Below the pieces are notes generated by a model. It saw only the letters and a program-made list of their open reading frames with translations. It did no database searches and had not been told where the DNA came from. Below are positions 1 through 64,000 of a stretch of 64,000 nt of DNA, piece by piece; positions within the stretch are counted from its first letter, which is position 1; each line of letters begins with the position of its first letter. Made by a program: the position numbers and the translations under genes. The stretch comes from Mycobacteriales bacterium (GTDB lineage: Bacteria > Actinomycetota > Actinomycetes > BP-191): contig JBKJUS010000107.1 of NCBI GenBank assembly GCA_046590575.1, forward strand, positions 9,934 through 73,933. Reading direction: 5' to 3'.

Positions 1-818
1 AGGTCTTCCCTCCGTCGGCAGAGCGACCCACGACCAAACCCCCGAGGTCCTGGTTCTTCCAGGCGAGGTAGATCGAGCCGTCGGCGCCGAAGGCGGGCCG
101 GGAGATCTCGCGAGCCGTCTGCCCCAACGGGCTGGCGGACGTCGGTGCCGACCACGACTCGCCCAGGTCGTCGGACACAGTGACGACGGCGCGGTAGGCC
201 TTGCCGGGACCGGTCCCGGCTTTGGCGATCGAGCTCCAGCCCTCCACCACGATGCGGTCGCCGCTCGGTCGCCGATGCACACCGACTTTGGGGCGGCTGT
301 AGATAGGCTCGACGAGTGGGCCACCAGGCAGCACGACGATGCCCGGGGCGAATGTGCGCCCCCCATCGACCGACGTAGCGAGGATCACCGAGTCGCCCTC
401 GTTGCCACGGATCGAAGAGAACACGGCGTAGACCGCGCCCGCGGAACCGAAGGCCACCCCGCCATCCATCCGGGAGTAACCACCGGAATCGAACTGGATG
501 CACGGCTTGCTGCCAAATCCCTCAGGCGCGCGGAAATCCCCGCCGACCCATGACCGGCCGGCGTCGAACGTGACGCGATACGTGCATTGCCCGGTATAGA
601 AGTTTTGGGCGACCACGACCATGTGTCGGGGGTCTGCCGGGTCGACCGCCAGGCCGGGCACGTCGAATCCCCGAGCCGCCGCCCGGTCACCGGCCACCCT
701 GAGGTTCGCGCTGACCCTGAACTGCGGAGAGCCGCCGCCCCATCCAGGAAGGGGGGCGAGCAGCGTCGCGCTGAGCAGGGCGGAGCCGAAAGCGACTCGG
801 ACCGTGTGGACGCGCATG
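1..818 (-). CDS. BNR/Asp-box repeat (sialidase-like beta-propeller) secreted protein, N-terminal part; gene runs off the window start
   Basis: Not in the ORF track because it is truncated. Reverse-strand translation from the ATG at 818..816 gives MRVHTVRVAFGSALLSATLLAPLPGW... (signal-peptide-like), then ...ATSVDGGRTF..., ...SDDLGESWS..., ...RSADGGKT... Asp-box (SxDxGxTW) motifs. It is paralogous to 2390..4741. Confidence 0.6.
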
Positions 819-819
819 A

Positions 820-2304
820 CTACTCCGGCTTGATCGTGACGGCGGCGAAAACGATGTCCTGCTTGTCGGTGTCGAGCGATCCGTTGCGCGTGTCGGTCCA
901 CACGGCGTACGCCGCCGTTGGGGTCGACACCACGCCGATCCGCGTGCCGGCATCTGCCTTGTCGAGCTCACTGCCCGGTCCGACCTTGGAGTCGAACAGC
1001 ACGTCGGACAGCGGGAGGTTCGTCCAGCTCTCACCCTCGTCGGCGCTCGCGGCGTAGTAGGCCGAGGTCAGCGTGTCGTTGTCGTCGTCATCGCGGCGGT
1101 CGAGGAAGACCACGTCGACGCGACCGGTTGGCGCCACCGACACCCTGGGCAGGTACTGCCGGGCACCAGAGCCGACCTTGTCGTCGTTGACCCGAGACGG
1201 GTTCGACCAGCTGCGCCCGCCGTCGGCGGAACGCCGGAGGAATACGTCGGAGTCGCCGTTGCGGCCGTCGGCCCAGGCGATGTAGAGCGATCCGTTGCGT
1301 GGGTCGATCGCAATGCTCGGGAACTGCGGGAGGTAGACGAGGAAGCGCTCGGTGGGCACCAAGTCGTCGTCGACGACCTCTTCGCTGTCGAAGGTCTTGC
1401 CGCTGTCGGTCGACCGGGCGAGGACCAGGCTGAAGCGGCCGTCGTGGACGGGCCCAGCCGTTCCTTGGAAGTCCGCCTCGTCGTCGCCGAAGTCCTGGTA
1501 GAGGACGTAGACCTCGTCGTCCGGCCCGACGACGGGAGTTGCCGCCCCGACGAGCGAGCGGTCGGCGCTGCTGACTTGGACGGGTTCGGAGAACGACGCC
1601 CCGGCGTCGGTAGACGTCGACATGACGACCGGGTTGGGAGGCGGCGGGAAGCCATTGGGGATGGGCTCGACGGCGTCGGTCGTCTGCACCCAGGTGATGT
1701 GTAAATCGCCGGTCCGGGGATTCACCGCAAGACGCGACTGGAATGCGTTGTCCCCGGTCACCTTGACTGGTGGGCCGAACGTCGTGCCGTCATCGGTGGA
1801 CTGCTCGAGCCAGACTGCGCCCGGGGAGTTGCCCTTGCCTTTCAGCGTTGTGAACACGACGAAGAGGGTGCCATCGGCGTCGTAGGCGACGTCGGGGGCG
1901 AAGGGCCGATCTTCACCTTCGGGCAGCACCAGCGAGGAGTCGGTCCACGTTTGCCCACCGTCGCGTGAAGTGTGCACCGCGGCGGAGAAGCGGGGACGGT
2001 CCACCCGGTCCACCGCGACCAGCGTGTTCGGGTCTGTGGGATTGATCGCAATCGTCGGCGAGTTGTGCGCCGCGATGGTCGTGGACGCTGACGTGATGAC
2101 GACGTTGTCCCCAGCGGTGAGGGCGACCTTCGCTGGAACGTCCCGCAACTGGGCGACCCCGATGCCGGCGGCGACGAGCACCAAGCCGGCCACAAGGGTC
2201 CAGGCGATCCACCGGCGGGGCTGGTCGCTCGACCCTGACGTGGATGGCTGGTCGACGCCCGGACCGTCTGGCGCCGCGTCAACCTCTGTTCGTGCCTGGG
2301 TCAT
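820..2304 (-). CDS. BNR/Asp-box repeat protein (sialidase/glycosyl-hydrolase-like beta-propeller), N-terminal signal-anchor TM
   Basis: 494-aa ORF with at least six Asp-box motifs (SRDGGQTWTD, STDDGTTFG, STDAGASF, STDSGKTFD, SADGGRSWS, SADEGESWT). A hydrophobic helix WIAWTLVAGLVLVAAGIGV follows a charged N-terminus. Confidence 0.75.
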   Translation of the reverse strand: MTQARTEVDAAPDGPGVDQPSTSGSSDQPRRWIAWTLVAGLVLVAAGIGVAQLRDVPAKVALTAGDNVVITSASTTIAAHNSPTIAINPTDPNTLVAVDRVDRPRFSAAVHTSRDGGQTWTDSSLVLPEGEDRPFAPDVAYDADGTLFVVFTTLKGKGNSPGAVWLEQSTDDGTTFGPPVKVTGDNAFQSRLAVNPRTGDLHITWVQTTDAVEPIPNGFPPPPNPVVMSTSTDAGASFSEPVQVSSADRSLVGAATPVVGPDDEVYVLYQDFGDDEADFQGTAGPVHDGRFSLVLARSTDSGKTFDSEEVVDDDLVPTERFLVYLPQFPSIAIDPRNGSLYIAWADGRNGDSDVFLRRSADGGRSWSNPSRVNDDKVGSGARQYLPRVSVAPTGRVDVVFLDRRDDDDNDTLTSAYYAASADEGESWTNLPLSDVLFDSKVGPGSELDKADAGTRIGVVSTPTAAYAVWTDTRNGSLDTDKQDIVFAAVTIKPE

Positions 2305-2389
2305 TGTGTGGTCCTTTCCCCCGTAGTGCGGACTCTGCCCGTTTGGCTGGGTGTGCCGTCGATAGAGGTGGCGCGCGTAGAGCTGGAAG

Positions 2390-4741
2390 TTAGGAGGCTC
2401 GGGCAGTCACATAGCGGTCAACGCGGTCGGTCAGCGTGAGGCGGGTGATGACCGTTCTGGCCGCCTGCTCGTCGGCGCCAGCCGTGAGGAGGAACAGTCC
2501 GCCAAGACGGGCCACGGCGGCGCCGAGGGCGGCAGCCTCGACGGCTCGGCGAGCGTCGGCGACGTACACGACGTTCACCGGGAAGCCCCGGGAGAGCGCG
2601 TGCCGGGCCACGACCTCCGAGGTTGCCGCCGCGCCATTGCCGCCCAGTCTCGTCGGCTTGGGCAGCTGCGCGAGCACTGCCTCACTGATTGCGGCCGGAC
2701 CTCCGATGACCAGCGTCGAGCTGACGCCGAGACGAGTCAACGAGTCGCGGGTCGCAGCCGGCAGGGCGTCACGATCGGTGAGCAGGACGGGCAGCCGTAG
2801 GGTGGCGGCCAAGCCCGCGGCAGCGCCCGCGTCGGCGCTGCGGGGATTGACGATCACGGCCTCGCTGAACGCGGGCTTTCCGACGAGCGGAAGCTTGTCC
2901 GTCTGGGTACGACGGTCGAGGAGGTCGGCGATGCGGACGGCGACGTCCACAGCAGGGCCAGCGAGCCGCACGATCTTGTCCTCGGGCACACCGGCCTGGG
3001 CCAGGTCGGCAATGACCCGATCAGACAGGGAATTCTGGTCGCCGAGCACGTAGGCACCGATCGGCCGCAGCCTGGTCACTTCCTTCTTCAGTGCGGGAGT
3101 GAGGCCGGACGCCGTCGACAGCAGCAACGGTCCGAGCTTGGCCCGGGCGAGCACTGCGCCTGCGGTCGCGGAGCCGACGTCAGTCGCGTTGGCGACGACG
3201 ACGTGGGTGGCGGGTGCGTTGGCGAACCCACCCGTGAGGATCGACTCCCCGCCGGCGGGGTAGGCGAGCCGCGAAAGCTGCACGGAGTAGGCGTCGATGC
3301 CCTGGCCCGCGATCCTGCGGATGGGCGGATTGCCGGCCCCGGTGACCTGAACCCGGTTGAGGTAGATGTCTTGGTTCTCTGAGTCGGCGTTGCCGTCGCG
3401 GGTGTCCATCCAGGCGACCAGGAGAGCATCGTCACCGAGTGGCACCGCCACCGGCCCGAACGACCAGTAGCTGCAGCACTTGTAGTCGAGGCCGAGGTCG
3501 TTGTTGATCGACCGGTCAGTCAGCCGGCGGTTGGGCGAGAACGTCTTGCCTCCGTCGGTCGACATCGACCAGTAGGTATCGCCGATACGCGGCTCGCCGT
3601 TGCCCGCGTGCGCGTCGCTCGGCGAGTTGTAGCCGTGCCTCCGGTCGTGCCAGACGATGTCGATCCGGCCGTTGCGGGCGACTGAGATATTGGGGTGGCG
3701 CTGAGTGATGACGTTGCCGAATCGGTCGTCGTTCACGCGCTGTTGGGGTGCGAAGGTTTTGGCGCCGTCGGTCGAGCGGAAGAACGTGACGTCGGAGTCC
3801 TTGGGGATGAAGTGGTCCTTGCCGGAGACCTGTCCCGGCCGCGGGACGGCGCCGTCGGAGCCGGCGGGTGGCGGTTGGCCGATGACGACATAGACCTGAC
3901 CCGGACGGATGCCGACGGCCAGCTGGGGGAACTTCGACCCGGCTGAGTCGATCGGCCCGGCAGGGGTCTGGGTCCACGTCCGGCCGAAGTCCGACGATCG
4001 GCCGACGACAACGAAGTTCTGAGCTCCGTTGTCGGCCGTGCGCCAGGCGAGGTACAGCGTGCCGTCCGGGCCGATCGCTGGCTGGCTGGCCTCGTCAGCG
4101 GTGGTCGTTGTGGTATTGGCCCGTCGCGGCGGGCTCCAGGTGCGCCCGCCGTCCTCGGACACTGTGACGAAGGCGGCGGTCGGGCTGCCACCGTCGGAGG
4201 CCACAACGATGCGGTCGCCCTGGGGGCGTCGCTGGACGGCGATCTTGGGATACGTGTACCCCGGCATAGTCTCGACGGCGCGGCCGAAGGTCGCACCACC
4301 ATCCGTCGACGTCGCCACCAGGACGAAGATCTCGTTTGCCGCGTTGCGTGCAGAGAACGTCGCGTAGACGCGCTGACCGGTCCCGAAGGCGACTCCACCG
4401 TCGATGTTGCCGAATCCGGCCCCACCGTTGCACGGGTGCTCGGCGTAGCCCACCGGTCCGCGCAGATGTCCGCTGCGCCAGGTGCGACCGCCGTCGCGGC
4501 TCACGTGGTGGTCGCAGTCTCTGCGTCCCACATCGCCGTCGACAGCGACCAGGTGCCGGGCGTCCGCCGGGTTGACCGCCAATCCGGGGGCCACGCGGGC
4601 GCGCCCCTGCGTCTTGTCGGCGCCGAGTCGGTAGTTGGTGCTGGTGCCGCGAGTCTGGCCGCCCTGCGCGCCTGCGGCGGTAGCAATGAGGCCGAGAGCG
4701 ACGCCGAGGGCTAAGGCGTGCCGGGAGGTGAAGGGGGACAT
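2390..4741 (-). CDS. secreted BNR/Asp-box repeat protein with three C-terminal putative cell-wall-binding (CWB2-like) repeats
   Basis: The ORF 2390..4879 is trimmed to an internal ATG that gives MSPFTSRHALALGVALGLIATAAGAQG (signal peptide). Asp-boxes are present (SRDGGRTW, STDGGATFG, SEDGGRTWS, SSDFGRTW, STDGAKTF, STDGGKTFS). The C-terminal ~300 aa is made of three ~100-aa repeats (LLLSTASGLTPALKKEV..., VIVNPRSADAGAAAGLAATLRLPVLLTDRD..., VVYVADARRAVEAAALGAAVARLGGLFLLT...), typical of CWB2 domains. Confidence 0.7.
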   Translation of the reverse strand: MSPFTSRHALALGVALGLIATAAGAQGGQTRGTSTNYRLGADKTQGRARVAPGLAVNPADARHLVAVDGDVGRRDCDHHVSRDGGRTWRSGHLRGPVGYAEHPCNGGAGFGNIDGGVAFGTGQRVYATFSARNAANEIFVLVATSTDGGATFGRAVETMPGYTYPKIAVQRRPQGDRIVVASDGGSPTAAFVTVSEDGGRTWSPPRRANTTTTTADEASQPAIGPDGTLYLAWRTADNGAQNFVVVGRSSDFGRTWTQTPAGPIDSAGSKFPQLAVGIRPGQVYVVIGQPPPAGSDGAVPRPGQVSGKDHFIPKDSDVTFFRSTDGAKTFAPQQRVNDDRFGNVITQRHPNISVARNGRIDIVWHDRRHGYNSPSDAHAGNGEPRIGDTYWSMSTDGGKTFSPNRRLTDRSINNDLGLDYKCCSYWSFGPVAVPLGDDALLVAWMDTRDGNADSENQDIYLNRVQVTGAGNPPIRRIAGQGIDAYSVQLSRLAYPAGGESILTGGFANAPATHVVVANATDVGSATAGAVLARAKLGPLLLSTASGLTPALKKEVTRLRPIGAYVLGDQNSLSDRVIADLAQAGVPEDKIVRLAGPAVDVAVRIADLLDRRTQTDKLPLVGKPAFSEAVIVNPRSADAGAAAGLAATLRLPVLLTDRDALPAATRDSLTRLGVSSTLVIGGPAAISEAVLAQLPKPTRLGGNGAAATSEVVARHALSRGFPVNVVYVADARRAVEAAALGAAVARLGGLFLLTAGADEQAARTVITRLTLTDRVDRYVTARAS

Positions 4742-4918
4742 GCGGATGGACTCGCTTTCACGTGCGTCTGGGTGGTGGGTATAGGTGCAGACTTCTGCGT
4801 TACGACCGTCACTCCTGCGCCGTGGGCGGAACGGGCCGCACAGCGATGAAGGGGCAGCCCAGGCGGGCTGCCCCTTCATCGGACGGTGCTGACGGTCCAG
4901 TGCGACCGCGTGGAGTGC

Positions 4919-5665
4919 CTAGCGGGAGGTGCGCGCCTCGGCCGGGCGGCGACGACGGCTGGCGACGGCGACGGTGCCGGCACCCACGGAGAGCGCGAGG
5001 CCGATGCCGACGAGGGAGAGGGCCAGGAGAAGGCCGTCACCGCGGGGTGCCATGGTGGTGGAACGCCGAGCCGCCGGAGCCGCTGCAGGAGCGCCCTGGA
5101 TGGCCGGGGCAGCTACCGCCGCCGGAGCCGCTGCAGGAGCCGGAGCGACGACGGCGGCAGGCGCCGGAGCGGCGATGCCGGGCTGAACAGCAGAGCCGCC
5201 CTGACGGGCCGGCGCCTGGGCCGGCGCGGCCGGCTGCTGGTTAGCGGCGGCGGGCTGGGCCGGGCGGGCAGCGACTGGCTTGGCGAGCACCTCGAACGGT
5301 GCGCGGGCCGGAGTGCCGCCGATAGGCTGGCCGTTCTGACCCATCTGGGTGGCGATCAGGACGTAATCGCCAGGGGCAGCCTGGGGCACGGTGAAGTTGA
5401 AGGCGATCTTGCCATCAACAGCCGGCCGACCCGACCACAGAACCTGACCATCGCGGGCGTTGAAGTGCACCTCGACCGGGCTGGACAGTGGACTGTTGCT
5501 GAAGCCGGCACCGGTACCGGCGACGTCGGCGCCGACCTGGGCCGCACTCTTGTCAACCTCGAGGGTGGCCAACGCCGTGCAGGCGTAGGCGAACGACATA
5601 GCGGCGAGCGGGACACCCACCAGTCCGGCGATGACGATTGACGATCGTCGGGTCCTGATCCGCAT
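4919..5665 (-). CDS. Pro/Ala-rich secreted, membrane-anchored hypothetical protein
   Basis: The internal ATG MRIRTRRSSIVIAGLVGVPLAAMSFAYA has a strong RBS (aaggagga). The protein has an N-terminal signal/TM, a globular segment, a long PA-rich low-complexity linker, then a C-terminal hydrophobic helix LLLALSLVGIGLALSVGAG followed by a RRRRP tail. The longer ORF start at 6118 has no support. Confidence 0.55.
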   Translation of the reverse strand: MRIRTRRSSIVIAGLVGVPLAAMSFAYACTALATLEVDKSAAQVGADVAGTGAGFSNSPLSSPVEVHFNARDGQVLWSGRPAVDGKIAFNFTVPQAAPGDYVLIATQMGQNGQPIGGTPARAPFEVLAKPVAARPAQPAAANQQPAAPAQAPARQGGSAVQPGIAAPAPAAVVAPAPAAAPAAVAAPAIQGAPAAAPAARRSTTMAPRGDGLLLALSLVGIGLALSVGAGTVAVASRRRRPAEARTSR

Positions 5666-5816
5666 TGCGTCCTCCTTTGGGGGAGACGATGTCTCCACAT
5701 ACTGCACGGCTGGGTGCAAACTGCACCTATTGTCCCGAATCGGGCACTCGGTTGTCAACCACGCGACTTCGCGGGCGCGGCGCGCCCAATCTGTGGCGCG
5801 CAGCCGACCGGTTACG

Positions 5817-7346
5817 GTGTGCGACGTGCCTCGATGTCGCCGCACTTGGCACCATTCAGCCGCCGTTCCTGCGATGGTGGCGGCCCTCCTTGGAGGCGTC
5901 GCCTGTACGCCGGCGACACCCGCTAGCGTCGCGGCGCCGAAGGCTGGGGTCGAGGTCTTCGTCAACACCCCGGGCGCCATCGACGCCAACAACACACCCA
6001 CAATCGTACGAAATCCGCGGCGCCCCAGCACATTGGTGGTCGTCCACCGGGTCGACCGGCCACGCTTCTCCGGGACGCTGCGCTGGAGCCAGGACGACGG
6101 CGCGACCTGGGGCAGCACTGCGCTGCCCTTGCCCTCGGGAAAGGACCGGCCGTTCCACCCGGACGCAGCGTTCGGGCCCGATGGTGTCCTCTACGTCGTA
6201 TACGGCAACCTCACCGGACCGCGCAACATGGGCGACGGGATCTGGGTCGCCACCTCGACGGACGGCGGCCGCACCCTGACGGAGCCCGTCCGCGTTGCCG
6301 CCGCTCGGTCCTTCCAGCCGCGGATCGCGGTGAGCCGCGGCGGCATGGTGCACGTGACCTGGTTGGCGGGCCGGGGCGTTTCGGTCCTCAAGCTTGTCGA
6401 CCCTCCGTCGCCGATCGTGACCGCCCGGTCGACCGACGGCGGCCGCACCTTCGGGAAGCCGGTTCAGGTCAGCGATCTGACGCGCGCGCGGGTGGGGGCC
6501 GGGAAGCCGTTCATTGACGGTCGTGGCGACCTCGCCGTGCTCTACATCGACTACAAGAACGACCGCAGAGACTTCGAGGACGAGCCGGGCCCGCCGTCGG
6601 ACGAGCGTTTCGCGCTGGTGCTTACTCGGTCCGGCGATGGAGGCAAGACGTTCGACCGCGGCGTTGAGATCGAGCGCGACGTGGTGCCGGCTCGTCGCTT
6701 CCTGGCCTTCGTGCCGGAATACGCCGACCTAGCGGTCGGGCCGGACAAGGCGATGTACGCCGTGTGGTCGAGCCGGCTCGACGGCGATGAGGATGTCTAC
6801 CTCCGCAAGTCCACTGACAACGGCGAGACCTGGTCCGAGGCGGTGAGGGTTGGCGCCGCGATGGACAACACCGCCGCCGACAAGTCGTCGCAGTACTTGC
6901 CGTCGGTTGACGTTGCGCCGGACGGGCGGGTGGACGTCCTGTATCTCGACCGCGCTCGTGATCCACGTGACGTGCTCGCGGACGCGACGCTAGCCACGTC
7001 GTACGACGACGGCCAGACATTTCAGGTTGTGCGCCTGTCCTCGAAGTCCTTCGACTCGACTGTCGGCTCGTCGGTCTCGCCCAACCTCCCCGCAGACTTC
7101 GGCAGCCGGCTGGCGCTGCTCAGCGAGACCGGCCGCGCGGTCGCAGCGTGGACCGACACGCGCATGGGGAACGCCGACACCGGTCGGCAGGACATTGCGC
7201 TTGTTCGCATCACGCTGGCTGAGAAACGCGCCGGGCGCGGGCCGCTCTGGAGCGTCGGGGCCGGCGTCGCCGCCGCTGCGCTGGCCGCGTTGGTGGGGAC
7301 ACTCATCTTGCGCCGTCGCAGGCGTCGGGGGAGGGTGGCGCGATGA
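5817..7346 (+). CDS. BNR/Asp-box repeat protein with C-terminal TM anchor (paralog of 820..2304)
   Basis: Asp-boxes are present (SQDDGATWGS, STDGGRTLTEP, STDGGRTFGKP, SGDGGKTFDRG, STDNGETWSEA, SYDDGQTFQ). The C-terminus is LWSVGAGVAAAALAALVGTLILRRRRRR. The start is uncertain: GTG at 5817 or 5826, or ATG at 5874, giving a lipoprotein-like MVAALLGGVAC. The track start at 5631 would overlap the upstream minus-strand gene. The stop overlaps the start of the next gene (ATGA). Confidence 0.7.
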   Translation: MCDVPRCRRTWHHSAAVPAMVAALLGGVACTPATPASVAAPKAGVEVFVNTPGAIDANNTPTIVRNPRRPSTLVVVHRVDRPRFSGTLRWSQDDGATWGSTALPLPSGKDRPFHPDAAFGPDGVLYVVYGNLTGPRNMGDGIWVATSTDGGRTLTEPVRVAAARSFQPRIAVSRGGMVHVTWLAGRGVSVLKLVDPPSPIVTARSTDGGRTFGKPVQVSDLTRARVGAGKPFIDGRGDLAVLYIDYKNDRRDFEDEPGPPSDERFALVLTRSGDGGKTFDRGVEIERDVVPARRFLAFVPEYADLAVGPDKAMYAVWSSRLDGDEDVYLRKSTDNGETWSEAVRVGAAMDNTAADKSSQYLPSVDVAPDGRVDVLYLDRARDPRDVLADATLATSYDDGQTFQVVRLSSKSFDSTVGSSVSPNLPADFGSRLALLSETGRAVAAWTDTRMGNADTGRQDIALVRITLAEKRAGRGPLWSVGAGVAAAALAALVGTLILRRRRRRGRVAR

Positions 7347-8107
7347 GAGTCGCCTTTGTGGGAAAGGGTGGGGCCGGCAAGTCGGCCATCGCCGGCACGT
7401 TCGCCCGGTCGCTCGCGCGTCGCGGCACATCGGTGCTCGCGTTGGACACCGATCCGCTCCCCGGCCTGGCGTTCTCGCTAGGCCTGCCCTCGACAGACGC
7501 GCCGATCCCGGAGGAAGCCACCGAGGAGAAGGCCGAAGGGGAGGATGGCCCGCGCTGGCGATTGCGCTCGGATCTGACGCCAGTAGAGGCAGTAGAGCGG
7601 TACGCCGCAACGGCGCCCGATGGCGTGCGCTTCCTGCAGTTCGGCAAGGTGCGGCGTCAGTGGACGGCGCCGGAGGTTCGCTCGCAGTTCGTCTTCCGGC
7701 AGATCGTTCATTTCCTCCCTGAGGAGCCGTGGAGCCTCGTCGGTGACCTTCCTGGTGGCACCCGACAGGCGTTCGGCGGGTGGGGGGGCTTCGCCCGCAC
7801 CATGCTCGTGGTGGTCGACCCCAGCGCCAAGTCGCTGCTTTCGGCTCGAAGGCTGGCCCGACTCGCCTCGATCGGCGAGGACCCGCCGCGGGTTGTTGCG
7901 GTGGTCAACCGCGTGCGTCAGGACGACGACGAGGCACTGGTGGCGCGGCGTAGTGGGCTCGATGTGGTGGGCGCGGTGCCATGGGACGAAGAATTCGCCG
8001 ATGCCGAACGTCGTGGCCTGGCGCCCATAGACGCCGCGCCGAACTGTCCGGCAGTGAAGGCAGTAGAGTCCCTCGTCGACCGACTGTGCGAGGAGTCCAG
8101 AGCATGA
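7343..8107 (+). CDS. CooC/MinD/ParA-family deviant-Walker-A P-loop ATPase, Cys-less paralog A
   Basis: N-terminus MRVAFVGKGGAGKSAIAGTFARSLARRG (KGGxGK[ST]). The conserved C-terminus is DAERRGLAPIDAAPNCPAVKAVESL. It has no CxC metal-binding motif and is closest to the paralog at 12846..13586. Confidence 0.8.
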   Translation: MRVAFVGKGGAGKSAIAGTFARSLARRGTSVLALDTDPLPGLAFSLGLPSTDAPIPEEATEEKAEGEDGPRWRLRSDLTPVEAVERYAATAPDGVRFLQFGKVRRQWTAPEVRSQFVFRQIVHFLPEEPWSLVGDLPGGTRQAFGGWGGFARTMLVVVDPSAKSLLSARRLARLASIGEDPPRVVAVVNRVRQDDDEALVARRSGLDVVGAVPWDEEFADAERRGLAPIDAAPNCPAVKAVESLVDRLCEESRA

Positions 8108-8844
8108 AGCTAGCCGTCGTCGGCAAGGGTGGGTCGGGCAAAACCACCACCTCCGCGATCATCGCGCGCACCTTCGCCCGAAACGGCGCGAACGTCGTCG
8201 GTCTCGACTGCGACTCCAACCCGAACCTCGGCATTTCGCTAGGTGTCGGCGACGACGAGACGGAGCGGCTTGAGTCCATGCGCCAGGCGCTCGACGAGGG
8301 CGACGAGGAGCACGCGCCGGGCTGGGACGAACTGATCGAGCGGTTCGGCTCCGACGCCCCTGACGGGGTTCGCCTCGCGGTGGTCACCCGCATTCAGAAC
8401 CCGGAGCCCGGCTGCCCTTGATGTGGTCTCTCTCCCGAGCAGTTGCTCGGGTCCGTGGACTTCACCGACACCGTCGTCGTCGCTGACCTCGAGGCCGGCA
8501 TCGGCACGTTGACCCGCATGGGTGACCAGAAGATTGACGTCGTACTCGTCGTCGTCGAGCCGACGCCGAAATCCGTCGAGGTCGGCGTACGGGCGTGCGC
8601 GCTCGTGCGGGAGAAGCAGTCGGCTGGGCAGCTCATCGTCGTGGCCAGCCGCGTGCGCAACGACGACGACCTGGCGATGGTGCGCAAGTCGTTCCCCGAC
8701 GAGGAGGTCGTGCCGATTCCTGACGACCCAGCCATCGTCGCCGCCGACCGCGAAGGGGTGGCCGCGCTGGACCGTACGCCGGACGCACCGGCCGTGCGCG
8801 CCCTGGTTGAACTGGCCGAGCGACTGCTGCCTGCAGGCGTCTAG
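8104..8844 (+). CDS. CooC-like P-loop ATPase with an in-frame TGA (8419..8421); candidate selenoprotein, read-through product 246 aa
   Basis: Track ORFs 7981..8421 and 8443..8844 are in the same frame with no other stop between them. The N-part is MKLAVVGKGGSGKTTTSAIIARTFARNG...NPEPGCP-TGA-CGLSPEQLLGSVDFTDTVVVADLEAGIGT..., so the two halves together equal one full-length paralog. The TGA lies inside the CxC-motif region that Cys paralogs have (GCLCSAHATV.., GCTCSGHATV.., ACVCCGSHAT..). A perfect 7-bp hairpin, cccgagc-agtt-gctcggg, sits at about 8434..8451, 12 nt after the TGA. selABCD are in this window. Confidence 0.6.
8434..8451 (+). promoter_or_regulatory. candidate SECIS-like hairpin 12 nt downstream of in-frame UGA 8419..8421
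   Basis: cccgagc-AGUU-gctcggg forms a 7-bp perfect stem. The spacing matches the roughly 11-nt UGA-to-stem distance of bacterial SECIS elements. Confidence 0.35.
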
Positions 8845-8848
8845 GCGG

Positions 8849-9232
8849 ATGGATTCTCGGCTCGCGCTTCCACTCGCCGGGTTAGCCGTCGGCGGCTGGG
8901 CGCTGCTGCCGCCGTATTCCGGTCCAGCGTTGAACACTGAGACACGCGTTGAGGTCATTGACCACGTCGTCCCCGGCATCGTGCTGCTCGCCGTAGCTGT
9001 GCTGTGCCTCGCTGTTCGTCGCGCCACGCTGCCGTCGGGGCTGATCGTGGCTCTCTGCGGCTTATGGATGGTCGCGACCCACGTGCCGCTGGTGCGCCAG
9101 GCCGCTGACGGCGCCGCGCCGTGGAGCGCCGTCGCCTACCACGCGGCGCCGTCGGTGGCAGTGTTGATGGTAGGTCTGTTGTGGGTGGTCCAGACATGGT
9201 CGGCTGAGGCGAACGAAAGCGCCCGGCACTAG
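8849..9232 (+). CDS. small polytopic membrane protein (about 127 aa, about four hydrophobic helices), hypothetical
   Basis: Internal ATG MDSRLALPLAGLAVGGWALLPPYSG... The sequence is strongly hydrophobic throughout. The longer ORF 8522..9232 would overlap the ATPase gene. Confidence 0.5.
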   Translation: MDSRLALPLAGLAVGGWALLPPYSGPALNTETRVEVIDHVVPGIVLLAVAVLCLAVRRATLPSGLIVALCGLWMVATHVPLVRQAADGAAPWSAVAYHAAPSVAVLMVGLLWVVQTWSAEANESARH

Positions 9233-9245
9233 CATCTGCGCCCTG

Positions 9246-10775
9246 ATGCCCAGCGTGTCGCTCCACCCTTCGCGGCTGCCCGCCGATGCCGACGGCGTTG
9301 CGTCGGGTGAACTGCGCATCCGGAACAACTCTCGTACGACGAAGACGTTCCGCCCGGAGGTGACCGGCGCCGCCGCCGACTGGGCGTCATTCTTTCCGCC
9401 GTCGGTCGCCGTCGGTCCGGGGCAAACCGGTGTGGTCCGATTGAACATGCGCGTGCGTCCCTCCCCGTCGACGCCAGTCGGGGTGGTCGACTTCGCGGTG
9501 GTGATCCACGGTGACGCGAGTGCGAAGCGCACGTTGTCTGTCAACGGGTCGATCGATGTTGCGGCACGGGCGGTGGTGGTGACCACCGTCGGCCCCATCA
9601 CCAACCCTTCGCCGTCTACCTCCATGCAGATGCTGCATATAGAGAACCGCGGAAACGGTGCGGGTCGGATGGCTGTGAGCGCCGCCGGTTCTGGCGTGCT
9701 CGTCGATGTCTCGCCGGAGCAAGCCGAACTGGCACCGGGTGAAGAGGTTGCGGTCGCCGTGCGTGCTCGGGCGGCGCGGCGGACATGGCGGGACAGTCGC
9801 GAGCTGCCCTTCCAGATCGACGTCGATGGCACGGGTGCGGCTCCCCGACGCATAAACGGCGCAGTCGCGCGGCGTCCGCTGCTGACGCGCCGCGCGGGTT
9901 GGGCGGCTACGGCCGGGCTGGCGGTGTTGCTGACGGCGGTCGTGCTGCGTACGACGGTTTTGGCTCCTGCTCCTGAAACGAAGCGGGTCATCGCGAAGGC
10001 GTGCCCGACGGCCGGCCACGAGCCGTCGTTGCGCAATGCGATCTCGTTTCCGCCCGGCCCGCTGAACAAACCGGCGACGGCGTACACCTACTACTCGCTT
10101 GAGCCTGGAAGCTGCGTAGCGCCGCGATTCAACCCGTGTGAGCCGTTGCGGTACGTGCTGAACTCGGACGCGGCACCCGCTGGAGGAGTGGCCGACGCGA
10201 AAGCCGCCCTCGCCATCGTCTCGGCGGCCACCGGCTTGTCCTTCGTCGAGGTCGGCTCGACCGACGAGAAGTTCAGCGCAGTGCGGTCGCCGTACCAGCC
10301 AGAGCGGTACGGCAACGAGTGGGCCCCTCTGCTGATCGGCTGGTACCGCCAAGGTGGCAGTGACAACCGGGTGATCCTCGGCCAGTCGCGCCCCTACGTT
10401 TCTCAAGGTGTTTACGTCAGCGGGTTCATCGGCCTCAATGTCGACGCCTACACCGAAGCCGAGACGAGGAGCCCGCTGAAGAGTGGGTTCGGCCCGGTGC
10501 CCGGCGCCGTGCGGGGACAGCCGATCGGCGCTCGAGGGGTCACTTGGGGCCGGGTGCTGCTGCACGAGCTGGTCCACCTGGTCGGTCTGGCCCACGTCGC
10601 GGACAGGTCACAACTGATGGTGTCCGAGCTCTCCCTGCACACCAATCCGCGGGCGGAGCTCGGCGCCGGAGACGTGGCCGGGCTGCGCACCCTCGGTCGG
10701 GCCGCAGGATGTCTTCCTACGCCGCCGGCGGGCTCACCCGGGCGCTACCCGGCGCCACCTCCTCCTTTCCTCTGA
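9246..10775 (+). CDS. membrane-anchored protein with C-terminal metzincin-type Zn-metalloprotease motif (HExxHxxGxxH)
   Basis: HELVHLVGLAHVAD is near the C-terminus. A single central TM (GWAATAGLAVLLTAVVLRTTVL) is present. The N-terminal region has two Ig/CARDB-like beta-rich segments. Downstream of the TM the protein is Cys-containing and Pro-rich. Confidence 0.65.
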   Translation: MPSVSLHPSRLPADADGVASGELRIRNNSRTTKTFRPEVTGAAADWASFFPPSVAVGPGQTGVVRLNMRVRPSPSTPVGVVDFAVVIHGDASAKRTLSVNGSIDVAARAVVVTTVGPITNPSPSTSMQMLHIENRGNGAGRMAVSAAGSGVLVDVSPEQAELAPGEEVAVAVRARAARRTWRDSRELPFQIDVDGTGAAPRRINGAVARRPLLTRRAGWAATAGLAVLLTAVVLRTTVLAPAPETKRVIAKACPTAGHEPSLRNAISFPPGPLNKPATAYTYYSLEPGSCVAPRFNPCEPLRYVLNSDAAPAGGVADAKAALAIVSAATGLSFVEVGSTDEKFSAVRSPYQPERYGNEWAPLLIGWYRQGGSDNRVILGQSRPYVSQGVYVSGFIGLNVDAYTEAETRSPLKSGFGPVPGAVRGQPIGARGVTWGRVLLHELVHLVGLAHVADRSQLMVSELSLHTNPRAELGAGDVAGLRTLGRAAGCLPTPPAGSPGRYPAPPPPFL

Positions 10776-10799
10776 CGGCGCAAGGGCATACTGGCCGCC

Positions 10800-11573
10800 A
10801 TGAAGCTGGGAGTGGCTGGCAAGGGCGGCGTGGGTAAGACGACGATCTCAGCGGTGCTCGCCCGTTCGCTGGCGCGGCGTGGTCACCGGGTGGTCGCTGT
10901 CGACTGCGACTCCGACCCCAACCTAGCCGCCAACACAGGACTCACTGAGGTCGAGGCGGCCGGTGTCCGCACCCTGCTCGACCAGTCTTCGGCGGTGCGC
11001 TCGGTGCCGGTCGGAGTAGGTCCCCGAGGGCTGCTTGCGGAGTACGGCCGGAGTGGACCGGACGACATCACTCTTCTGACTGCGGCGCGAGCAGAGCGAG
11101 CCGGCTCTGGTTGAACGGGTGCCGCCCACGTCACGGTCCGTGACTTCCTGCAGCAGTTCGACTCTGAGATCGCGTCGGGCGTCGTCATCGCCGACATGGA
11201 GGCAGGTCTTGAGCACCTGTCCTGGGCGGGCGGCACCCTGCGCCACATCGACCTGCTCCTCGTCGTGGTGCAGCCCTCGCCCAAGGTTCAGCTCACGGCG
11301 CGTCGAATCGTGGCGTTGGCCCGTCAGCTCGGCATCCCGCGCACCGCGTTCGTCGGCAACCGGCTGCGCGACGGCGACCTCGAACAGCTGCGCACTTTTG
11401 CCGGCGAATGTGGCGTCGAGCTGCTGGCCACCATCCCCGAGGACGTTGCGGTGCAGGCGGCTGACCGCGTCGGCGATTGCCTGCTCGACTCCGCCCCGGA
11501 CTCCGATCTGGTGCGGGCCGTAGACGGTCTAGCCGCGCGGCTCGAAGCGGACTTCCTCTCCGTCCTGTCGTAG
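10800..11573 (+). CDS. CooC-like P-loop ATPase with an in-frame TGA (11112..11114); candidate selenoprotein, read-through product 257 aa
   Basis: Track ORFs 10800..11114 and 11196..11573 are in the same frame with no other stops. The read-through sequence ...AARAERAGSG-U-TGAAHVTVRDFLQQFDSEIASGVVIADMEAGLEHLSWAGGTL... aligns residue for residue with paralog 13583..14338, ...NEAGAGCTCSGHATVRSFLGDALADQADITLVDMEAGLEHLSRAGGTL... The TGA falls exactly on the first Cys of the CxC motif. A 6-bp hairpin gtcacg-gtc-cgtgac with a GUC loop lies at about 11130..11144, 15 nt after the TGA. Confidence 0.65.
11130..11144 (+). promoter_or_regulatory. candidate SECIS-like hairpin 15 nt downstream of in-frame UGA 11112..11114
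   Basis: gucacg-GUC-cgugac forms a 6-bp stem with a GUC apical loop, which recalls the G/U apical loop of the E. coli fdhF SECIS. Confidence 0.35.
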
Positions 11574-11688
11574 CGGCGCCAGCACGCGAGCGCGCCGCTG
11601 GTATCCCTGTCCGCCTTGCTGGCACCAGTAGATGCCGTGCGCATATACTCGCGCCGGACTGCGCGGTGACCAGGTTGGTGGATGGCGG

Positions 11689-12069
11689 ATGGCGAACAGG
11701 GCTGGGGCCAGCGGGGAGTTCACGGTGAAGAGTCGTCGTGGCTCTTTCCTGACGCAGTCTCTGTTGCTCTTGCTCGAAGAGCGCCCCGACCACGGGTACG
11801 ACCTGCTTGACCGGATGGAGCACCTGGGTCTCGCGCGAGACTCCGGCGGGATGTACCGCACACTGCGCAGCCTCGAGGCGGAGGGGCTCGTCCGGAGCCA
11901 GCGCGCGCCCTCGCTGGCCGGACCGGAGCGGCGACACTACTCACTCACCCAGGACGGCCGACAGCGGCTCGACGAGGACGCCGGGGAGATCGCCGAGACC
12001 GTGCGCCTGCTTCAGCGATTCCTTCGGCGGCACCGGGCCGCAATCGCACTTCGGCACCCGACGGATTAG
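11689..12069 (+). CDS. PadR-family transcriptional regulator
   Basis: LLLLLEERPDHGYDLLDRMEHLGL...MYRTLRSLEAEGLV...RRHYSLTQDG matches the PadR winged-HTH signature. The start is taken at the internal ATG MANRAG. Confidence 0.8.
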   Translation: MANRAGASGEFTVKSRRGSFLTQSLLLLLEERPDHGYDLLDRMEHLGLARDSGGMYRTLRSLEAEGLVRSQRAPSLAGPERRHYSLTQDGRQRLDEDAGEIAETVRLLQRFLRRHRAAIALRHPTD

Positions 12070-12105
12070 CTCGGCACCCCGCAGATTGCCTGCACTGCAG
12101 TGCCG

Positions 12106-12849
12106 TCAGCCGTCGAGGAGCCGTGTCGTGAGCTCGTCGATGGCGACCATCGCCGGGGACCCCGCGTCGTGGTCCAACGGTGAGATGCCGAGATGGTCAG
12201 CCCGCTGCACGGAGGGGTCGTCCGGAATCGCGATGGTCTCCACGCCGAGCAGCTCCGAGAGCCGGACCCGCTCTGCCTCGGAGTGACAGCGCGCCGCGAC
12301 ACCGATGATCCTCTTGACGCCGAGGGTGTCGGCGATGTCGCGCGCCCGCCGGGCTACTTCGAACGCCTTCGCACTGGGCTCAGCGACCGCGATGACGACG
12401 TCCGTCGAGCCGGGCTTGGCCCAGATCAGGTCGTTGAGACCCGCCTCGAGATCGGCGATGACAGTGCGCCCGTCATCGGAGAGGGCACTGAAGAGCTCGC
12501 GAGTCGTCGCGTGCGAGCCGCAGCAGACGCAGGCATTGGGGATGCGCTCGATCTTGCCGGTCGCGACGAGGCGTACGCCGTCCGGGGTGTCGACGCCGTA
12601 CCGTTCGAGCAGCATCTCCGGGTCAGGGCGCGGGTCGTTGTGCGTGTGGCCGCTGCGGATCAGCCCGTTGAGCACCGCGTCCATCGACTCGACCGCATCG
12701 ATGGACAGGCCGAGCGTGACTCCGAGGTTGGGGCTCGGGTCGCAGTCGACGGCCACGACGCTCTGACCGCGGCGGGCGAGCAGCCGGGCCATGGTCCCGG
12801 AGACAGTGGTCTTGCCTGCTCCGCCCTTGCCGGTGACGACGACTTTCAT
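12106..12849 (-). CDS. CooC-like P-loop ATPase, Cys paralog D (CVCC motif)
   Basis: MKVVVTGKGGAGKTTVSGTMARLLARRG...IPNACVCCGSHATTRELF...VIADLEAGLNDL. The start overlaps the stop of the upstream gene. Confidence 0.85.
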   Translation of the reverse strand: MKVVVTGKGGAGKTTVSGTMARLLARRGQSVVAVDCDPSPNLGVTLGLSIDAVESMDAVLNGLIRSGHTHNDPRPDPEMLLERYGVDTPDGVRLVATGKIERIPNACVCCGSHATTRELFSALSDDGRTVIADLEAGLNDLIWAKPGSTDVVIAVAEPSAKAFEVARRARDIADTLGVKRIIGVAARCHSEAERVRLSELLGVETIAIPDDPSVQRADHLGISPLDHDAGSPAMVAIDELTTRLLDG

Positions 12850-13586
12850 AGTCGGACCTCCTCGCGCACCAGCAGGCCGGCGAGCGTCTCGATTGCGCCG
12901 ATGACGGGGGAGTCCGGGCAGGCGTCCAACGGAGCGAGACCGCGGCGTTCTGCGTCGGCCACGTCACGGTCGAATGGAATGCGAACGTCGGGCGCGAGGC
13001 CCTCGTGGTCCGACTCGCCGGTGAACTTGCTGGCCACCACGATGTAGGGGAGTCCGGGGAAGAGCCCGGCGAGGCGGCGGGCCGCCAGCGCGGACTTCCA
13101 CGCGGGTGTCACGACCAGCACCAGCCGCTGGGCGAAGCTGCTGTAGCCCTCGTACGGCGTCGTCGTACCCGCCTCGAGGTCGCCGATGACATCCCAGGAG
13201 GAGTCGGCCTCCCCGACGATCTGCCGCACTGCACCGAGGGAATGGCTGACCAGGTGGTTCGGCCTGTCGATCTTGCCGGGGCTGAGGTATCGCACCCCGT
13301 CGGGACTCTCGGTCGCGACCCGTTCCAGGATGTCTATGGAATTCACGTCCGGTGCCAGACCCCACCCGTAAAGTCCCTTGGGCACCTCGGCGATGAACTC
13401 ATCAGGAAGTCCCGCATCAGTGGGCTCGCTGCCTAAGCTCCACGCGAGGCCGGGGTTGGGGTCGAGGTCCACGGCGAGCACCTTCCGCCCGCGTCGGGCG
13501 AGGAGGCGGGCCAAGGTCCCGGAGATCATCGACTTGCCGGCGCCGCCGTTTCCCACGACGGCGACGCGCAGACCGACGCTGCTCAC
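12846..13586 (-). CDS. CooC-like P-loop ATPase, Cys-less paralog E with degenerate Walker A (GNGGAGKS, signature Lys replaced by Asn)
   Basis: A GTG start overlaps the upstream TGA (GTGA). The sequence is VSSVGLRVAVVGNGGAGKSMISGTLARLLARRG...VADAERRGLAPLDACPDSPVIGAIETL, similar to paralog A. The 150-aa Arg-rich N-terminal extension of the track ORF is spurious. Confidence 0.7.
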   Translation of the reverse strand: MSSVGLRVAVVGNGGAGKSMISGTLARLLARRGRKVLAVDLDPNPGLAWSLGSEPTDAGLPDEFIAEVPKGLYGWGLAPDVNSIDILERVATESPDGVRYLSPGKIDRPNHLVSHSLGAVRQIVGEADSSWDVIGDLEAGTTTPYEGYSSFAQRLVLVVTPAWKSALAARRLAGLFPGLPYIVVASKFTGESDHEGLAPDVRIPFDRDVADAERRGLAPLDACPDSPVIGAIETLAGLLVREEVRL

Positions 13587-14338
13587 CCGACCAGCGCCCC
13601 GTCGAGGTAGTCGAGGACCCGCTCCAGCTCGTCGCGCACAGCGTTGCCGCTCCCGAACTCCAGCCGGGCCCCGGAACGGTCGGCGTCGACGATGTCTGGT
13701 TCGAAGGGGATCACGCCGATGAGCGGTACGCCGTACTCGGCGCAGACGTCGCGGAAGAAGTCGCCGTCCTCGGGCATCCGGGCCTTGTTGCCGATGCCGT
13801 AGGTGCGGGGGATGCCGAGCTCTTCGGCGAGGGCGACGGTGCGCGCGCCGGTGAGGATCGACTTGCGGCTGGGTTCCATCACCATCAGCAGGACGTCGGC
13901 GTAGGCCAACGTGCCACCCGCGCGGCTCAGGTGCTCCAGACCGGCCTCCATGTCGACGAGGGTGATGTCGGCCTGGTCGGCGAGCGCGTCGCCGAGGAAA
14001 CTGCGGACGGTCGCGTGGCCCGAGCAAGTGCAGCCCGCACCGGCCTCATTGACCCGAATCGCCGAGAGCAGGGTCGCGCCTGACGGCGTGGGCCGGCCGT
14101 ACTCGCTGATCAGTTCTTCGGCGGTGGTGTCGCCCTTGGCGCCGACGATGAGCATGCGTGGCATGACCGGGACGGCCTCCATCTCCGCCATCGACAAGCC
14201 CAAGGAGAGCCCGAGGTTGGGGTTGGAGTCGGTGTCGATGGCCACCACCCGCTTGCCGCGCCTGGTGTAGGACTCCGCGATAAGGCCGGACATCGTGGTC
14301 TTGCCCACGCCGCCCTTGCCGACGATGCCGAGCTTCAT
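13583..14338 (-). CDS. CooC-like P-loop ATPase, Cys paralog F (GCTCSGH motif)
   Basis: Internal ATG MKLGIVGKGGVGKTTMSGLIAESYTRRG...AGAGCTCSGHATVRSFLGD...LVDMEAGLEHL. This is the closest Cys-containing homolog of the TGA-containing gene 10800..11573. Confidence 0.85.
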   Translation of the reverse strand: MKLGIVGKGGVGKTTMSGLIAESYTRRGKRVVAIDTDSNPNLGLSLGLSMAEMEAVPVMPRMLIVGAKGDTTAEELISEYGRPTPSGATLLSAIRVNEAGAGCTCSGHATVRSFLGDALADQADITLVDMEAGLEHLSRAGGTLAYADVLLMVMEPSRKSILTGARTVALAEELGIPRTYGIGNKARMPEDGDFFRDVCAEYGVPLIGVIPFEPDIVDADRSGARLEFGSGNAVRDELERVLDYLDGALVG

Positions 14339-14488
14339 GACCGGACCTCCACATGCTTGGCTGGCGATGACCCGCACTGGCGCGCACACTCTCACGAGAC
14401 CGTCTCATCGCACGGTGTCGCGGAAAGTTTGGCGCCGTGCCATCCTGCGGCTGAGGCGGGTGATGTGCAACCAAGGGAGCAGCTTCGA

Positions 14489-15268
14489 ATGAGAGTGGCC
14501 CTCGCCGGTAAGGGCGGCGCCGGCAAGACGTCCATCTCGGCCACGCTGGCCCGCTCGATAGCGCGGACCGGGGTGCAGGTCGTGGCGATCGACGCGGACA
14601 GCAATCCCAACCTCGCTCTCGCCCTCGGCATCCAGCGCGAAGCGGCGCTGAGCGCCGGCTACCTGCCCCACCAGCTCGTGTCGCGCAAGCTCACGGGGCT
14701 GTCGATGGTCGAGAGCGTGGACACCGTTCTGGCCCAGCACGCCTTGCCCGGTCCGGACGGTATCTCCGTGGTTCTGATGGGGGCACCCGCCCATGCCTCG
14801 GCCGGCTGCCTGTGCTCCGCGCACGCCACAGTGAGTGCGCTGCTCGGTGACCTGGGCGAGCGCCCCGAGATCGTCACCGTCGTGGACATGGAAGCCTCGC
14901 CTGAGCACCTGAGCCGGGGCACCGTGCAGCACGCCGACGTCTTGCTCCTCGTCGTGGAGAGCTACTTCCGCGCCCTGGAGTCCGGACGCCGGCTGGCCGT
15001 GCTCGCGGCCGAGCTGCCGATCCCGCGGGTCGCCGTCGTCGCCAACAAGGTGCGCTCATCGGAGGACTCCGCCGTCATCCGGGAGTTCTGCGAGCGGCAC
15101 GACATGGAGCTGATCGCCGAGGTGCCTTGGAGTGATTCGGTCACGTCGGCCGACGTCCGATCCGTCCCTGTCATCGATGCACCGGGCAACGAAGCGGTAG
15201 TCGCAGCGGTGCTCGGCCTAGCCAATAGGATCCTGCCCTCCCTTCCGCTAGTGGCGCCACGCACCTAG
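14489..15268 (+). CDS. CooC-like P-loop ATPase, Cys paralog G (GCLCSAH motif)
   Basis: The internal ATG has the RBS aagggagc. The sequence is MRVALAGKGGAGKTSISATLARSIARTG...ASAGCLCSAHATVSALLGD...VVDMEASPEHL. Confidence 0.85.
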   Translation: MRVALAGKGGAGKTSISATLARSIARTGVQVVAIDADSNPNLALALGIQREAALSAGYLPHQLVSRKLTGLSMVESVDTVLAQHALPGPDGISVVLMGAPAHASAGCLCSAHATVSALLGDLGERPEIVTVVDMEASPEHLSRGTVQHADVLLLVVESYFRALESGRRLAVLAAELPIPRVAVVANKVRSSEDSAVIREFCERHDMELIAEVPWSDSVTSADVRSVPVIDAPGNEAVVAAVLGLANRILPSLPLVAPRT

Positions 15269-15277
15269 GGTCGACGG

Positions 15278-16108
15278 ATGTCCCGGCTGCTCATCGTGAC
15301 GACCCGATCCCGGCTGCACGGCGTTCGATCGTTCCCGGCGATGCTGCTGGCTACCCGTCGGGTTCGGCGTCAGCTCCAGAACACCGAGGGGGTGGTGCGC
15401 TGGGCAAGCGTGGTCGCCAGTCCCACCGAGTTCTGGACCATCACGGCCTGGCGCAGCCGCCACGAGATGCAGGAGTTCATGCGCTCGGATGCGCACGGCG
15501 ACATCATGTGGCGTTTCTCCTCGCTGCTCAGCTCGCTCTGGCTGGTCCGCTGGCGGCCGACCGACCACGAGGTCGGCAGTTGGTCCGGCGTGCAGCTCGC
15601 ACCCGCCCATGCTGCCGAGCCGATCGAAGTTCCTACGGAGCGAGCTTCGGCCCGCCCCGCCCCCGAGGATCTGCCCCCGGAGCTGCGTGAAGTCATGGGC
15701 CCCGACGGCACGATCAGCTTCGAGGCGTCGCCGTACGCCCGCCGAGCGCGAGAGCAGCTCAAAGGGGTCGGGGGAGCGGTGCTCAGTGTCCAGTCCAGCC
15801 GGGTCGGCGCGCCGATTGCATTGTTTCGGCTGGCCCGCCATCGGCGGCGGCTCTTTCGGGACCCGGCGCTTCTGCGCAGCATCGTCGGCTTGGGCACCGG
15901 GGGCTCGGTCTACCTGCTGAGTGTCTGGCGCACCCCTGCGGACGCGGCTCGGATGCTCGAAAGCGACTGGGCCAGGCAGCAGCGACAACGGTACGGCGGC
16001 CGCTACTGGGCCAATGAGTGGGCGCCGGAGAGCGAGTTTGGGCATTGGGACGGCCTGCGGCTGCGCGGCGAGCAGCGGCGGGTACCGCACGCGCCGGACG
16101 CTGCCTGA
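15278..16108 (+). CDS. hypothetical protein with two tandem ~130-aa repeats (possible ABM/Dabb-like or DUF3291-like halves)
   Basis: Internal duplication: LLIVTTRSRLHGVRSFPAMLLATRRV...WTITAWRSRHEMQEF versus AVLSVQSSRVGAPIALFRLARHRRRL...LLSVWRTPADAARMLE. No catalytic motif was recognised. Confidence 0.4.
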   Translation: MSRLLIVTTRSRLHGVRSFPAMLLATRRVRRQLQNTEGVVRWASVVASPTEFWTITAWRSRHEMQEFMRSDAHGDIMWRFSSLLSSLWLVRWRPTDHEVGSWSGVQLAPAHAAEPIEVPTERASARPAPEDLPPELREVMGPDGTISFEASPYARRAREQLKGVGGAVLSVQSSRVGAPIALFRLARHRRRLFRDPALLRSIVGLGTGGSVYLLSVWRTPADAARMLESDWARQQRQRYGGRYWANEWAPESEFGHWDGLRLRGEQRRVPHAPDAA

Positions 16109-16216
16109 CTGGACCGATCGGAGCGGATGGGCAGGAGTGGACGAGCTGTTGGCGAAATGCAGCGATCAAGCGCGCGAGTCGACGACGGCCGGCGGCCAAC
16201 TCCAGGAGCTTTCATC

Positions 16217-17140
16217 ATGCGTAGGTCCCGCCTAGCCCTTGCGGGCGCAATGACGGTCAGCGTCCTCGTCCTCCCTGCTGCGTCCGGCGCGGCCCCGGTG
16301 CAGAACGGGCTGCTGGTCTGCGGTGGCAATGGGGAGGCCGGCAACTCGGACGTCTACACCATGAATCCAGACGGCAGTGGGCTGCGCTTCCTCACCAACA
16401 ACGAGGTGTCTGACAGCGACCCGTCGTGGTCCGCGGACGGCAAGCACATCGCGTTTTCAAGCAGTCGAGAGCTCGGCTCCGAGGCTTACCGGATGAAGGC
16501 CGACGGCAAGGCCCAGAGAATGCTCACGAAAAACGGCTCGGCGCCGGATACGTCCACCTCGTGGACCCGCGACGGCAAGCACATCGTATTCCAGAGCGCC
16601 CGCGACGGCGACTTCGAGGTCTACCGAATGAATGCCGACGGCACCAACCAGGTGAACCTCACTAACAGCCCCGACACCGAGGACAGCCTGCCGACGCTTT
16701 CGCCCGATGGCCGCAAGATCGCCTTCAACTCCACCCGCGACGACCCGCTCACCGACGTCTACGTGATGAACATCGACGGCGCCGAAGTTACCCGCATCAC
16801 GACGCTGCCCGGCCAGGATGCCGGCGCCTCGTGGTCGCCGGACGGCAAGCAGCTCGTCTTTCACAGCGGCGTGCCCGCCACGGTGCCCGGCGGCCTCGGC
16901 ATCTTCCGGATGAACGCCGACGGCACCGGGCGCACCCGACTCACGCCGTTCCCGGACCGGTACTTCAATGCGTTCGCGGTCTGGTCCCCTGACGGCAAGC
17001 GGATCGCGTGGACCAGCAACCGTAACGACGAGGGCGACTTCGAGGTCTACTCGATGAACGCCGCTGACGGCAGCGATATCCGCCGCCTCACGAACAACGC
17101 CGGGTTCGACGGTCGCTGCGACTGGGCGCGCCGGCGCTGA
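16217..17140 (+). CDS. secreted TolB-like beta-propeller protein (PD40/WD40-like repeats)
   Basis: The signal peptide is MRRSRLALAGAMTVSVLVLPAASGAAP. There are six or more repeats of the form DxxPSWSADGKHIAF, SWTRDGKHIVF, PTLSPDGRKIAF, SWSPDGKQLVF and WSPDGKRIAW. Confidence 0.8.
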   Translation: MRRSRLALAGAMTVSVLVLPAASGAAPVQNGLLVCGGNGEAGNSDVYTMNPDGSGLRFLTNNEVSDSDPSWSADGKHIAFSSSRELGSEAYRMKADGKAQRMLTKNGSAPDTSTSWTRDGKHIVFQSARDGDFEVYRMNADGTNQVNLTNSPDTEDSLPTLSPDGRKIAFNSTRDDPLTDVYVMNIDGAEVTRITTLPGQDAGASWSPDGKQLVFHSGVPATVPGGLGIFRMNADGTGRTRLTPFPDRYFNAFAVWSPDGKRIAWTSNRNDEGDFEVYSMNAADGSDIRRLTNNAGFDGRCDWARRR

Positions 17141-17156
17141 TTCCTCGAGCGGGCAG

Positions 17157-17558
17157 TCAGCTCTTGGGTGGCACGGCGGTCTTCTGCGACTCGCCGGGCG
17201 CGGACTCGGTGACGAAGTGGTCGTAGCGGTCGATGAAGCCGTCGATGGTCCGTCGGGCCTCTCGCAGCGTGCCGGCCCAGGCGTGCAGCCAGTCGGTGCC
17301 CTCGTCGCTGAGTCGGTAGGTGCGTCGCGGCGGGCCGAGGTCAGAGCTCTCCCAGCCGGATTCGATGAGACCTTCTTGTTCCATCGCACGGAGAGAGCGG
17401 TAGAGACCCCCGGGGTCGTTGCGTCGGAATCCCAGGTCGGCGAGGCGCACGAGCAGGTCGTAGCCGTGCGACGGAGCCTCGCCGATGAGCAACAGGAGAC
17501 AGGGGCGCAGGAAGTTGCGCGGTAGGCCTACCTGCAGGTCGTCGATGTCGCGGGTCAT
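17157..17558 (-). CDS. PadR-family transcriptional regulator
   Basis: LLLLIGEAPSHGYDLLVRLADLGF...LYRSLRAMEQEGLIES...RRTYRLSDEG. Confidence 0.8.
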   Translation of the reverse strand: MTRDIDDLQVGLPRNFLRPCLLLLIGEAPSHGYDLLVRLADLGFRRNDPGGLYRSLRAMEQEGLIESGWESSDLGPPRRTYRLSDEGTDWLHAWAGTLREARRTIDGFIDRYDHFVTESAPGESQKTAVPPKS

Positions 17559-17565
17559 GTCAGCC

Positions 17566-17958
17566 TCAGTGGTTGTGGGAGGGGTCGGCGAATCGTCGCT
17601 CGACGCAGGCTTCCGCCTCGTCCGGCGATGAGTGGCACCAGCAGTCCGCGCCGCACTCGCCGTGACCTGGCTTGGTCATGTCGGCGAAGTCCTCGGCAAA
17701 GACCCGCGCTCCGTGCGCCCGGCCAGTCTCGGTCAGTTCGTACAGACCGCCGAGGGAGTCGAGCAGACCCTCCTCGACCAATCGGTCCAGGTAACGCACG
17801 CCGACCCCGGCTTCGACGCCGAGGAACCGCTGCAGTAGCGAGGGGTCGACCTGGTCGCCGAACCCCTCGCCACGGATCCAGTACATGAGTTGAAGGATCT
17901 CGTCGCGCCAGAAGAGGGCGCGCATGGCCTCGGACTTGGGCTGGTGCAGCTCGTCCAT
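17566..17958 (-). CDS. hypothetical winged-helix-like protein with C-terminal Cys/His-rich motif (HGECGADCWCH...EAC); co-operonic with the PadR gene
   Basis: Internal ATG MDELHQPKSEAMRALFWRDEILQLMYWIRGEGFG... The stop is 8 nt upstream of the PadR start. The putative metal-binding cluster is at the C-terminus. Confidence 0.45.
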   Translation of the reverse strand: MDELHQPKSEAMRALFWRDEILQLMYWIRGEGFGDQVDPSLLQRFLGVEAGVGVRYLDRLVEEGLLDSLGGLYELTETGRAHGARVFAEDFADMTKPGHGECGADCWCHSSPDEAEACVERRFADPSHNH

Positions 17959-18039
17959 GCAGGCCTCCGGCGTACGACGGCGTCGTCGCCGTGGCACGAG
18001 TCTAGATGTTTGACACATCGACAGCATAGGGTCGCTGTC

Positions 18040-18555
18040 ATGGACTTCGACGAGCTGGCCGGCCGCCTAGAGGTGATGTTAGGCGAGCTGGACAGCCTGC
18101 CGCCGGATACCCGGGACATGGTGTTCGTCTTTCTTGATGACCTCGACACGCTGCACCGTCGGGCGGTGACCGGGCTCGCGACCGGGATCGAGCCGGCCGC
18201 GTTGGACGCCATGCGCGAGCGGGACCCGGCCGTCGCGTGGCTCTGCCACGCCTACGGGCTGGGGGTCGACGAGATCGAGGCGGCGGAGGCGGCGCTCGAG
18301 TCGATCCGGCCCTACATCGAGAGCCATGGGGGCAAGGTCGAGGTGCTCGGGGCAGCCGAAGGCGTTGTGCGCCTGCGGATGTCGGGCAGCTGTGCCGGCT
18401 GCTCGGCGTCGGCCGTGACACTCAGCCAGGGCATCGAAGAGGCTCTGCGTGAGCACTTCCCGGGCTATGCCGGCATGGAGGTGGCAGAAGACACCGCACC
18501 CAGTCATCCGCCGCCGGGCCCGACGCTGCTGCAGATCCAGCCGCGACCCACGTGA
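18040..18555 (+). CDS. NifU/Nfu-like Fe-S cluster assembly domain protein (hydrogenase-associated)
   Basis: The C-terminal half, HGGKVEVLGAAEGVVRLRMSGSCAGCSASAVTLSQGIEEALREHFPG, matches the Nfu domain CxxC signature. It is adjacent to a hydrogenase maturation protease gene. Confidence 0.7.
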   Translation: MDFDELAGRLEVMLGELDSLPPDTRDMVFVFLDDLDTLHRRAVTGLATGIEPAALDAMRERDPAVAWLCHAYGLGVDEIEAAEAALESIRPYIESHGGKVEVLGAAEGVVRLRMSGSCAGCSASAVTLSQGIEEALREHFPGYAGMEVAEDTAPSHPPPGPTLLQIQPRPT

Positions 18556-18575
18556 GGGCGCTTCTGCATGTGGCG

Positions 18576-19070
18576 TCAGCTCCAGGCGACGCCGGCCTCG
18601 GTCACGAGTCTGCGGACCTCAACCGCCGCCAGCGGCACCGCACGCCGTACGACGTGGGACAGCTCCTGCCCGACGCTCTGCGCGTCGACGGGCTGGCAGC
18701 CGACCAGCCAGCGCACGGCCGGCAGCACGCCGAGACCGCGGGCCAGCATCATCGCGCGCTCCGGAGTGGCGTAGTGCATGTCGCCGAGCTGGTCGTGACG
18801 CTCGGTCAGCGTCATCGCCCCGACGTCGACCACGGTCGGTTCGATCACCATCACGGTGCCCGGCGGCCGGCCGTGGTCGACCGCATCGACGATCACCAGG
18901 GCATCCGTGGTGTCGAAGAGCGCCTGGACGAGGTGAATGCCGCCGATGCCGATCTCCATGACTCGGACTCCCTCCGGGACGCCGAGGTCGATCAGATGGT
19001 GCGCGACCGCACAGCCGAATCCGTCGTCGCTTCGCAGCACGTTGCCGACGCCGGCGACCAGGATGTTCAT
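18576..19070 (-). CDS. [NiFe]-hydrogenase maturation endopeptidase (HyaD/HybD/HupD family)
   Basis: MNILVAGVGNVLRSDDGFGCAVAHHL... matches the conserved ILVLGIGNxLxxDDGxG N-terminus. Length 164 aa. Confidence 0.85.
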   Translation of the reverse strand: MNILVAGVGNVLRSDDGFGCAVAHHLIDLGVPEGVRVMEIGIGGIHLVQALFDTTDALVIVDAVDHGRPPGTVMVIEPTVVDVGAMTLTERHDQLGDMHYATPERAMMLARGLGVLPAVRWLVGCQPVDAQSVGQELSHVVRRAVPLAAVEVRRLVTEAGVAWS

Positions 19071-19111
19071 CTGCGCAGAATAGGGATTGCGATGGCTCGG
19101 GTAGGGACGCG

Positions 19112-20350
19112 ATGACCAGCGAGGCGATGCCGCTGGACGACACGGTGACTCAGCTGCGCAGCGACCTGCTGCGCTTCCCTGCCGACCGTTACCCCGTGCA
19201 GCATGCGACCGCGCAGTTCCACCTCGGCGTGATGCTCACCAACGCCGCGCGAGTCGAGGAGGCGGACACGGCGCTGCAAGTTGCCGTCGAGCTCTTCGAC
19301 CCGGCCGTGCTCCCCGGGGAGCACGGCAAGGCGCTCAACGCGTGGGGTGCTGCGCTGCGCATGGCCGGCCGCTTCGACGAGGCAGCCGCCGCCTTTGCCT
19401 CGGCCGCGGCTGCGCTGAAGACTGCGGGGCTGACCCCCGAGCGCGGTGCCGCCCTGTTCAACCTGGGCCTGGTTTTCCGCGACCTCGGGCTCGACCACAA
19501 GGCCGCAGGGGCGTGGGCGAAGGCCCGAGACCACCTCGACCCTGAGGTCGTCCCGGCCCAGGCGGCCGCCGTCCTGCGCGAGCTGGGCGTGCTGCGGCTG
19601 CACCTGGGGGACTTCGACGGCGCGCACGACGTGCTGACGAAAGCCGTCGAGCTCGCCATGCGCGCCTCCGACGAGTTCGGCCTCGCTGCCGCGTCGAACG
19701 CGCTGGGACTAGTCGAGCTGGCCCGCGGCCGACCCGAGAATGCGGTGACCGCTTTTCGGGACGTGGTCGCGGCCCATCCGCGCTCCGTGCGACCTGACGG
19801 ATACGCGATGGGGAAGGCTAACCTCGCGCTGGCCCACGAGCAGGCAGGGGAGCCCGAGCGCGCTCGACTGGCCGCGCGGCAGGCGCTCGGCTCACCGGTC
19901 ATTCCCGACGCGGTGCGCCAGCAGGCGCTCGCCCTGCTCGGGCGGGTCGGCGACGCGCCCGGCGGGATCTTCGCGGCCCTCGACGACGAGCGGATGGACC
20001 GGTGGCCGGCGCTGGTGCGCGAGGAGCTAGTCCGCTGGGTCGATGCCGACGAGACGGAACGTGTCGCGGAGAGCGCTGCCTGGATCGAGGGCCAGCTGGT
20101 CCGCCGCGAGGCCGCGCCGGACCTCGTCGAGGCGTGGCTGAACGCGCTGCTCGAGCTCCCGCCAGAGGCGATGCGGGCCGTCATGCACAGCACGCTGACC
20201 GCACTGGCGGATCGCGAGGAGGAGCACATCGCTCGATTCCGATCGGTGGTGATGCGTACGACGGCCCGCTTCCACGTCCCGCAGATGCAACGGCTCGAGG
20301 ACAGTTTCAGCCGCATCAGCGAGGAGCTGGGCCAAGATCCATGGACCTAG
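19112..20350 (+). CDS. TPR-like helical repeat protein, hypothetical
   Basis: 412 aa, Ala/Leu-rich with repeated helix-turn patterns (ALNAWGAALRMAGRFDEAAAAF..., AALFNLGLVFRDLGLDHKAAGAW...). Confidence 0.5.
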   Translation: MTSEAMPLDDTVTQLRSDLLRFPADRYPVQHATAQFHLGVMLTNAARVEEADTALQVAVELFDPAVLPGEHGKALNAWGAALRMAGRFDEAAAAFASAAAALKTAGLTPERGAALFNLGLVFRDLGLDHKAAGAWAKARDHLDPEVVPAQAAAVLRELGVLRLHLGDFDGAHDVLTKAVELAMRASDEFGLAAASNALGLVELARGRPENAVTAFRDVVAAHPRSVRPDGYAMGKANLALAHEQAGEPERARLAARQALGSPVIPDAVRQQALALLGRVGDAPGGIFAALDDERMDRWPALVREELVRWVDADETERVAESAAWIEGQLVRREAAPDLVEAWLNALLELPPEAMRAVMHSTLTALADREEEHIARFRSVVMRTTARFHVPQMQRLEDSFSRISEELGQDPWT

Positions 20351-20354
20351 CCCC

Positions 20355-21209
20355 GTGGACCTAGACGAGGATCTGAGCAGTGACGTGCTCGAGCGCGCGA
20401 TGCCGGGTCGAGCGCTCCGCTGCTATCCAGCGATGCTCTCGACGGAGTCCGACGCGCTCGGCTGGGCGAGGTCCGGGGGGCCAGCCGGTGCCGTCGTTGT
20501 TGCGGGCTACCAGGCATCACCGAGGGGGCGCGCCGGACTGACCTGGGAGGTACGTCCAGGGCTCGACCTGGGCTTCTCGCTCGTGCTTCGGCCGACGCTG
20601 ACCAGTCAACGGGAGGGCTGGGTCTACTCCACCTCCCTCCTCGGCGTCTGTGACGTGCTGGGCCAGGACCTGACGCTCAGCTGGCCGGACGAGGTCTATC
20701 AGGGAACGCGCCGGGTGGCGGCCATCGGGGCCCATGTCGAGCTCGGTCCGGACGGCGTGGCCTGGGCGGTCGTCAATGTCCTGGTGCCAGACGTCTCTCC
20801 ACCTCGCGGACGGCTGCTGGCTGAGCTCGTCGGAGCCATCGAGGCGCGGGCCCTTGCCGACCCCGACGGAACGCTCGCCGACTACAACGCCCGATGCGAC
20901 ACCATCGGCCGCGCGGTCTGCGCTCGGCTCATCCCGATGGGCTCTGCCGGGCCACAGGTGCGCGGCACGGCAGTGACCACACTGGCGGACGGGGCGCTGG
21001 TCATCCTCACCGCGAAGGGCAACCGGGTCGCCGTACCGCCGCACAACCTCGGGCTCCTCGACGACCTGTCGGAGGCCGGGTTGGCTGCCTCGGCACTAGA
21101 CCTGAGATTCGAGCGGCTGCAGCCGGTCGATCTCCTCGATGAGCGCCCACCACAGGCCCCAGTCGACGTGGTCCATCCCCTCGCCGGTGAGCCCCTCGGC
21201 GATCTGTAG
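20355..21209 (+). CDS. biotin/lipoate protein ligase (BPL/LplA/BirA catalytic-domain) family protein
   Basis: QASPRGRAGLTWEVRPG is like the BirA GRGRRGRxW motif, and LTLSWPDEVYQG...AIGAHVELG resembles KWPNDL...GIGIN. The 3' end overlaps the convergent gene 21096..21791 by 114 nt, so one of the two ends is uncertain. Confidence 0.55.
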   Translation: MDLDEDLSSDVLERAMPGRALRCYPAMLSTESDALGWARSGGPAGAVVVAGYQASPRGRAGLTWEVRPGLDLGFSLVLRPTLTSQREGWVYSTSLLGVCDVLGQDLTLSWPDEVYQGTRRVAAIGAHVELGPDGVAWAVVNVLVPDVSPPRGRLLAELVGAIEARALADPDGTLADYNARCDTIGRAVCARLIPMGSAGPQVRGTAVTTLADGALVILTAKGNRVAVPPHNLGLLDDLSEAGLAASALDLRFERLQPVDLLDERPPQAPVDVVHPLAGEPLGDL

Positions 21210-21791
21210 GCGCAGCCGGTCGCGGAGGGCGAACGTCGTACCCCAGCGCCCGTCATCGTCGAGAGTGCGCAGCTCGTCGAGCAGCGCACGGAGGGTGACG
21301 ACCGCTGGGACCTCCTCGAGGCGGTCCCCCTCGACCAGCCCACGAAGCACAGTGGCGAGGCTCAGCAGGGGAGTGCGGCGCACCTCGGCCCGAACCAGCT
21401 CCAGCACCTCCGGCAGGGCGGCCTGGGCCAGCGGGGACAGCCGTTCGGCCAGCCGGCCGTTGACGCGGTCGTCGGCTGGCTCGACCTCGATCGCCACCGT
21501 GCGCTCCGGCAGCCGACCCAGGCCCGCGCAGACCTCGACGAGCAGGTCGATGGTGACGTAGCCGGTGCCGGCGTCGTTCATCGCGAGCTGCACCTCGGCG
21601 GGTGACAGGTGCAGATCGCGCACCCGGCGCCGGGTGACCGTCCCGGGCGGTAGCCCACGCGGAATGGCTCCGACCAGGATCAAGCCCTCCGGACACAGCT
21701 CCTCGAGGCGCTGTGCTACGGCAAGCGCGCCGTAGTGCAGCTCCTCGACCAGAGCGAGCGGCCCGAGGTCCTCGCCGGCGAGCATCTCCAC
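21096..21791 (-). CDS. hydrogenase-associated protein with hydrogenase-maturation-protease-like C-terminal-half motif
   Basis: It lies immediately downstream of the hydrogenase large subunit in the same operon. The segment LLVEVCAGLGRLPERTVAIEVEPADDRVNGRLAERLSPLAQAALPEV resembles the conserved C-terminal half of HybD/HupD endopeptidases (LGRLPERIVLFGIQP...LSPPV). The N-terminal half is atypical. Confidence 0.5.
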   Translation of the reverse strand: MEMLAGEDLGPLALVEELHYGALAVAQRLEELCPEGLILVGAIPRGLPPGTVTRRRVRDLHLSPAEVQLAMNDAGTGYVTIDLLVEVCAGLGRLPERTVAIEVEPADDRVNGRLAERLSPLAQAALPEVLELVRAEVRRTPLLSLATVLRGLVEGDRLEEVPAVVTLRALLDELRTLDDDGRWGTTFALRDRLRLQIAEGLTGEGMDHVDWGLWWALIEEIDRLQPLESQV

Positions 21792-21859
21792 CGCGACTCG
21801 ACCGAGGTCGAGGTCGCCCTGCAGCAGCTCGCCGACGCCGCCGACGAGGACCGACGGGC

Positions 21860-23761
21860 TCAGTCGGCGCCGCAGGAGCAGGTGTTGACCTCGCGCACGA
21901 CGGTGCCGTCACCGGTGTCGACGTGCGTCGTACACGGCATGCACGGGTCGAAGCTACGGATCGCCCGGAGCATGTCGATCGAGGTGAACTTGGACGGGTC
22001 GGAGACGTCTTCGATGATCGGCGTGTTCATCACGGCCTCCTCGTACGGACCTGGCTGGTCCCACGGGTCGCGCGGCGACGCGTTGATCGTCGAGGGTGTG
22101 CAGATCTGGTAGTTGGTGATCTTGCCCTTGTCCATAACCATGTGGTGCGTGAGCCAGCCGCGGCCGGCCCCCCACCAGCCGACGCTGATCTGCTCGTCCT
22201 TGGGGATGTGCTTGTCCAGCTCGTCCGGGGGAATCGCGGCGACCTGACGCTCGCCGGACTTGAACAGCTTGTAGGCCTCCAGCAGGCTGATCAGGCCGAC
22301 GAGCTGCGAGAACACGTAGTGGTAGGCCCGACCGCGGTTGCGCTCCAGGGCGTTCCAGTGCTCCGGGATGTGCCACTCGACCTCGAGCTCCGGCGTCAGA
22401 CCCTTGGGGATGAACATCCGCAGGCTGTGGCCGGTGGACTCGATGTAGTCGTTCTGCGGGATCTTCTGCGCCATGGCGGTCATGAACAGCCGGGCGTAGC
22501 AGCCGGCCTCCACCACCTCGCGGTCCCATCGCGGCGCGCAGGACCAGGTGTACTTGTCCTTCCAGGACCGCTCACCCGGCTTGGGGATCGTCACCTTGTT
22601 CCAGGGGTGGTACGGGCTGATCGGGTTGCCGAGCGGGTCGGTGGGGTAGCGGTCGCCCTTCCACTGCTCGTAGTAGGAGTGCTCGATGAACTCCTCCCAC
22701 CCGATGTTGATGTCAGTCAGGCGCGTGGTGCGCAGCTTGCCGTCGATGATGACGCCGGGAGTGGAGAAGCGCTTCTCACCCCACTCGTTGCAGTTCTCAT
22801 ACGTCGCGTCGTAGGCGTAGGGGTCGTCCCAGAAGCCCGGGTCGATGAGGTTGACCTTGCGGGCACCGACCTGGGTGTAGCGCTCGTCGCACTCGTAGAA
22901 GAAGTCCGGGATGTCGTTCCACACCGCGAGCATCCGCTGGGCGTAGTCGAAGAGCCGACCCAGCTTGGCCTGGTACTCGTTCAGGGTCTGCAGCGTGACG
23001 GTGGACGAAACGCCGCCGGGCACCACGGTCTGCGGGTGCGGGTACTTGCCGGCGAGAATCACGAACATCTCACGGGAGAAACGGGTGAACTCCAGGCCCT
23101 CGCGGTAGAGCGACCCGGTGAGCGGGTTGAGGGCGACCATCAGGTCGGCCATGGTCTTGAAGCCGTGCTGACGCACCCCCGGGCAGAGCCACTTCTCGGC
23201 CTTTGGCCAGAGCTCGGGGTTGACCGCCTTGATGACGGCCTCGGAGTAGTCAGGTCCGCAGAGCAGGTAGAGGTGCAGCGGGTTGTCGTAGCCCATCTCC
23301 GCGGCTTCCTGCATGTTGCGGATGACGGTGCCCAGTGGCGGCGGCTTAAGGCCCATCGCCATCTCGATGGCATAGGCCGCGGCGTGCGCGTGCACTCCGC
23401 CGCACACCCCGCACGCGCGGGATGATACGAAGATCGCGTCCCGCGGGTCACGGCCCATGAGGATGATCTCGTAGCCGCGGAAGAGCGTGGCCTGCGAGTG
23501 CGCGTCCAGATAGCGCTTGTTCTTCATGTCCGCGGTGACGTGGATGGCCAGCGCGCCGGCGACCCGGGTGACCGGGTCCATGTTGAGGTCCTTGATGTGG
23601 CCGTTGCGGGCCATCAGCTTCTGGATCTGCGCCTCGCGGTCGGCATCGGTCATGTCGACGGAAGGCTTGGCGATCTCTACGTCGTACGGATTGGGAATGC
23701 CTCCGCGCAAGGACGCCGAGCCGCTGGAGTCGAAGTCAACGAGCAGGTTCTTGAAGCACAT
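21860..23761 (-). CDS. [NiFe]-hydrogenase large subunit (Cys-type; no Tat partner; actinobacterial uptake type, group 1h/2a-like)
   Basis: The L1 motif is RACGVCGGVHAHAA. The C-terminal motif DPCMPCTTH is followed by a cleavable extension. Length 633 aa. The RBS gaaggagc is 9 nt upstream of the ATG. Confidence 0.9.
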   Translation of the reverse strand: MCFKNLLVDFDSSGSASLRGGIPNPYDVEIAKPSVDMTDADREAQIQKLMARNGHIKDLNMDPVTRVAGALAIHVTADMKNKRYLDAHSQATLFRGYEIILMGRDPRDAIFVSSRACGVCGGVHAHAAAYAIEMAMGLKPPPLGTVIRNMQEAAEMGYDNPLHLYLLCGPDYSEAVIKAVNPELWPKAEKWLCPGVRQHGFKTMADLMVALNPLTGSLYREGLEFTRFSREMFVILAGKYPHPQTVVPGGVSSTVTLQTLNEYQAKLGRLFDYAQRMLAVWNDIPDFFYECDERYTQVGARKVNLIDPGFWDDPYAYDATYENCNEWGEKRFSTPGVIIDGKLRTTRLTDINIGWEEFIEHSYYEQWKGDRYPTDPLGNPISPYHPWNKVTIPKPGERSWKDKYTWSCAPRWDREVVEAGCYARLFMTAMAQKIPQNDYIESTGHSLRMFIPKGLTPELEVEWHIPEHWNALERNRGRAYHYVFSQLVGLISLLEAYKLFKSGERQVAAIPPDELDKHIPKDEQISVGWWGAGRGWLTHHMVMDKGKITNYQICTPSTINASPRDPWDQPGPYEEAVMNTPIIEDVSDPSKFTSIDMLRAIRSFDPCMPCTTHVDTGDGTVVREVNTCSCGAD

Positions 23762-23789
23762 GGGCTAAGGGCTCCTTCGTGCGCTGGGA

Positions 23790-25154
23790 TCAGCGCTTAC
23801 CGGACGTCTTGGCTTGCTCGCTACGGATCTCCTTCGCCGACTTCACGCCGGCCTTGCCCCACTCGTTGCCGCGCTTCTTGCTGGTGTCGGTGCTGCGACG
23901 GAGTACGTCGTAGAACTTGTGCGTGATGTCGTTGAACTTGTTGTCTTCCACGGTCTCTCGAGACCAGCCACTGGAGGTCTCTCCGAGCTCATCCCAGCGC
24001 CGCTCGCGGTTGAGGTTGTTGTTGCTGAACTTGCGCAGGGGCCGAACGATGCCGCCCATCATCCGGGCCATCGTCGAGGAGACAAGCGAGCCGGGAGCAC
24101 TCTTGTAGAACGGCGTGAACTTGTCCGGGAAGCCGGGCATCGTGCAGCCGATGCAGGCAGCGCCGGCGTTCATGCAGCCGCCGACGTGGTTGATCGCGCC
24201 GCGAGAGGCGATGTTGCAGTTGACGACCGGCCCCCAGCACCCGATCTCGACGAGGCACTCTGGGTCGCCGAACTCCTTGGCGAAGGAGCCTTCCTCGTAG
24301 TACGCGCCGCGGACGCAGTGCCGGTGCACGGTCTCGCCGAACAGCCAGGCCGGCCGGCCGAGTGCGTCGAACTCCGGCAGCGGACCGAAGCCCTGCAGGA
24401 AGTAGCAGATCGCGGCGATCGTCTCGGTGATGTTGTCGCCGACCGGAGAGCAGCCGGGGATGTTGACCACCGGGACGCCGAACGAGCTGCGGTAGTCCTT
24501 GCCGAGGAAGTCCATGAGTCCCATGGACCCGGTCATGTTGCCCTCGGCGGCGGGGATGCCACCCCAGGTGGCGCACGTGCCGACCGCGATCGCGGCGGCT
24601 GCACCCGGGGCTAGGCGGGCGATCCACTCGCAGGTCGACACCTGGCGCAGTTCGCCATTGTGTCCCCACGGCTCTTCGCCTTGGCCGGAGAAGTAACCGC
24701 CGGGCGTGACATCCATCGCGAGCGTCTCGTCAGAGGCAGAGCCCTCGAGGATGATGACGTAGGGCGCGTTGAGCGTGCCCTTGATCGCGTCCTCGTGCGC
24801 TCGGAGGTAGTGCGCTCCGGACTCGATGTTGAGCACCGGGTGGTGGAGGATCACCCGGGGCAGCCCGGGGTGCGCGCCGAGCAGCAGGCCCTCGACCGAC
24901 GGGGAGGTGGCGCCGGTGGCGGCCACCGAGCAGCCGTCGCAGCTCATGCCGGCGAACCAGAACGCGTGCACAGCCTCAAGCGGGCCCAGCCGGCTACGCG
25001 GGCTCGCCTTCGCGATCGGCTCGAGGTAGGCCTCCATGGTGACCCGCGCGGGCATCCCGAAGTCGCCGAGCTCCTCGAAGTCGTGCCACTGGTCGACCGG
25101 ACCGAGCCGGTCGAGTAGCTCCTCGGCCGGCGTGCGACGGACCGTCACTGCCAT
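23790..25154 (-). CDS. [NiFe]-hydrogenase small subunit without twin-arginine signal, long C-terminal tail
   Basis: FWFAGMSCDGCSVA (CxxC), IPGCSP, and distal Fe-S Cys clusters CLVEIGCWGPVVNC...GGCMNAGAACIGC. There is no RRxFxK motif. Length 454 aa. Confidence 0.9.
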   Translation of the reverse strand: MAVTVRRTPAEELLDRLGPVDQWHDFEELGDFGMPARVTMEAYLEPIAKASPRSRLGPLEAVHAFWFAGMSCDGCSVAATGATSPSVEGLLLGAHPGLPRVILHHPVLNIESGAHYLRAHEDAIKGTLNAPYVIILEGSASDETLAMDVTPGGYFSGQGEEPWGHNGELRQVSTCEWIARLAPGAAAAIAVGTCATWGGIPAAEGNMTGSMGLMDFLGKDYRSSFGVPVVNIPGCSPVGDNITETIAAICYFLQGFGPLPEFDALGRPAWLFGETVHRHCVRGAYYEEGSFAKEFGDPECLVEIGCWGPVVNCNIASRGAINHVGGCMNAGAACIGCTMPGFPDKFTPFYKSAPGSLVSSTMARMMGGIVRPLRKFSNNNLNRERRWDELGETSSGWSRETVEDNKFNDITHKFYDVLRRSTDTSKKRGNEWGKAGVKSAKEIRSEQAKTSGKR

Positions 25155-25309
25155 GGGCGGAACCCCTTACGTATGTGACCGCTGCACCTACTGGCGAGGA
25201 CCTTACAACGCGCGGCTCGCATTGTGAACGTAGGTGGACTATCCGTTTCGACCGAACATGAGCGACACTGAGTGCCGGACACATCCACTGACCTCGGACG
25301 GAGTTTTGC

Positions 25310-25582
25310 ATGTGCCTCGGCATCCCCGGTGAGATCGTCGAGCTCGGGCCGGCAGACGAGCTCGCCATGGTCAATGTGGGTGGCGTGCGCCGGCAGGTGA
25401 ACGTTGGACTGCTGACGGGTGAGGACGCCGTCGGCGTCGGCGACTGGGTGCTGATCCACGTCGGCTTCGCGATGAGCAAGATCGACGAGGCCGAGGCCGC
25501 GTCGACATTGGAGTTCCTCCACAGCCTTGGGGCGACCTTCGACGAAGAGCTGGCCGCCCTGATTGAGAGCCAGATCGAATGA
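25310..25582 (+). CDS. hypC: hydrogenase maturation factor HypC/HupF
   Basis: Begins MCLGIPGEIVEL, the invariant MC(L/I)(G/A)(I/V)P start. Length 90 aa. Confidence 0.9.
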   Translation: MCLGIPGEIVELGPADELAMVNVGGVRRQVNVGLLTGEDAVGVGDWVLIHVGFAMSKIDEAEAASTLEFLHSLGATFDEELAALIESQIE

Positions 25583-26712
25583 AGTACGTCGACGACTTCA
25601 GGGACACCGGGACCGCGCGGGTGCTGCAAGCCCAGATCGCCAAGCTGGTTGATCCCGTCCGTCACTACAAAGTCATGGAGGTGTGCGGAGGACACACGCA
25701 CACCATCTACAAGCACGGCCTCGAAGATTTCCTGCCCGACAACGTCGAGCTGGTTCATGGCCCGGGCTGCCCGGTGTGCGTCATCCCGATGGGTCGGGTC
25801 GATGACGCCATCGCTCTCGCGCTGCGACCTGAGGTCACCCTCTGCTGCTTCGGCGACATGATCCGGGTGCCCGGCGGTGACGGCAGCCTGCTCGACGCCA
25901 AGGCGAGGGGGGCCGACGTACGCGTCGTGTACTCACCGCTTGACGCGCTGCGTATCGCCCGGTCCGAGCCGGACCGGCAGGTCGTCTTCCTCGCCATCGG
26001 GTTCGAGACCACGGCCCCGTCCACCGCGATGACTCTGCTGCGGGCCAGAGCGGAGGGCATCGGCAACTTCTCAGTGTTCTGCAACCACGTGACGATCGTT
26101 CCGCCGCTCAGAGCGATCCTCGAGTCGCCGGACCTGCGCCTGGACGGCTTTCTCGGCCCGGGCCACGTCGCCGTCGTCGTCGGCTGTCGGCCACTGGAGT
26201 TCGTGGCCACCGAGTGGCACAAGCCGATCGTCGTCACGGGTTTCGAGCCGTTGGACATCCTGCAGGCCGTGTACCTGGTCCTCAAGCAGGTGGCTGAAGG
26301 GCGTGCCGAGCTGGAGAACCAGTATTCGCGCGTGGTGCCCTACGCCGGCAACCCCCGGGCGCTGCAGGTGATGTCCGAGGTGTTCGAGCTGCGCCCGCAC
26401 TTCGAGTGGCGGGGGTTGGGCTTCATTGCGCGGTCGGCGCTGGCGCTGTCCGAGGTGTGGGCGGACTTCGACGCGGAGCAGCGCTTCGGCGTGCCCGGTG
26501 TGCGGGTGGCCGATCCGAAGGCCTGCCAGTGCGGCGAGGTGCTCAAGGGCGTCCTGAAGCCCTGGGAGTGCAAGGTGTTCGGCACGGCGTGCACTCCGGA
26601 GACGCCGATCGGCACCTGCATGGTGTCCTCCGAGGGAGCGTGCGCGGCGTACTACAACTTCGGCCGCTTCGCCCGCGAACGGATGCCCGTGCACGTCGAG
26701 ATCGGGCGATGA
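25579..26712 (+). CDS. hypD: hydrogenase maturation factor HypD
   Basis: Contains CGGHTH, GPGCPVC and IGFETTAP motifs. Length 377 aa. The start overlaps the hypC stop. Confidence 0.9.
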   Translation: MKYVDDFRDTGTARVLQAQIAKLVDPVRHYKVMEVCGGHTHTIYKHGLEDFLPDNVELVHGPGCPVCVIPMGRVDDAIALALRPEVTLCCFGDMIRVPGGDGSLLDAKARGADVRVVYSPLDALRIARSEPDRQVVFLAIGFETTAPSTAMTLLRARAEGIGNFSVFCNHVTIVPPLRAILESPDLRLDGFLGPGHVAVVVGCRPLEFVATEWHKPIVVTGFEPLDILQAVYLVLKQVAEGRAELENQYSRVVPYAGNPRALQVMSEVFELRPHFEWRGLGFIARSALALSEVWADFDAEQRFGVPGVRVADPKACQCGEVLKGVLKPWECKVFGTACTPETPIGTCMVSSEGACAAYYNFGRFARERMPVHVEIGR

Positions 26713-27782
26713 GCCGGACCGAGTCCGAGGTGCAGGCCGGCATCGAGCGCGCTCGTCGGGCGCGGCCCCGATTGCGTGACGAGCGCATCACGATGGCGCA
26801 CGGCGCGGGAGGCAAGGCCAGCGCGACGCTGATCGAGGCCCTCTTCCTGCCGGCGTTGCACAATCCTTCGCTCGCCATGCTGTCCGATGCTGGGCTGGTC
26901 GATGTGCCGGGCGGCACGCTGGCGATGTCGACCGACGCGTACGTCGTACGCCCGCTGCGTTTCCCAGGTGGCTCCATCGGCGAGCTCGCCGTCAATGGCA
27001 CGATCAACGACTTGGCTGTCTCTGGAGCCCGAGCACTCGCACTCTCGCTGGCCTTCGTGCTCGAAGAGGGCTTGGACATGGAGGTGCTCAGGGCAGAGGT
27101 GGCTGCCGTTGCTAGCGCCGCAGCAGCCGCGGGCGTGCCGGTTATCACCGGGGACACCAAGGTGGTCGAGCGCGGAAAGGCCGATGGGATGTACGTCGTC
27201 ACCACGGGTGTCGGCGTAGTCGAGCTCGCCGGCCTCGGTGCCACGGCGATGCGCCCGGGTGACAAGGTCCTCCTCTCCGGGGCGGTCGGTGACCACGGGA
27301 TCGCCATCCTGCTGGCCCGCGGTGACCTCGGTCTCGAGGCCGACGTCGAGTCCGACACGAAGCCACTGTGGTCGGCGGTGAAGACGCTGGGGGAGGCGGC
27401 TGGCTCGGGGTTGCGAGTCATGCGCGACGCGACCCGGGGCGGGGTTGCGACAGTCCTCAACGAGCTGGCCCAGGCGGCTGACCTCGGCGTCGTGGTCGAC
27501 GAAGGTGCCGTGCCCGTGCACACCGCCGTACGTGGGGCGTGCGAGCTGCTCGGCCTTGATCCACTCTACGTCGCCAACGAGGGCTTGTTGGTGGCTGTCG
27601 TCGCGCCCGGGGTCGCCGATGAGGCTCTGGCGGCACTGCAGGCGATGCCCCGCGGAGGGGAGGCAGCTGTGGTCGGAGAGATCGCCGCTGAGCCGCCTGG
27701 GATGGTGCTGGTCCGCACTGAGGTTGGTGGGCACCGAATCATGGACATGCTGATCGGCGACCCGCTGCCCCGGATCTGCTGA
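26709..27782 (+). CDS. hypE: hydrogenase maturation factor HypE (carbamoyl dehydratase)
   Basis: AIR-synthase-like fold ending in PRIC. The ATG overlaps the hypD stop (ATGA). The track ORF 26406..27782 has a spurious N-terminal extension. Confidence 0.9.
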   Translation: MSRTESEVQAGIERARRARPRLRDERITMAHGAGGKASATLIEALFLPALHNPSLAMLSDAGLVDVPGGTLAMSTDAYVVRPLRFPGGSIGELAVNGTINDLAVSGARALALSLAFVLEEGLDMEVLRAEVAAVASAAAAAGVPVITGDTKVVERGKADGMYVVTTGVGVVELAGLGATAMRPGDKVLLSGAVGDHGIAILLARGDLGLEADVESDTKPLWSAVKTLGEAAGSGLRVMRDATRGGVATVLNELAQAADLGVVVDEGAVPVHTAVRGACELLGLDPLYVANEGLLVAVVAPGVADEALAALQAMPRGGEAAVVGEIAAEPPGMVLVRTEVGGHRIMDMLIGDPLPRIC

Positions 27783-28762
27783 TGTCGATCGTGGCGGCCG
27801 CCCGCAAGGTGGCCGAGCGGCTGGGCGGTGGAGGGACGCTGCTCGTGCACGGCGAGGGCGAGTGGGCGCTCGACGCGCACCACGTCTCCGTCGAGTTCGT
27901 CCACCCGGTAATCGTCGGGAAGCGGTCCTTTCCGGCGATGGTCGTGACGGACCCAGCCGCCCTCGTCGTGGTCGCGCGGCCGGGTGACGTCGTGCTGACT
28001 CTCGGGGCAGCGCTGGAGATGGTCGATGCGGCGCGTCGGGCCGATCTGCCGGTGGTCCCCTTGGTGGCGCAGCGCAAGGACGACATGGTGGCGCAGTACC
28101 ACCTGCTCTGGGAGCTGGCCCACCTCTTTCTCGAAGATGGGGGGATCACTGAGGACGCGGATCTGGCGTTTCTCTACGGCAGCGCCGACGCGGCGGACCT
28201 CGAGCGCGGCGCGGAGCAGTCGTGCGCGGCAAAGTCACGCGAAATCGGAGAGCTTCGCCGCCAGGTTTTGGAGCAGCAGGACGCCGCGCTCGACGCGTGC
28301 GCCCGGTTGATCGCCGGTCGTGTCCGCGAGGGTGGGCGAGTGCTGACCTTCGGCAACGGCGGCAGTGCCACGGACGCCGCGTCGGTCGCTGCTGCGTTCC
28401 GCCGCTGCGGAGTGGCCGCGCACTGCCTCACCGATGAGCCGGCGGTGCTGACTGCACTAGCCAACGACGTGGGCTTTGAGGTCGTCTTCGCCCGTCAGGT
28501 GGCAACGTTCGGGGGAGCGCTCGACGTGGCCATCGGGCTCTCGACGAGCGGCGGGTCAACCAACCTGCTCGCAGCGTTTGTCCAGGCACGAGAGCGCGGG
28601 TTGCTCACCGTGGGCTTTGCCGGGTACGACGGTGGTGCGATGGCGTCCGCTGGCACCATTGACCACCTGTTCGTCGTGCCTTCGGAGAGTGTCCACCGGA
28701 TCCAAGAAGCGCAGAGCTCGCTCTATGCCGAGCTGGTCGAGCGGGCGGCGGCGCTCAGGTAG
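27782..28762 (+). CDS. tandem SIS-domain protein (phosphoheptose-isomerase-like), hyp-operon associated
   Basis: FGNGGSATDAAS and LSTSGGSTNLL are SIS signatures. The start overlaps the hypE stop. Confidence 0.7.
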   Translation: MSIVAAARKVAERLGGGGTLLVHGEGEWALDAHHVSVEFVHPVIVGKRSFPAMVVTDPAALVVVARPGDVVLTLGAALEMVDAARRADLPVVPLVAQRKDDMVAQYHLLWELAHLFLEDGGITEDADLAFLYGSADAADLERGAEQSCAAKSREIGELRRQVLEQQDAALDACARLIAGRVREGGRVLTFGNGGSATDAASVAAAFRRCGVAAHCLTDEPAVLTALANDVGFEVVFARQVATFGGALDVAIGLSTSGGSTNLLAAFVQARERGLLTVGFAGYDGGAMASAGTIDHLFVVPSESVHRIQEAQSSLYAELVERAAALR

Positions 28763-29396
28763 CGGCAGCCACTGCTGCAGCAGGCTCCTCGACGGCCACC
28801 AGTCCGACGGCGTCCGGGTCGAATTCCGCTGATCCCCGACCGGTGAGCCGGTCGAACTCATCCAGCAGCTCGGTGAGAAAGGAGACCAGGGCAGCGGCGT
28901 ACGCGGCGGCGTGGGCGGCGGCGAAGAGGAACAGGTCGTCGTAGGCGTCGGCCCGCACCCGCGCCGCGGCCAGGTCGGCAGCGGCTTGGCACTCCCGTTC
29001 CACGAAGCTGTCGTCGTACCACCCGCGTTCCGCGTCGGTGCTCCGCGACCACCATGCCTGCGAGGTGGACCGCACCCGACCCCGCGTCCGGTCGGCGCAC
29101 CAGCGAGCGAGGCCCGCGTCGACCGTTTCGTCGATCCGTGCGGTGCCGGTCAGGCGAGGGATGAGGGGGACCAGCAGGTCGCGATGTTCGTCGTCCAGTC
29201 GGTCATTGATGATTTGCGCGGCGCGAGCAATCCGCGGGTGCGTGCAGGCGGGATGGTCACTCCACTGCTCACCAGCGAGGAAGCTGACCAGCTCCATGAC
29301 GCACCCACCGTCATCGACGGCCGGGTGCGCACCGGCTGACAGCATTGGTGCACGACGTCCTTCGACCATGGGGCACTCCACCTTGTCGTCGACCAC
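28755..29396 (-). CDS. hypothetical protein
   Basis: 213-aa ORF convergent with the SIS gene. No recognised motif, and the start is uncertain. Confidence 0.3.
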   Translation of the reverse strand: MVDDKVECPMVEGRRAPMLSAGAHPAVDDGGCVMELVSFLAGEQWSDHPACTHPRIARAAQIINDRLDDEHRDLLVPLIPRLTGTARIDETVDAGLARWCADRTRGRVRSTSQAWWSRSTDAERGWYDDSFVERECQAAADLAAARVRADAYDDLFLFAAAHAAAYAAALVSFLTELLDEFDRLTGRGSAEFDPDAVGLVAVEEPAAAVAAAT

Positions 29397-29464
29397 GTGA
29401 AGCCACCATGCGCGACTCGGGTCCTCCTGACAAGGGGGGTATTTCCTGGCCTCGTTCGGAGTGG

Positions 29465-31492
29465 TTAGCCGGTGAGCGCTCGGCGGACGAATCGGTCCAG
29501 CCGGATCTCGGAGTATGACGCGAGCCCACGCTCGACAGAGGCGACATCGCGCTCGGCGAGGCCGTTCACTCGCTGCGCCTCGGTGAGCTCGCGGACCAGT
29601 CGCTCTCGGACTAGCGCCGCCTTGTGGCGACCCCCTGATGCGTGGCGGTCCAACCGTGACTGCCGGACGGCCTCCCGGCGGCGCACCGACGCCGCGTAGG
29701 TCGCGGCGTCGGCGGGCAGCTGCGCATTGCGTTCGTCCAGCACCTTCGCTTGCCGGTAGTACTTGGCCCGGATCGCAGCCGCGAGAGCGCTCGGGAGCGC
29801 GGCGGGCTGCGTGGCACGTGCTGCAGTTTCGGTATCACGGCGCCAGGCGCGGATCGTCTGGATCCGGTCGAAGCCGAAGCCGGGCACCCGCCTCGTCTGG
29901 CCGGACCGAATCCAGAAGAACGCGCTGTGGTCGAATCGACCCTCCACCCGCGCGGGAGTCACCGTCGTGAAGTCCGCCGCCGTCCGGATGCCGGACGCGG
30001 CGAGCGCGCGGAGGGAGCGGGACGGAAGTCCCTGCAGATGTCGAGGGTCCAGCGGCGTAGCGGCGAGCGCGCCGATCACGTGAGCACGCTGCAGCAGCCT
30101 CAGGGAGTTGGCGAGCTCGCTGAGCTCGGCACCGCGCAAGGCAGCGCGCTCCATCTCGTACGCCGTGCGTCGGTGTGCGACCCAGCGCTCAATGTCGGCG
30201 AGCTCAGCGCGCTGCTGCTCAGTCTGGTCGGTGGATCGTGAACCACGAGGGCCGTCACGACGGTCCCATTCGCGATCGTGGGCGCGCAGGGCCACTTCGG
30301 CGGCCTCAACGGCGATGGATGCGAGACGGGCTGTCCGGCGACGATCGCGCACTACGGCGCCCTGGCATCGGCGACGGCGGTACTCGGGCGTGGATAAGAA
30401 GAACAGCCACTGAGTGACCGTGCTCGCGACCGCGACGAGCGCGACCAGGAGTGCAGCCGCACTCCCCGCAACAATGCCTGACACTGCGAGAATGAGGACG
30501 ATCGCAGCCAGCACCGGCATCGCCCATGCCGCGGTTCTAGTCGGCGCCCCGACCTCGCGGAACCGGACGGTGAGGTCGGCGGGAACCATCCCCGCTGTGG
30601 AGTCGAGTGGGGGGACGCTGCCGCGCTGCGCCTCCTCGCAGATCCGGCGCAAGGCATCTCCGGCGTCGCGCAAAGGGGGCAGGTCATGCTCCTGCAGGGC
30701 GCGGCGGGCTGGCGTGGTAGGCCCTCCGAAGTCGGTCTGGCGGAATAGGAGGCAGTCGTCACCCCCATCGAGCGCGATCCACAGACTGGGGTCGTGCACC
30801 AAGGCGACGAGGCAGAGGTGGATGACCCAGCACGAGAAGGCATCGACCTGCGGGCCGAAGTCCTCGAGCCGACGGCCCGGCGGCTGGTAGTGCGGGTGCC
30901 CGCGCTCGGTGCCCGTGCACCCGTCGAGTGCGGGCACGTACATCCCGTCGTAGTCGATGAGGCGCAGAGTGCCGTCCTCGGTCACCAGCAGGTTGCCGTG
31001 CTGCAGGTCGCCGTGTGCCAGGCCGTCCAACCGTAGTGAGCCCACGAGAGCGCCGAACTGCTTGGCGAGGGCGGCCAGCCGCTCCGGCTCCCACAGATGC
31101 GTTTCGATGTAGCCGATGAGGCTCTGAGCTTCGACCCACTCCATCTTCAGCGCTGGATACCAGCGGCCGTACACCCGGACACCGCGCTCGAGCAGCTCGA
31201 AGCCGACGGCCCACGGACGTGGTCGCGCTCGCAGCTCCTCGCCGATCGCGGCGTAGCGCCGCTGCTGGTCCGGGGCGAACCGGGTGAAGCACTTCACCGC
31301 GAAACGCTGGCCGGTCGGCGTCACGACCCGGAAGACGCTGGCGAAGTTGCCGCTGCGCGGCCGCGGGAGACCAATGGAGTCCAGCTCGACGACGCCCGCT
31401 GCCAGGTCCGGGTCGGCAAAACAGGACGCCGGGTTCTGCAGCGCGTCGCGGTAGTCCGCGCCCGTCGGGAAGCTGGTCGGCAGGAGTGTCAT
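29465..31492 (-). CDS. membrane-anchored Ser/Thr protein-kinase-like protein (TerY-P triad kinase)
   Basis: Kinase core: FAVKCF (VAIK-like), HGDLQHGNLLV (catalytic loop) and IDYDG (DFG-like). A central TM helix is followed by a long coiled-coil tail. The start overlaps the stop of the PP2C gene. Confidence 0.7.
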   Translation of the reverse strand: MTLLPTSFPTGADYRDALQNPASCFADPDLAAGVVELDSIGLPRPRSGNFASVFRVVTPTGQRFAVKCFTRFAPDQQRRYAAIGEELRARPRPWAVGFELLERGVRVYGRWYPALKMEWVEAQSLIGYIETHLWEPERLAALAKQFGALVGSLRLDGLAHGDLQHGNLLVTEDGTLRLIDYDGMYVPALDGCTGTERGHPHYQPPGRRLEDFGPQVDAFSCWVIHLCLVALVHDPSLWIALDGGDDCLLFRQTDFGGPTTPARRALQEHDLPPLRDAGDALRRICEEAQRGSVPPLDSTAGMVPADLTVRFREVGAPTRTAAWAMPVLAAIVLILAVSGIVAGSAAALLVALVAVASTVTQWLFFLSTPEYRRRRCQGAVVRDRRRTARLASIAVEAAEVALRAHDREWDRRDGPRGSRSTDQTEQQRAELADIERWVAHRRTAYEMERAALRGAELSELANSLRLLQRAHVIGALAATPLDPRHLQGLPSRSLRALAASGIRTAADFTTVTPARVEGRFDHSAFFWIRSGQTRRVPGFGFDRIQTIRAWRRDTETAARATQPAALPSALAAAIRAKYYRQAKVLDERNAQLPADAATYAASVRRREAVRQSRLDRHASGGRHKAALVRERLVRELTEAQRVNGLAERDVASVERGLASYSEIRLDRFVRRALTG

Positions 31493-32256
31493 CGGCTGCT
31501 TGCCGGCTCGAGCACCAGGGCGGTCACGTCGTCGTCGCGCATCTCACCGGTACGCCGCAGTCCGCTTGCCCAGGCGCGCTGGGCCGTCCGACCCTCCCGG
31601 GCAACCTCAGTGAGGTGGTCGACCGGGGGTGAGTTCTGCTCGCACTGCGCAAGAAACCACTGCGCCACCGCGTCGGTGGCTAACACGAATCGGTCCCCGG
31701 TCATCCACGCACCTTGCATCAATTCGACCTCTGGTGCAGCACCGAGGCTCGACACGAGCGCGGGTCGGTTGCCGAAATCCGCCGCCGCCGTGAGCGGAAA
31801 AGCGGTCAGGAGACGACCGTCACGGAGGTGGAACAGGCAAGCGTCGCCGACCGCGGCGCAGCTGAACTGGCCCCCAGCCGCGTCGGCTTCAGAAGTCAGC
31901 TCCAGTGACAGCACGGTCGCCCAGGCGCCGCGCTCCAGCTTCGCCTGCTCGTACCAGCGGATCGGTGTGCCGCGCCGGGCCCGGGCGTCGCGGTAGCGAC
32001 CGACGGCTGCGGGCCACGCGGCGACCGCGCGTTCGACCGCAATGTGGATGTCCGCTGGGGTTGCCCGGGTGCAGCAGCGGACCAGCAGCTGCGCCCACAG
32101 GCCGGCCAGCACGCTCTCGGTCGCACCGTCGGCCACCGCTGCCTGGAGACGGGGAACCGCCTCCTCCACGATTCGGTGGGGCCAGGAGGCGTCTTCGTAC
32201 TCGCGGTCGGTGCTGCCCTCTTTGGGAACCCGGACGCGTGCCAGCTGGGCGCGCAC
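31489..32256 (-). CDS. PP2C-family (PPM) protein phosphatase (TerY-P triad phosphatase)
   Basis: ...DASWPH..., FSCAAVGDACLFH, DRFVLATDAV and DDVTALVL are PP2C-like motifs. It is translationally coupled between the vWA and kinase genes. Confidence 0.65.
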   Translation of the reverse strand: MRAQLARVRVPKEGSTDREYEDASWPHRIVEEAVPRLQAAVADGATESVLAGLWAQLLVRCCTRATPADIHIAVERAVAAWPAAVGRYRDARARRGTPIRWYEQAKLERGAWATVLSLELTSEADAAGGQFSCAAVGDACLFHLRDGRLLTAFPLTAAADFGNRPALVSSLGAAPEVELMQGAWMTGDRFVLATDAVAQWFLAQCEQNSPPVDHLTEVAREGRTAQRAWASGLRRTGEMRDDDVTALVLEPASSR

Positions 32257-33095
32257 TAGCGAACGTCGCCGGCCTGGGTGCCGATGTCGAGGAACTGCAC
32301 CACAGCGGTCACGTCCGCGTTGAACACGAAGCCGCGGGTGGCTTCGGAGACCCGGTATCCCTGCTGCTCGGCGAAGGTGCGCATGTGCCCCGGGAGCAGG
32401 CTCGACATCGCGAAGAGGGTGCGGGCATATGGATCGGGAAGACCGACCTCGGTGTCGGGGAAGGCCACCGGAGCGGAGCGGTCGGAGGAGACGTGCAGGT
32501 TGAAAAGCAGCACCCGGCCGTCCTCGCTGCTGAGCTCACGAACAGCTTCAGCTGCTGGTGAGGGGTCACCCTCGGACGACTCGCCGTCGGTCAGGTTGAG
32601 CACGACCGGCGGGAAGCAGCGGGGGTGCTCCGCAAGCCACCCAGCAAGGGTGGTCCGAGCTAGCTCGAGAGCTTGCGGCATCGGGGTTCCGCCGTCGGCC
32701 CGCGGCTCTACCCACGTCGGGAACTGCACAGTGGTGGCGACCAGGCCCCCGGCGCCGTCCGGCACCATCTTCTTGCGCTCCTCGAGCCGGGTGGGTGAGT
32801 CGGCAACCTCGCTGAGTGGGACGAGCAGCCGGTCTGCGAGAGACCCGCCGAGAGCGGGTCCCAGAGTGGCGCCGTACCCAATGACCCCGATGTGGAAGTA
32901 GTCGCGCACGCCCTCTTCCTTGGCACATTTGACTGATAGCTCGGACAACAGCCGGTTGAGGGAATCAGCGACGACATCAGACTTGCGCTGCGGCACCTCG
33001 CCGCCGCCGATCCGATCGGACATCGACGCGGACTGGTCGAGCAAGAATAAGAAGCACGTCGGATTGCCGCGGCTGATCTGCGCCGTGTACGCCAT
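32256..33095 (-). CDS. von Willebrand factor A (vWA) domain protein, TerY-like
   Basis: The MIDAS motif is FLLDQSASM and NLTDGES. A cytosolic vWA sits upstream of the PP2C and kinase genes. Confidence 0.8.
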   Translation of the reverse strand: MAYTAQISRGNPTCFLFLLDQSASMSDRIGGGEVPQRKSDVVADSLNRLLSELSVKCAKEEGVRDYFHIGVIGYGATLGPALGGSLADRLLVPLSEVADSPTRLEERKKMVPDGAGGLVATTVQFPTWVEPRADGGTPMPQALELARTTLAGWLAEHPRCFPPVVLNLTDGESSEGDPSPAAEAVRELSSEDGRVLLFNLHVSSDRSAPVAFPDTEVGLPDPYARTLFAMSSLLPGHMRTFAEQQGYRVSEATRGFVFNADVTAVVQFLDIGTQAGDVR

Positions 33096-33158
33096 GGTCC
33101 TGCCTCTCGCAGCGGCTGGCCGAGTGGCCAGGGTAACCCGAGGTTCAGCCGCTTGCCG

Positions 33159-34964
33159 CTACGGCAGGGGGCCAGGAGCAGCCACCACCACGCGCTGGGA
33201 GTCGTCAATGCGGCGGGTGAGACCGAGTCGGTCGAGGTGCTCGAGCAGCGGGACCGCAACCCGACGTGTGGTGCCCAGCGCTTGGCGCGCCTGGCTCATG
33301 GAGAAGGGCTGAGGAAGCGCTGCAAGCGTCGGCAGTGCCGATTCGACGGCGTCCGGGAGAAGGTAGATCCCGTCCGTCAGCGCCAGCAACATCCCGTGCC
33401 GCACCGCCGTCGCAAGAACGGTTGCGGTCAATCCGAGTGAGTCGAGATCCGCGGCGGCCGGCGCGGCGTACGGCGTCTCCGCAAGACGTCGGGCAACCTG
33501 GCTCAGCGCGTCGCTTTGGCCGTCAGTGAAGCCAGGCGCGGCGCCGGCCCGGCGTACCAAGCCGCCGCTCGACTCCAGAGTCGGCACATCGGCGGCCAAC
33601 GCCGAAAGCAGCCTGGCGTCAGGGGCACCGACGGCTTGCCGTGCTGCCTCTGTCGGCAGACCACCGCGCAGCGGGTGCCGGTGTTCGTCATCTGCCACCG
33701 CGGCCACCAGTAAGTGCTGCCATTGCTGCCATTGCGCGGCGGAGATCAACCAGTTCCCCACCTCCACCGTGTCCTCGGGGGCTGGGTCGTCCTGGTGGAT
33801 CACTCCCCACGCCGCGAGCTCTTCCCGGCGGACCGCACCGCGTCGGCGCACCTCGCCAGCCGGGTCCGGTGCGCCGCTCATGCCCTGCAGAGACGTGGCG
33901 CGCCTCGCCGCCCCGCCGCGCCGTGACAGCGGCTCCGGCGCGGCGTCGAGAACGACCACTCCGGCGACCACCCGCTGCTCTCCTGGGTCACGCAGCAGGG
34001 CCCGATCGCCGGGCTGAAGCGGTAGTGCCGCTGTGAGGTGCAGCCGGGCGGTGTCATCGCCGAGTCGGCGTACGTCGACGGCCACAGCGGCGGATCCGAC
34101 GTGCATCAGCAGGGTGGCCGGCAAGCGGGCCGAGCCTTCCGACCCAGCGTCCAGCCGCACGTCGACCAGGTCGGTGGTTCGCCAGCCGCCGACGGTCACC
34201 AGCGCATTGCCCCGGCGTACGTCGGAGACATCGACACCTCGCAGGTTGACCGCGACGCGAGCTACGGCCTCGACCTGGTCGGCATGACGTTTGAGGCTCT
34301 CCAGCCCGCGGACCCGTACCTGGAGGCCCTGCGGGGAGATCTGCAGCGTGTCTCCCACGCGCAGGGTTCCCGCGCCGAGCGTGCCGGTCACCACCGTGCC
34401 GCTGCCCCGGATGGTGAACGCCCGGTCGACCCACAAGCGAACGCGCGCAGCAGGGTCCGGCTCCGGGAGATCACCTACTAGACGATCGAGCGCACTCCGC
34501 AGGTCGTCGACACCTGCACCGGTGACTCCGCTCACCGCTACCGCTTCGACATCACCGAGAGCCGTGGCCCGGAGGTGCTCCAACGCTTCCGCCATGGCCG
34601 GGCCGGGGCTGGCGAGGTCGCAGCGGGTGATCGCGAGCACGCCATGCCGGACCTGAAGTGCGTCCAGCGCTGCCAAGTGCTCGACCGACTGCCGACTCCA
34701 ACCTTCGTCAGCAGCCACGACGAAGAGGACCGCCGGCGCCGGCCCGACGCCGGCGAGCATGTTGGGCACGAAGCGCTGGTGCCCCGGAACGTCGACGAAG
34801 GCGATCTCCACTCCGGACGGCAACGTGGTCCAGCCGAATCCGAGGTCGATCGTCATGCCCCGCCGGCGTTCCTCCGCCCAGCGGTCAGGCTCCATGCCGG
34901 TGAGCGCGCGGACCAACGTCGACTTGCCGTGATCCACATGGCCTGCTGTCGCGACGACGTGCAA
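33159..34964 (-). CDS. selB: selenocysteine-specific translation elongation factor SelB
   Basis: MHVVATAGHVDHGKSTLVRALTGMEPDRWAEERRRGMTIDLGF...FVDVPGHQRF is collinear with E. coli SelB (GHVDHGKTTL...RGMTIDLGY...DVPGHEKF). Length 601 aa with a long C-terminal SECIS-binding extension. Confidence 0.9.
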   Translation of the reverse strand: MHVVATAGHVDHGKSTLVRALTGMEPDRWAEERRRGMTIDLGFGWTTLPSGVEIAFVDVPGHQRFVPNMLAGVGPAPAVLFVVAADEGWSRQSVEHLAALDALQVRHGVLAITRCDLASPGPAMAEALEHLRATALGDVEAVAVSGVTGAGVDDLRSALDRLVGDLPEPDPAARVRLWVDRAFTIRGSGTVVTGTLGAGTLRVGDTLQISPQGLQVRVRGLESLKRHADQVEAVARVAVNLRGVDVSDVRRGNALVTVGGWRTTDLVDVRLDAGSEGSARLPATLLMHVGSAAVAVDVRRLGDDTARLHLTAALPLQPGDRALLRDPGEQRVVAGVVVLDAAPEPLSRRGGAARRATSLQGMSGAPDPAGEVRRRGAVRREELAAWGVIHQDDPAPEDTVEVGNWLISAAQWQQWQHLLVAAVADDEHRHPLRGGLPTEAARQAVGAPDARLLSALAADVPTLESSGGLVRRAGAAPGFTDGQSDALSQVARRLAETPYAAPAAADLDSLGLTATVLATAVRHGMLLALTDGIYLLPDAVESALPTLAALPQPFSMSQARQALGTTRRVAVPLLEHLDRLGLTRRIDDSQRVVVAAPGPLP

Positions 34965-34967
34965 ACG

Positions 34968-36269
34968 TCAGCCCGCCGCTCCGGCAACAGCCAACACCGC
35001 GTCGCAGAGCTCGGCATCACGCGCAGCGGGAACGCAGCGGAGGTCGAGCAGACAACGGTCGCGCTCGACCCGGCCGACGACACAGGGGTCGCCGAGCCGC
35101 AGCGGCTCGGCAAAGCCAGGAGGCAGGGTGACCGCGGCGCCGGGCAGCACGAGACCGGGCGCGCCGCCGCCCCCGACCGCACCGTCGGAGTCCTCCACGG
35201 TGGCGTCGACACCGCGGCTCACCAAGTCGGCGACCATGGCCGCTGCCCGGAGACGCAACCCATCCTGGCTCTCCGCGAGCGCCGATTGGGTCGGCGTAGC
35301 CGGCCCGCGGATAGTTGCTTCGAGAGCTGCGAGGGTGAGCTTGTCGACACGCAGCGCGCGGGCCAGCGGATGCCGTCGTAGTCGTTCAACCAGGTCCGCG
35401 CGGCCGAGGATCAGACCGGCCTGCGGTCCGCCGAGCAGCTTGTCGCCGCTGCACGTCACCAAGCCAGCACCGGCCTCAAGCGCAGAGGTCGCATCCGGCT
35501 CCGCCGGCAGGATGGGATCGGGGTGGAGCAACCCAGAGCCGATGTCGACGACGAGCGGTGGGCCGAGCGCGGCGAGCGCAGCCACGCTGACCGAGCTGGT
35601 GTAGCCCACGACGGCAAAGTTCGACGGGTGAATCTTCACGATGCACCCGGTGGATTCGTTGACCGCGTCGGCGTAGTCCTCAGCCGAGGTCCGGTTGGTA
35701 GTGCCCACCTCACGGATCCGCGCTCCGGTCGAGCAGATCAGCTCCGGCAGGCGGAACCCGTCCCCGATCTCCACCAGCTCACCCCGGCTGACGACAACCT
35801 CGCGTTCGGCAGCCAGGGCGGTGACCGCAAGGACAAGGGCTGCTGCTCCGTTGTTGACGGTGAGGGCTGCCTCTGCGGCGGGCACTGCCGAGAGCAGCGC
35901 TGACGTCGTGCCGCGTCCCCGCGACGCGCGACGTCCGGTGGCCACGTCGTACTCAAGGTCGACGTAGCCCGCGGCCATCGTGACGGCGGCCACCGCCTGG
36001 TCCGAGAGAGCGGCCCGGCCAAGATTGGTGTGCAGCACGACGCCGGTTGCGTTCAGCACCGGGCGCATCCGCACCGGCACGCCGGCCAGGGCGCGGGCGA
36101 CCTCGTCGGCGACCTGATCGGGTGCGATCTCTCCGGCGCGGGCGCGGGCCACGGTATCGATCACGACCCGTTTTGCTTCCGTCCGGTTCACGCGCTCGAG
36201 CGCGGCGAGCACGCGGGGCTCGGCGAGCACGGAGTCGACACGTGGCAGCTGACGCCTGCTGTCTGTCAT
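34968..36269 (-). CDS. selA: L-seryl-tRNA(Sec) selenium transferase SelA
   Basis: LPRVDSVL, NATGVVLHTNLGRA and the PLP-fold region match SelA. The stop abuts the selB start, and the start is the ATG at 36269. Confidence 0.9.
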   Translation of the reverse strand: MTDSRRQLPRVDSVLAEPRVLAALERVNRTEAKRVVIDTVARARAGEIAPDQVADEVARALAGVPVRMRPVLNATGVVLHTNLGRAALSDQAVAAVTMAAGYVDLEYDVATGRRASRGRGTTSALLSAVPAAEAALTVNNGAAALVLAVTALAAEREVVVSRGELVEIGDGFRLPELICSTGARIREVGTTNRTSAEDYADAVNESTGCIVKIHPSNFAVVGYTSSVSVAALAALGPPLVVDIGSGLLHPDPILPAEPDATSALEAGAGLVTCSGDKLLGGPQAGLILGRADLVERLRRHPLARALRVDKLTLAALEATIRGPATPTQSALAESQDGLRLRAAAMVADLVSRGVDATVEDSDGAVGGGGAPGLVLPGAAVTLPPGFAEPLRLGDPCVVGRVERDRCLLDLRCVPAARDAELCDAVLAVAGAAG

Positions 36270-36567
36270 GAGCTCCCTCGGCCACACCGGTTTTGAAGCC
36301 TGACCTTACCGATTTCGGCGACCCTGCTGAGCGGCGCAGCCTTGGCCGTGACGGCGGAACTCGGACAGGAAACCTCCACCGTTGGGCGGACGCTTCCGCG
36401 CCGGGCGCGATGCATCCTGTGCTGATGCCGTCCTCGGGACTCTCGCCAGTCACCCTGTCCGCATCCACGCTCCGGACGCATCCATCGGAGACCCCGTGAA
36501 GCTTCCTGTTCGTTCCGCACTCGTCGTCGCCGCGGCTTCCGCTCTGGTGTTCCGTAGTCAGAGCATG

Positions 36568-36663
36568 TGGCGGAGGCGGACGGGAATCGAACCCGCCTGA
36601 CCGAGATCCTCGGCCACACCGGTTTTGAAGACCGGGAGGGCCACCAGGCACCTGTACGCCTCC
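36568..36663 (-). tRNA. selC: tRNA-Sec (selC), anticodon UCA, 96 nt, CCA encoded
   Basis: The reverse complement reads GGAGGCGTACAGGTGCCTGGTGGCCCTCCCGGTCTTCAAAACCGGTGTGGCCGAGGATCTCGGTCAGGCGGGTTCGATTCCCGTCCGCCTCCGCCA. The anticodon loop CUUCAAA carries UCA, there is a long variable arm, the GTTCGATTC T-loop is present, and it has an extended acceptor stem. It lies between selA and selD. Confidence 0.85.
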
Positions 36664-36725
36664 AGCGCAGGAGCCTATTGCAGCGGCGCGACACACATCG
36701 TGGCCATCGACATAGCATCGCGGCT

Positions 36726-37739
36726 ATGACGGTGACGGAGAGCGCGAAAACGTATCGGCTGACGCAGTTTGCCCACGGGGGTGGCTGTGCCTGCAAGATC
36801 CCGCCCGGCGAGCTCGAGCAGATCGTCGCCGGTCTGGTCGGACTTGATCCGTCCGACGGGACCGCGGAGCTGCTCGTCGGTCTGGACGGGGGTGACGACG
36901 CTGCAGCGGTGCGCATCGATGCGAAGACCGCGGTGCTGTCGACGGCCGACTTCTTCACCCCCGTCGTCGACGACGCCTACGACTGGGGCCGGATCGCTGC
37001 CGCCAACGCGTTGTCGGACATCTACGCGATGGGCGGCACCCCTCTGCTCGCCATCAACTTGCTCGCGTGGCCGCGAGACGTCCTGCCCCTGGAGCTGGCG
37101 ACCGAAGTGCTCAGAGGCGGTTTGGATGTTGCCCGCGAGGCACGCTGCCACGTGGCCGGCGGACACAGCATCGACGATCCCGAGCCGAAGTACGGCATGG
37201 CCGTCACCGGGGTCGCCCATCCCGATCGCCTGTTCCGCAATGACGCGGGACGCCCGGGCGACGTGCTCTCGTTGACCAAGCCGCTGGGCATCGGCGTGCT
37301 TAACAGCCGGCACAAGCAGACGGGGGAGGTTTTTCCCCAGGCCATCGACGCTATGACTTCTTTGAACCGCGATGCGGCAGGTCACGCGCTGGCTGCCGGT
37401 GTCCGTTGCGCGACGGATGTGACTGGCTTCGGCCTGCTGGGCCATCTGTACAAACTCGCGCGCGCCAGTGGAGTCACCGCCGAGATCGACTCCAGCGCTG
37501 TGCCCTATCTCGACGGCGCAGTGGCCGCGGCGCGCGACGGCTTTGTTAGTGGTGGGACGCGCCGCAACCTCGACTGGGTCGACCCGCACGTCGACTTCGG
37601 CACCATGGATGAGGTGCAGCGGCTGCTCTTGGCCGACGCGCAGACGTCAGGGGGCCTCCTCGTCGCCGGTGAGGTGCCGGGCGCGCCGATCATCGGACGC
37701 CTGGTCGCGCGCGACGGAGTGACCGTTCGGGTCCGGTGA
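36726..37739 (+). CDS. selD: selenide, water dikinase SelD (selenophosphate synthetase), Cys-type
   Basis: MTVTESAKTYRLTQFAHGGGCACKIPPG... is collinear with E. coli SelD (RLTQYSHGAGCGCKISP). The active-site residue is Cys, not Sec. Confidence 0.9.
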   Translation: MTVTESAKTYRLTQFAHGGGCACKIPPGELEQIVAGLVGLDPSDGTAELLVGLDGGDDAAAVRIDAKTAVLSTADFFTPVVDDAYDWGRIAAANALSDIYAMGGTPLLAINLLAWPRDVLPLELATEVLRGGLDVAREARCHVAGGHSIDDPEPKYGMAVTGVAHPDRLFRNDAGRPGDVLSLTKPLGIGVLNSRHKQTGEVFPQAIDAMTSLNRDAAGHALAAGVRCATDVTGFGLLGHLYKLARASGVTAEIDSSAVPYLDGAVAAARDGFVSGGTRRNLDWVDPHVDFGTMDEVQRLLLADAQTSGGLLVAGEVPGAPIIGRLVARDGVTVRVR

Positions 37740-37858
37740 AAGGGCGGACGACGTCGACGCGAAGATTCCCGGTGATCAAGACTTGTCTCGACCGCCGCCG
37801 AAGGCGATAGTGCCTATATGTGATCGGCCCATAGGGCCGCCGTTCGCGAGGAGCCGCC

Positions 37859-38107
37859 GTGGTGCTGTGGTGGATCGGCAACGCCGTCCTACTGCTGGTT
37901 GTGGTCCCGCTCGTCGTCATTCTTGCGGACCGACTGCTCAAGCCAGTGCGCGAGATCCGCGCTTACGCCGACGACATCCTCGACCACGGGGTCAGCCTGA
38001 CCAGCGCCCTCGACTCCGTGCCTAAGCTGGTGACGACCACTGAGCTGACGGGCGTCGCTAAGGGCCTCGTCGGTCGCTACGGTGCGGCGCTGCAAAAACT
38101 GCTGTGA
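37859..38107 (+). CDS. small single-pass membrane protein, member 1 of a 5-gene paralogous family
   Basis: 82 aa with an N-terminal TM (WWIGNAVLLLVVVPLVVILA) and a ~50-aa helical tail similar to the following ORFs. Confidence 0.5.
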   Translation: MVLWWIGNAVLLLVVVPLVVILADRLLKPVREIRAYADDILDHGVSLTSALDSVPKLVTTTELTGVAKGLVGRYGAALQKLL

Positions 38108-38150
38108 ACAGCCCCGGCGCCACCATGACAGCCACCCCGGAAGGGACACG

Positions 38151-38429
38151 ATGAGCGCGGCCGCGATTACCACCCTGGTCGGCGTCGGACTGCTCGCCGG
38201 CGCACTGGTGCTCTACCTCAGCATCGTCGCCTACCACCTGTCGAAGGTGAACTTCGCTCTCGGCACCGTCGTCATTGGGGTGCGGGCGATTGCCAACCAG
38301 ACCCAGCCGGTCGAGGCCGTCGTCGGCAGCATCGCCGGCGACGTGGCCGCAATCGACGACGCGCTCAAGGCCTTGGTAGTGCTCGCGACCACTCCGAAGC
38401 CGGGCGTTCGCGCCCGGGCATCCCGCTGA
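38151..38429 (+). CDS. small single-pass membrane protein, family member 2
   Basis: The internal ATG has the RBS aagggacacg. The sequence is MSAAAITTLVGVGLLAGALVLYLSIVAY... followed by a helical tail. Confidence 0.5.
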   Translation: MSAAAITTLVGVGLLAGALVLYLSIVAYHLSKVNFALGTVVIGVRAIANQTQPVEAVVGSIAGDVAAIDDALKALVVLATTPKPGVRARASR

Positions 38430-38454
38430 CCGAACGCTGACGAGAGGACGCCGC

Positions 38455-38631
38455 ATGGCTTACAAGTGGGGTTGACGGGATTCCGACCACACCTGCAGGT
38501 GGCAGGCCAAGGGCGAGACCGAAGAAGAGTTGTTGGCGAAGATCGCTGAGCACGTGAAGAAGAAGCACGCCGTTCACACCGTGTCGGACACCATCGTCAA
38601 CTTCGTGGTTCAGGACGTGAAGAAGACGTGA
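38455..38631 (+). CDS. DUF1059-like mini-protein with in-frame TGA at codon 7 (38473..38475); candidate selenoprotein
   Basis: The RBS gagagga is 6 nt upstream of the ATG. The translation is MAYKWG-U-RDSDHTCRWQAKGETEEELLAKIAEHVKKKHAVHTVSDTIVNFVVQDVKKT. It resembles the DUF1059 layout (Mxx-aromatic-xCxD...C...TEEEL...HAKxxHG) with the TGA at the first conserved Cys. A GC hairpin cacc-tgca-ggtg starts about 14 nt after the TGA. Not in the ORF track because it is under the size cutoff. Confidence 0.5.
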
Positions 38632-38652
38632 GCTCGCCGAAGGAGAGTTCGG

Positions 38653-38922
38653 ATGGATGACCTTGTTGCGGTCAGCCTCAGGGGCTGGTACATCGGATTC
38701 GCCATCGCCGGTGTCGCGATCGCGGTGGTCGTCGTGCTCGTCGCGATCATCATGACGATGGCTCGTCGGATCGCGATCCAGGCGGCGGCCATCACCGAGG
38801 GGCTCGACCAGGCGCGGGTGCACACGCTTGCGCTGTGGGATGTCGCGAAGGTCAACGAAGGCCTGACGAGCATCGTGGGTAGCGCCGCAGCCGCGCGAGG
38901 GGTCTTGGAGGCAAAGCTGTGA
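38653..38922 (+). CDS. small single-pass membrane protein, family member 3
   Basis: 89 aa, TM at IGFAIAGVAIAVVVVLVAIIM. The stop overlaps the next start. Confidence 0.5.
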   Translation: MDDLVAVSLRGWYIGFAIAGVAIAVVVVLVAIIMTMARRIAIQAAAITEGLDQARVHTLALWDVAKVNEGLTSIVGSAAAARGVLEAKL

Positions 38923-39200
38923 ACGTCGCGCTGGCCGACAACGAGATCACCATCTGGTGGGTGACCCTTGGCCTTGGTCTTACCGTCGCGCTCGTGGTCA
39001 TCATCCTGCTCTCACTGCTGACGGGTCTGGTGCGCGACATCGACCACAACGTCGACGACGTGTGGCAGACCGCGACCCGCGTCGCCCGTAACACCACGAC
39101 GGTGTGGATACTTGGTCAGACAGCCGGCCTATCGGCGGCGTTGCGCGACGAGGTCGCCCAGCATGCCGCTCTCTTCGAGGCTAACAAGAGGCGACGATGA
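38919..39200 (+). CDS. small single-pass membrane protein, family member 4
   Basis: 93 aa, TM at IWWVTLGLGLTVALVVIILLSLL. ATGA overlap with the next gene. Confidence 0.5.
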   Translation: MNVALADNEITIWWVTLGLGLTVALVVIILLSLLTGLVRDIDHNVDDVWQTATRVARNTTTVWILGQTAGLSAALRDEVAQHAALFEANKRRR

Positions 39201-39451
39201 CACTGCGCATCACCTTGTCGGTGCTGGAGATCGTTCTGGTCGTCGCGATCCTCGCCTTCTTCCTCATCCGCATCTCTCGCCTGCTCCGGCGCATCTCGAT
39301 CACGCTCGCAAGGGTGACGTGGGGGGTGCGCACCGTGGAGAAGCAGTGCTTCCAGATCGGCCCGGCTGCCGACCGCATCAACGCCAATCTGGCCACTGCT
39401 GCGGCCGGTCTCGAGAGCGCCGCAGTGATGGCCGAGCGTCTCGGTCGCTGA
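39197..39451 (+). CDS. small single-pass membrane protein, family member 5
   Basis: 84 aa, TM at LSVLEIVLVVAILAFFLI. Confidence 0.5.
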   Translation: MTLRITLSVLEIVLVVAILAFFLIRISRLLRRISITLARVTWGVRTVEKQCFQIGPAADRINANLATAAAGLESAAVMAERLGR

Positions 39452-39455
39452 TGCC

Positions 39456-40589
39456 ATGACCGATGGGGACGCGGAGCCAAGCCGCCCCCCCGACGATGAC
39501 GACGTCGCACTTTCCTTCATCCGAGGTGAGTCGGGGAGGTCATCGTCGGACCTCTCGATCGCCGATGACGTCTTGCTCGCCGCAGGGAAGGTGGCGGCGG
39601 CCTTGCGAGTCGGAGCAGCGACGGTGTTCGTGCGCGCGGACCTGCCCGATGAGTTGGCTCATGCGAAGCTTGCTGTCGAGCGGGCGCTGAGCACAGATGG
39701 TCTGCTTCCGCTCGATCAGAACACCGCCCTCGCCTTGCCGGTGGCTCGACGCCTCGCCAGCGTGGAAGCAGCGAGTTGGGACCTCTGGGGCCGGGACCTG
39801 GCCGACGTCTTCGCGTCGCTGCAGGCGCAGGAACCGGCGGGGGTGGCGACCGCGGGCCCGCCGACCGACGACGTCTCGCTGCCCGAGACGGCCGAGGCGA
39901 GTCAGGTCCCGGTCGAGGAGGCGCCACCCGCGATCCTCGCGGATGAGGAGCTGGCTCGGGACTCGCCGGCCGGGGGTCGCACTCTGGTGGTCGCTGGGAT
40001 CGCGGGTGTCCTCCTGCTGGCGGCGCTGGGTGGCACGTTGACCTATGCACTGCGGGAGCGCGACGCAGCACGCGACGGCGCCAACCCCGGCCCCACGGCC
40101 AGCTCAGGCACAGGCGCGTCCACTGCGCCGGAGGCGCTGGTCGACTACACCGACCCGCGTGGGCGATTCACGATGAGTTACCCCGCCAGTTGGCAGCAGG
40201 TGCAGTCAGACGACACCGACATCGCCCTGCTGCTGCTGGCCGGCGGCAGCGACTCGATGCTCGTTCGCCTCGTCCAGTTGCAGCGAGCCATCGACCCTGC
40301 GGATATCGCTGATGTGAAGTCGGTGACTGATGTCATCGTGCAAACCTCGACGGTCCGGGTTCTGGAGGAGAAGCCGATCACCCTGGGGCCAGGAGTGCAG
40401 GGCTACTACTACCTCTACACGTTCACTGACCCAGTCACGAAGCAGGAGGGGGTGCACTCGCACTTCTTCCTCTTCGAAGGCGCGGTGATGCACACGCTGG
40501 TCTTCCAGGCCCTGCCAGGGGATGGCTTCGGAGCCCTCGCTCCTGACTTCGACCGGATCGCTCTGAGCTACCGCCCCGCGAAGACCTGA
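39456..40589 (+). CDS. membrane-anchored hypothetical protein with extracytoplasmic C-terminal domain
   Basis: 377 aa with an acidic N-terminus, a central TM (LVVAGIAGVLLLAALGGTLTYAL) and a C-terminal globular domain. The start is 5 nt after the previous stop. Confidence 0.5.
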   Translation: MTDGDAEPSRPPDDDDVALSFIRGESGRSSSDLSIADDVLLAAGKVAAALRVGAATVFVRADLPDELAHAKLAVERALSTDGLLPLDQNTALALPVARRLASVEAASWDLWGRDLADVFASLQAQEPAGVATAGPPTDDVSLPETAEASQVPVEEAPPAILADEELARDSPAGGRTLVVAGIAGVLLLAALGGTLTYALRERDAARDGANPGPTASSGTGASTAPEALVDYTDPRGRFTMSYPASWQQVQSDDTDIALLLLAGGSDSMLVRLVQLQRAIDPADIADVKSVTDVIVQTSTVRVLEEKPITLGPGVQGYYYLYTFTDPVTKQEGVHSHFFLFEGAVMHTLVFQALPGDGFGALAPDFDRIALSYRPAKT

Positions 40590-40607
40590 CCTGACCTGAC
40601 CTGACCT
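40583..40607. repeat. (GACCT)5 pentanucleotide microsatellite spanning the stop codon of 39456..40589
   Basis: aagacctgacctgacctgacctgacctta is visible directly in the sequence. Confidence 0.8.
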
Positions 40608-40624
40608 TAGGCGGGCGTGACCGG

Positions 40625-41242
40625 CTAGCGGGCGCAGGCCTGCCCGCGAACCGCTGCGCTGCAGTCGATGGAGTTGGCGTGCTCGTTGACGTTGGTGGCT
40701 TGGGCCAGGATGTTGCCCGTGTCGGTCTTGATTCCGCGCACCAGAGAGATGACGACGTCCGCGCGTTGGTTGATCCCCTGCACCCCGTTGTTGATCGATG
40801 TGACGACGGGTGACAGGGACTGGAACGAGCCGAGGATGGACGACGCATTGCGGTTGATCGCCGACGCGGTGGAGTTGATCTGCATCACAGTCGAATTGAT
40901 CGCGGAGGCATTGCCGAGGATCGCCTCGACGTTGCCGTCGATCGCCGTTGCCGCGTCGATGATCTGACCCGCTTGGGCTGAAAGGGGCTCGGCTGCTGCC
41001 AGGATCTCAGCAGTCAACCGGTCTGTGTCGTCGAGCACCGCAGTGCCCGCAGTCTCGATGTCTACTGGGTCCACCGACGTGACGATGTCCTTCACCCGGT
41101 CGTCGATCTGCGCAGCGGCGATCGTCGTCCGGGTCAACGTCGTGACGGCGAAGAGGGCGAAGGCGACCACCACAGTCATGTGCGTGGCAATGATGCCGTC
41201 GTCATTGCGCACGACCCGCAGGCGAGAGGTCATCGATTGCAC
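40625..41242 (-). CDS. single-pass membrane protein with heptad-like xINSTAx repeats and C-terminal Cys pair, paralog 1 of 3
   Basis: TM at VVVAFALFAVTTL. Repeats include AINSTV, INSTASAINRNASSILG and GINQRA. The C-terminus is SIDCSAAVRGQACAR. An alternative start at 41233 would give an ATGA overlap. Confidence 0.5.
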   Translation of the reverse strand: MQSMTSRLRVVRNDDGIIATHMTVVVAFALFAVTTLTRTTIAAAQIDDRVKDIVTSVDPVDIETAGTAVLDDTDRLTAEILAAAEPLSAQAGQIIDAATAIDGNVEAILGNASAINSTVMQINSTASAINRNASSILGSFQSLSPVVTSINNGVQGINQRADVVISLVRGIKTDTGNILAQATNVNEHANSIDCSAAVRGQACAR

Positions 41243-41904
41243 GAGGGCCCCCCGCGGACGGCAGCCGAGTTGCAGATGCTCTCGAGGTGGACGTTGACGT
41301 CCTTCAGCCTGACCAGGATGTTCGCCGTGTCCTGCCGGGCCGGCGCCAGCACGCTGTTGGCGACCGCGACTCGACGGTGGATGTTCTGCACGCCCAGCTT
41401 GTCAGCGGGGTCGTCGGCGTCGATCAGGGTGCCCCGGATGCCCGTGGCCAGCCTGAGCACGGAGACGAGAACGCTGGAGGTGTCCTTCAGCGACCCGTCG
41501 GTGTCCTGCAGGGAGCCGTCGGTGTTCTTCAGCGAGCTGTCGACCGAACTGAGGCGGCCGTTGATCGAGCCAAGAGCGCCGACGATCTGGTCAGCCTGAC
41601 CGGAGATCGGCTTTAGCGCCGTGTCGATGCCGGTCAGGTTCTTGTTCGCGATCTCGATCTGGTCCGGGAGCGTCTTGACGTTGCCGCCGGCACCGGTCAC
41701 CGAACGGTCAGCGACGCCGAGGTTCTTATTGATCGAGGCCAGTGAGTTGGTGATGACCACGAGGTAGACGACGACCACCAGGGTGACCAGTGTCAGCAGG
41801 ACGACCCAGATCTTGATCCAGCGGTCGTAATAGCTCTTGTCAGCGTTGCGGGCGGCCGGTCGGGCGGTGAGCGAACGCTCGTCAGGTGCAGTCGCAATAG
41901 GCAT
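41230..41904 (-). CDS. single-pass membrane protein with repeats and C-terminal Cys pair, paralog 2
   Basis: The internal ATG at 41904 has the RBS agggggac. TM at IWVVLLTLVTLVVVVYLVVI. The C-terminus is SICNSAAVRGGPSCNR. Confidence 0.5.
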   Translation of the reverse strand: MPIATAPDERSLTARPAARNADKSYYDRWIKIWVVLLTLVTLVVVVYLVVITNSLASINKNLGVADRSVTGAGGNVKTLPDQIEIANKNLTGIDTALKPISGQADQIVGALGSINGRLSSVDSSLKNTDGSLQDTDGSLKDTSSVLVSVLRLATGIRGTLIDADDPADKLGVQNIHRRVAVANSVLAPARQDTANILVRLKDVNVHLESICNSAAVRGGPSCNR

Positions 41905-41914
41905 CAGGGTCCCC

Positions 41915-42526
41915 CTAGGCGCAATCGCCGTCGGCGCCACGGGCGCCGCCGAGTCCACGGTCGATGCAGGCGGCCTTCACGTGGGCGCGCTGTGCCTCGG
42001 TGACCAAATTGGTCGTATCGCTGCGAATCAGCTTGGCAATGGCGATGGTGCGGTCGAGGTTGAGGTTGATGAGCTCGACTCCACGGTTGATCCGTTTGGC
42101 GACGTCGAGGATCTGCGCTGCCTCGTTGTTGATCCCGCCGGCCGTGCTGTTAATCGCTCCGGCCGTGCTGTTAATGCTGCGGGCGGTGGAGTTGATGCTG
42201 CCGGCGCTGCCATTGATCGTCCCGGCGAGACCGTTGACCGAGCCGGCTAGGCGGACGATCTCCGCTAGCTTGCCCTGCAGTGGTGAGGCTGAGTCGAGGA
42301 TTGATGTCGCGAGCGCGTTGGTCTTCTCCAGCTGGATGATCGCGTCGGTCGACTCGTTGATGCCGCGCCCGGTGCGGGCGATCCGCTCCGCCTTCTCGTT
42401 GATGCGCTCCGCAGTCCAGGCCGTGCGCTGCAGCAGGCCGGCGGCTGCCACCACCACGACCAGCGTCGCGATCAGCCCGAGGACCGCAAGTCCGGAGTCA
42501 CCTTGAGGACGTGGTCGCGATCGCAT
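41915..42526 (-). CDS. single-pass membrane protein with SINSTAx heptad repeats and C-terminal Cys pair, paralog 3
   Basis: TM at LAVLGLIATLVVVVAAAGLL. Repeats are GTINGSAGSINSTARSINSTAGAINSTAGGINNEAA. The C-terminus is AACIDRGLGGARGADGDCA. Confidence 0.55.
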   Translation of the reverse strand: MRSRPRPQGDSGLAVLGLIATLVVVVAAAGLLQRTAWTAERINEKAERIARTGRGINESTDAIIQLEKTNALATSILDSASPLQGKLAEIVRLAGSVNGLAGTINGSAGSINSTARSINSTAGAINSTAGGINNEAAQILDVAKRINRGVELINLNLDRTIAIAKLIRSDTTNLVTEAQRAHVKAACIDRGLGGARGADGDCA

Positions 42527-42683
42527 GGGTCCAACCTCTCGCAGAGGACGTTCGACACATGCTCGTTACGTCCGTGTTAGCAGTGGCCGAACACTAGGAC
42601 ATAACGGCATATGTGTGAAGCATCTACGAGGGTGATTTGCACCAATCCCACGATTCTTCCCTCTAACGGGGGAGGAGCGGGGC

Positions 42684-42751
42684 CGGCTTACGGTGCGTCC
42701 GGCATCGTGTGCACGCCCGGCTTACGGTGCGTCCGGCATCGTTTACACGCC
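42684..42751. repeat. 34-bp tandem direct repeat, two copies with two mismatches (ccggcttacggtgcgtccggcatcgtgtgcacgc / ...gtttacacgc)
   Basis: Read from the sequence. It lies about 160-225 nt upstream of the start of the minus-strand gene 41915..42526. Confidence 0.8.
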
Positions 42752-43092
42752 CGGGACCGGGAGCGGACTAGCGGGCACGACGCGCTCGCCCGGGGCGTGG
42801 GCAGCGCCCTCGACGCCCGTAGCGCTGTCGTTCTCCATCTGCTCCGCGGCCTCGGCGGCGTCTGCCTTGTCCTCTGCCGTCGGCGGCAGGTTGTCCATCT
42901 GCAGGGGGGGCGGCGGTGGGCTAGGTGTGGAATCTGATTCGGTCACAGGTCCTCCATAGCGTGCCAGTTGGCGGGAGTCTGCCCATTCGCGGTGGCTGAC
43001 AACCGCCGGGTATCCTCGCAATCCCGCACGGGGTAGGTCCGCTCGGGAAATGTCCGCAGGCGCGACCAAAAAGCTGAGGGAGTACCTAGGCC

Positions 43093-43494
43093 ATGGCTGT
43101 GATGCAAGTGGAGTTGGTGTCCGCTGAGCGGCGCCTTTGGTCTGGCGAGGCCGAGATGGTCGTGGCGCGCACGACCGAAGGCGAGATCGGCATCTTGCCC
43201 GGTCACGCCCCGGTGCTCGGCGAGTTGGCCAGCGGGCTGCTGCGCGTGATCCAGGCGGGCGGCTCGGAGGTCGTCGCGGCTATCCACGGCGGCTTCCTGT
43301 CCGTGTCGGCGACCGGCGTGTCGGTGCTTGCTGACATCGCCGAACTTGCTGATGACATCGACCTGGCGCGTGCGCAGGAGGCCTACGACCGGGCCCAGCA
43401 TTCGATCTCAGGCGACGACGACCCTGAGGCGAAGGCCGCCCTGGACCGCGCCGCCACCCGGCTCAAGGCCAAGGGCGTTGCCGTCCCGGCGTAG
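43093..43494 (+). CDS. atpC: F0F1 ATP synthase epsilon subunit
   Basis: [45 protein letters not shown] is the canonical epsilon N-terminus. The RBS is gagggagta. No atpD lies upstream in this window. Confidence 0.85.
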
Positions 43495-43503
43495 GGCCCG
43501 CCC

Positions 43504-44082
43504 TCAGGCGCCGGTGCCCGGCTTCCAGAGGACATCGGCGCGACCGTCGTCGTTCGCTATCCGAGCGAGGATGAAGAGCAGGTCCGAGAGCCGGTTGAGG
43601 TACGTGGCCGGCGTACGGCTAGTCCGCACCGGTTCGGCCTCGACGAGCGCCCAGGTGAGTCGCTCGGCGCGGCGTACGACGGTGCGTGCAACGTGTAGCA
43701 GCGCTGCCCCGGCGGAGCCGCCCGGCAGAATAAAGCTGTCGAGCGGCGTGAGCCGGGCGTTGAACGTGTCGCATGCCTGTTCGAGTCGAGCGACATAGGC
43801 GTCGGTGACCCGCAGCGGTGCCCACTCCGGATCGGGTACCACCGGGGTGCAGAGGTCGGCACCGACGTCGAAGAGGTCGTTCTGCACCTGGCTGAGCACC
43901 TTGCGTACGTCCTCGGGTAGCTCGCTGAGGGCAAGAGCGACGCCGATAGCGGAGTTGGCCTCGTCCACGTCGGCGAAGGCAGCCAGTCTCGGGTCGGTCT
44001 TGGCCACCCGGCTCATGTCGCCGAGCGCCGTGGTGCCGTCGTCACCGGTCTTCGTATAGATCTTGGTCAGGTGGATCGCCAT
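43504..44082 (-). CDS. PduO-type ATP:cob(I)alamin adenosyltransferase
   Basis: MAIHLTKIYTKTGDDGTTALGDMSRV matches the IYTKTGDxGxT signature. Length 192 aa. The position after atpC matches mycobacterial synteny. Confidence 0.8.
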   Translation of the reverse strand: MAIHLTKIYTKTGDDGTTALGDMSRVAKTDPRLAAFADVDEANSAIGVALALSELPEDVRKVLSQVQNDLFDVGADLCTPVVPDPEWAPLRVTDAYVARLEQACDTFNARLTPLDSFILPGGSAGAALLHVARTVVRRAERLTWALVEAEPVRTSRTPATYLNRLSDLLFILARIANDDGRADVLWKPGTGA

Positions 44083-44111
44083 ACCGCCAGCCTAATGCCG
44101 AGCCCGACCAG

Positions 44112-44188
44112 CCCGACTTCACCCACTAAAACCACCGGGATCGGGCCATTTCGACGAGTTTTGGGTGGTTTTAGTGGGTGAAGTCGGG
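44112..44188. repeat. perfect 25-bp inverted repeat (cccgacttcacccactaaaaccacc / ggtggttttagtgggtgaagtcggg) with 27-nt spacer in the divergent PduO-murA intergenic region
   Basis: Read directly from the sequence. The arms are exact reverse complements and the region is locally AT-rich in a roughly 70 percent GC genome. Confidence 0.8.
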
Positions 44189-44298
44189 TGGGTGGGGCGT
44201 GGTCAGTCTTCGCTGGCCAGGTCGATGGGTCCGTCGACCGTCCGTCGATGTGGGCTCGCAGGTTGCATCGCAGGTGATGCGGCACTCACCATGCCCGG

Positions 44299-45591
44299 AT
44301 GGAGCGGATTCGAGTGGTCGGCGGGGCCCGCCTAGTCGGCGACGTGGCGGTCACGGGCGCCAAGAACAGCGTGCTCAAGCTCATGGCGGCGAGCCTGCTG
44401 GCGCGTGGAGTCACCACGGTCGCGGACGTGCCAGGCATTCTCGACGTCGACGACATGGGAGTGGTGCTGACCCGCCTCGGCGCCGAGGTCGTGCATGACG
44501 GCACCAGCGTGCGCATCGATGTGCCGGACAACCTCGGCTCGGACATCGACTACTCGCTCGTACGCCGGATGCGGGCAGCCATCAATCTCCTCGGCCCGTT
44601 GCTCGCCCGCTGCGGGCGGGCCCGGGTCGCGCTGCCGGGTGGCGACAACATCGGCTCGCGGGCGCTGGACCTGCACATCGCCGGTCTGGCCAAGATGGGC
44701 GCCGAGATCGAGAGCGCGCACGGCTACCTCATCGCGCACGCACCAACCCTCAGCGGCGCCCAGGTCTTCCTCGACTTCCCCAGCGTCGGCGCGACCGAGA
44801 ACCTCCTGATGGCGGCCGTGTTGGCCAAAGGGACGACGGTCATCGACAACGCGGCTCGCGAGCCGGAGATCGTCGACCTCTGCACGATGCTGATCCAGAT
44901 GGGCGCCCAGATCGGCGGCGCCGGCTCCTCGACGCTGGAGATCGACGGAGTCGAGTCACTGTCGCCGGTCACGCATGCCACGGTGCCGGATCGCATAGTG
45001 GTCGGCACGTTTGCGATGGCTGCAGCTATGACGCAGGGCGACGTCTCCATCCGTGGAGCACGTCCGGAGCACTTGGAGCTGGTGCTCTACAAGCTGGCTG
45101 AAGCAGGTGCGGCCGTCGAAGCCCTCGGTGACGGAGTCCGCGTGTCGATGGACCGGCGACCCCTCGCGGTCGACATCGTCACGTTGCCCTACCCAGGCTT
45201 CCCCACCGATCTGCAGCCGATGGCGATGGCGTTGGCGGCGGTGTCCGACGGCGCAGCGATGATCACCGAGAACATCTTCGAGTCGCGCTTCATGTTCGTC
45301 GATGAGCTGATCCGGCTTGGCGCCGACGTCCGTACCGACGGCCACCATGCCGTCGTGCGGGGGCGCGAGCGGCTCTCGGGGGCGCCGGTGCGAGCGACCG
45401 ACGTACGCGCCGGTGCCGGTCTCGTCCTTGCCGGCATCGTTGCGGACGGCGTCACCGAGGTCTCCGAGGTCTACCACGTCGACCGCGGCTACGCGGGCTT
45501 CGCCGAGCAGCTCTGCGGCCTCGGGGCTGATGTCACGCGAGTTCAAGGAGAAGACGACGTGGACTTCTCGACCCCAGCCTGGCTTCGGTGA
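44299..45591 (+). CDS. murA: UDP-N-acetylglucosamine 1-carboxyvinyltransferase
   Basis: [35 protein letters not shown]... Length 430 aa with MurA-wide collinearity. Confidence 0.9.
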
Positions 45592-45654
45592 CTGACGGCC
45601 ATAGGTGCTGCATTAGGGTGACGTCGTCGTCGATGCGCCAGTCAGGAGCAGTTC

Positions 45655-46509
45655 GTGGGCAAGAAGCTGGCCGTCGTCGGTGCCGGGCTGATGGGATCAG
45701 GAATCGCCCAGGTCGCCGCCCAGGCCGGGTTTGACGTCGTTCTTCGCGACGTGTCCGACGCCTCGCTCGAGCGCGGCATGGCCGGCATCCGCTCGTCGTA
45801 TGGGAAGTTCGTGGACAAGGGTCGGCTCAGCGCTGACGATCGCGACGCTGCGCTGGCTCGCATCGTCACCACCACGGACCTCGATGCCGCAGCAGATGCA
45901 GACTTGGTGGTCGAGGCGATTTTCGAGCGTCTCGACGTCAAGCGTGAGCTCTTCTCGACGCTCGACAAGCTCTGCAACCCGGAGGCGGTGCTCGCAACCA
46001 ACACCAGCGCGCTGCCCATCACGCAGATTGCCGCGGCTACCTCGCGACCGGAAAGCGTTGTCGGGACGCACTTCTTTTCACCGGTGCCGATGATGCGGCT
46101 CTGCGAACTCGTCCGCGGTTTGAAGACGAGCGATCACACCCTCGCCAAAGCGCGAGCGTTCGCCGAGGACGTCGGCAAGACGTGCATCGTCGTCAACCGT
46201 GACGTCGCCGGCTTCGTGACGACGCGGTTGATCGCTGCGCTGTCGGTCGAAGCCGCCAAGTTGGTGGAGAGCGGAGTAGCAAGCGCAGAGGACGTCGACC
46301 TCGCCTGCCAGCTCGGATTCGGCCATGCGATGGGTCCGCTGCGGACGATGGACATGACCGGCGTCGACATCATGGTCAACGCGGCACGCAACATCTATAC
46401 GGAGACCCAGGACGAGAAGTTCTTTCCTCCAGAGGTGCTGGCCCGGATGGTCGCTGCAGGAGACCTCGGCCGCAAGACCGGCCGCGGTTGGTATTCCTAC
46501 GACGCTTGA
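45655..46509 (+). CDS. 3-hydroxybutyryl-CoA dehydrogenase (Hbd/FadB2-like)
   Basis: A GTG start gives KKLAVVGAGLMGSGIAQVAAQAGFDVVL, an NAD Rossmann fold. Length 284 aa with the C-terminal dimerisation domain. Confidence 0.85.
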   Translation: MGKKLAVVGAGLMGSGIAQVAAQAGFDVVLRDVSDASLERGMAGIRSSYGKFVDKGRLSADDRDAALARIVTTTDLDAAADADLVVEAIFERLDVKRELFSTLDKLCNPEAVLATNTSALPITQIAAATSRPESVVGTHFFSPVPMMRLCELVRGLKTSDHTLAKARAFAEDVGKTCIVVNRDVAGFVTTRLIAALSVEAAKLVESGVASAEDVDLACQLGFGHAMGPLRTMDMTGVDIMVNAARNIYTETQDEKFFPPEVLARMVAAGDLGRKTGRGWYSYDA

Positions 46510-46521
46510 GGAGAGGTCCGC

Positions 46522-46950
46522 ATGCCACAGTTCCCCAGCCCGGAATGGCTGGCTGAGTTTCAGGAAGTGGTCAACGCGTCGGCCGAGTACGCCGACGCAG
46601 CCGCTACGTGGGAGGGCGACCTTGTCTTCGTCTACGAGAAGGAGCCGGACAAGGGGGTGCCGGTCGATGTCTACGCATGGCTCGACCTGTGGCACGGCAA
46701 GTGCCGTGACTCGGCGATCCTCGACGGTCCCGAGGACCCGCGGGCGGTAGCCGCGCAGTTCACCATCACGGCGCCTTACAGCCGGTGGAAGTCGGTGATG
46801 AAGAAGGAGCTGGACCCGGTTAAGGCGATGATGCAGGGAAAGCTGAAGGTCAAGGGCGACCTGCCGACGATCGTGCGCTACGTCCGTGCCTCCAACGTGC
46901 TGACCGATCTCACCACCCAGCTCGACACGCAGTTCATCGACGAGCAGTAG
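46522..46950 (+). CDS. SCP2 sterol-carrier-like domain protein
   Basis: MMQGKLKVKGDLPTIVRY matches the SCP2 signature. Confidence 0.65.
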   Translation: MPQFPSPEWLAEFQEVVNASAEYADAAATWEGDLVFVYEKEPDKGVPVDVYAWLDLWHGKCRDSAILDGPEDPRAVAAQFTITAPYSRWKSVMKKELDPVKAMMQGKLKVKGDLPTIVRYVRASNVLTDLTTQLDTQFIDEQ

Positions 46951-46952
46951 CG

Positions 46953-47363
46953 GTGGCGCACGTCGTCCTCGCCGACCCTGACGCGGCGGGACTCGATGCC
47001 ATGCTGGCGGGCCTCATCGAGGCGGCTATCGCTGATCCCGCCAAGGCTGCGGTGCTGGACGCCATGCGAGGCACCATCACGATCAGCGTGCCGGACGCCG
47101 GCGTCGAGGTGGGGCTTCGCTTCGCCCATGGCACCTGTCGGGTGGAGTCCGGTCCGATCCCCGGCGCCACCGTATTGCTCTCGATGCCGTCGGACGTCCT
47201 GCTCGACCTGCCGAGCGTGCCGCTGCTCGCCGGTCTCCCGTCGGTCCTCACTCCCGGCGGACGCGCCTTCGCCCGCAAGGTGCTGACCAGAGAAGTGACG
47301 ATCGGTGGTCTCCGGCACATCGGACTGCTGACCCAGCTCAACCGGCTGCTGACATTGGTCTGA
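46953..47363 (+). CDS. hypothetical protein (possibly SCP2-like)
   Basis: 136-aa ORF adjacent to the SCP2 gene. No motif recognised. Confidence 0.35.
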   Translation: MAHVVLADPDAAGLDAMLAGLIEAAIADPAKAAVLDAMRGTITISVPDAGVEVGLRFAHGTCRVESGPIPGATVLLSMPSDVLLDLPSVPLLAGLPSVLTPGGRAFARKVLTREVTIGGLRHIGLLTQLNRLLTLV

Positions 47364-47394
47364 GTGGGCCGGCGCGCGCCGTACGATCGAGCAC

Positions 47395-47616
47395 ATGGAC
47401 GCCCCAGACCGCACGGCGATCGAGCGCGCGCTCGACGAAGTCCGTCCGCACCTACACGGCGAGATCGAGCTCGTCGACGTCGTCGGCGCCGAGGTGCAGG
47501 TGCGGCTGCTCGGTCGTTGCGCGGACTGCACGATGCAGCAGCACACGCTGCGGGCCGGCGTGGAGCAGGTGCTATTGGCCCGGGTGCCCGGCGTCGGCGC
47601 GGTGGTGGCTGTCTAA
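47395..47616 (+). CDS. Nfu/NifU C-terminal domain Fe-S cluster protein
   Basis: HGGEIELVDVVGAEVQVRLLGRCADCTMQQHTLRAGVEQ carries the Nfu CxxC motif. Length 73 aa. Confidence 0.7.
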   Translation: MDAPDRTAIERALDEVRPHLHGEIELVDVVGAEVQVRLLGRCADCTMQQHTLRAGVEQVLLARVPGVGAVVAV

Positions 47617-47646
47617 GGACCGTCTCGCCCCGTCTAGACTCGCGCT

Positions 47647-49662
47647 GTGCCAGACAAGCCCTGGGTGATGCGCACATACGCCGGCCACTCGTCGCCCGCG
47701 GAGTCCAACGCGTTGTACCGGCGAAACCTCGAGAAGGGTCAGACCGGCCTCTCGGTGGCCTTCGACCTGCCCACGCAGACCGGATACGACCCCGACCACG
47801 AGCTGGCCCGCGGAGAGGTCGGCAAGGTCGGCGTCCCTGTCAGCCACCTCGGCGACATGCGCGCCCTCTTCGACGGGATTCCGCTGGCCGGGATGAACAC
47901 GTCGATGACCATCAACGCCACTGCGATGTGGCTGCTGGCGCTTTACCAGGTGGTGGCGGAGGAGCAGGGTGCGGAAATCTCGCAGCTCACTGGCACCACG
48001 CAGAACGACATCATCAAGGAGTACTTGTCGCGGGGAACCTATGTGTTCCCGCCAGCGCCGTCGCTGCGCCTCATCACGGACATCGTTGCCTACACGGTCG
48101 CGGTGATGCCGCGGTGGAACCCGATCAACATCTGCAGCTACCACTTGCAGGAGGCCGGTGCGACACCGGTGCAGGAGATCGCGTACTCGATGTGCACGGC
48201 GATCGCCGTGCTCGACGCGGTACGTGACGCCGGCCAGGTGCCAGCTGAACGATTCGGTGAGGTCGTCGCACGGATGAGTTTCTTCGTCAATGCCGGCGTG
48301 CGCTTCGTCGAGGAGATGTGCAAGATGCGCGCGTTCGGCGCCCTATGGGACGAGATCACGCAGGAGCGGTACGGCGTCACTGACGAGCACCAGCGGCTGT
48401 TCCGATACGGCGTGCAGGTCAACTCGCTGGGCCTCACTGAGGCGCAGCCGGAGAACAACGTTCAGCGGATCGTCTTGGAGATGCTCGCGGTCACCTTGTC
48501 CAAGGACGCACGGGCACGGGCGGTGCAGTTGCCGGCGTGGAACGAAGCGCTCGGTCTGCCGCGACCTTGGGACCAGCAGTGGTCACTCCGGCTGCAGCAG
48601 GTGCTGGCCTACGAGACTGACTTGCTGGAATACGACGACCTCTTCATTGGCAGCCTTGTCGTTGAGAACAAGGTCAACGAGCTGCTGGTTGGCGCGCGAG
48701 AGGAGATCGCGCGGGTGCAGGACCAGGGGGGAGCTGTGGCTGCGGTGGAGAACGGCTACATGAAGTCTGCGCTGGTCCGCTCTCATGCTGAGCACCGGTC
48801 TCGGGTGGAGTCCGGCGAGCGGGTGGTGGTCGGGGTGAACCGCTTTACCACCACGGAGCCCAACCCGCTGACCGCCGACCTTGATGCGGCGATCATGACG
48901 GTCGACCCGGCGGTGGAGAAGAAAGCTGTTGTGGCGCTCGAGGAGTGGCGGGCACACCGCAACGATGCCGCCGCTCAGACGGCCTTGCGGGCGCTTGAAG
49001 AGGCAGCCGGCACCGAGACCAACCTCGTTGGGCCCACGCTGGACTGCGTGCGCGCTGGGGTGACCACCGGCGAGTGGGCGGCCGCCCTGCGGACGGTGTT
49101 CGGGGAGTATCGGGCACCGACAGGCGTCGGGGGGACGGCGGGCACCGCGACATCCAGTACCGAGATTGCGCAGGTACGCGAGCTCGTCCGGCGTACCGGC
49201 GAAGAGCTCGGGCGCCGGCTGAAACTGCTCGTCGGCAAGCCGGGTCTCGACGGTCACTCCAACGGTGCTGAGCAGATCGCGGTCCGCGCCCGGGACGTCG
49301 GCTTCGAGGTCGTCTACCAGGGCATCCGGCTGACGCCAGCGCAGATCGTGGCAGCGGCGGTGGAGGAGGACGTGCACTGCGTGGGGCTCTCCATCCTGTC
49401 CGGGAGCCACCTCGAGCTGATCCCGAAAGTGCTGACCGGTCTTCGAGATGCTGGTCTGGAGGACGTGCCGGTCATCGTAGGAGGCATCATTCCGGACGCC
49501 GACGCCCGTGTCCTCGAAGCGGCTGGCGTAGCCCGGGTCTTCACCCCCAAGGACTACGCCATGAGCACGATCATGGCCGAGATCGTCAGTGTCATTCGAT
49601 CTGCCCACGGTCTCGCGAATGCGGCGGAGTCGCTCGGTTTGGTTACCCCAATATCGGGGTAA
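47647..49662 (+). CDS. B12-dependent acyl-CoA mutase (methylmalonyl/ethylmalonyl-CoA mutase family), catalytic plus B12-binding domains fused
   Basis: MRTYAGHSSPAESNALYRRNLEKGQTGLSVAFDLPTQ is the MCM N-terminus. The C-terminal B12 domain has DGHSNGAEQIAVRARDVGFEVVYQG. Length 671 aa. Confidence 0.85.
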   Translation: MPDKPWVMRTYAGHSSPAESNALYRRNLEKGQTGLSVAFDLPTQTGYDPDHELARGEVGKVGVPVSHLGDMRALFDGIPLAGMNTSMTINATAMWLLALYQVVAEEQGAEISQLTGTTQNDIIKEYLSRGTYVFPPAPSLRLITDIVAYTVAVMPRWNPINICSYHLQEAGATPVQEIAYSMCTAIAVLDAVRDAGQVPAERFGEVVARMSFFVNAGVRFVEEMCKMRAFGALWDEITQERYGVTDEHQRLFRYGVQVNSLGLTEAQPENNVQRIVLEMLAVTLSKDARARAVQLPAWNEALGLPRPWDQQWSLRLQQVLAYETDLLEYDDLFIGSLVVENKVNELLVGAREEIARVQDQGGAVAAVENGYMKSALVRSHAEHRSRVESGERVVVGVNRFTTTEPNPLTADLDAAIMTVDPAVEKKAVVALEEWRAHRNDAAAQTALRALEEAAGTETNLVGPTLDCVRAGVTTGEWAAALRTVFGEYRAPTGVGGTAGTATSSTEIAQVRELVRRTGEELGRRLKLLVGKPGLDGHSNGAEQIAVRARDVGFEVVYQGIRLTPAQIVAAAVEEDVHCVGLSILSGSHLELIPKVLTGLRDAGLEDVPVIVGGIIPDADARVLEAAGVARVFTPKDYAMSTIMAEIVSVIRSAHGLANAAESLGLVTPISG

Positions 49663-49695
49663 ACACATGCCGCGTGAACTCAGCCGAGGGGACAT

Positions 49696-50187
49696 GTGGG
49701 ACTGACCGAGCCAGTTCGCCATGCGGTGCTGGTGCTGGCCGCGTCGCCGGGCAGTGCGGCCCGGGCTCGTCGATTCACCAAGGATTCGCTGCGGGGCATG
49801 CGCGGCGTGCTACCAATGGACGATCTGCTTCTCGTCGTCAGCGAGCTGGTGACCAACGCCGTCCGCTACGGCAGGGGTGCGCCGACGCTGTCTCTCCACG
49901 CGGGTCATGACTGGGTTCGTGTCGAGGTCACCGACAACGGCGAACTGCTGCCGAGAGGCGCCAGTCCGTCCGATGAGGAGCGCGGGCGCGGCTTGCATCT
50001 CGTCGACGCGTTGACGAGGAAGTGGGGCATCGAAGAGCGTACGCGCGGCAAGACCATCTGGGCGGAACTCGCCGCTGGAGCCCAACTAGTCCTCGATCGT
50101 GAACATGCGGGTCATCCCGGTCAGGGCGAGAAGCTTGCGCACGGAAGCGCTGGGCTGCCGCAGAACGAGAGAATTCTCGGCGGGTAG
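49696..50187 (+). CDS. anti-sigma factor / serine protein kinase (RsbW-like HATPase)
   Basis: VSELVTNAVRYG...VEVTDNG...GRGLHLVDALTRKWG are HATPase_c motifs. The 3' end overlaps the convergent STAS gene by about 100 nt, so the true stop is uncertain. Confidence 0.6.
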   Translation: MGLTEPVRHAVLVLAASPGSAARARRFTKDSLRGMRGVLPMDDLLLVVSELVTNAVRYGRGAPTLSLHAGHDWVRVEVTDNGELLPRGASPSDEERGRGLHLVDALTRKWGIEERTRGKTIWAELAAGAQLVLDREHAGHPGQGEKLAHGSAGLPQNERILGG

Positions 50188-50454
50188 GAGTTGGCGAGCG
50201 GCGATCAACGCGCCGAGGCCACTCGAGTCACAGAACGTCACGTGGCTCAGATCGATCACCGCGGGCGGACCGCCTGCACTCGCCAACTCGGTCACCGCCG
50301 CCATGAGCGACGGAGCGGTAGCGAGGTCAAGCTCGCCGCTGACGGTCAGCATGACTAGGCCGTCGATTTCACCGGAAGACACCGTGAAGCCGTCGGATTC
50401 TGCTGCGGGCACTGACCCTCCTGCGTCCCGTTGGAACAGAGGTGCCAGACGCAC
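50086..50454 (-). CDS. STAS-domain anti-sigma-factor antagonist (SpoIIAA-like)
   Basis: LVMLTVSGELDLATAPSLMAAV...FCDSSGLGALIAARQ. Length 122 aa. Confidence 0.7.
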   Translation of the reverse strand: MRLAPLFQRDAGGSVPAAESDGFTVSSGEIDGLVMLTVSGELDLATAPSLMAAVTELASAGGPPAVIDLSHVTFCDSSGLGALIAARQLLPAENSLVLRQPSASVRKLLALTGMTRMFTIED

Positions 50455-50530
50455 CCTGCCGGTGACTGAAGGGCTGTGTGCTCAACCGCTCGACGTATGT
50501 CTATCTCACCTGCGCCGATACGAGGAAGTC

Positions 50531-51202
50531 TCAGTGGTCCGGCAAGGCGTCCACGACAGCCTGGGCGATCTCGCGGAGTTTGCGGTTGGTGCGCTGCGAC
50601 ATCTCAGTGAGGCGCTGAAAAGCCGCATCGGCTGAGCAGCGGTACTCAGTCATGAGCGAGCCCTTTGCCTGCTCGATGACAGCTCGATGCTCCATCGCCT
50701 CCTGCAGCTGAGCGTTCAACGTACTCGCGCTGCGGTAGACCTGGGCGTTAGCTAGGGCGGCTCCGGCCTGGCCGGCGAAGAGTGAGATCATGGCTTCGTC
50801 GAGCTTGTCGAAGCCTCGCGGAAGCCGGCTGTACAGGTTGAGCGCGCCGATTACGTGGTCTCGCACCTCAAGGGGCGCGGCGAGGAAGCTGGCGATCCCG
50901 TGCTGCTCAGCGAGCCGGCAGAAGTCTGGCCACCTCGCCTCGGCGGTGACCTCGTCGACCCGGTTGGTACGGCGACTGCGGATGGCGTCCAGGCACGGTC
51001 CGTCATCCACGCGGTACTGATCCTCGTCCACGGTCCGGGCCGTCGAGCTGGTGCTGGCCGCGGTGATGAAGCCGTCGCCGGATCGAATGGTCACGCTGCA
51101 CGCATCACACCCATCGATGACCTGGGCGGCCAGGTCTGCCACTCGCTGAAGAGTGGTCTCTAAGGTCTCCTCGCTGAGCAGCAGACCACCCAACTCGGTC
51201 AT
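50531..51202 (-). CDS. GAF-ANTAR RNA-binding antitermination regulator
   Basis: A GAF segment is followed by the ANTAR helix AVIEQAKGSLMTEYRCSADAAFQRLTEMSQRTNRKLREIAQAV. The start is set at the internal ATG (MTELGG); the upstream part of the track ORF is unsupported. Confidence 0.7.
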   Translation of the reverse strand: MTELGGLLLSEETLETTLQRVADLAAQVIDGCDACSVTIRSGDGFITAASTSSTARTVDEDQYRVDDGPCLDAIRSRRTNRVDEVTAEARWPDFCRLAEQHGIASFLAAPLEVRDHVIGALNLYSRLPRGFDKLDEAMISLFAGQAGAALANAQVYRSASTLNAQLQEAMEHRAVIEQAKGSLMTEYRCSADAAFQRLTEMSQRTNRKLREIAQAVVDALPDH

Positions 51203-51367
51203 GCGCAGTGCAAGCGAGTCCTCGATCACATCGACCCCCCGGGTGCGAACTCCGCCGACCCGTCGTGGGCCGTGGGAGGCAAGGTACCGCGCGCCGGGCC
51301 GGGATTCGCGGGCGCCATCCGTCGACTGAGAGACTGCCAGCATCAGTGGCGACGGCGAGGAGCAAGC

Positions 51368-53143
51368 GTGGCACGAGATTTCGTCAAGGTGGGCGTAGTC
51401 GGCCTGGGCACGATGGGTGCGGGCATCGCGGAGGTCCTCGCTCGTTCGGGTATCGACGTCGTGGGGGTCGAGGTCAGCGACGAGTCCCTCACTCGAGGTC
51501 GTGGTCACGTGCAGCACTCAACCGACCGCGCGGTACGCCGGGGCAAGCTCACGGAGGCTGAGCAGGGGGCGGTAGTCGGCCGGATCGAGTTCACGACCGA
51601 CCTCGAGCGGCTCTCCGACGTCGACCTCGTCGTCGAGGCCATTCCAGAGCGGTTGGAACTCAAGACCGACCTCTTCGTCAAGCTGGACCGCATCTGCCCG
51701 CCGGACACCGTGCTCGCCACCAACACCTCGGCCCTCTCGGTCACCCAGATTGCCGTCGCGACCCAGCGCCCGAGCCGCGTGCTGGGGATGCATTGGTTCA
51801 ATCCAGCGCCGGTCATGGGCCTGGTCGAGATCATCCGCACTGTCGTGACCGACCAAGCCGTTGTCGACGACGTCGAGGCTCTGGTCGCGAAGGTCGGCAA
51901 AACCGATGTCACCGCGGGCGACAAGGCCGGCTTCATCGCCAACGCGCTTCTCTTCGGTTACCTCAACAACGCCGTGCGGATGCTCGAGTCGCGTTATGCG
52001 ACGCGCGAGGACATCGACGCGGCGATGCGGTTCGGCTGTGGGCACCCCATGGGTCCGCTGGCGCTGCTCGACCTCATCGGACTGGACTCGGCGTACGAGA
52101 TCCTCGACACGATGTACCACCAGAGCCGCGACCACCTGCATGCCCCGGCACCGATTCTCAAGCAGTTGGTCACTGCGGGGTACCTCGGCCGCAAGACAGG
52201 TCGCGGCTTCTATGTGTACGCCGCCCCCGACTCGCCCGACGTGGTGGACGCAGCCTCCACGACCGAGGACGTCGGCGAGACGGCACGCGCCGTACGCCGG
52301 ATCGGCGTCGTCGGCACCGGCACGATGGCAACCGGCATCGTCGAGGTATGCGCCAAGGCGGGGTACGACGTGGTCTACCGGGCCCGGAGCGCCGATAAGG
52401 TATCCGCCGTCCGCGCCGCGATCGAGAAGAGCCTCGAGAAGGCAGTGCAGCGCGGCAAGCTCGACGAAGTCGGCCGTGGTGCTGCGTTGGGGCGCATCGT
52501 CGGCACAGTCGAGCTTGACGACCTCGCCGACTGTGACCTCGTCGTCGAGGCGGTGGTCGAGGACCTGCCGACCAAGCGCGCGCTCTTCGCCGCGCTGGAC
52601 GAGGTCGTCAAGCCAGGCGCGGTGCTTGCGACGACCACCAGCAGTCTCCCCGTCATCGAGTGCGCCGCTGCGACGAGTCGCCCGGCTGACGTCGTCGGGA
52701 TGCACTGGTTCAACCCGGCAAATCTGATGAAGCTGGTCGAGATCGTGCCCACCGTCCGGACGGCACCCGACGTCGTGGCCACCATCAAGAGCGTGTGCGC
52801 AACCGCCGGGAAGCATGCGGTGGTGTGCGGTGACCGGGCCGGGTTCATTGTCAATGCCCTGCTCTTTCCCTACCTCAACGACGCCGTGAAGATGCTGGAG
52901 GAGCACTACGCCACTGTCGACGACATCGACTTCGCGATGAAGCTCGGGTGCGGGCACCCGATGGGTCCCTTCGAGCTGCTCGACGTCGTGGGCCTCGATG
53001 TCGCCCTCGCGATCGAAGAGACTCTCTACCTGGAGTTCCGTGAGCCCGGATTCGCGCCTGCGCCCTTGTTGGAGCACCTCGTGACCGCCGGCTACCTGGG
53101 GCGCAAGAGCGGTCGCGGGTTCCGCGACTACTCCGCACGCTGA
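51368..53143 (+). CDS. fused tandem 3-hydroxyacyl-CoA dehydrogenase (two complete HBD units)
   Basis: Two Rossmann starts (VGVVGLGTMGAGIAEV and IGVVGTGTMATGIVEV), each followed by a dimerisation domain. A GTG start has the RBS ggcgaggag. Confidence 0.8.
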   Translation: MARDFVKVGVVGLGTMGAGIAEVLARSGIDVVGVEVSDESLTRGRGHVQHSTDRAVRRGKLTEAEQGAVVGRIEFTTDLERLSDVDLVVEAIPERLELKTDLFVKLDRICPPDTVLATNTSALSVTQIAVATQRPSRVLGMHWFNPAPVMGLVEIIRTVVTDQAVVDDVEALVAKVGKTDVTAGDKAGFIANALLFGYLNNAVRMLESRYATREDIDAAMRFGCGHPMGPLALLDLIGLDSAYEILDTMYHQSRDHLHAPAPILKQLVTAGYLGRKTGRGFYVYAAPDSPDVVDAASTTEDVGETARAVRRIGVVGTGTMATGIVEVCAKAGYDVVYRARSADKVSAVRAAIEKSLEKAVQRGKLDEVGRGAALGRIVGTVELDDLADCDLVVEAVVEDLPTKRALFAALDEVVKPGAVLATTTSSLPVIECAAATSRPADVVGMHWFNPANLMKLVEIVPTVRTAPDVVATIKSVCATAGKHAVVCGDRAGFIVNALLFPYLNDAVKMLEEHYATVDDIDFAMKLGCGHPMGPFELLDVVGLDVALAIEETLYLEFREPGFAPAPLLEHLVTAGYLGRKSGRGFRDYSAR

Positions 53144-53159
53144 CGGGCAGGACCTCGTC

Positions 53160-53633
53160 ATGGCAATGGACAAGGCGCGGTTAAGGTCACTGGCTCGCGA
53201 GGCAGGAGCGTTCCTGCCTGATGTTGTCAGGCTCTTCCGTGATGTAGCTCGTGACGAGCGGGTGCCACGCCGGGTGAAGGTCGAGGTCGGTCTGGCCGCG
53301 GGCTACCTCTTGATGCCCATCGACGTCATCCCGGACTTCCTTCCCGGCATCGGCCAGCTGGACGACGTGGCGGTCATCGGCTGGGCAGTGCGGAGACTGC
53401 TGTTGGGAGCGGGCGAAGGAATCTTGCGGGAGCACTGGCACGGAAGCGACCGCGGGCTGGAGGTGCTCCTGCAGATCGCGTCGGCTGGTTTCAACCCCAG
53501 ACGGCTTCTCGCTGGGCTCGCGTTGGGCGGGCTGGCCGGTCGTTCCGGTCCCGGCCAGAGCGGACCGAGTGTCGTGGAGGGGGAGGTCGTCAAGGACCCG
53601 ACGCCAGCGCGACCGGAGGGCTCTCGCGGGTGA
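53160..53633 (+). CDS. DUF1232/YkvA-like membrane protein
   Basis: VPRRVKVEVGLAAGYLLMPIDVIPDFLPGIGQLDDVAVIGWAV. Confidence 0.6.
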   Translation: MAMDKARLRSLAREAGAFLPDVVRLFRDVARDERVPRRVKVEVGLAAGYLLMPIDVIPDFLPGIGQLDDVAVIGWAVRRLLLGAGEGILREHWHGSDRGLEVLLQIASAGFNPRRLLAGLALGGLAGRSGPGQSGPSVVEGEVVKDPTPARPEGSRG

Positions 53634-53878
53634 AGGACGAGTTTGTCGACGGGCCCGACGGTCGGGAGTACGTCGAGCGCCGGGTGACCGGAGCGGCATC
53701 GACGAAGGCCTACCGATGCCCGGGTTGTGATCAGCAGATCCGGCCGACAACACCTCACGTCGTCGCGTGGCCGGTGGCGGATGTAGCGGACCGCCGGCAC
53801 TGGCACACGGCGTGCTGGGGTACTCGGGGCAGTCGGCGCCCGAAGCAGTTCCGGGGTCGCGGTGCGCCGCGCTACTGA
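53630..53878 (+). CDS. small CxxC zinc-ribbon-like hypothetical protein
   Basis: 82 aa with the motif YRCPGCDQ...HTACW. Confidence 0.4.
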   Translation: MKDEFVDGPDGREYVERRVTGAASTKAYRCPGCDQQIRPTTPHVVAWPVADVADRRHWHTACWGTRGSRRPKQFRGRGAPRY

Positions 53879-53890
53879 GAGGGTGCTCCC

Positions 53891-54601
53891 GTGACCGAGA
53901 TTCGCGCCAACACCGTCCTGCCGGCGGATCGTCGCCCGGTCACTCTGCACACGGCAGACGGCCTCTCGCTCGAGGGTGAGCTTGCTCTCCCGGTTCTTGC
54001 AGCTCCAGTTGCCACCGTCGTCTGCCTGCACCCGTTGCCTACGCACGGCGGGAGCATGGACAGCCACCTGCTGCGCAAGATGGGGTGGCGGCTGCCAGCT
54101 CTCGCTGAGATGGCGGTGCTGCGCCTGAACACCCGGGGGACCGGAGCGAGCCAGGGTTCCTATGACGCGGGCGATGCCGAACGTCTCGACATCGCCGCTG
54201 CTCTCGACGTCGTCGAGGCCGAGAGTCTGCCGGCGCCGTGGCTGGTGGGCTGGTCTTTCGGCTCCGAGCTTGCCCTGATGTACGGCGCCGCCGATCCGTC
54301 CGTTGTCGGCGCGGTGCTGCTGGCACCGCCGCTGAAGCGCTCCGGAGACGAGCATCTGGAGCAGTGGGCGCAGTCCGGCAAGCCGCTGGTGGCGATCGTG
54401 CCGGAGCACGACGACTACCTGCAGCCGGCGGCGGCGATCGTGCGATTTGCCGCTGTGCCACAGGCAGTCGTCGTCCCGGTACCAGGTTCCAAGCACTTGT
54501 TCGTGGGCTTCGCCGAGGAGGTTCTCGACGAGGTCGTCCGGTACGTCGCGCCGGCCCACTTCCCCCTGCCTACCAGCTGGCCGCCAAGGGAGTCTTCATG
54601 A
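53891..54601 (+). CDS. alpha/beta hydrolase (dienelactone-hydrolase-like)
   Basis: The nucleophile elbow is GWSFG. Length 236 aa. Confidence 0.7.
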   Translation: MTEIRANTVLPADRRPVTLHTADGLSLEGELALPVLAAPVATVVCLHPLPTHGGSMDSHLLRKMGWRLPALAEMAVLRLNTRGTGASQGSYDAGDAERLDIAAALDVVEAESLPAPWLVGWSFGSELALMYGAADPSVVGAVLLAPPLKRSGDEHLEQWAQSGKPLVAIVPEHDDYLQPAAAIVRFAAVPQAVVVPVPGSKHLFVGFAEEVLDEVVRYVAPAHFPLPTSWPPRESS

Positions 54602-55356
54602 TTGCTGATCTTCAGGGCAAAGCCGCCCTCGTCACGGGTGCGAGTCGAGGGATCGGCCGGGCGATTGCGGTCGGACTGGCTCGGGCTGGCGTCGACGTGG
54701 CGATCAACGCACGCTCCGCGGAAGCACTCGAGGACACTCGGATGGCGGTCGAGGCGCTCGGACGGCGGGCTGTCGTGGTGCCGGCTGATGTGACTGACCG
54801 CGATGCCGTCATCGCCATGGTTGCGGGCTCCATCGAGGGACTTGATCACCTCGACATCGTCGTCAACAACGCCGGTGGGACATCGTTCATCGTGCCCTTC
54901 ACCGACTTGCGCTTCTCCGGCTGGGACAAGGTCATGGCGCTCAACACGTCGTCGGTCGTGCACGTGTGCCAGGCAGTTGGTCCGCATCTGCTCGAACGTG
55001 GGCGGGGATCCGTCATCAACGTCGCCTCTGTCGCTGGGCTCGGTGGTACGCCGGCGCTCGCGCCGTACGGCGCCTCCAAGGCAGCTGTGATCAGCCTCAC
55101 CAGGTCGCTGGCGATGGAGTGGGCGCACGCGGGCGTCCGGGTCAATGCGCTCTGTCCAGGATGGACCGCGACAGATCTCAACTCGTCCATTCGGGAGGAC
55201 CCAGCTGCGGCGGCGAGGTTCGTGGAGCGCGTGCCGTTGCAACGTTGGGGGACCGCCGAGGAAATGGTGGGTCCGACCCTCTTTCTCGCCAGCGACGCGT
55301 CGTCGTACATGACCGGCCAGGCGCTGATCGTCGACGGTGGCATGACGGCAGGGTGA
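54598..55356 (+). CDS. SDR-family oxidoreductase (FabG-like)
   Basis: MIADLQGKAALVTGASRGIGRAIA, then NNAG and YGASKAA. The ATG overlaps the previous stop. Confidence 0.85.
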   Translation: MIADLQGKAALVTGASRGIGRAIAVGLARAGVDVAINARSAEALEDTRMAVEALGRRAVVVPADVTDRDAVIAMVAGSIEGLDHLDIVVNNAGGTSFIVPFTDLRFSGWDKVMALNTSSVVHVCQAVGPHLLERGRGSVINVASVAGLGGTPALAPYGASKAAVISLTRSLAMEWAHAGVRVNALCPGWTATDLNSSIREDPAAAARFVERVPLQRWGTAEEMVGPTLFLASDASSYMTGQALIVDGGMTAG

Positions 55357-55388
55357 CCCCGGACTATGGTGCGGCCTGAGGAGGCGTT

Positions 55389-56186
55389 GTGCGGGTCGAG
55401 CCCTATGTGATCGAGACCGGCCGAGGCCGCCCGGTCGTCCTGCTTCACGCCTTCCCTCTCAATGCGTCGATGTGGATGCCGCAGCGCGAGGCAATTGGGA
55501 TCACTCACCGGGTGATCACCCCGGATCAGCGAGGTTTCGGCGGCACGCAGCTCGGCCACGACCAGCCATCACTCGACGAGGTCGCCGATGACCTTGCCGC
55601 GATGCTCACCGCGCGCAAGATCGACCGCGTGGTCCTCGGCGGACTGTCGATGGGCGGCTACGTGGCGATGGCGTTCCTCCGTCGGCATCCAGAACGCGTT
55701 GCGGCTCTGGTGCTCGCTGACACAAAGATCGGCGCGGATTCCCCTGAGGCAGCGGAGAACCGACGCCGCATCGCCAGTGAGGTGATCGCCTCCGGAACGT
55801 CATCTCAGCTCGTCGAGGAGATGCTGCCGTCGCTGCTCGGTCGGACGTCGTTGGACAGACGTGCCCTTGTGCTCGGGCGAGTGAAGGCGCTGCTCGAGAA
55901 GGCACCGCCGTACGCCGTCGCCTGGGCGCAGCGGGCGATGGCGCTGCGGCCGGACTCCACCGCCGACCTTGCCGCGGTCTCCGTGCCGACTCTGGTCGTC
56001 GTCGGCGAAGAAGACACCATCTCGCCGCCCGAGGAGGCCGAGCTGATTGCGAAGACGGTGCCGGGCGCCGAGCTCGTGCGGATCCCCGACGCCGGGCATC
56101 TCAGTGCGATCGAGGCTCCGGCGGAGTTCAACGAGGCGTTGGCCGGCTTCCTCGCCGGACTACCAGCGGACAACCCGCCTGACTAG
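55389..56186 (+). CDS. alpha/beta hydrolase fold protein
   Basis: VVLLHAFPLNASMW, a GLSMGG elbow and a C-terminal His. Confidence 0.75.
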   Translation: MRVEPYVIETGRGRPVVLLHAFPLNASMWMPQREAIGITHRVITPDQRGFGGTQLGHDQPSLDEVADDLAAMLTARKIDRVVLGGLSMGGYVAMAFLRRHPERVAALVLADTKIGADSPEAAENRRRIASEVIASGTSSQLVEEMLPSLLGRTSLDRRALVLGRVKALLEKAPPYAVAWAQRAMALRPDSTADLAAVSVPTLVVVGEEDTISPPEEAELIAKTVPGAELVRIPDAGHLSAIEAPAEFNEALAGFLAGLPADNPPD

Positions 56187-57229
56187 CTGCCGGGCTGCTC
56201 GACGACGACGCGAATCGGATTTCCCTCTTTGGTCTCCAGCACTCGTAAGGCGCGGTCGAAATCTTGGAGACCGAAGCGGTGGGTGATGGTCCCGGTCAGG
56301 TCGAGCGCCCCACCTGCGACCAGCGCGACTAACTCTGCCAGCTCATCCTGTCCGCACCCGAATGAGCCCTGCACCCGCAGCTCGTTCGCGACCAGCAGAG
56401 CCTGAGGTAGCAGGCTGAGCGGCTCCGGCGTCACACCGACGACCGTGCAGGTGCCACCGGGTCGAAGTGACTTGACTGCCTGGTCGACCACGGCGGCGCT
56501 GCCGACGAACTCGAAGGCGTGATCAGCTCCGCCACCGGTGAGTACGCGAATGGCGTTGGCCGGTCTGCCCCCCGTCGCGTCGACGACGTCATCCGCACCG
56601 AAGCGGAGAGCGCGCTCCAGCGCCCCCGGATAGCGATCCACCCCGATCACGTGTGCGCCGACCACCTGCTTGAGGATGGTGAGGGCATGCAGGCCCAGGC
56701 CGCCTAGACCGAAGACCGCGGCAGTGTGCCCACGGGTCACACCAGACCTCTTGATGGCGTGAAACGGCGTCGACACCGCGTCCATCAGGATGGCACCGGT
56801 CGCGAAGTCGACATGGTCGGGCAAAGCGATGAGGGTGCGAGCAGGTACGACGACGTAGGTCGCTTGCGATCCGTCCCGAGTGATGCCAGGGATCTCCAGG
56901 CGCGGGCAGATGTTGCTGTGCCCTGCGTCGCATGCGGGACAGTTGCCGCACCCGTAGCCGGCTGCGATGCATACACGGTCGCCGATCGACCAGTCCGTGA
57001 CGTTTTCGCCCAGTTGGTCGACGATGCCGGCCGGCTCGTGGCCGAGGACGAGCGGCAGTGGACCGGTCGGCGTCGATCCGCGGACGATGTGCACGTCGGA
57101 GCCGCACAGACCGCACGCGCGGACGGCGACGCGTACCTCGTTGGGGCCGGGCTCCGGCACGGGAACTTTGTCCAGCGTCGGTCTCTGTCCCACTGCGTGC
57201 AGCCGGACGGCCTCCATCATGGCCGTCAC
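56183..57229 (-). CDS. Zn-dependent alcohol dehydrogenase (MDR superfamily)
   Basis: CGLCGSDVH, GHEPAG, CGNCPAC and GLGGLG motifs. Confidence 0.85.
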   Translation of the reverse strand: MTAMMEAVRLHAVGQRPTLDKVPVPEPGPNEVRVAVRACGLCGSDVHIVRGSTPTGPLPLVLGHEPAGIVDQLGENVTDWSIGDRVCIAAGYGCGNCPACDAGHSNICPRLEIPGITRDGSQATYVVVPARTLIALPDHVDFATGAILMDAVSTPFHAIKRSGVTRGHTAAVFGLGGLGLHALTILKQVVGAHVIGVDRYPGALERALRFGADDVVDATGGRPANAIRVLTGGGADHAFEFVGSAAVVDQAVKSLRPGGTCTVVGVTPEPLSLLPQALLVANELRVQGSFGCGQDELAELVALVAGGALDLTGTITHRFGLQDFDRALRVLETKEGNPIRVVVEQPGS

Positions 57230-58611
57230 ATGGCGTCCTGTCGGGGGAGCACGACCTCATTGCTGATGAGCTGCACGGCTGCGGCGACCGGGATCGCGAG
57301 CAGTGCGCCGATCACGCCGAGCAGGCTGCCTCCGATGAGCACCGCGATGATGGTGGTGATCGGCGAGACGTCGACGGTGCGCTGCATCACTCTCGGCACC
57401 AGCACGTAGTTCTCGAACTGCTGGTAGGTCAGGAAGAAGGCGGCTGTGATCAGGCCCACCGGCACGGATACGAAGAAGGCTACGACGACGCAGACCAACG
57501 CAGCGAGCGATGCGCCGATGAGCGGAATCAGGTCGAGGAATGCGACCAGCACCGCCAAGGCCACGGGATAGGGCACTCCGGCGATCAGCAGGTAGACGAA
57601 GGCGACCACACCGGCGACGAGAGACGTCGCGATGTTGCCAAGAACGTAGCCGCCGACCCGGGAGAGGATCTCGTCGGCGAGCAGCCCCACTCTCGGACGT
57701 CGGGACCGTGGCACGACGCGGTACGCCGACCGCTTCATGCTCGGATAGGAGCTCAGGAAGTAGAGCGTCAGGATCAGCACCGTGAGGATGCTGAAGATGG
57801 CGTTGAAGATGCCCTTCACGACGCCGAAGGCGCCCCCGAGGAGCCCGATGCCGTTCTCCGGCGCCTTATCTACTTGCATCTGCAGCTTCGCGACGAGGTC
57901 GTACTTGTCGTCGAGCTCTCGGAACTGCTTGTTGTCGCGGAGCCGCTCGCCGTACTCCGGCAGCTGTTCGAACAGACCCGTGCCCTGATCGGCGATCGGC
58001 GGGACGACCGCAGCGCCGAAGCCGATGAAGACCAACAGGATCCCGGCGAAGACCGCGAGGACCGCTCGGTTGCGGCGTAACCCGCGAGCCTGGAACCACT
58101 CGACGACGGGGTTGAAGCCGATGGCGAGGAAAGCGGCGATCAGGATCAGGACCAGAATCTGGCGAACGGCAACGAGTGCGGTGAGCAACGCGTAGGCGAG
58201 CGCGACGCCGAGGGCGGCCGAGAAGGCGATGCGAAACGGGGAGCGCGGCGCGATCGGTCGGCCGGGCTCTCCGAACGGCTTCTCCTCGGTCGCGCCAGCC
58301 TCGATCTGGCGGATCGCCGTGTCCAGCAGCGGGTCGTCCTCGTCGGCGTCGGACTCAGCCCGCATCGCCGCTGCCGCCGCCCGTCGGGACTCGTCCTCCG
58401 CGTCGACGGTCGGGATCTTCGCGGCCTTGCTGCTTGCGGTGCCGGCAGCAGAGGTGGCGCGTTTCGCCGCGACCTTTCGCCGCGCCTTACCGACATCTGG
58501 GTCCTTGGCGTCAACGGAGGCGCTGCTCGCCTGATCGGCGGCCAGGCTGACCTCGTCCTCGGCCTTACTGATCCTGTCCTTGCGGGTCGCCACGTGCTCG
58601 CTCCTGGTCAT
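57226..58611 (-). CDS. AI-2E family transporter (PerM/UPF0118)
   Basis: Eight hydrophobic helices after a low-complexity N-terminus, plus the C-terminal motif LIPLIGASLAALVCVVVAF. Confidence 0.7.
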   Translation of the reverse strand: MTRSEHVATRKDRISKAEDEVSLAADQASSASVDAKDPDVGKARRKVAAKRATSAAGTASSKAAKIPTVDAEDESRRAAAAAMRAESDADEDDPLLDTAIRQIEAGATEEKPFGEPGRPIAPRSPFRIAFSAALGVALAYALLTALVAVRQILVLILIAAFLAIGFNPVVEWFQARGLRRNRAVLAVFAGILLVFIGFGAAVVPPIADQGTGLFEQLPEYGERLRDNKQFRELDDKYDLVAKLQMQVDKAPENGIGLLGGAFGVVKGIFNAIFSILTVLILTLYFLSSYPSMKRSAYRVVPRSRRPRVGLLADEILSRVGGYVLGNIATSLVAGVVAFVYLLIAGVPYPVALAVLVAFLDLIPLIGASLAALVCVVVAFFVSVPVGLITAAFFLTYQQFENYVLVPRVMQRTVDVSPITTIIAVLIGGSLLGVIGALLAIPVAAAVQLISNEVVLPRQDAM

Positions 58612-58636
58612 GACTCGGGGGCGCTACCGTAGTCGC

Positions 58637-59479
58637 TCAGGCGCTGGCGCTGGTGAACGTCACCTCCCGCGATTCGGTCACCCACTCGTAGCCCAGCCGC
58701 TGGTAGAGGGCGTTCGACGTCGGGTTGTCTAGGTCGGTATAGAGGAAGCAACGCTCTGCGCCCTGGTCGAAGCAGCGCCGGGTAACCGCGGCGGTCGCCG
58801 CGCCGGCGTACCCGCGCCCGCGGTACTGCTCCGGCGTGAAGACCGGACCGACGCGCGCGCCGCGAGGGGTGCGCCCGGCGACGCCGGCCGTCGACACCGG
58901 AACCCCGTCGACGGACCAGAGCACGATGTCTCCGGCGGCGATCCGGGCCGCGGTCATCTCCCGTCGAATTGCGGCACCCAGACCGACCTCGTCGTGGAAG
59001 GCCGTGAACCAGGCGAAGACGAGGTCCCCGTCCGCGTCGGTCGCCACTCGGGCGGCGCCATGCACGGGTGCTGGCGGAGTGAGCGCCCGGACGGCGTAGA
59101 TCCCCTGGCGGCGGACGCGGTCGACTCCGGCACCGGTGCGCAGGCGCCACTCGTCGACCACCAGGTCGACGTCTTCCGGTGGTCCGATCACCAGCGGCGG
59201 GGTGTAGCCACGAGCCAGAACGGCGTCGACCAGAGGGCCGGCGGCACCGCCGGGCAGCCCGGTCAGGAGCAGCCCGTGTGGCGGGGTGTGCAGGACAGCA
59301 AACTCGTCCGGTCCATCACTCACGACGGCCAGCAGCGGTATTGCGGTGGGGGTCAGCCGGCCAGTCCGCAGCGAGTCGATGACGGTCAGGGCCATGTTGA
59401 ACCGCGCTTCGTCGGCGACGAGACGCGGTAGTACGCGGGCGGCGTACTCAGCAGCGTCGGAAAAGGTAGTGATCTCCAT
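58637..59479 (-). CDS. GNAT-family N-acetyltransferase with N-terminal extra domain
   Basis: QYRGRGYAGAATAAVT...YTDLDNPTSNALYQRLGY is GNAT motif A/B. Confidence 0.7.
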   Translation of the reverse strand: MEITTFSDAAEYAARVLPRLVADEARFNMALTVIDSLRTGRLTPTAIPLLAVVSDGPDEFAVLHTPPHGLLLTGLPGGAAGPLVDAVLARGYTPPLVIGPPEDVDLVVDEWRLRTGAGVDRVRRQGIYAVRALTPPAPVHGAARVATDADGDLVFAWFTAFHDEVGLGAAIRREMTAARIAAGDIVLWSVDGVPVSTAGVAGRTPRGARVGPVFTPEQYRGRGYAGAATAAVTRRCFDQGAERCFLYTDLDNPTSNALYQRLGYEWVTESREVTFTSASA

Positions 59480-59503
59480 CGCGACGCCGGGGAATCTCGG
59501 CGA

Positions 59504-60847
59504 TCAGGCGTCGCGGAAGCGGTTGATCGCGTCGAGGTGTAGCGCGCGACGCGTGTCATCGCGTACGCCTAGCTCGGGCTCGGGCGCGAGGCAGAGGACG
59601 CCGACCTTGCCCTGATGGGCGTTGCGATGGACGTCGTACGCCGCCTGCCCCACCTCTTCCATCGGATAGGCCCTCGACAGGGTCGGGTGGATGGCGCCTT
59701 TGGCGATGAGTCGGTTGGCCTCCCACGCCTCGCGGTAGTTGGCGAAATGCGAGCTCTTGATGGTCTTGAGATTCATCCAGAGGTAGCGGTTGTCGTATTG
59801 GTGCAGGTAGCCGCTGGTCGAGGCGCAGGTCACGATCATGCCGCCCTTGCGCGCCACGTAGACGCTCGCGCCGAAGGTCTCCCGACCCGGATGCTCGAAC
59901 ACGATGTCGGGATCCTCACCACCGGTGAGCTCGCGGATCTTCGCGCCGAAGCGCTGCCACTCCTTCGGGTCCTGGTTGTGCTCGTCCTTCCAGAAGGTGT
60001 ACGCCTCCGCACTGCGGTCGATCACATGCTCGGCGCCCATCCGTCTGCAGATCTCAGCCTTCTCGGGCGACGAGACGACACAGACCGGGATCGCGCCGCC
60101 ATTGAGGGCAAACTGCGTGGCGTAGGAGCCGAGCCCGCCGCTCGCGCCCCAGATGAGGACGACGTCGCCTTGCTTCATGTTCGCCCCGTTGGCGGACACC
60201 AGCTGCCGGTACGCCGTGGAGTTGACGAGGCCCGGGCAGGCTGATTCCTCCCAGGTCAGGTGAGCCGGCTTGGGCATGAGCTGGTTGGCCTTGACGAGGG
60301 CGAGCTCGGCCAGCCCACCGAAGTTGGTCTCGAATCCCCAGATGCGCTGCTCCGGGTCCAGCATTGTGTCGTTGTGCCCGTCCGGACTCTCCAGCTCGAC
60401 GGAGAGGCAGTGCGCGACCACCTCGTCGCCGGGCTTCCACGCGTGGACGCCGGGTCCCGTGCGCAGCACGACGCCTGAGAGGTCGGAGCCGACCACGTGG
60501 TAGGGCAGGTCGTGGCGCTTGGTGAGCGGCGAGAGGCGGCCGTAGCGCTCCAGGAATTTGAACGTCGACACCGGCTCGAAGATCGACGTCCAAACGGTGT
60601 TGTAGTTGATCGCGCTGGCCATCACCGCGACGACCGCTTCGCCCGGGCCGAGCTCGGGGGTGGGCACCTCATCGATGTGCAACGACTGGCGGGGGTCCTT
60701 GTCCCGCGTGGCGAGATCGGCGAACATCTCCTGCTCCTCGCGGCGCACCACGACGCCTCGGTAGGACTCAGGGATGGCCAGTGCCGCGTACTCCTCGCCT
60801 GTCGTGTCGCCGGCCAGGATCGCCTCGCGGATCTCCTTCACGTGCAT
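59504..60847 (-). CDS. ccr: crotonyl-CoA carboxylase/reductase
   Basis: The sequence is collinear with Ccr: KDPRQSLHIDEVPTPELGPGEAVVAVMASAINYNTVWTSIF...GFETNFGGLAE...IWGASGGLGSY. The start is at the internal ATG MHVKEI. Confidence 0.85.
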   Translation of the reverse strand: MHVKEIREAILAGDTTGEEYAALAIPESYRGVVVRREEQEMFADLATRDKDPRQSLHIDEVPTPELGPGEAVVAVMASAINYNTVWTSIFEPVSTFKFLERYGRLSPLTKRHDLPYHVVGSDLSGVVLRTGPGVHAWKPGDEVVAHCLSVELESPDGHNDTMLDPEQRIWGFETNFGGLAELALVKANQLMPKPAHLTWEESACPGLVNSTAYRQLVSANGANMKQGDVVLIWGASGGLGSYATQFALNGGAIPVCVVSSPEKAEICRRMGAEHVIDRSAEAYTFWKDEHNQDPKEWQRFGAKIRELTGGEDPDIVFEHPGRETFGASVYVARKGGMIVTCASTSGYLHQYDNRYLWMNLKTIKSSHFANYREAWEANRLIAKGAIHPTLSRAYPMEEVGQAAYDVHRNAHQGKVGVLCLAPEPELGVRDDTRRALHLDAINRFRDA

Positions 60848-60997
60848 GCCTCCTACCGTGGTCACGCCGTTGGGTTCCGGCGATGTTACTCATGGGTACG
60901 GTCGGGGTAGCAAACCCGGGGTTTCGACCGATTCCGGCAGGAATGGTCACCGGTACGGCGAATTCGACTGCATTGCCCCGACTTTCGGAGGTGCCTG

Positions 60998-61834
60998 ATG
61001 CGCGCTCGCCCATGGGTCGGTGCCGCCTTGCTCGTTGGCCTCGTCGCCGTACCCCCCCTCGCGTGGGCCGACCACGACTGCGGCAACGGCAAGAGTCAGG
61101 ACCAGCACGACGAGGACAAGGACTGCAAGAAGGACCGTGACGAGCACCGGCGTCAGCGCGGTGGACGTTCGACCCCACCACCGCCGCCGCGGGAGGAGTG
61201 GACCGAGCGTGGAGCCGCCCGCACAGAGTTCCGGCTGTCCGTCCAGGCCTCCGTCGTCGCGCCGTATGTGCCAGCGCGCTACCAGGTCGCGCTGAGCGGC
61301 GACCGGGCCACCGTGGTGGTGACGGCCCGCTCGTTCGAGGGCGACACCGCTGACTCGTCCACCGTCCTGCACGAGGCGTCCGTGCTCGTCACCGCTCCAG
61401 ACGCCTCGGCAGGCGTTCACGCCTACGTGATGTGGCAGGTCACCGACAGCAGCGGGCTCGCTGCGAAGCTGCGTCGGATGGGCCTGCCGGTCACTCAGTT
61501 GGCGGCGCCGTACTCCTCCACCTCTGCCGGCGTTGCCGCCCATCTTCGGGGTGACGTCGACTTGGCCGGTGCGAGCTACTCCTTCGTCGGCTCGGTCAGC
61601 GAGTCGGCCGGGGCCTCGACCGGCACTCCGGCGGTGCTCTGGTACGACGGCGCACTGGGCACCGTGCGGGTGACCACCACCTGCGCACCATGCGGGACGC
61701 CTGGCACGGGCGCCGTGGCACTGAGCGCCTCGGCCGATTCGAGAGTCGCTACTTTCATGTCCGCAGAAGCGAACGTCACGCCTGCCTCTTTCGTCCGGTC
61801 GTCCGGGACCAGCGTCGCTCTGGTCGTTAGTTAG
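60998..61834 (+). CDS. secreted hypothetical protein
   Basis: Signal peptide MRARPWVGAALLVGLVAVPPLAWA, a charged low-complexity segment, then a beta-rich domain. Confidence 0.45.
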   Translation: MRARPWVGAALLVGLVAVPPLAWADHDCGNGKSQDQHDEDKDCKKDRDEHRRQRGGRSTPPPPPREEWTERGAARTEFRLSVQASVVAPYVPARYQVALSGDRATVVVTARSFEGDTADSSTVLHEASVLVTAPDASAGVHAYVMWQVTDSSGLAAKLRRMGLPVTQLAAPYSSTSAGVAAHLRGDVDLAGASYSFVGSVSESAGASTGTPAVLWYDGALGTVRVTTTCAPCGTPGTGAVALSASADSRVATFMSAEANVTPASFVRSSGTSVALVVS

Positions 61835-61880
61835 GAACTTCCGATCCGGCCGATCCATGCGGCCCGCTAAAGGATGCCCA

Positions 61881-63422
61881 ATGAGGAACCCCCGGCTCGT
61901 ACTCGCCGCTATGTCCGTCGCCCTGTTGGCCGGCGCCCTCGTGGCTCCCTCCACCGCTGCGCCGGCCCCGACCACGACAGACGGGTGCCTGGAGTCGGTG
62001 CCGGAGACGCCGGGCGGCGCGCCGGTGCGGATTTGCTACTCGATCCACAAGCCCGCCACCGCCAGCAAACTCAGGAAAGTGCCGATGGTCCTGCACAGCC
62101 ACGGTTGGGCGGGCGCACGCAACAAGTCAGCTGACTCCTTCACCAGCTGGCTCGACCAGGGGTTCGGCATCCTCTCGATCGACCAGCGTGGGTTCGGCGA
62201 GAGCGGTGGTCAGGCCCACGTCGAGGACCCGGACTTCGAGGGCCAGGACATCATGCGCATCGTCGACGTCGTCGCCGGCCTGGACTGGGTGGCTCAGCAG
62301 CGCAAGGGCGACCCCGTCCTTGGGGCGATCGGCGGGTCCTACGGCGGCGGCTACCAGCTCGTCGGCGCCTTCACCGAGCTGATGACCAAGGGCAAGACCC
62401 GATTCGACGCCCTGGCGCCGGAGATCACCTGGTGGAGCCTCTCCGAGAGCCTCGCTCCCAACGCCGTACCGAAGAGCACCTGGAGCTCCGCCCTCTACGC
62501 CGCAGGCATGGCGTCGGACGCACACACCGCCACGGTGCACCAGGGCTTGGCCTACGCCACCACCACAGGTCAGTGGCCAGACGGCACCGTGCCCGGCTTC
62601 GACCTTGAGTCCTACTTCGAGAACAACGGGCCGGCCTGGCATGTGGCGCAGGGCCGCAAGCTGGACATCCCGGTGCTCTTCCGCCAAGGCGTCACCGACT
62701 CGCTCTTCCCGCTTGACCAGGGGCTGAAGATCTTCGACCAGGCGCTGACCAAGCGGGCTCGGGCCAAGAGCATCTTCACCGGCTACAACGGCGGCCACGT
62801 GCTGCCCGCGACCTTCCCGCTCGGCCTGGCCACCGGGGCGGACACCTGTTCGGCCAAGCTCGGCAGCAAGAGCTTCACCGACTTGGCGCAGCGCTTTATG
62901 AAGACGCACCTCTTGGGCCTCGCCGCCGGCCTCAAGGGCGTCGGGAAGTACCACCTCACCACCGCGGATGGCGTTGGCTGCCTCACTGTCGACTCGGTGA
63001 AAGCCGACGCGACGTACAAGGTCGGCATGGTCGCGTCCACCGCAGGGGCCGGCGCACCGGTGTCGATCAAAGTCGCGGACGGCCCCATCTCCATCGCCGG
63101 TACGCCGACGCTGCAGGCGCTGGTCACCTCGGCCGGCATCGACAACCGCGTCTTCACCGCGCTGTCCGTCGGCACCAGCCCGGCTGACGCGCGCACCGTG
63201 CAGGGCGTCATGCAGCCGCAGCGCGAGTTGTTGCCGGTGCAGGGGGCGCAACGCACCTGGACGCTGCCGTCGGTGAGCATCTCGGTGCCGGCTGGGCAGT
63301 CGTTGTTCCTGACGCTGTCACCGGTGTCGGAGATGTTCGCCATGCACGGCAGCCGCACCCCGGGAGCCTGGCTGCTCCAGGATGCCGTCGTGTCCCTGCC
63401 GCTCGTGGAGCAGGTCCGCTAA
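61881..63422 (+). CDS. secreted alpha/beta hydrolase of the CocE/NonD (X-Pro dipeptidyl-peptidase S15) family
   Basis: Signal peptide MRNPRLVLAAMSVALLAGALVAPSTAAP, then IDQRGFGESGG and the elbow GGSYGGG. Confidence 0.75.
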   Translation: MRNPRLVLAAMSVALLAGALVAPSTAAPAPTTTDGCLESVPETPGGAPVRICYSIHKPATASKLRKVPMVLHSHGWAGARNKSADSFTSWLDQGFGILSIDQRGFGESGGQAHVEDPDFEGQDIMRIVDVVAGLDWVAQQRKGDPVLGAIGGSYGGGYQLVGAFTELMTKGKTRFDALAPEITWWSLSESLAPNAVPKSTWSSALYAAGMASDAHTATVHQGLAYATTTGQWPDGTVPGFDLESYFENNGPAWHVAQGRKLDIPVLFRQGVTDSLFPLDQGLKIFDQALTKRARAKSIFTGYNGGHVLPATFPLGLATGADTCSAKLGSKSFTDLAQRFMKTHLLGLAAGLKGVGKYHLTTADGVGCLTVDSVKADATYKVGMVASTAGAGAPVSIKVADGPISIAGTPTLQALVTSAGIDNRVFTALSVGTSPADARTVQGVMQPQRELLPVQGAQRTWTLPSVSISVPAGQSLFLTLSPVSEMFAMHGSRTPGAWLLQDAVVSLPLVEQVR

Positions 63423-63423
63423 G

Positions 63424-63825
63424 TCAGCGGGACTGAACGAGCTCGGTCAGGACGCCGCCCATGCCTTTGGGGTGCAGGAAGGCGATTGCGGCGCCCATCG
63501 AGCCGTGCCGCGGGCGTTGGTCGACGAGGGGCACACCCTGCAGGCCGAGCTGCTCGAGCGACGCGGCGATGTCGTCGACGCCGTACCCGACGTGGTGCAC
63601 ACCCTCGCCGTGACGCGCTAAGAACTTCCCGACAGGGGAATCCGGGCGGGTGGGCTGCAGCAGCTGAACGTACGAGCCGGGAGCGACCAGCAACATGGCT
63701 TCGTGAACGCCCTGCTCCTCGTTGGTCTCGCGGTGCGCGACGGTCAGTCCGAAGGTCGTCTCGTAGAAATCGATCCGCTCCTCAAGGTCGTGGCAGGCGA
63801 TTCCAACGTGGTCGATGCGGGTGAG
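63424..63825 (-). CDS. methylmalonyl-CoA epimerase (VOC/glyoxalase family)
   Basis: MLTRIDHVGIACHDLEERIDFYETTFG...EGVHHVGYGVDD. Length 134 aa from the internal ATG. Confidence 0.75.
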   Translation of the reverse strand, partial: LTRIDHVGIACHDLEERIDFYETTFGLTVAHRETNEEQGVHEAMLLVAPGSYVQLLQPTRPDSPVGKFLARHGEGVHHVGYGVDDIAASLEQLGLQGVPLVDQRPRHGSMGAAIAFLHPKGMGGVLTELVQSR

Positions 63826-63936
63826 CATGGCTGCCTGCTTTCCCTCGGATACGGCGGACCTCGTATTCTTGCCGCACATTCCACGACTCGCTCTTCAGTT
63901 GGCCCGCGGGGCCACTCAAAAGCAGGGAGGCCCCTG

Positions 63937-64000
63937 TGGCCGGTTCCGTCATCGTCTCCGGTGCTCGCACCCCGATCGGCAAGTTGCAAGGGTCGCTGGC
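63937..64000 (+). CDS. acetyl-CoA acetyltransferase (thiolase), N-terminal fragment running off the window
   Basis: A GTG start with the RBS agcagggagg gives VAGSVIVSGARTPIGKLQGSLA, the thiolase N-terminal signature. Confidence 0.6.

Follow-up and report, generated by a model that had tools for sequence, protein, structure and literature searches.

What role do seven neighbouring ATPase genes, two of them carrying an in-frame TGA, play beside a [NiFe]-hydrogenase? In the window, by which we mean the whole 64 kb stretch of DNA analysed, we observe seven intact CooC/MinD-fold ATPase ORFs (A-G, 7343-15268), at the coordinates the first-pass annotation had given. A (7343..8107), B (8104..8844), C (10800..11573) and G (14489..15268) are on the plus strand, and F (13583..14338), E (12846..13586, GTG start) and D (12106..12849) are on the minus strand. 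The overlaps of B, E and D with the genes upstream of them, also described before, are real four-base overlaps (ATGA at A/B, ATGA at E/D and GTGA at F/E), and the stop of the BNR gene upstream overlaps the start of A (ATGA). A-B and E-D are two translationally coupled pairs in which a gene without a CxC motif precedes a gene with one, C, F and G being additional genes.

The CooC/MinD-like family claim made at first pass is borne out. All seven copies match Pfam CbiA (PF01656), and CooC1 (3KJE) was the top solved-structure match for the three copies searched by sequence (E 1.8e-11 for A, 9.8e-15 for B and 1e-21 for F). AF2 models have the MinD/CooC/NifH fold, with a TM of 0.73 to 3KJE. The CxC of B and F aligns to Cys112/Cys114 of CooC1, which bind Zn/Ni at the dimer interface (PMC6006190), and membership of the CooC lineage is supported. 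F (CTC, in GCTCSGH) and G (CLC, in GCLCSAH) are canonical CooC-like ATPases that have diverged from one another, and D (CVCC-GSH) also carries the motif. A and E, described earlier as Cys-less, do lack CxC, yet other Cys residues are present in both; the C-terminal motif proposed as their hallmark has variants in B, D and G and is a family-wide feature. The view of C and G as the extra copies has to be revised, since F and G are the widely conserved core, whereas C (F-like), D (B-like) and E (A-like) are lineage-specific additional copies. D-type orthologues are present in two other loci (L039 and L072).

B and C each contain a single in-frame stop, a TGA at 8419..8421 in B (plus strand, GCP-U-CG) and at 11112..11114 in C (plus strand, GSG-U-TG-AAH). 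These could be nonsense mutations, making B and C pseudogenes in a decaying paralog array, a reading that would also take in the second Cys gone from C, the signature Lys gone from E and the TAG that stands in place of TGA in one relative (L023). However, both TGAs fall on Cys of the CooC metal-binding CxC motif that is invariant in homologues: on the second Cys in B, where the best database homologues have GCPCCG in 120/120, and on the first in C, where the second Cys is replaced by Gly. Relatives at the 80 genome loci, from many phyla, contain 62 in-frame stops, of which 61 are TGA, and all are at the two CxC Cys positions; homologues of HypC, HypD, NifU, the large subunit, SIS and TPR proteins contain none, and neither do 37 A-type genes. 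In metagenomes, Sec forms of B were found on at least 119 contigs, and 69 of these show a GUxUCG motif with two Sec. Downstream of the TGA, reading frame and GC3 stay intact in both B and C.

A SECIS-like hairpin follows each TGA on the plus strand, at 8434..8451 in B (CCCGAGC-AGUU-GCUCGGG, beginning 12 nt past the UGA) and at 11130..11144 in C (GUCAC(G)-GUC-(C)GUGAC). The B-type hairpin is 89.5% paired, versus 21-47% with the pairing slid, and the G/F/C-type hairpin is 80% paired, versus 18-48%, with 26 double-change cells, a number reached by 0/500 shuffles. Taken alone, the C hairpin is no more stable than shuffled sequence (z = +1.0); it aligns in register with the covarying hairpin found in Sec-type G/F/C relatives. 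The hairpin-forming TTG-CTC codon pair occurs in 24/25 Sec forms versus 0/17 Cys forms (p = 7e-11), and these covarying hairpins come with synonymous-site constraint in TGA forms only. The window itself encodes the selenocysteine machinery in a block at 33159..37739, with selB (33159-34964), selA (34968-36287) and tRNA-Sec (36568-36663) on the minus strand and selD (about 36.7-37.74 kb) on the plus strand. Because the TGAs align with an invariant Cys, the stops are almost exclusively TGA, the hairpins covary and the sel genes are at hand, we read both TGAs as codons that very probably encode selenocysteine, as had been suggested for B and C. Decay of the paralogs, raised at first pass as a possible refutation, is rejected on the same evidence and on the intact ORFs, and we regard it as effectively refuted.

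The first-pass annotation further saw the CxC-less copies as degenerate partners, as in ArsA. The paired arrangement itself recurs: other genomes also have B-type genes with an A-type orthologue upstream, and of 44 cases 39 show an A/E-type gene directly ahead of a B/D-type gene. The CxC-less copy is supported as a conserved partner gene, and A-type and B-type proteins probably function together as a heterodimer. The idea of degeneracy is weak, because the deviant Walker A of A-type proteins is invariant and keeps the signature Lys (GKGGAGKS in A) and the loss in E is lineage-specific. E does read GNGGAGKS, as claimed, while the E-type gene of L039 has GKGGSGKT, with the Lys, so that on the sequences compared the K-to-N change is peculiar to this genome.

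The hydrogenase is encoded on the minus strand by a large-subunit gene (21860-23761), whose start is 6.6 kb from G, and a small-subunit gene (23790-25154), both of group 1h/1m type; it carries Cys rather than Sec, and the nearest solved structure is R. eutropha HofG (5AA5). On the plus strand are hypC, hypD, hypE and a SIS-domain gene (25292..28762), along with genes for a NifU-like protein, a 187-aa ORF, a TPR protein and a BirA-like protein with a weak BPL_LplA_LipB match (17890..21209), the accessory set given for group 1m clusters by Ray et al. 2022 (ISME J, PMC9561532). Of the hypA, hypB and hypF genes reported missing, hypB and hypF have no tblastn match across the whole 64 kb; for hypA the claim rests on a motif regex of the window, a weak test, which found none. 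CO dehydrogenase or acetyl-CoA synthase genes, an alternative explanation for cooC-like copies, were seen neither in the window nor in Pfam-labelled contexts.

We compared the 80 genome loci and 119 metagenome loci, with contexts covered up to 10 kb either side. Hydrogenase or hypC/D/E/F genes are present in 53 of the 80 genome loci, and the linkage is tightest, across phyla, for the G-type (41/53), with 16/18 for the F-type. Four loci (L001, L085, L086 and L003) have A-B-F(-G) placed between the hyp genes and the hydrogenase structural genes, with no HypA/HypB Pfam matches listed. A HypB homologue occurs in 1/80 genome and 1/119 metagenome loci, and A-B adjoins a genuine HypB in L209; these counts concern the loci, the search for HypA having used a strict motif and covered a few contexts with Pfam labels, and HypA/HypB may be encoded elsewhere in the genomes. 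A peptide/nickel-type ABC transporter adjoins the cluster in L003, L085 and L087, and HMA, P1B-ATPase and MerR genes lie near it in L086 and L089. A metal-delivery role is supported as fitting the gene context. The client had been called unidentifiable from sequence; because A, B, F and G orthologues lie inside hydrogenase/hyp clusters of many genomes, we infer with fair confidence that the group 1h/1m-type [NiFe]-hydrogenase next to the cluster is the most likely client.

Hydrogenase or hyp genes lie within 10 kb in only about half of the A-B loci. The hydrogenase might therefore be served by F and G only, with A-B (and E-D) forming a separate metal-handling or envelope-related system whose partners are co-transcribed BNR propeller, small membrane and metzincin-like proteins, or metal transporters. 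In the window, BNR571-A-B-mem127-metz509 are tightly coupled: the 127-aa small membrane protein (8849..9232, plus strand) has no Pfam match and recurs 3′ of A-B elsewhere, and the 509-aa protein of the A-B operon (9246..10775, plus strand) has Ig-like domains (FixG_C-type) at its N-terminus and, at its C-terminus, a weak match to matrixin (HExxH). Co-occurrence with BNR proteins, suggested as a check, was found: 9 genome loci and 20 metagenome loci have BNR and/or mem127 homologues on the flanks of A-B. In L087 and L089, where no hydrogenase is seen nearby, A-B stands beside ABC transporters and beside HMA-ATPase/MerR genes, respectively. However, A-B is directly between hyp genes, F and hydrogenase in ten loci (L001, L003, L010, L013, L016, L019, L023, L069, L085 and L086) and several metagenome contigs, and there is no obvious route for cytoplasmic ATPases to act on extracytoplasmic propellers, which leaves a separate A-B system unlikely. 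The recurrent coupling of A-B to BNR beta-propeller and membrane protein genes is unexplained by a nickel-chaperone model. Other neighbours are a PadR-family regulator identified by Pfam search (11632..12069, plus strand), a 276-aa protein with a weak ABM-like match (15278..16108, plus strand), whose homologues adjoin A-B/F in L003, L013, L069, L148, L157 and L208, and a 153-aa winged-helix protein whose tail is rich in Cys and His, with a PadR regulator after it (17157..18027, minus strand), a pair that sits directly upstream of the G-type gene elsewhere.

Building on the family assignment, Sec recoding signals, gene-order conservation and hydrogenase/hyp linkage established by sequence comparison, we propose that A-G are a multi-paralog set of CooC-family ATP-dependent metallochaperones whose most likely client would be the neighbouring oxygen-tolerant group 1h/1m-type [NiFe]-hydrogenase, where they would replace the HypB (perhaps HypA) nickel-insertion step that these clusters lack. 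On the analogy of CooC1, dimerisation driven by ATP/ADP would join the CxC loops into a transient metal site, from which the metal, presumably Ni(II), would pass to the apo large subunit. Where one or both loop Cys are selenocysteine, as would be the case in B, C and many orthologues from other phyla, selenolate(s) would hold the metal. The B-type protein (CxCC, CxUC or UxUC) would be made together with the A-type, the two probably forming a heterodimer whose metal site is one-sided, and F and G would be canonical single-gene members. Taken as a whole, this nickel-chaperone explanation seems to us the probable one. The missing second Cys of C counts against it, and some CooC proteins do not bind Ni tightly (PMC6006190).

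Alternatively, the ATPases could carry Fe-S clusters or be redox-active and NifH/Mrp-like, with a role in assembling or repairing the unusual Fe-S clusters of the hydrogenase small subunit, the Cys/Sec loop bridging a [4Fe-4S] or [2Fe-2S] cluster and not nickel. The NifU-like gene, a constant neighbour, and the three clustered Cys (CxCC) of B and D would suit Fe-S cluster handling too, as would low-level Fer4_NifH and NUBPL/ParA Pfam matches in all copies and NifH and BchL among Foldseek matches. However, CooC1 leads MinD/NifH-type chains by 6-13 orders of magnitude (A, B and F searched), the CxC aligns with the Ni/Zn-binding Cys of CooC1, NCBIfam MrpORP, ApbC and NifH scores are far under cut-offs, and neither the Mrp/NBP35 CxxC spacing nor the NifH Cys97/Cys132 pattern is present. 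Additionally, the step absent from the hyp clusters is HypB and not Fe-S assembly. We consider an Fe-S role quite improbable.

The ATPase that inserts Ni into the Ni,Fe-CO dehydrogenase of Carboxydothermus hydrogenoformans, CooC1 (3KJE/3KJI), shares with the cluster the MinD-type fold, the deviant Walker A (GKGGVGKTT), the length of about 250 aa and the CxC loop, which holds one Ni/Zn per CooC1 dimer. Unlike CooC1, the cluster neighbours a [NiFe]-hydrogenase, has only about 25% identity to CooC1, comprises several specialised paralogs including a conserved CxC-less partner, and has a CxCC variant with Sec for one or both Cys. A precedent for a MinD-fold ATPase replacing GTPase HypB in the nickel insertion of [NiFe]-hydrogenase maturation is the ATPase-type HypB (Mrp/MinD family) of Thermococcus kodakarensis (3VX3, 5AUN-5AUQ). 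It matches at the fold level, is only distantly related (E 1.2e-4 versus 1e-21 for CooC1) and, unlike the cluster ATPases, belongs to the Mrp branch, works with HypA and has neither a CooC-kind CxC loop nor Sec. Sec likewise stands in place of a metal-ligating Cys, with Sec/Cys pairs among homologues, in [NiFeSe]-hydrogenase large subunits and in selenoproteins predicted to handle metals (CopZ-like, SO_0444 Cu/Zn efflux and E1-E2 ATPase UxxC), all listed in a 2026 selenoproteome review (PMC13188914). None of these selenoproteins is a P-loop NTPase metallochaperone, and the family table of the review has no CooC, MinD, CbiA or P-loop entry and no UxU motif. Sec exactly at the metal-holding position of CooC-type ATPases appears to be undescribed before, and in the literature searched we found neither the Sec forms nor the conserved multi-paralog set (A+B pair, F, G). 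A CooC-type ATPase link to this hydrogenase class is already known: Ray et al. (PMC9561532) give a CooC-type 'Ni insertion ATPase/GTPase' in group 1m clusters of Actinobacteriota, in one annotation line that is silent on selenocysteine, multiple paralogs, paired genes, hypA/hypB absence and occurrence beyond Actinobacteriota, points on which nothing was found in the supplements. Their clusters resemble ours in the NifU-like, TPR, BirA-like, DUF1059 and small transmembrane proteins and in 5AA5 as the best structural model, and the hydrogen-oxidising, oxygen-tolerant enzyme clusters of many soil bacteria contain these CooC-type ATPases.

The window carries, at 7343-15268, seven paralogous genes, each intact and about 250 codons long, in agreement with the first-pass annotation. 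Four are on the plus strand, A (7343-8107), B (8104-8844), C (10800-11573) and G (14489-15268), and three on the minus strand, D (12106-12849), E (12846-13586) and F (13583-14338). All seven match Pfam CbiA (PF01656), the MinD/ParA nucleotide-binding domain, and the paralogs carry the deviant Walker A motif GKGGxGK[ST] with the exception of E. In E the motif reads GNGGAGKS, so the proposed loss of its signature Lys is real, although the Lys-to-Asn change is not common to the E-type gene of a second genome locus (L039). For A, B and F, the three genes searched against the PDB, the top match is 3KJE, the structure of CooC1, an ATPase that inserts nickel into CO dehydrogenase (1.8e-11, 9.8e-15 and 1e-21, respectively), with subsequent matches at least four orders of magnitude weaker. 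In CooC1, each monomer contributes two Cys to a single Zn or Ni site at an ADP/ATP-dependent dimer interface (PMC6006190), and Cys112 and Cys114 of CooC1 align with the CxC of the metal-binding loop in B and F. This motif is complete in D (CVCC), F (CTC) and G (CLC), has a predicted selenocysteine (Sec, U) at its second position in B (GCP-TGA-CG), and is reduced to half in C (GSG-TGA-TG, or U-x-G). It is missing from A and E, which are therefore CooC-like paralogs without a metal loop. AF2 models of A and of P0001, a Cys orthologue of B with 76% identity, have the MinD/CooC/NifH fold at a pLDDT of 87-89 and a TM of 0.73 to 3KJE. The four-base start/stop overlaps at A/B, F/E and E/D are confirmed, and a further overlap joins the start of A to the stop of the BNR-propeller gene before it. 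A C-terminal motif thought to be special to A and E is not so restricted, since variants of A(D/E)R.G..P.D..P occur in most copies.

Using reciprocal comparisons to resolve orthology, we found four conserved ATPase types: A, B, F and G. The A-type has no CxC, an invariant GKGG.GKS and the signature DLPGGTRQ.F.GWG; the signatures of the B-, F- and G-types are GC.CCG.SPEQLL, GCTC.GH and GCLCSAH, respectively. In the window, E (46% identical to A) is the second A-type gene and C is a diverged F-type gene. D is B-type but diverged, and its orthologues in L039 and L072 are paired with A/E-type genes. In the suggested search for A-B-like pairing in other genomes, 39 of 44 cases had an A/E-type gene as the immediate upstream neighbour of a B/D-type gene, mostly with 0-50 bp between them. 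F and G are frequent divergent neighbours elsewhere, as they are in the window.

The in-frame TGAs of B (8419-8421) and C (11112-11114) are best read as selenocysteine codons, as first proposed, because their placement on Cys positions, the TGAs of relatives, downstream hairpins and the sel genes all agree. Coding composition stays normal downstream of the TGA in both frames. The sequence GCPCCG is found in 120/120 of the best database homologues of B, meaning that the TGA of B stands in for an invariant Cys. A B-family profile was used to retrieve 80 genome loci, whose in-frame stops we read by tblastn. Among CooC-like genes, 61 of 62 in-frame stops were TGA, all 61 of them on the two CxC Cys codons, yielding the Sec motifs GCxUCG or GUxUCG in the B-type and GUxC..H in the G/F/C-type. 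The carriers include Acidimicrobiales, Egibacteraceae, Nitriliruptorales, Thermoleophilaceae, Rubrobacteraceae and Chloroflexota as well as Acidobacteriota, Verrucomicrobia, SAR324 and Dormibacterota. No in-frame stops were found in A-type genes (0/37) or, at the same loci, in homologues of HypC, HypD, NifU, the hydrogenase large subunit, SIS or TPR proteins. A pattern scan of metagenomes identified Sec-type B genes in at least 119 contigs; among the matches listed, 69 contigs carry the double-Sec form GUxUCG and 50 carry GCxUCG. In the window itself, selB, selA, tRNA-Sec and selD all lie at 33.2-37.7 kb, and TGA is a normal stop elsewhere, ending A, E, F and the BNR gene that precedes A. A scan of the window for TGA-joined ORFs returned only ordinary gene ends; it missed B and C too and hence was not exhaustive. 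Separately, stops in the HypE, h187, h284, h153 and HhyS alignments were rejected as Sec candidates, having arisen from query ORFs that were too long or out of frame.

In the bSECISearch model, a bacterial SECIS element is a stem-loop shortly 3′ of the UGA with G/U in its apical loop. In B the stem has 7 bp, the loop is AGUU and the UGA-to-loop distance is 19 nt, and C has a stem of 5-6 bp with a G-GUC-C loop. The B-type consensus hairpin, (C)YGAGC-AGUU-GCUCRG, lies in the codons for S-P/A-E-Q-L-L-G and is 89.5% paired across 25 Sec forms, compared to 21-47% when the pairing is slid. The first base of the Pro/Ala codon covaries with the third base of the Gly codon (CG 11, GC 10), and the hairpin-forming codon pair TTG-CTC is used by 24/25 Sec forms but by 0/17 Cys forms of the same peptide (p = 7e-11). 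In the G/F/C-type, a hairpin within the H-A-T-V-R-G codons is 80% paired versus 18-48% when slid, and its 26 double-substitution cells were matched by 0/500 shuffles. The C hairpin (11130-11144) shares this register, and one of its pairs is a compensatory U-A. Folding energy gives modest support to the B hairpin (z = -2.2) and none to the C hairpin (z = +1.0), so that the case for the latter comes from its register and covariation with relatives. An Rfam scan matched tRNA-Sec only and no SECIS model. The alternative that B and C are pseudogenes broken by their in-frame stops is effectively ruled out by the comparative evidence, namely the TGA positions in relatives and the hairpin tests.

The Sec loop also varies among relatives. 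In many B-type genes, a pair of TGAs separated by a single codon (G-U-x-U-C-G) shares one downstream hairpin, both in genome loci (L007, L010, L011, L012, L014, L018, L020, L021, L031, L032, L037, L080 and L083) and in at least 69 metagenome loci (within L090-L209). At 11112-11120, C reads U-T-G where U-T-C is found in its closest Sec relatives (L034 and L040); the second CxC ligand is gone from C, whose Sec codon and hairpin are retained. In Blastococcus saxobsidens DSM 44509 (L023 10316, NZ_POQT01000006.1), the Sec position of the B-type gene is TAG rather than TGA and the SECIS-forming codons CCT GAG CAG TTG CTC GGG are retained, which could mean that the gene was recently inactivated, that Sec is no longer used there or that the sequence is wrong at this point. 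Sec-type B genes are broken into two public gene calls at L088 10799-11575 (116+121 aa) and L089 10756-11490 (103+131 aa), and thus the Sec CooC family is systematically mis-annotated in databases.

The hydrogenase of the window (large subunit 21860-23761, small subunit 23790-25154) has its closest counterpart in 5AA5, the group 1h ("actinobacterial") enzyme of R. eutropha (E = 1e-147), and is surrounded by NifU-like, TPR, BirA-like, hypC, hypD, hypE and SIS-domain genes. Co-occurrence of the ATPases with hydrogenase holds across genomes: hydrogenase or hypC/D/E/F genes are present in 53/80 genome loci within the fetched stretch of up to 10 kb on each side. Linkage to these genes over the same distance is seen for 41/53 G-type genes, 16/18 F-type genes and about half of the A/B-type genes. 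It can be tighter in other genomes than in the window, as in L001, L003, L085 and L086, where A-B-F(-G) is flanked by hyp genes and hydrogenase structural genes. About half of the A-B loci have no hydrogenase nearby, a caveat for the hydrogenase as the likely client. No CODH/ACS Pfam matches were found among the scanned window ORFs or the contexts of L001, L003 and L085-L089. Peptide/nickel-type ABC transporters (SBP_bac_5, BPD_transp_1 and ABC_tran with oligo_HPY) are encoded beside A-B genes at L003 1-3331, L085 17217-20735 and L087 10892-20744, and HMA-domain proteins, a P1B-type ATPase and MerR regulators are found near the cluster in L086 and L089. A HycI-type endopeptidase, which other clusters have, was not identified in the window.

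The first-pass annotation had also noted that hypA, hypB and hypF are missing from the window. This stands for hypB, as tblastn with a genuine HypB (from L076) found nothing in the window and a scan for the ENVGNLVCP motif was negative, and for hypF, which was not found in the window and is present in about 19 loci. For hypA it is a weak negative, coming from a strict MHE...CxxC...CxxC regex only, which gave no match in the window. HypA and HypB Pfam matches were absent from every Pfam-labelled context, and the L076 query recovered a HypB homologue at 1/80 genome loci and 1/119 metagenome loci. HypA and HypB could be encoded elsewhere in these genomes, beyond the fetched stretches. One metagenome contig (L209) carries a Sec-type A-B pair, hypC and a genuine hypB homologue (55% to L076 HypB) along with a more distant hydrogenase (large-subunit identity 40%), so A-B and HypB are not strictly exclusive. 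CooC-family proteins with Sec recoding signals in the metal loop sit within hydrogenase maturation clusters without hypB.

Other neighbours recur with the ATPases. At 5631-10775 of the window, a membrane-anchored BNR beta-propeller gene is translationally coupled upstream of A-B, and genes for a 127-aa membrane protein and an Ig/metzincin-like protein, taken to be co-transcribed with BNR and A-B, follow on the 3′ side. The suggested check against the BNR proteins showed that the association of the BNR and/or 127-aa genes with A-B recurs in 9 genome loci and 20 metagenome loci (homologues near A-B in L005, L007, L011, L014, L030, L088, L106, L121, L138, L170 and L199), a linkage that the nickel-chaperone model does not explain. 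On the minus strand at 17157-18027, a PadR regulator is encoded next to a winged-helix protein of 153 aa whose tail is rich in Cys and His (HGECGADCWCH); together with the G-type ATPase these two form a conserved triad directly upstream of hypC or hydrogenase genes (L052, L055, L058, L063, L066, L077 and others) that may be a metal-sensing regulatory module. Three consecutive ORFs of ~85-104 aa with no Pfam match are conserved beside hydrogenase small-subunit or ATPase genes (L001 12554-13412, L003 3339-4125, L085 12405-13245 and L088 14789-15611) and may be the small transmembrane proteins of Ray et al. 2022 (PMC9561532). On the plus strand of the window, a 187-aa ORF (18552-19115) lies between the NifU-like and TPR genes with a 4-nt overlap with each. 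It has no Pfam match and its tblastn matches elsewhere carry stops, making this gene call uncertain.

We infer that the ATPases act as a nickel insertase for the hydrogenase large subunit. By analogy with CooC1, ATP-driven dimerisation would create a Cys/Sec metal site, with A-B and E-D forming heterodimers that have a one-sided C-x-(C/U)-C site and F, G and C forming homodimers with a (C/U)-x-C...H site. Alternatively, though less probably, the ATPases may be Fe-S carriers, a role that the NifU-like neighbour and the CxCC motif would fit. However, the Mrp/NBP35/ApbC carriers have a C-terminal CxxC, whereas the ATPases here have CxC spacing. NCBIfam has no specific family for them, and every score is far under its cut-off (MrpORP 18-38 bits versus 450; ApbC 18 bits versus 348). 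Returning to nickel insertion, the use of Sec might, speculatively, suit aerobes through a lower selenolate pKa, faster ligand exchange and better resistance to irreversible oxidation. Our broadest reading is a tentative one, to which we give somewhat less than an even chance: an unrecognised, widespread selenoprotein family of CooC-type metallochaperone ATPases (loop C-x-U, U-x-C or U-x-U) would, with a CxC-less partner, serve as a HypA/HypB-independent nickel insertase for the high-affinity, O2-tolerant atmospheric-H2 hydrogenases of Actinomycetota, Chloroflexota, Acidobacteriota and other phyla, making selenium a hidden requirement for atmospheric H2 oxidation in many soil bacteria.

A CooC-type gene in group 1m hydrogenase clusters was noted earlier (Ray et al. 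2022, PMC9561532). In the literature searched, we found selenocysteine reported neither for CooC nor for another MinD-class ATPase, a provisional result given incomplete coverage, and nothing relevant on CooC, HypB or a P-loop ATPase as a selenoprotein. A 2026 table of prokaryotic selenoprotein families (PMC13188914) contains neither a CooC/MinD-class ATPase entry nor a UxU motif. We provisionally regard the cluster as a previously undescribed branch of the CooC metallochaperones that bears Sec, has several paralogs and is linked to hydrogenase. If the Sec assignment is true, the known selenoproteome grows by a widespread family from aerobic bacteria of soils and deserts, groups that to our knowledge are not usually considered selenium-rich, and the Sec occupies a metal-trafficking site instead of a redox site. 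The cluster also suggests a nickel route to group 1h/1m-type high-affinity hydrogenases where hypA/hypB are missing, which bears on heterologous expression of O2-tolerant hydrogenases. Subunits with and without the metal loop keep their pairing across genomes, which provides a testable example of asymmetry in a SIMIBI-class chaperone.

Compared with known systems, the window shares adjacent small and large subunits and NifU-like, TPR, BirA-like and CooC-type genes with the group 1m clusters (PMC9561532). It differs from the CooC genes of Ni-CO dehydrogenase/acetyl-CoA synthase loci in that the neighbour here is a [NiFe]-hydrogenase. None of the seven ATPases resembles HypB, a G3E GTPase with the ENVGNLVCP motif. 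The ATPase-type HypB of Thermococcus (3VX3/5AUQ), although only a distant relative of the ATPases described here, provides a precedent for a MinD-fold ATPase in place of the GTPase HypB.

Follow-up and report, generated by a model that had tools for sequence, protein, structure and literature searches.

A predicted selenoprotein of the CooC/MinD ATPase class in Actinomycetota, with a candidate SECIS hairpin and a [NiFe]-hydrogenase gene context

The window, by which the whole analysed stretch of 64,000 nucleotides is meant (Mycobacteriales bacterium, GCA_046590575.1, JBKJUS010000107.1:9934-73933), contains on its plus strand at 8104..8844 the coding sequence of a CooC/MinD-type ATPase, here called type A. 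The reading frame of 246 codons starts with ATG at 8104, ends with the TAG at 8844 and harbours a sole in-frame TGA, codon 106 at 8419-8421, in the context ...NPEPGCP-TGA-CGLSPEQLLG; its translation reads MKLAVVGKGGSGKTT...NPEPGCP up to the TGA and continues thereafter with CGLSPEQLLGSV...LPAGV to the stop codon. A first-pass annotation had joined two ORF halves, 7981..8421 and 8443..8844, into one gene, and both are indeed present in the ORF list and belong to one frame of 246 codons. Directly upstream, a partner paralog without Cys motif, type B (7343..8107, plus strand), terminates with a TGA that overlaps the type A start codon (ATGA).

The G+C content of the window is 68%, and most of its strongly coding (high-GC3) ORFs stop at TGA, so that the codon serves as a normal stop in this genome and its global reassignment was rejected. 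A search of the whole window for in-frame TGAs flanked on either side by coding signal retrieved, besides 8419-8421, two ordinary gene junctions only.

The type A protein is assigned by Pfam to the CbiA/ParA/MinD-type P-loop ATPases (PF01656, E 2.8e-11) and possesses at residues 7-14 the deviant Walker A motif GKGGSGKT of the MinD class; a scan against NCBIfam returned no curated model and no equivalog at cut-off, with all matches far below it. The best solved relative in a PDB search is CooC1 (3KJE, E 1e-14). In this alignment C104-P-U106 of the type A metal motif C104-P-U106-C107-G, where U denotes the TGA codon, lies over C-Y-C of CooC1, such that, of the two Cys in the nickel-binding CxC, it is the second that coincides with U106, and Cys107 is additional. 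The first-pass annotation had seen the TGA in a C-x-U-C context at the position of the CxC of the paralogs; the context holds, with the refinement that the underlying motif is C-x-C-C (CPCCG) and that selenocysteine would take the place of the middle Cys. The closest homolog, a Cys form from an Acidimicrobiia MAG, is 76% identical, and its AlphaFold model (pLDDT 88.8) displays a MinD/CooC/NifH fold which matches 3KJE with a TM of 0.70 in a fold search, NifH/BchL-type Fe proteins matching equally well (TM about 0.7); the CPCC loop is the lowest-confidence part of the model.

Seven CooC/MinD-type paralogs of three types are encoded in the window. Besides the genes at 8104..8844 and 7343..8107, these are a Cys form of type A with the motif CVCCG (12849-12109, minus strand), a second type B paralog, likewise without Cys motif (about 13577-12849, minus strand), and three type C paralogs with the canonical CooC CxC at 14341-13583 (minus strand), at about 14489-15268 and at 10800-11573. 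The last of these was previously pointed out as a second paralog with an in-frame UGA, and this TGA is real and located at 11112-11114; type C, the CxC-type paralog, probably represents a second new selenoprotein family. In most related loci type B is found directly upstream of type A, and across 163 related loci the two genes commonly share a strand in this order and are accompanied by a convergent type C.

A protein search with type A gave 1160 matches, the best 120 of which were examined. All are full-length (~245 aa), and in all 120, as expected from the first-pass annotation, a Cys occupies the exact position of the TGA within a near-invariant PGCPCCG[LIV]SPEQLL motif; at JGI such Cys homologs are labelled 'CO dehydrogenase maturation factor'. 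Scanning the DNA pattern P-G-C-P-TGA-C-G over GTDB, one genome per species, identified 52 loci, 50 of which are true homologs in which the sequence is conserved upstream as well as downstream of the TGA. The remaining two (Cyanobium and Sphingomonas; L016 and L030) are unrelated chance matches; for a 20-base-equivalent pattern we estimate about one chance match in 596 Gb. Carriers of the TGA form are Acidimicrobiia, Mycobacteriales, Pseudonocardiaceae, Nocardioidaceae, Geodermatophilaceae and Thermoleophilaceae among the Actinomycetota, plus two Chloroflexota; one carrier, Pseudonocardia nigra DSM 104088 (L003), is cultured, and many of the carrier MAGs bear desert or Antarctic isolate labels. 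A second scan, conducted on metagenomes with TGA, TGC and TGT accepted, provided 117 first usable matches for classification, among which at least 85 TGA, at least 21 TGC and at least 11 TGT forms (32 Cys forms) are listed; as both scans demanded the exact CP-x-CG context and the metagenome numbers derive from the matches listed, these counts are not abundances. An identical TGA within this motif is present in at least 134 independent loci and is therefore not a product of chance.

Among the matches listed, the complete parts C-terminal of the TGA comprise 130-159 aa with an intact frame in 120 of 121 cases, hence the frameshifts or extra stops by which the first-pass annotation would have recognized pseudogenization are absent from these 120; the N-terminal part measures 105 codons in 97 of the 113 loci listed. 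Substitutions relative to the window sequence affect mostly third positions (5084, 3907 and 8630 at codon positions 1, 2 and 3, respectively), and the codons between the TGA and the downstream hairpin vary synonymously, up to a change of a Ser codon from TCN to AGC in L017.

This hairpin, of SECIS type and located at 8434..8451 on the plus strand, has the sequence CCCGAGC-AGTT-GCTCGGG and at the same time encodes P-E-Q-L-L-G. Its start 12 nt past the TGA and its seven perfect pairs (stem 8434-8440/8445-8451, loop AGUU 8441-8444) are exactly as initially described, and its conservation turned out to be specific for TGA forms. Among 146 unique downstream sequences from the matches listed, 119 of TGA and 27 of Cys forms, at least five contiguous pairs at the fixed position are found in 115/119 TGA versus 3/27 Cys forms (Fisher p 2.8e-20). 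The Leu codon TTG, the source of the loop U, is used by 118/119 TGA versus 2/27 Cys forms, and the Glu codon GAG by 119/119 versus 20/27. TTG is a rare Leu codon in this high-GC genome.

Across 107 distinct TGA sequences, the stem positions are paired in 96.9% of cells, compared with 16-44% in controls with slid partners. The outer pair changes from C-G to G-C in six sequences, with Pro replaced by Ala together with GGG replaced by GGC, and the third stem pair appears as U-G, C-G or U-A. The inner four pairs are invariant and in addition have to encode the conserved residues E-Q-L-L; since they never vary they are uninformative alone, and the informative signal is that synonymous codons are avoided exclusively in TGA forms, true covariation being limited to two or three outer pairs. 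Two TGT forms, L142 and L161, which retain the hairpin look like recent conversions of Sec to Cys. Rfam searches of the whole window at the gathering threshold and of 8350-8520 at E<=10 gave only noise and no SECIS family match to the hairpin, which is not counted against it because bacterial SECIS elements are poorly modelled in Rfam.

The machinery that such an element would require is encoded about 25 kb from the type A gene, with all four components gathered at 33.1-37.7 kb of the window. These are selB for the Sec-specific elongation factor (33162..34964, minus strand; GTP_EFTU, SelB-wing_3 and Beta-barrel_SelB), selA for selenocysteine synthase (34971..36305, minus strand; PF03841, E 4e-97), the tRNA-Sec with anticodon TCA (36568..36663, minus strand; Rfam RF01852, 78.6 bits) and selD for a Cys-type (GGGCACK) selenophosphate synthetase (36726..37739, plus strand; TIGR00476, E 4e-118). 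SelB includes the winged-helix domain, the part that binds the SECIS. Among the related loci, tRNA-Sec is located 1.5 kb from the homologous gene in L050, and L028 contains selD.

The proposal that the UGA is decoded as selenocysteine is thus supported by the Cys at the site, the intact frames, the TGA-specific hairpin and the Sec machinery in the window. That instead a nonsense mutation inactivated a Cys-type CooC-like gene, or that the TGA is a sequencing or assembly error, would agree with the public annotation as a truncated gene and with an additional stop located 37 codons past the TGA in one homolog (L081), but is effectively refuted by the comparative data and is the most improbable reading of all, as the codon is TGA in about 50 species and many assemblies, the frame downstream is intact with a coding substitution pattern, and the hairpin is selectively maintained only where the codon is TGA.

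A split gene is to be considered in more depth. The TGA would then be a true stop and the C-terminal half would re-initiate at the TTG at 8443, 21 nt downstream, with the two halves assembling into the ATPase. TTG is a legal start codon, near-invariant in the TGA forms (118/119), is preceded a few bases 5' by a purine-rich GAG and is the codon with which the mechanically called ORF 8443..8844 begins; moreover, RefSeq lists the N-terminal half of P. nigra as a separate 105-aa protein. However, the seven codons from TGA to TTG retain their amino acids (C-G-[LIV]-S-[PA]-E-Q) and vary at third positions, even with a switch of Ser codon family in L017, and are therefore translated. The TTG is also situated within the loop of a hairpin with co-varying outer pairs, all full-length homologs among the best 120 of 1160 possess a Cys at the TGA position, the complete Sec machinery is present in the window and, judged by the structural model, the break would run through the central sheet of a fold that consists of one domain. 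We regard the split gene as the sole serious alternative for the TGA codon, and as a very improbable one.

We thus infer incorporation of selenium at UGA-106. The mRNA hairpin 12 nt past UGA-106, with its 7-bp stem and AGUU loop, would act as a bacterial SECIS which recruits SelB-GTP-Sec-tRNASec, such that the UGA is read as selenocysteine and not as a stop and a CooC/MinD/NifH-class (SIMIBI) ATPase of 246 residues is produced. From sequence comparison, we put at about 0.9 the probability that 8104..8844 encodes a true selenoprotein and contains a bacterial SECIS, and consider the overall explanation, selenocysteine at UGA-106, a SECIS hairpin and a CooC/MinD ATPase acting as a presumed hydrogenase-maturation factor, hardly less probable.

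The candidate SECIS resembles that of E. coli fdhF as an intragenic hairpin just past the UGA whose apical loop contains a G-U roughly 20 nt on, and the fdhF type is likewise read by the C-terminal winged-helix domain of SelB, which is present in the SelB of the window. Counted from the U of the UGA, the loop dinucleotide is G24-U25 in the window and G23-U24 in E. coli fdhF. Unlike the fdhF element, the hairpin consists of a perfect 7-bp stem and a 4-nt loop with no bulged U, and its sequence is family-specific and matched by no Rfam model.

As for the function of the protein, the window encodes a [NiFe]-hydrogenase 13 kb from the type A gene. Its large subunit (21863-23764, minus strand) has 5AA5, an actinobacterial-type group 1h hydrogenase, as the closest structure (E 1e-147), and the small subunit is encoded at 23793-25166 (minus strand). 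The surrounding genes code for a NifU-like protein (17839-18555), a hydrogenase maturation protease (18576-19235, minus strand), a TPR protein (18962-20350), HypC (25292-25582), HypD (25579-26712) and HypE, which ends with ...PRIC (about 26712-27782). Of the related loci, 15 encode this large subunit as well (77-80% identity) and 20 encode HypD; recurrent neighbours in the related loci are genes for hydrogenase maturation protease, NifU-domain, TPR and HupF/HypC-like proteins, HypD and small membrane proteins. The NifU-domain gene, one of the most frequent, occurs in 23 of the 42 loci for which downstream flank is available. Where the flank extends over 4.5 kb or more, roughly every second locus has hydrogenase-maturation genes within a distance of 6.5 kb, and the others have none there. 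A CODH-like cluster was found neither among the recurrent neighbours within 6.5 kb on either side of the 163 loci nor among the scanned ORFs of the window, and the context points to a [NiFe]-hydrogenase rather than to CO dehydrogenase. Signatures of HypA, HypB and HypF were absent from the window in a simple motif scan, a weak negative, and HypA and HypB were absent from the recurrent neighbours of the related loci.

The Cys-Pro-Sec-Cys loop of type A would be located at the nickel-binding Cys-x-Cys site that CooC1 exposes at its dimer interface. As the CPUC loop matches this site, the bound metal, which may be Ni or a bridging Fe-S cluster, most likely has the selenolate among its ligands. 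Together with its partners, of which type B might form a heterodimer with type A, the protein would be a nucleotide-driven metal-delivery or maturation factor for the group 1h-like [NiFe]-hydrogenase. This role is suggested by the translational coupling to the Cys-less paralog, by the third paralog with its CxC, which is usually present as well, and by the linkage to the hydrogenase cluster, and we consider it about evenly balanced; the delivered metal would most likely be Ni, alternatively an Fe-S cluster. Since CODH, HypA and HypB were not seen nearby, both client and metal remain inferences.

A genuine selenoprotein could also be conceived with a different task, namely delivery of Fe-S clusters, with a bridging [4Fe-4S] on the CxUC as in Mrp, Nbp35 or NifH, or a job unrelated to hydrogenases, instead of nickel insertion. 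In favour of this reading are the frequent NifU-domain neighbour (23/42 loci) and the NifU-like gene of the window, which would suit Fe-S better than Ni, the equal structural match of NifH/BchL-type Fe proteins, the three Cys/Sec per monomer versus two ligands in CooC1 and the half of the well-flanked loci with no hydrogenase gene within 6.5 kb. On the other hand, CooC1 is the best relative by sequence, with Sec/Cys placed over its Ni-binding CxC, genes for a group 1h-like hydrogenase, for HypC/D/E and for the maturation protease are found together with type A, and MinD-type ATPases are known as nickel-insertion factors (PMC13202556). Another task than nickel insertion therefore appears possible, though rather unlikely.

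Of the characterized systems, CooC1 of Carboxydothermus hydrogenoformans (PDB 3KJE-3KJI, COG3640), the ATP-dependent nickel-insertion factor of the Ni,Fe CO dehydrogenase, shares with type A the fold (TM 0.70), the deviant Walker A KGGxGKT and a Cys motif at the same loop. It differs in that the type A motif, C-P-(C/U)-C-G, has a third Cys in addition to the Sec, that type A is coupled to a Cys-less paralog and accompanied by a third paralog and that, unlike CooC of COG3640, type A has [NiFe]-hydrogenase genes instead of a CODH in its neighbourhood.

In Thermococcus kodakarensis, the part of HypB in supplying [NiFe]-hydrogenase with nickel is played by a MinD-type ATPase (PMC13202556). This Tk-HypB illustrates by analogy what a CooC/MinD-type ATPase encoded among hydrogenase genes could do, but was not detected as a relative, since the PDB search at E<=1e-3 gave only chains of CooC1 and MinD, and in contrast to Tk-HypB no HypA was seen beside the type A gene. 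Tk-HypB itself is not known to have a metal-binding Cys motif. The CobW-related selenoprotein (NF041053), also predicted, is a P-loop metallochaperone NTPase (SIMIBI/G3E) with Sec in a Cys-rich metal motif as well; it differs as a G3E GTPase and not a MinD/CooC protein with the motif UxxC, and NF041053 is absent among the NCBIfam matches of the type A protein at E<=0.01.

Recoding of UGA by a bacterial SECIS is a textbook mechanism; new, as far as the sources show, are the family itself, the placement of Sec in an ATPase of the metallochaperone type and the association with hydrogenase genes. A 2026 review which describes itself as the most comprehensive inventory counts 119 prokaryotic selenoprotein families or subfamilies (PMC13188914). 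A CooC/MinD/ParA-type ATPase is absent among these 119, with the CobW-related selenoprotein NF041053 as the nearest entry (PMC13188914), BSepDB (111 families) holds no mention of a CooC/MinD-type selenoprotein, and a literature search retrieved nothing relevant on CooC in combination with selenoprotein or with actinobacterial hydrogenase. In the public databases, the gene products are truncated at the UGA, in RefSeq as the 105-aa 'nucleotide-binding protein' WP_219415758.1 of P. nigra and at JGI as similar fragments of 103-108 aa annotated as 'CO dehydrogenase maturation factor'; in view of this 105-aa mis-annotation in RefSeq, the finding is directly useful for annotation pipelines.

The type A proteins add a well-supported family to the inventory of prokaryotic selenoproteins. 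Nearly all known selenoproteins are redox enzymes; here, in contrast, the Sec would belong to the metal-binding loop of a maturation-type ATPase driven by nucleotide. In aerobic soil bacteria of high G+C content, not many selenoproteins are known apart from formate dehydrogenase, and the group 1h-like linkage suggests an uncharacterized, possibly selenium-dependent maturation step for the enzymes that oxidize atmospheric H2. As a tentative extension, which we hold to be doubtful rather than probable, H2-oxidizing aerobic soil Actinomycetota and some Chloroflexota may build their high-affinity [NiFe]-hydrogenase via a three-paralog CooC-like machine, two members of which bear a Sec that ligates the delivered metal. 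The three members as proposed are the Cys-less partner, the CxCC type and the CxC type. If true, this machine would comprise the first selenocysteine-based metallochaperone, and the scavenging of trace gases in soils of deserts and polar regions would have a hidden dependence on selenium.

The window carries the full selenocysteine machinery as a single block (33162-37739), in which selB, selA and the tRNA-Sec gene lie on the minus strand and selD is divergently oriented. The encoded SelD is of the Cys type (GGGCACK) and not itself a selenoprotein.

The selenocysteine-encoding ATPase gene with the C-P-U-C-G motif is one of seven clustered CooC/MinD-type ATPase paralogs (7343-15268), which belong to three types, namely Cys-less, CxCC and canonical CooC CxC. 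Another pair of a Cys-less and a CxCC paralog within this cluster is located on the minus strand (13577-12109), and its CxCC member possesses a cysteine (CVCCG) at the position occupied by selenocysteine in the plus-strand gene. Upstream of the ATPase cluster, three BNR/sialidase-like repeat proteins are encoded between 823 and 7346, two on the minus strand (823-2406 and 2393-4918, the latter with cell-wall-binding repeats) and one on the plus strand (5631-7346); a BNR homolog is also found 5' of the ATPase pair in a few related loci.

In public databases, the CxCC-type selenoprotein can be encountered in truncated form. From the Pseudonocardia nigra DSM 104088 locus (L003, NZ_JAHKRK010000058.1), the N-terminal 105 amino acids stand alone in RefSeq as WP_219415758.1, named 'nucleotide-binding protein / AAA family ATPase', and its 90% cluster comprises 15 members, which originate from JGI, ENA, Logan and NCBI, are 103-108 amino acids long and without exception end at the UGA. 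Two metagenomic loci, L142 and L161, encode Cys (TGT) forms and yet have kept the SECIS-type hairpin with its TTG loop codon; both are apparent recent Sec-to-Cys conversions. Over the region shown, L142 hardly differs from L057, which is a TGA form. The sole TGA-form locus with an extra stop, 37 codons past the TGA, is L081; this stop may reflect either pseudogenisation or faulty assembly.

Between the ATPases and the selenocysteine block, an actinobacterial-type (group 1h-like) [NiFe]-hydrogenase gene cluster is located (17839-28762; closest structure of its large subunit 5AA5, E 1e-147), which looks complete. Besides both hydrogenase subunits, large and small, it encodes HypC, HypD and HypE together with a NifU-like protein, a protease, a TPR protein and a protein with a SIS domain; HypA, HypB and HypF were not noticed within the window by a simple motif scan. 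On the plus strand 3' of selD, four or five small membrane proteins that resemble one another, each with a single helix, are encoded in succession (37835-39451); they are reminiscent of the HylTM1-5 proteins of group 1l hydrogenase clusters. Homologs of these proteins, grouped as the 'smallTM' cluster, are present approximately 1.8 kb downstream of the selenocysteine-encoding gene in 33 related loci.

An in-frame TGA (11112-11114) is also present in a canonical CooC CxC-type paralog on the plus strand (10800-11573), a type distinct from the CxCC selenoprotein, where it replaces the first cysteine of the motif. Among the fetched loci, five Sec forms of this paralog, in the window, L001, L013, L050 and L104, stand against 65 Cys forms. 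The TGA context is GSG-U-TG in the window and AGAG-U-[TLA]-C in the other four loci. Every TGA form possesses a hairpin of 6-8 bp approximately 15 nt 3' of the TGA with GU in the loop, the stems being distinguished by compensatory changes. The CxC-type TGA paralog is probably a second, unlisted selenoprotein family.

Follow-up and report, generated by a model that had tools for sequence, protein, structure and literature searches.

A CooC/MinD-type ATPase family of soil bacteria with a conserved in-frame UGA codon, predicted to encode selenoproteins

An ATPase gene with an in-frame UGA codon

The window analysed here, a stretch of 64,000 nucleotides from a contig of a Mycobacteriales bacterium, encodes a CooC/MinD-type P-loop ATPase (gene A, 10800..11573, plus strand) that we predict to be a selenoprotein. 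Its 257 codons include one in-frame UGA, in the motif G-S-G-U-T-G-A-A-H. The best explanation of this gene, covering decoding, protein and function, takes the TGA at 11112..11114 (plus strand, codon 105) as a selenocysteine (Sec) codon, and we consider it highly probable; the prediction draws on the comparison of the corresponding column in homologs, on the open frame downstream and on dN/dS values. Strong support is limited to the recoding part of this explanation, and there is no experimental evidence of selenium incorporation. The gene A family is almost certainly a widespread selenoprotein family of soil bacteria that is missing from current catalogues, and it may link selenium to the assembly of nickel enzymes (hydrogenases).

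Gene A forms one frame from its ATG to its TAG, and the TGA is the sole internal stop. The initial annotation had proposed that ORFs 10800..11114 and 11196..11573 are two pieces of one frame separated by a single TGA, which is indeed the case; the coding GC pattern is maintained on either side of this codon. Gene calling in the source record cut gene A into products of 104 and 125 amino acids, and in all records checked the family gene appears as two fragments labelled 'hypothetical' or 'ATP-binding'. A gene for a PadR-family regulator lies directly 3′ of gene A (11632..12069, plus strand).

Sequence and fold show that gene A encodes a P-loop ATPase of the CooC/MinD type whose Walker A motif is deviant. 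This motif, GKGGVGKT (residues 7-14; 10818..10841, plus strand), is invariant in three alignments, and a Walker B/switch II motif, DMEAG (residues 132-136; 11193..11207, plus strand), was recognized in the sequence and in the alignments. Gene A matches the Pfam family CbiA with 67.5 bits, and its best sequence match in the PDB is CooC1 (3KJE, E=9e-21).

The window also carries the genes required for Sec insertion: selB, encoding the Sec-specific elongation factor with GTP_EFTU and SelB-wing_3 domains (33159..34964, minus strand), selA (34968..36287, minus strand; SelA, E=4e-97), a tRNA-Sec gene with anticodon UCA (36568..36663, minus strand; Rfam, 78.6 bits) and a selD gene of the Cys type with the motif HGGGCACK (36726..37739, plus strand). 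All four, which had been placed about 22 kb from gene A, lie at 33159-37739, 21.6 kb away. The presence of this machinery was established for the window only, not for the other loci discussed below.

The UGA codon in homologs of gene A

The initial annotation had suggested that Cys and Sec alternate at this position and that homologs should be searched for Cys or TGA at this column. Such a Cys/Sec pair is real and recurrent: of 163 related loci, 150 have TGA in this column and 13 have TGC (Cys). The full-length Cys orthologs P0001, P0002, P0004, P0006 and P0008 read GSG-C-TG. The TGA loci belong to Acidimicrobiia, Mycobacteriales, Chloroflexota and Acidobacteriota and share 37-68% identity; when only loci from species-representative genomes are counted, 70 of 79 are TGA forms. 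Two small subclades of Cys forms are nested inside the Sec clade. The ratio of TGA to TGC is inflated, the search patterns having been tuned to the gene A subfamily, and the wider CooC-like family mostly has Cys; moreover, nearly all homologs of gene A come from metagenome bins. Still, the TGA of gene A reflects more than chance, given that 150 independent loci have it in common.

In every locus with a complete 3′ end, the frame remains open for 144-180 codons past the TGA. The dN/dS downstream of the TGA has a median of 0.15 and a maximum of 0.52 (644 pairs); as judged from these sequence comparisons, the post-TGA part of the family is under purifying selection. One homolog (L063) has an additional in-frame stop 18 codons upstream.

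CooC-like paralogs and gene B

Seven CooC-like paralogs are present in the window. The Cys counterpart of gene A is P4 (13583..14338, minus strand; motif A-G-A-G-C-T-C-S-G-H), 52% identical to gene A. The P4 sequence ...AGAGCTCSGHATVRSF...VDMEAGLEHL aligns with ...RAGSG-TGA-TGAAHVTVRDF...ADMEAGLEHL of gene A; the Cys/Sec correspondence drawn from this pair stands, but the alignment is not free of gaps as had been stated, a one-residue indel being located between the motif and DMEAG. P2 (12106..12849, minus strand) has the motif A-C-V-C-C-G and P5 (14489..15268, plus strand) the motif G-C-L-C, while no Cys motif is found in P3 (12846..13565, minus strand, start approximate) or in P1 (7343..8107, plus strand).

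The stop codon of P1 and the start codon of gene B share the sequence ATGA. Gene B is a second CooC-like gene with an in-frame TGA (8104..8844, plus strand; TGA at 8419-8421), which was located by a Walker-A-anchored scan. In its motif, G-C-P-U-C-G, the TGA falls on the second Cys (C-P-U-C), and a hairpin, CCCGAGC-AGUU-GCUCGGG, is present at 8434-8451 (plus strand). Seventeen homologs of gene B read PGCPCCG, and TGA forms occur in L058 and L161, with frames open for 135-140 codons downstream. The ortholog in Blastococcus has TAG. A GC3 scan of the window for other TGA-interrupted frames returned only adjacent separate genes and missed both gene A and gene B.

The seven paralogs make redundancy plausible, so that one could suspect a sequencing error or a pseudogene, i.e., a nonsense mutation that inactivated one of many redundant copies; the extra stop in L063 and the TAG of the Blastococcus gene B ortholog would be in line with such decay. 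An identical TGA column in loci as divergent as those described above, long open frames under a dN/dS of about 0.15 and a linked RNA hairpin with compensatory changes (see below) leave practically no room for this explanation. The divergence of the loci likewise excludes copies of one contaminant sequence.

The hairpin downstream of the UGA codon

A hairpin, GTCAC-GGTCC-GTGAC, starts 15 nt after the TGA of gene A (11130..11144, plus strand), with arms GUCAC (11130-11134) and GUGAC (11140-11144) and the loop GGUCC (11135-11139). It had been described from the sequence as a hairpin with a GUC apical loop; the hairpin at this distance is present, and its covariation and synonymous-codon constraint are confined to Sec forms, but the triloop does not hold, the structure being better described across homologs as a 5-nt loop N-G-U-N-C on a 5-bp stem. 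The arms pair in 99.3% of cases among 117 distinct sequences, as compared with only 20-42% in slid controls, and three of the five pairs show compensatory changes (UA to CG in nine sequences, CG to UA in three and AU to GC in one). In the loop, G25 is invariant and U26 is found in 133 of 134 sequences, whereas about 40% of the sequences have C at both positions 24 and 28. The Arg codon at the hairpin is CGT in 132 of 134 Sec forms vs 1 of 13 Cys forms (p=9e-15), a choice forced in the Sec forms by the hairpin, which is absent from the Cys orthologs and from the Cys paralogs of the window. RNAalifold retained the core hairpin alone. Part of the conservation cannot be separated from that of the conserved peptide HVTVRD.

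This element fulfils the geometry of the bacterial SECIS (bSECIS) model, which demands a G among the first two nucleotides of a 3-9 nt loop, an upper stem of 4-16 bp and a UGA-to-loop distance of 16-37 nt: the stem has 5 bp, the loop is of the 5-nt N-G-U-N-C type and the distance is 20 nt. Its folding energy falls just short of the cut-off of the model (-7.5 kcal/mol), with -7.3 kcal/mol for the hairpin alone in the window and -5.5 in L001. The 64 nt following the UGA fold at -15.6, no better than shuffled sequences, and the z-scores of the hairpin against shuffles are unremarkable. Rfam searches of the whole window at gathering thresholds, and of positions 11080-11200 at permissive ones, gave no match to a SECIS family, tRNA-Sec being the sole match. 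As in the bSECIS of the Escherichia coli fdhF type, the element is a stem-loop in the coding region just 3′ of the UGA, with an early loop G followed by U and a stem of 5-6 bp here; it differs in being very short, an extended lower stem having no support from covariation. A longer SECIS with UGAA/UUCA pairing (columns 1-4 with 34-37) was rejected, as its 88% pairing is accompanied by hardly any covariation and the Phe-Ile codons act as a confounder. A 5′ mini-hairpin GGG/CCC (columns 6-8 with 14-16; 85% paired) was also discarded, since it does not persist in the U-T-W and U-x-C clades.

From this comparative evidence, we infer that the hairpin at 11130-11144 behaves as a bacterial SECIS. Located 15 nt 3′ of the UGA in the mRNA, it would recruit SelB-GTP-Sec-tRNASec, whose components are all encoded in the window, and the ribosome would then insert Sec at codon 105 and complete the 257-residue protein.

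If the TGA were instead a true stop, the two halves (104 and about 150 amino acids) would have to be made separately and then assemble. Gene callers do predict two products, some with a GTG start inside the hairpin, but there is no conserved restart codon: the loop reads GGTCC, without GTG, in the window and in 69 other sequences, and the first ATG downstream in the window is 27 codons away, within DMEAG. Furthermore, the Cys orthologs are single polypeptides and the break would cut the P-loop NTPase fold, which makes a split gene extremely unlikely. Slightly more room remains for selenium-independent read-through, in which Trp or Cys would be inserted by near-cognate decoding or the code would be reassigned, with the hairpin as a generic stimulator. 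Cys insertion at Sec codons without selenium occurs under selenium limitation, and the JGI product of the homolog P0005 has Trp at the UGA position; the latter is a translation-table artefact, as the DNA reads TGA. Such read-through nevertheless remains very unlikely in view of the presence of selA, selB, selD and tRNA-Sec, of the sense alternative in orthologs, which is always Cys (TGC) and never Trp (TGG), and of the retention of the loop G-U required by the bSECIS model.

The putative metal site

CooC1 of Carboxydothermus hydrogenoformans (3KJE/3KJG/3KJH/3KJI) inserts Ni into Ni,Fe-CO dehydrogenase in an ATP-dependent manner. Its CxC motif chelates a metal at the dimer interface (PMC3792862). 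An AF2 model was made for the Cys ortholog P0006, not for gene A itself (pLDDT 92.8); its best fold match is again CooC1 (3KJE, TM 0.76), with MinD and FlhG among the top matches. Gene A shares with CooC1 the deviant Walker A motif, the DxxAG switch II and the position of the recoded residue, Sec105 aligning on the first Cys of GSQ-C-Y-C. The two proteins differ in overall sequence (about 25% identity) and in the motif itself, where gene A has Sec for the first Cys and Gly for the second. No gene for a Ni,Fe-CO dehydrogenase (cooS/acsA) was seen in the scanned parts of the window or in the loci.

The initial annotation had the UGA replace the first Cys of a metal-binding CxC motif. The replacement of the first Cys agrees with our alignments; the second Cys does not exist in gene A, where it is replaced by Gly, so that the motif is U-T-G rather than U-x-C and the full CxC is lacking. 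Similarly, the placement of Sec on a metal-ligating Cys is supported by the alignment with the first Cys of CooC1, but its role as a ligand is inferred from homology and has not been shown. In the gene A clade, the second Cys is Gly or Trp, which means that the metal-site chemistry of CooC1 cannot be transferred to these proteins; sister forms read U-x-C, and paralogs C-T-C, C-L-C or C-P-U-C.

We put at roughly even the chance that gene A encodes an ATP-driven homodimer with a Ni site that serves a client enzyme, a function inferred from these comparisons. If it works like its homolog CooC1, the homodimer would close when ATP binds, and residues 105 of both subunits would face each other across the interface, although no dimer model is available. 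They could thereby make up a site for a metal, most probably Ni, in which two selenolates, possibly together with the conserved His110, would take the place of four thiolates. ATP hydrolysis would then open the dimer and allow the metal to be handed to the client. The likeliest class of clients would be [NiFe]-hydrogenases, since relatives of gene A sit in hydrogenase operons.

Gene neighbourhoods and hydrogenases

In Chloroflexota and Acidobacteriota-type loci, the gene order is PadR, Sec gene, HydS, HydL, and the sister forms that keep U-x-C are located in hydrogenase operons. Haloechinothrix and Blastococcus, among them H. halophila and B. saxobsidens, carry Cys homologs inside their hydrogenase/hyp clusters, without HypA/HypB within 20 kb; clusters of this kind that bear a CooC-like gene contain hypC, hypD and hypE (and hypF). 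HypB, which acts as a Ni-GTPase in the maturation of [NiFe]-hydrogenases, resembles what we propose for gene A in being a nucleotide-dependent dimer with interface Cys ligands for Ni and in delivering Ni to hydrogenase, whereas it is a G3E GTPase without homology in the motif. The absence of hypA and hypB within 20 kb in hydrogenase clusters with CooC-like genes makes a HypB-analogous role plausible; that CooC-like proteins substitute for HypB is an inference for which gene neighbourhoods are the sole basis. The hydrogenase large subunit of the window ends with an ordinary Cys motif (DPCMPCTTH). A precedent for Sec replacing Cys as a direct Ni ligand is provided by the large subunit of [NiFeSe]-hydrogenases, where Sec is in the active site of the enzyme, while that of gene A would be in a chaperone.

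The U-T-G loci have no hydrogenase gene in the flanks that were fetched, and 146 of 165 loci have a single CooC-like gene there. De novo clustering of the flanking ORFs did not reveal a conserved partner of the U-T-G clade and recovered lineage synteny only (leuA/leuCD, pafBC-like WYL, GNAT, signal peptidase); in the same clustering, an unknown protein of about 260 amino acids is encoded directly upstream in 36 of 121 loci. The neighbours of gene A in the window (BNR, Ig-like and PadR genes) were recovered by tblastn in only 5-8 loci.

Taken as a whole, a role of the gene A family in nickel insertion is suggested by inference and has not been shown, no data on Ni binding or dimerization being available. 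Sec could also be inserted without being a Ni ligand, as a redox or chalcogen-transfer centre or as a ligand of another cofactor; this could take the form of an inter-subunit diselenide switch, of a perselenide/persulfide carrier or of Fe-S ligation comparable to that by Cys97 in NifH. The loss of the second Cys in the gene A clade (U-T-G or U-T-W), which prevents the four-thiolate site of CooC1 from forming, is consistent with these possibilities, as are the NifH/BchL-type Fe proteins that come next among the fold matches, the NifU-like gene in the hydrogenase cluster and the fact that most known selenoproteins are redox proteins (PMC13188914). Sequence and fold are nevertheless nearer to CooC1 than to NifH, and gene A has His at the position of the second cluster ligand of NifH, as inferred from the alignment. 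In gene B, Sec is on the other CxC position with the flanking Cys kept, which points to a metal site, and the U-x-C sister forms occur in hydrogenase operons. A Sec that does not bind Ni thus remains possible, but we consider it the less likely option.

The nickel reading can be extended further, with more reservation still. Three CooC-like ATPases, rather than HypA/HypB, might install Ni in the oxygen-tolerant [NiFe]-hydrogenases that scavenge atmospheric H2, many lineages having a 'selenium edition' of this system and the window having both. This hypothesis would cover soil Actinomycetota, Chloroflexota and Acidobacteriota. In the window, the putative 'selenium set' would consist of the U-T-G protein, a partner without Cys and the C-P-U-C protein, on the plus strand, and the putative 'sulfur set' of the C-T-C protein, a partner without Cys and the C-V-C-C protein, on the minus strand. 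We regard this proposal as speculative and rather unlikely on present evidence.

A selenoprotein family outside current catalogues

CooC-like ATPases had been supposed not to be an established selenoprotein family, which is borne out by their absence from the 2026 list of 119 selenoprotein families (PMC13188914, Table 1) and by NCBIfam, in which gene A reaches the cutoff of no model (the best one, minD_arch, giving 63 bits for a cutoff of 202). The 'Hypothetical protein DG' (GUxG), a candidate for an earlier description of the family, was dismissed as an unrelated, domain-less protein. A parallel is offered by a G3E GTPase predicted to be a selenoprotein: it, too, is an NTPase of the SIMIBI class and of metallochaperone type, and its Sec lies in a Cys-rich metal motif, but it is not a MinD/CooC-type ATPase and its motif is different.

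The majority of bacterial selenoproteins known so far are redox proteins of the thiol type. In gene A, the predicted Sec is in an ATP-driven ATPase of the metallochaperone type, at the position of the metal-holding residue of CooC1, and in its sister gene B, in the same operon, it is on the neighbouring ligand position. Recognizing this family would mend the annotation of these genes and enlarge the selenoproteomes of aerobic soil Actinomycetota and Chloroflexota. Its link with hydrogenases, in stretches where hypA and hypB were not seen, makes both the route of Ni to these enzymes and the selenium requirement of atmospheric H2 oxidation testable. Should the proposal of three ATPases be true, the oxidation of trace-gas H2 in soil would depend in part on the supply of selenium, and Se-Ni coordination would serve metal trafficking, not catalysis.

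An in-frame TGA in a CooC-like ATPase gene

Gene A, which encodes a CooC-like ATPase (10800..11573, plus strand), is a single frame running from ATG to TAG, with a TGA at 11112-11114 (codon 105) as its sole internal stop. In both pieces, GC content follows the coding pattern of this 68% GC genome in the same frame, and the two ORFs recognized in the initial annotation are pieces of this one gene, which the source record splits into products of 104 and 125 aa. The proposed pairing of Cys with selenocysteine (Sec, U) between the paralog P4 and gene A holds at the recoded residue (AGAG-C-T-C-SGHATVRSF in P4 versus RAGSG-U-T-G-AAHVTVRDF in gene A), but gene A has Gly in place of the motif's second Cys, and the alignment, described as gapless, contains a one-residue indel ahead of DMEAG.

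Conservation of the TGA among relatives

A protein search using gene A with Cys put in at codon 105 returned full-length orthologs of ~60% identity containing GSG-C-TG(A/S)AH, as well as many fragments of ~146 aa starting just past the motif, as expected where gene callers halt at a TGA. The DNA of five fragment-type homologs indeed contains an in-frame TGA at exactly the column of gene A. For one TGA form (L007, 530-532), the JGI product (P0005) has Trp at the Sec position, apparently following translation with a table that reads TGA as Trp.

Subfamily-profile scans of species-representative genomes and metagenomes led to 160 further loci. This search for homologs with either Cys or TGA, suggested in the initial annotation, yielded 150 TGA loci, 13 TGC loci and two in which the column is not covered: the five first-fetched homologs account for seven loci, all TGA, genome contigs for 70 TGA and nine TGC, and metagenome contigs for 73 TGA, four TGC and the two uncovered columns. 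Two other fetched loci (L082 and L166) did not align to the query and are outside these counts. The scan patterns ([IV]DCD[ST]DPN and V[VI]ADMEAG) are biased toward the gene A subfamily, so the 150:13 ratio describes this subfamily and not CooC-like proteins as a whole, which mostly have Cys.

TGA forms occur in Acidimicrobiia, Mycobacteriales, Pseudonocardiaceae and other Actinomycetota and, at 37-48% identity, also in Chloroflexota and Acidobacteriota. Most homologs belong to metagenome bins whose Sec machinery was not checked. Wherever the 3′ end of a locus is complete, the frame remains open for 144-180 codons after the TGA (median 152), and dN/dS over codons +14 to +100 has a median of 0.15 and a maximum of 0.52 (644 pairs). 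In a neighbour-joining tree, a large Sec clade contains two small nested Cys subclades. The recurrence of the TGA, the open frames and the dN/dS values exclude a pseudogene or a sequencing error at the TGA of gene A. A separate observation concerns one TGA form from a Pseudonocardiaceae MAG (L063, ~5684-5738), which has an extra in-frame stop 18 codons ahead of its Sec codon and may represent gene decay or misassembly.

A conserved SECIS-like hairpin downstream of the UGA

The hairpin noticed initially 15 nt past the UGA (GUCAC-GGUCC-GUGAC, 11130-11144) is conserved: its five stem pairs are 99.3% paired across 134 TGA sequences (117 distinct), versus only 20-42% in control registers slid by 1-3 columns. 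Two-sided changes occur in three of the five pairs (U-A to C-G in nine sequences, C-G to U-A in three and A-U to G-C in one). Peptide conservation is a possible confound, because the hairpin overlaps the V-T-V-R-D codons. The constraint is nevertheless visible at synonymous sites: Arg is encoded by CGT in 132 of the 134 Sec forms versus 1 of 13 Cys forms (Fisher p=9e-15), the exceptions among Sec forms being one CGC, paired with a compensating G, and one Gly codon (GGT) in place of Arg. At the peptide level, HVTVR(D/G) is kept in Sec forms, and Cys forms drift to HITIRN or HVTIRE. The hairpin is absent from the Cys orthologs and from the Cys paralogs of the window itself.

GGUCC is the loop of 69 sequences and CGUGC that of 52; in the nucleotide alignment of TGA forms, all sequences have G25, and all but one of the 134 have U26. 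With 20 nt from UGA to loop, a stem of 5-6 bp and the loop G-U, the element has a geometry that fits the published bacterial SECIS model. Folding energy is the one borderline criterion, the lone hairpin in the window giving -7.3 kcal/mol versus -7.5 in the model. A longer stem beyond the core hairpin is not supported.

Loop positions 24 and 27 of the same alignment (window 11135 and 11138) co-vary (G..C in 70 sequences, C..G in 53). Their proximity rules out base-pairing, and lineage structure or a SelB-contact preference may underlie the covariation. Codon choices between the UGA and the hairpin are also unusual in Sec forms (alignment columns 4-18; window 11115-11129): an A directly follows the UGA in 130 of 134, ACG encodes Thr in 107, and CAT encodes His in 91 of 134, CAC being dominant in Cys forms. 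This suggests additional RNA-level or context constraints.

The Sec machinery reported for the window is present, comprising tRNA-Sec (36568-36663; Rfam 78.6 bits), selA, selB (including the winged-helix domain that binds SECIS elements) and selD (36726-37739). The tRNA gene is flanked by selA and selD and has the opposite orientation to selD; the latter is of the Cys type (HGGGCACK) and therefore not itself a selenoprotein. Comparative evidence, all of it computational, shows recoding of the gene A UGA by a coding-region hairpin in an organism with Sec machinery.

A cluster of seven CooC-like genes and a second recoded paralog

Seven CooC-like ATPase genes are located within 8 kb (7343-15268). 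On the plus strand are P1 (7343..8107, no Cys motif), gene B (8104..8844, C-P-U-C), gene A (U-T-G) and P5 (14489..15268, C-L-C); on the minus strand are P2 (12106..12849, C-V-C-C), P3 (12846..~13565, no Cys motif) and P4 (13583..14338, C-T-C). Gene B, translationally coupled to P1 through an ATGA overlap, has a TGA at 8419-8421 within NPEPGCP-U-CGLSPEQLLG (motif G-C-P-U-C-G), with a strong 7-bp hairpin on its 3′ side (CCCGAGC-AGUU-GCUCGGG, 8434-8451, loop AGUU). Its Sec column aligns with the second Cys of CxC, that of gene A with the first. Seventeen homologs of gene B have PGCPCCG, and two loci (L058 and L161) have a gene B-type TGA, the hairpin and a frame open for 135-140 codons. With only three Sec sequences, the putative recoding of gene B has thinner support than that of gene A. 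In cultured Blastococcus saxobsidens (GCA_004217455.1; L168, 10805-11545, minus strand), the gene B ortholog carries TAG instead of TGA where Sec or Cys is expected, and keeps a SECIS-like hairpin and a 140-codon open frame beyond; either recent pseudogenization or a wrong base call could explain this.

Pairwise identities (52% between gene A and P4, 47% between P1 and P3) and the likeness of gene B to P2, mainly in the motif, group these genes into two possible sets, a 'selenium set' on the plus strand (P1, B, A) and a 'sulfur set' on the minus strand (P4, P3, P2), with P5 as an extra, an interpretation that is not demonstrated. Interspersed among the plus-strand CooC-like genes are those for three BNR/sialidase-like beta-propellers (820-2304, 2390-4879 and 5631-7346), the second of which has cell-wall-binding repeats, and for an Ig-like/FixG_C protein whose C-terminus is matrixin-like (9246-10775). 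BNR and Ig-like genes of similar kind flank the Sec gene at three other loci (L002, L003 and L012).

Predicted metal site of the gene A protein

The gene A product contains a deviant Walker A motif (GKGGVGKT), a switch II motif (DMEAG) and a Pfam CbiA match. Among solved structures, CooC1 of C. hydrogenoformans is the best match (3KJE, E=9e-21), codon 105 being aligned on the first Cys of GSQ-C-Y-C. For a Cys ortholog modelled with AlphaFold (pLDDT 92.8), CooC1 ranks first by fold (TM 0.76), followed by MinD/FlhG and nitrogenase Fe proteins. The model locates the recoded residue in a loop just ahead of a helix (106-122), the position that cluster ligand Cys97 occupies in NifH. In alignments, His139 is invariant and His110 nearly so. 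According to PMC3792862 (citing Jeoung et al. 2009/2010), the CooC1 motif chelates metal where the two subunits of the dimer meet, and dimerisation is induced by Ni, ADP or ATP. By homology, an ATP-closed homodimer of gene A would place Sec105 of each subunit at the interface, holding a metal that ATP hydrolysis would then release to a client.

Hydrogenase neighbourhoods

A [NiFe]-hydrogenase cluster (17890-27782) includes a NifU-like gene (17890-18555), the large (21860-23761) and small (23790-25154) subunit genes, both on the minus strand and 10 kb from gene A, hypC (25310-25582), hypD (25579-26712) and hypE (ending at 27782); no hypA, hypB or hypF was identified in the scanned parts. TPR and PD40 proteins are also encoded there. 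At the distant U-x-C loci, which are Chloroflexota and related loci (L083, 590-6299; L086, 3667-11447; L081; L163; L165; L074), PadR, the Sec gene, HydS, four short ORFs and HydL follow in this order on one strand, and two more CooC-like genes adjoin the hydrogenase run. Short ORFs between the subunit genes have been described for group 1l hydrogenases (bioRxiv 10.1101/2020.08.06.239558). In two cultured species, B. saxobsidens and Haloechinothrix halophila, hydrogenase clusters contain the Cys homologs along with hypC and another three or four CooC-like genes, as well as PadR in the former and hypD, hypE and hypF in the latter; neither has hypA or hypB within 20 kb.

Members of the U-T-G clade are usually the lone CooC-like gene in the fetched flanks, in which no conserved functional neighbour was found for this clade. 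A conserved protein of ~260 aa without Pfam match is encoded directly upstream on the same strand at 36 of 121 U-T-G loci (an Acidimicrobiales subclade; e.g., L001, 4864-5640) and may be a functional partner.

The hydrogenase link rests on neighbourhood only. Nickel and a [NiFe]-hydrogenase are our best guesses for gene A itself, with roughly even chances of being correct, and derive from the gene neighbourhoods of its relatives. With the second Cys lost, a redox or Fe-S role is also possible, though less likely.

A predicted selenoprotein family not found in the searched literature

No CooC/MinD/ParA/CbiA-type ATPase is listed among the 119 prokaryotic selenoprotein families of a 2026 review (PMC13188914), the nearest entry being a CobW-related G3E protein. 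Full-text literature searches combining selenoprotein or selenocysteine with CooC found nothing relevant, no NCBIfam model reached its cutoff for the gene A protein, and public records annotate the gene halves separately. The initial impression that this is not an established selenoprotein family agrees with its absence from the review, the literature search and NCBIfam. Within the searched literature, gene A represents an undescribed selenoprotein family; the recoding mechanism itself is ordinary.
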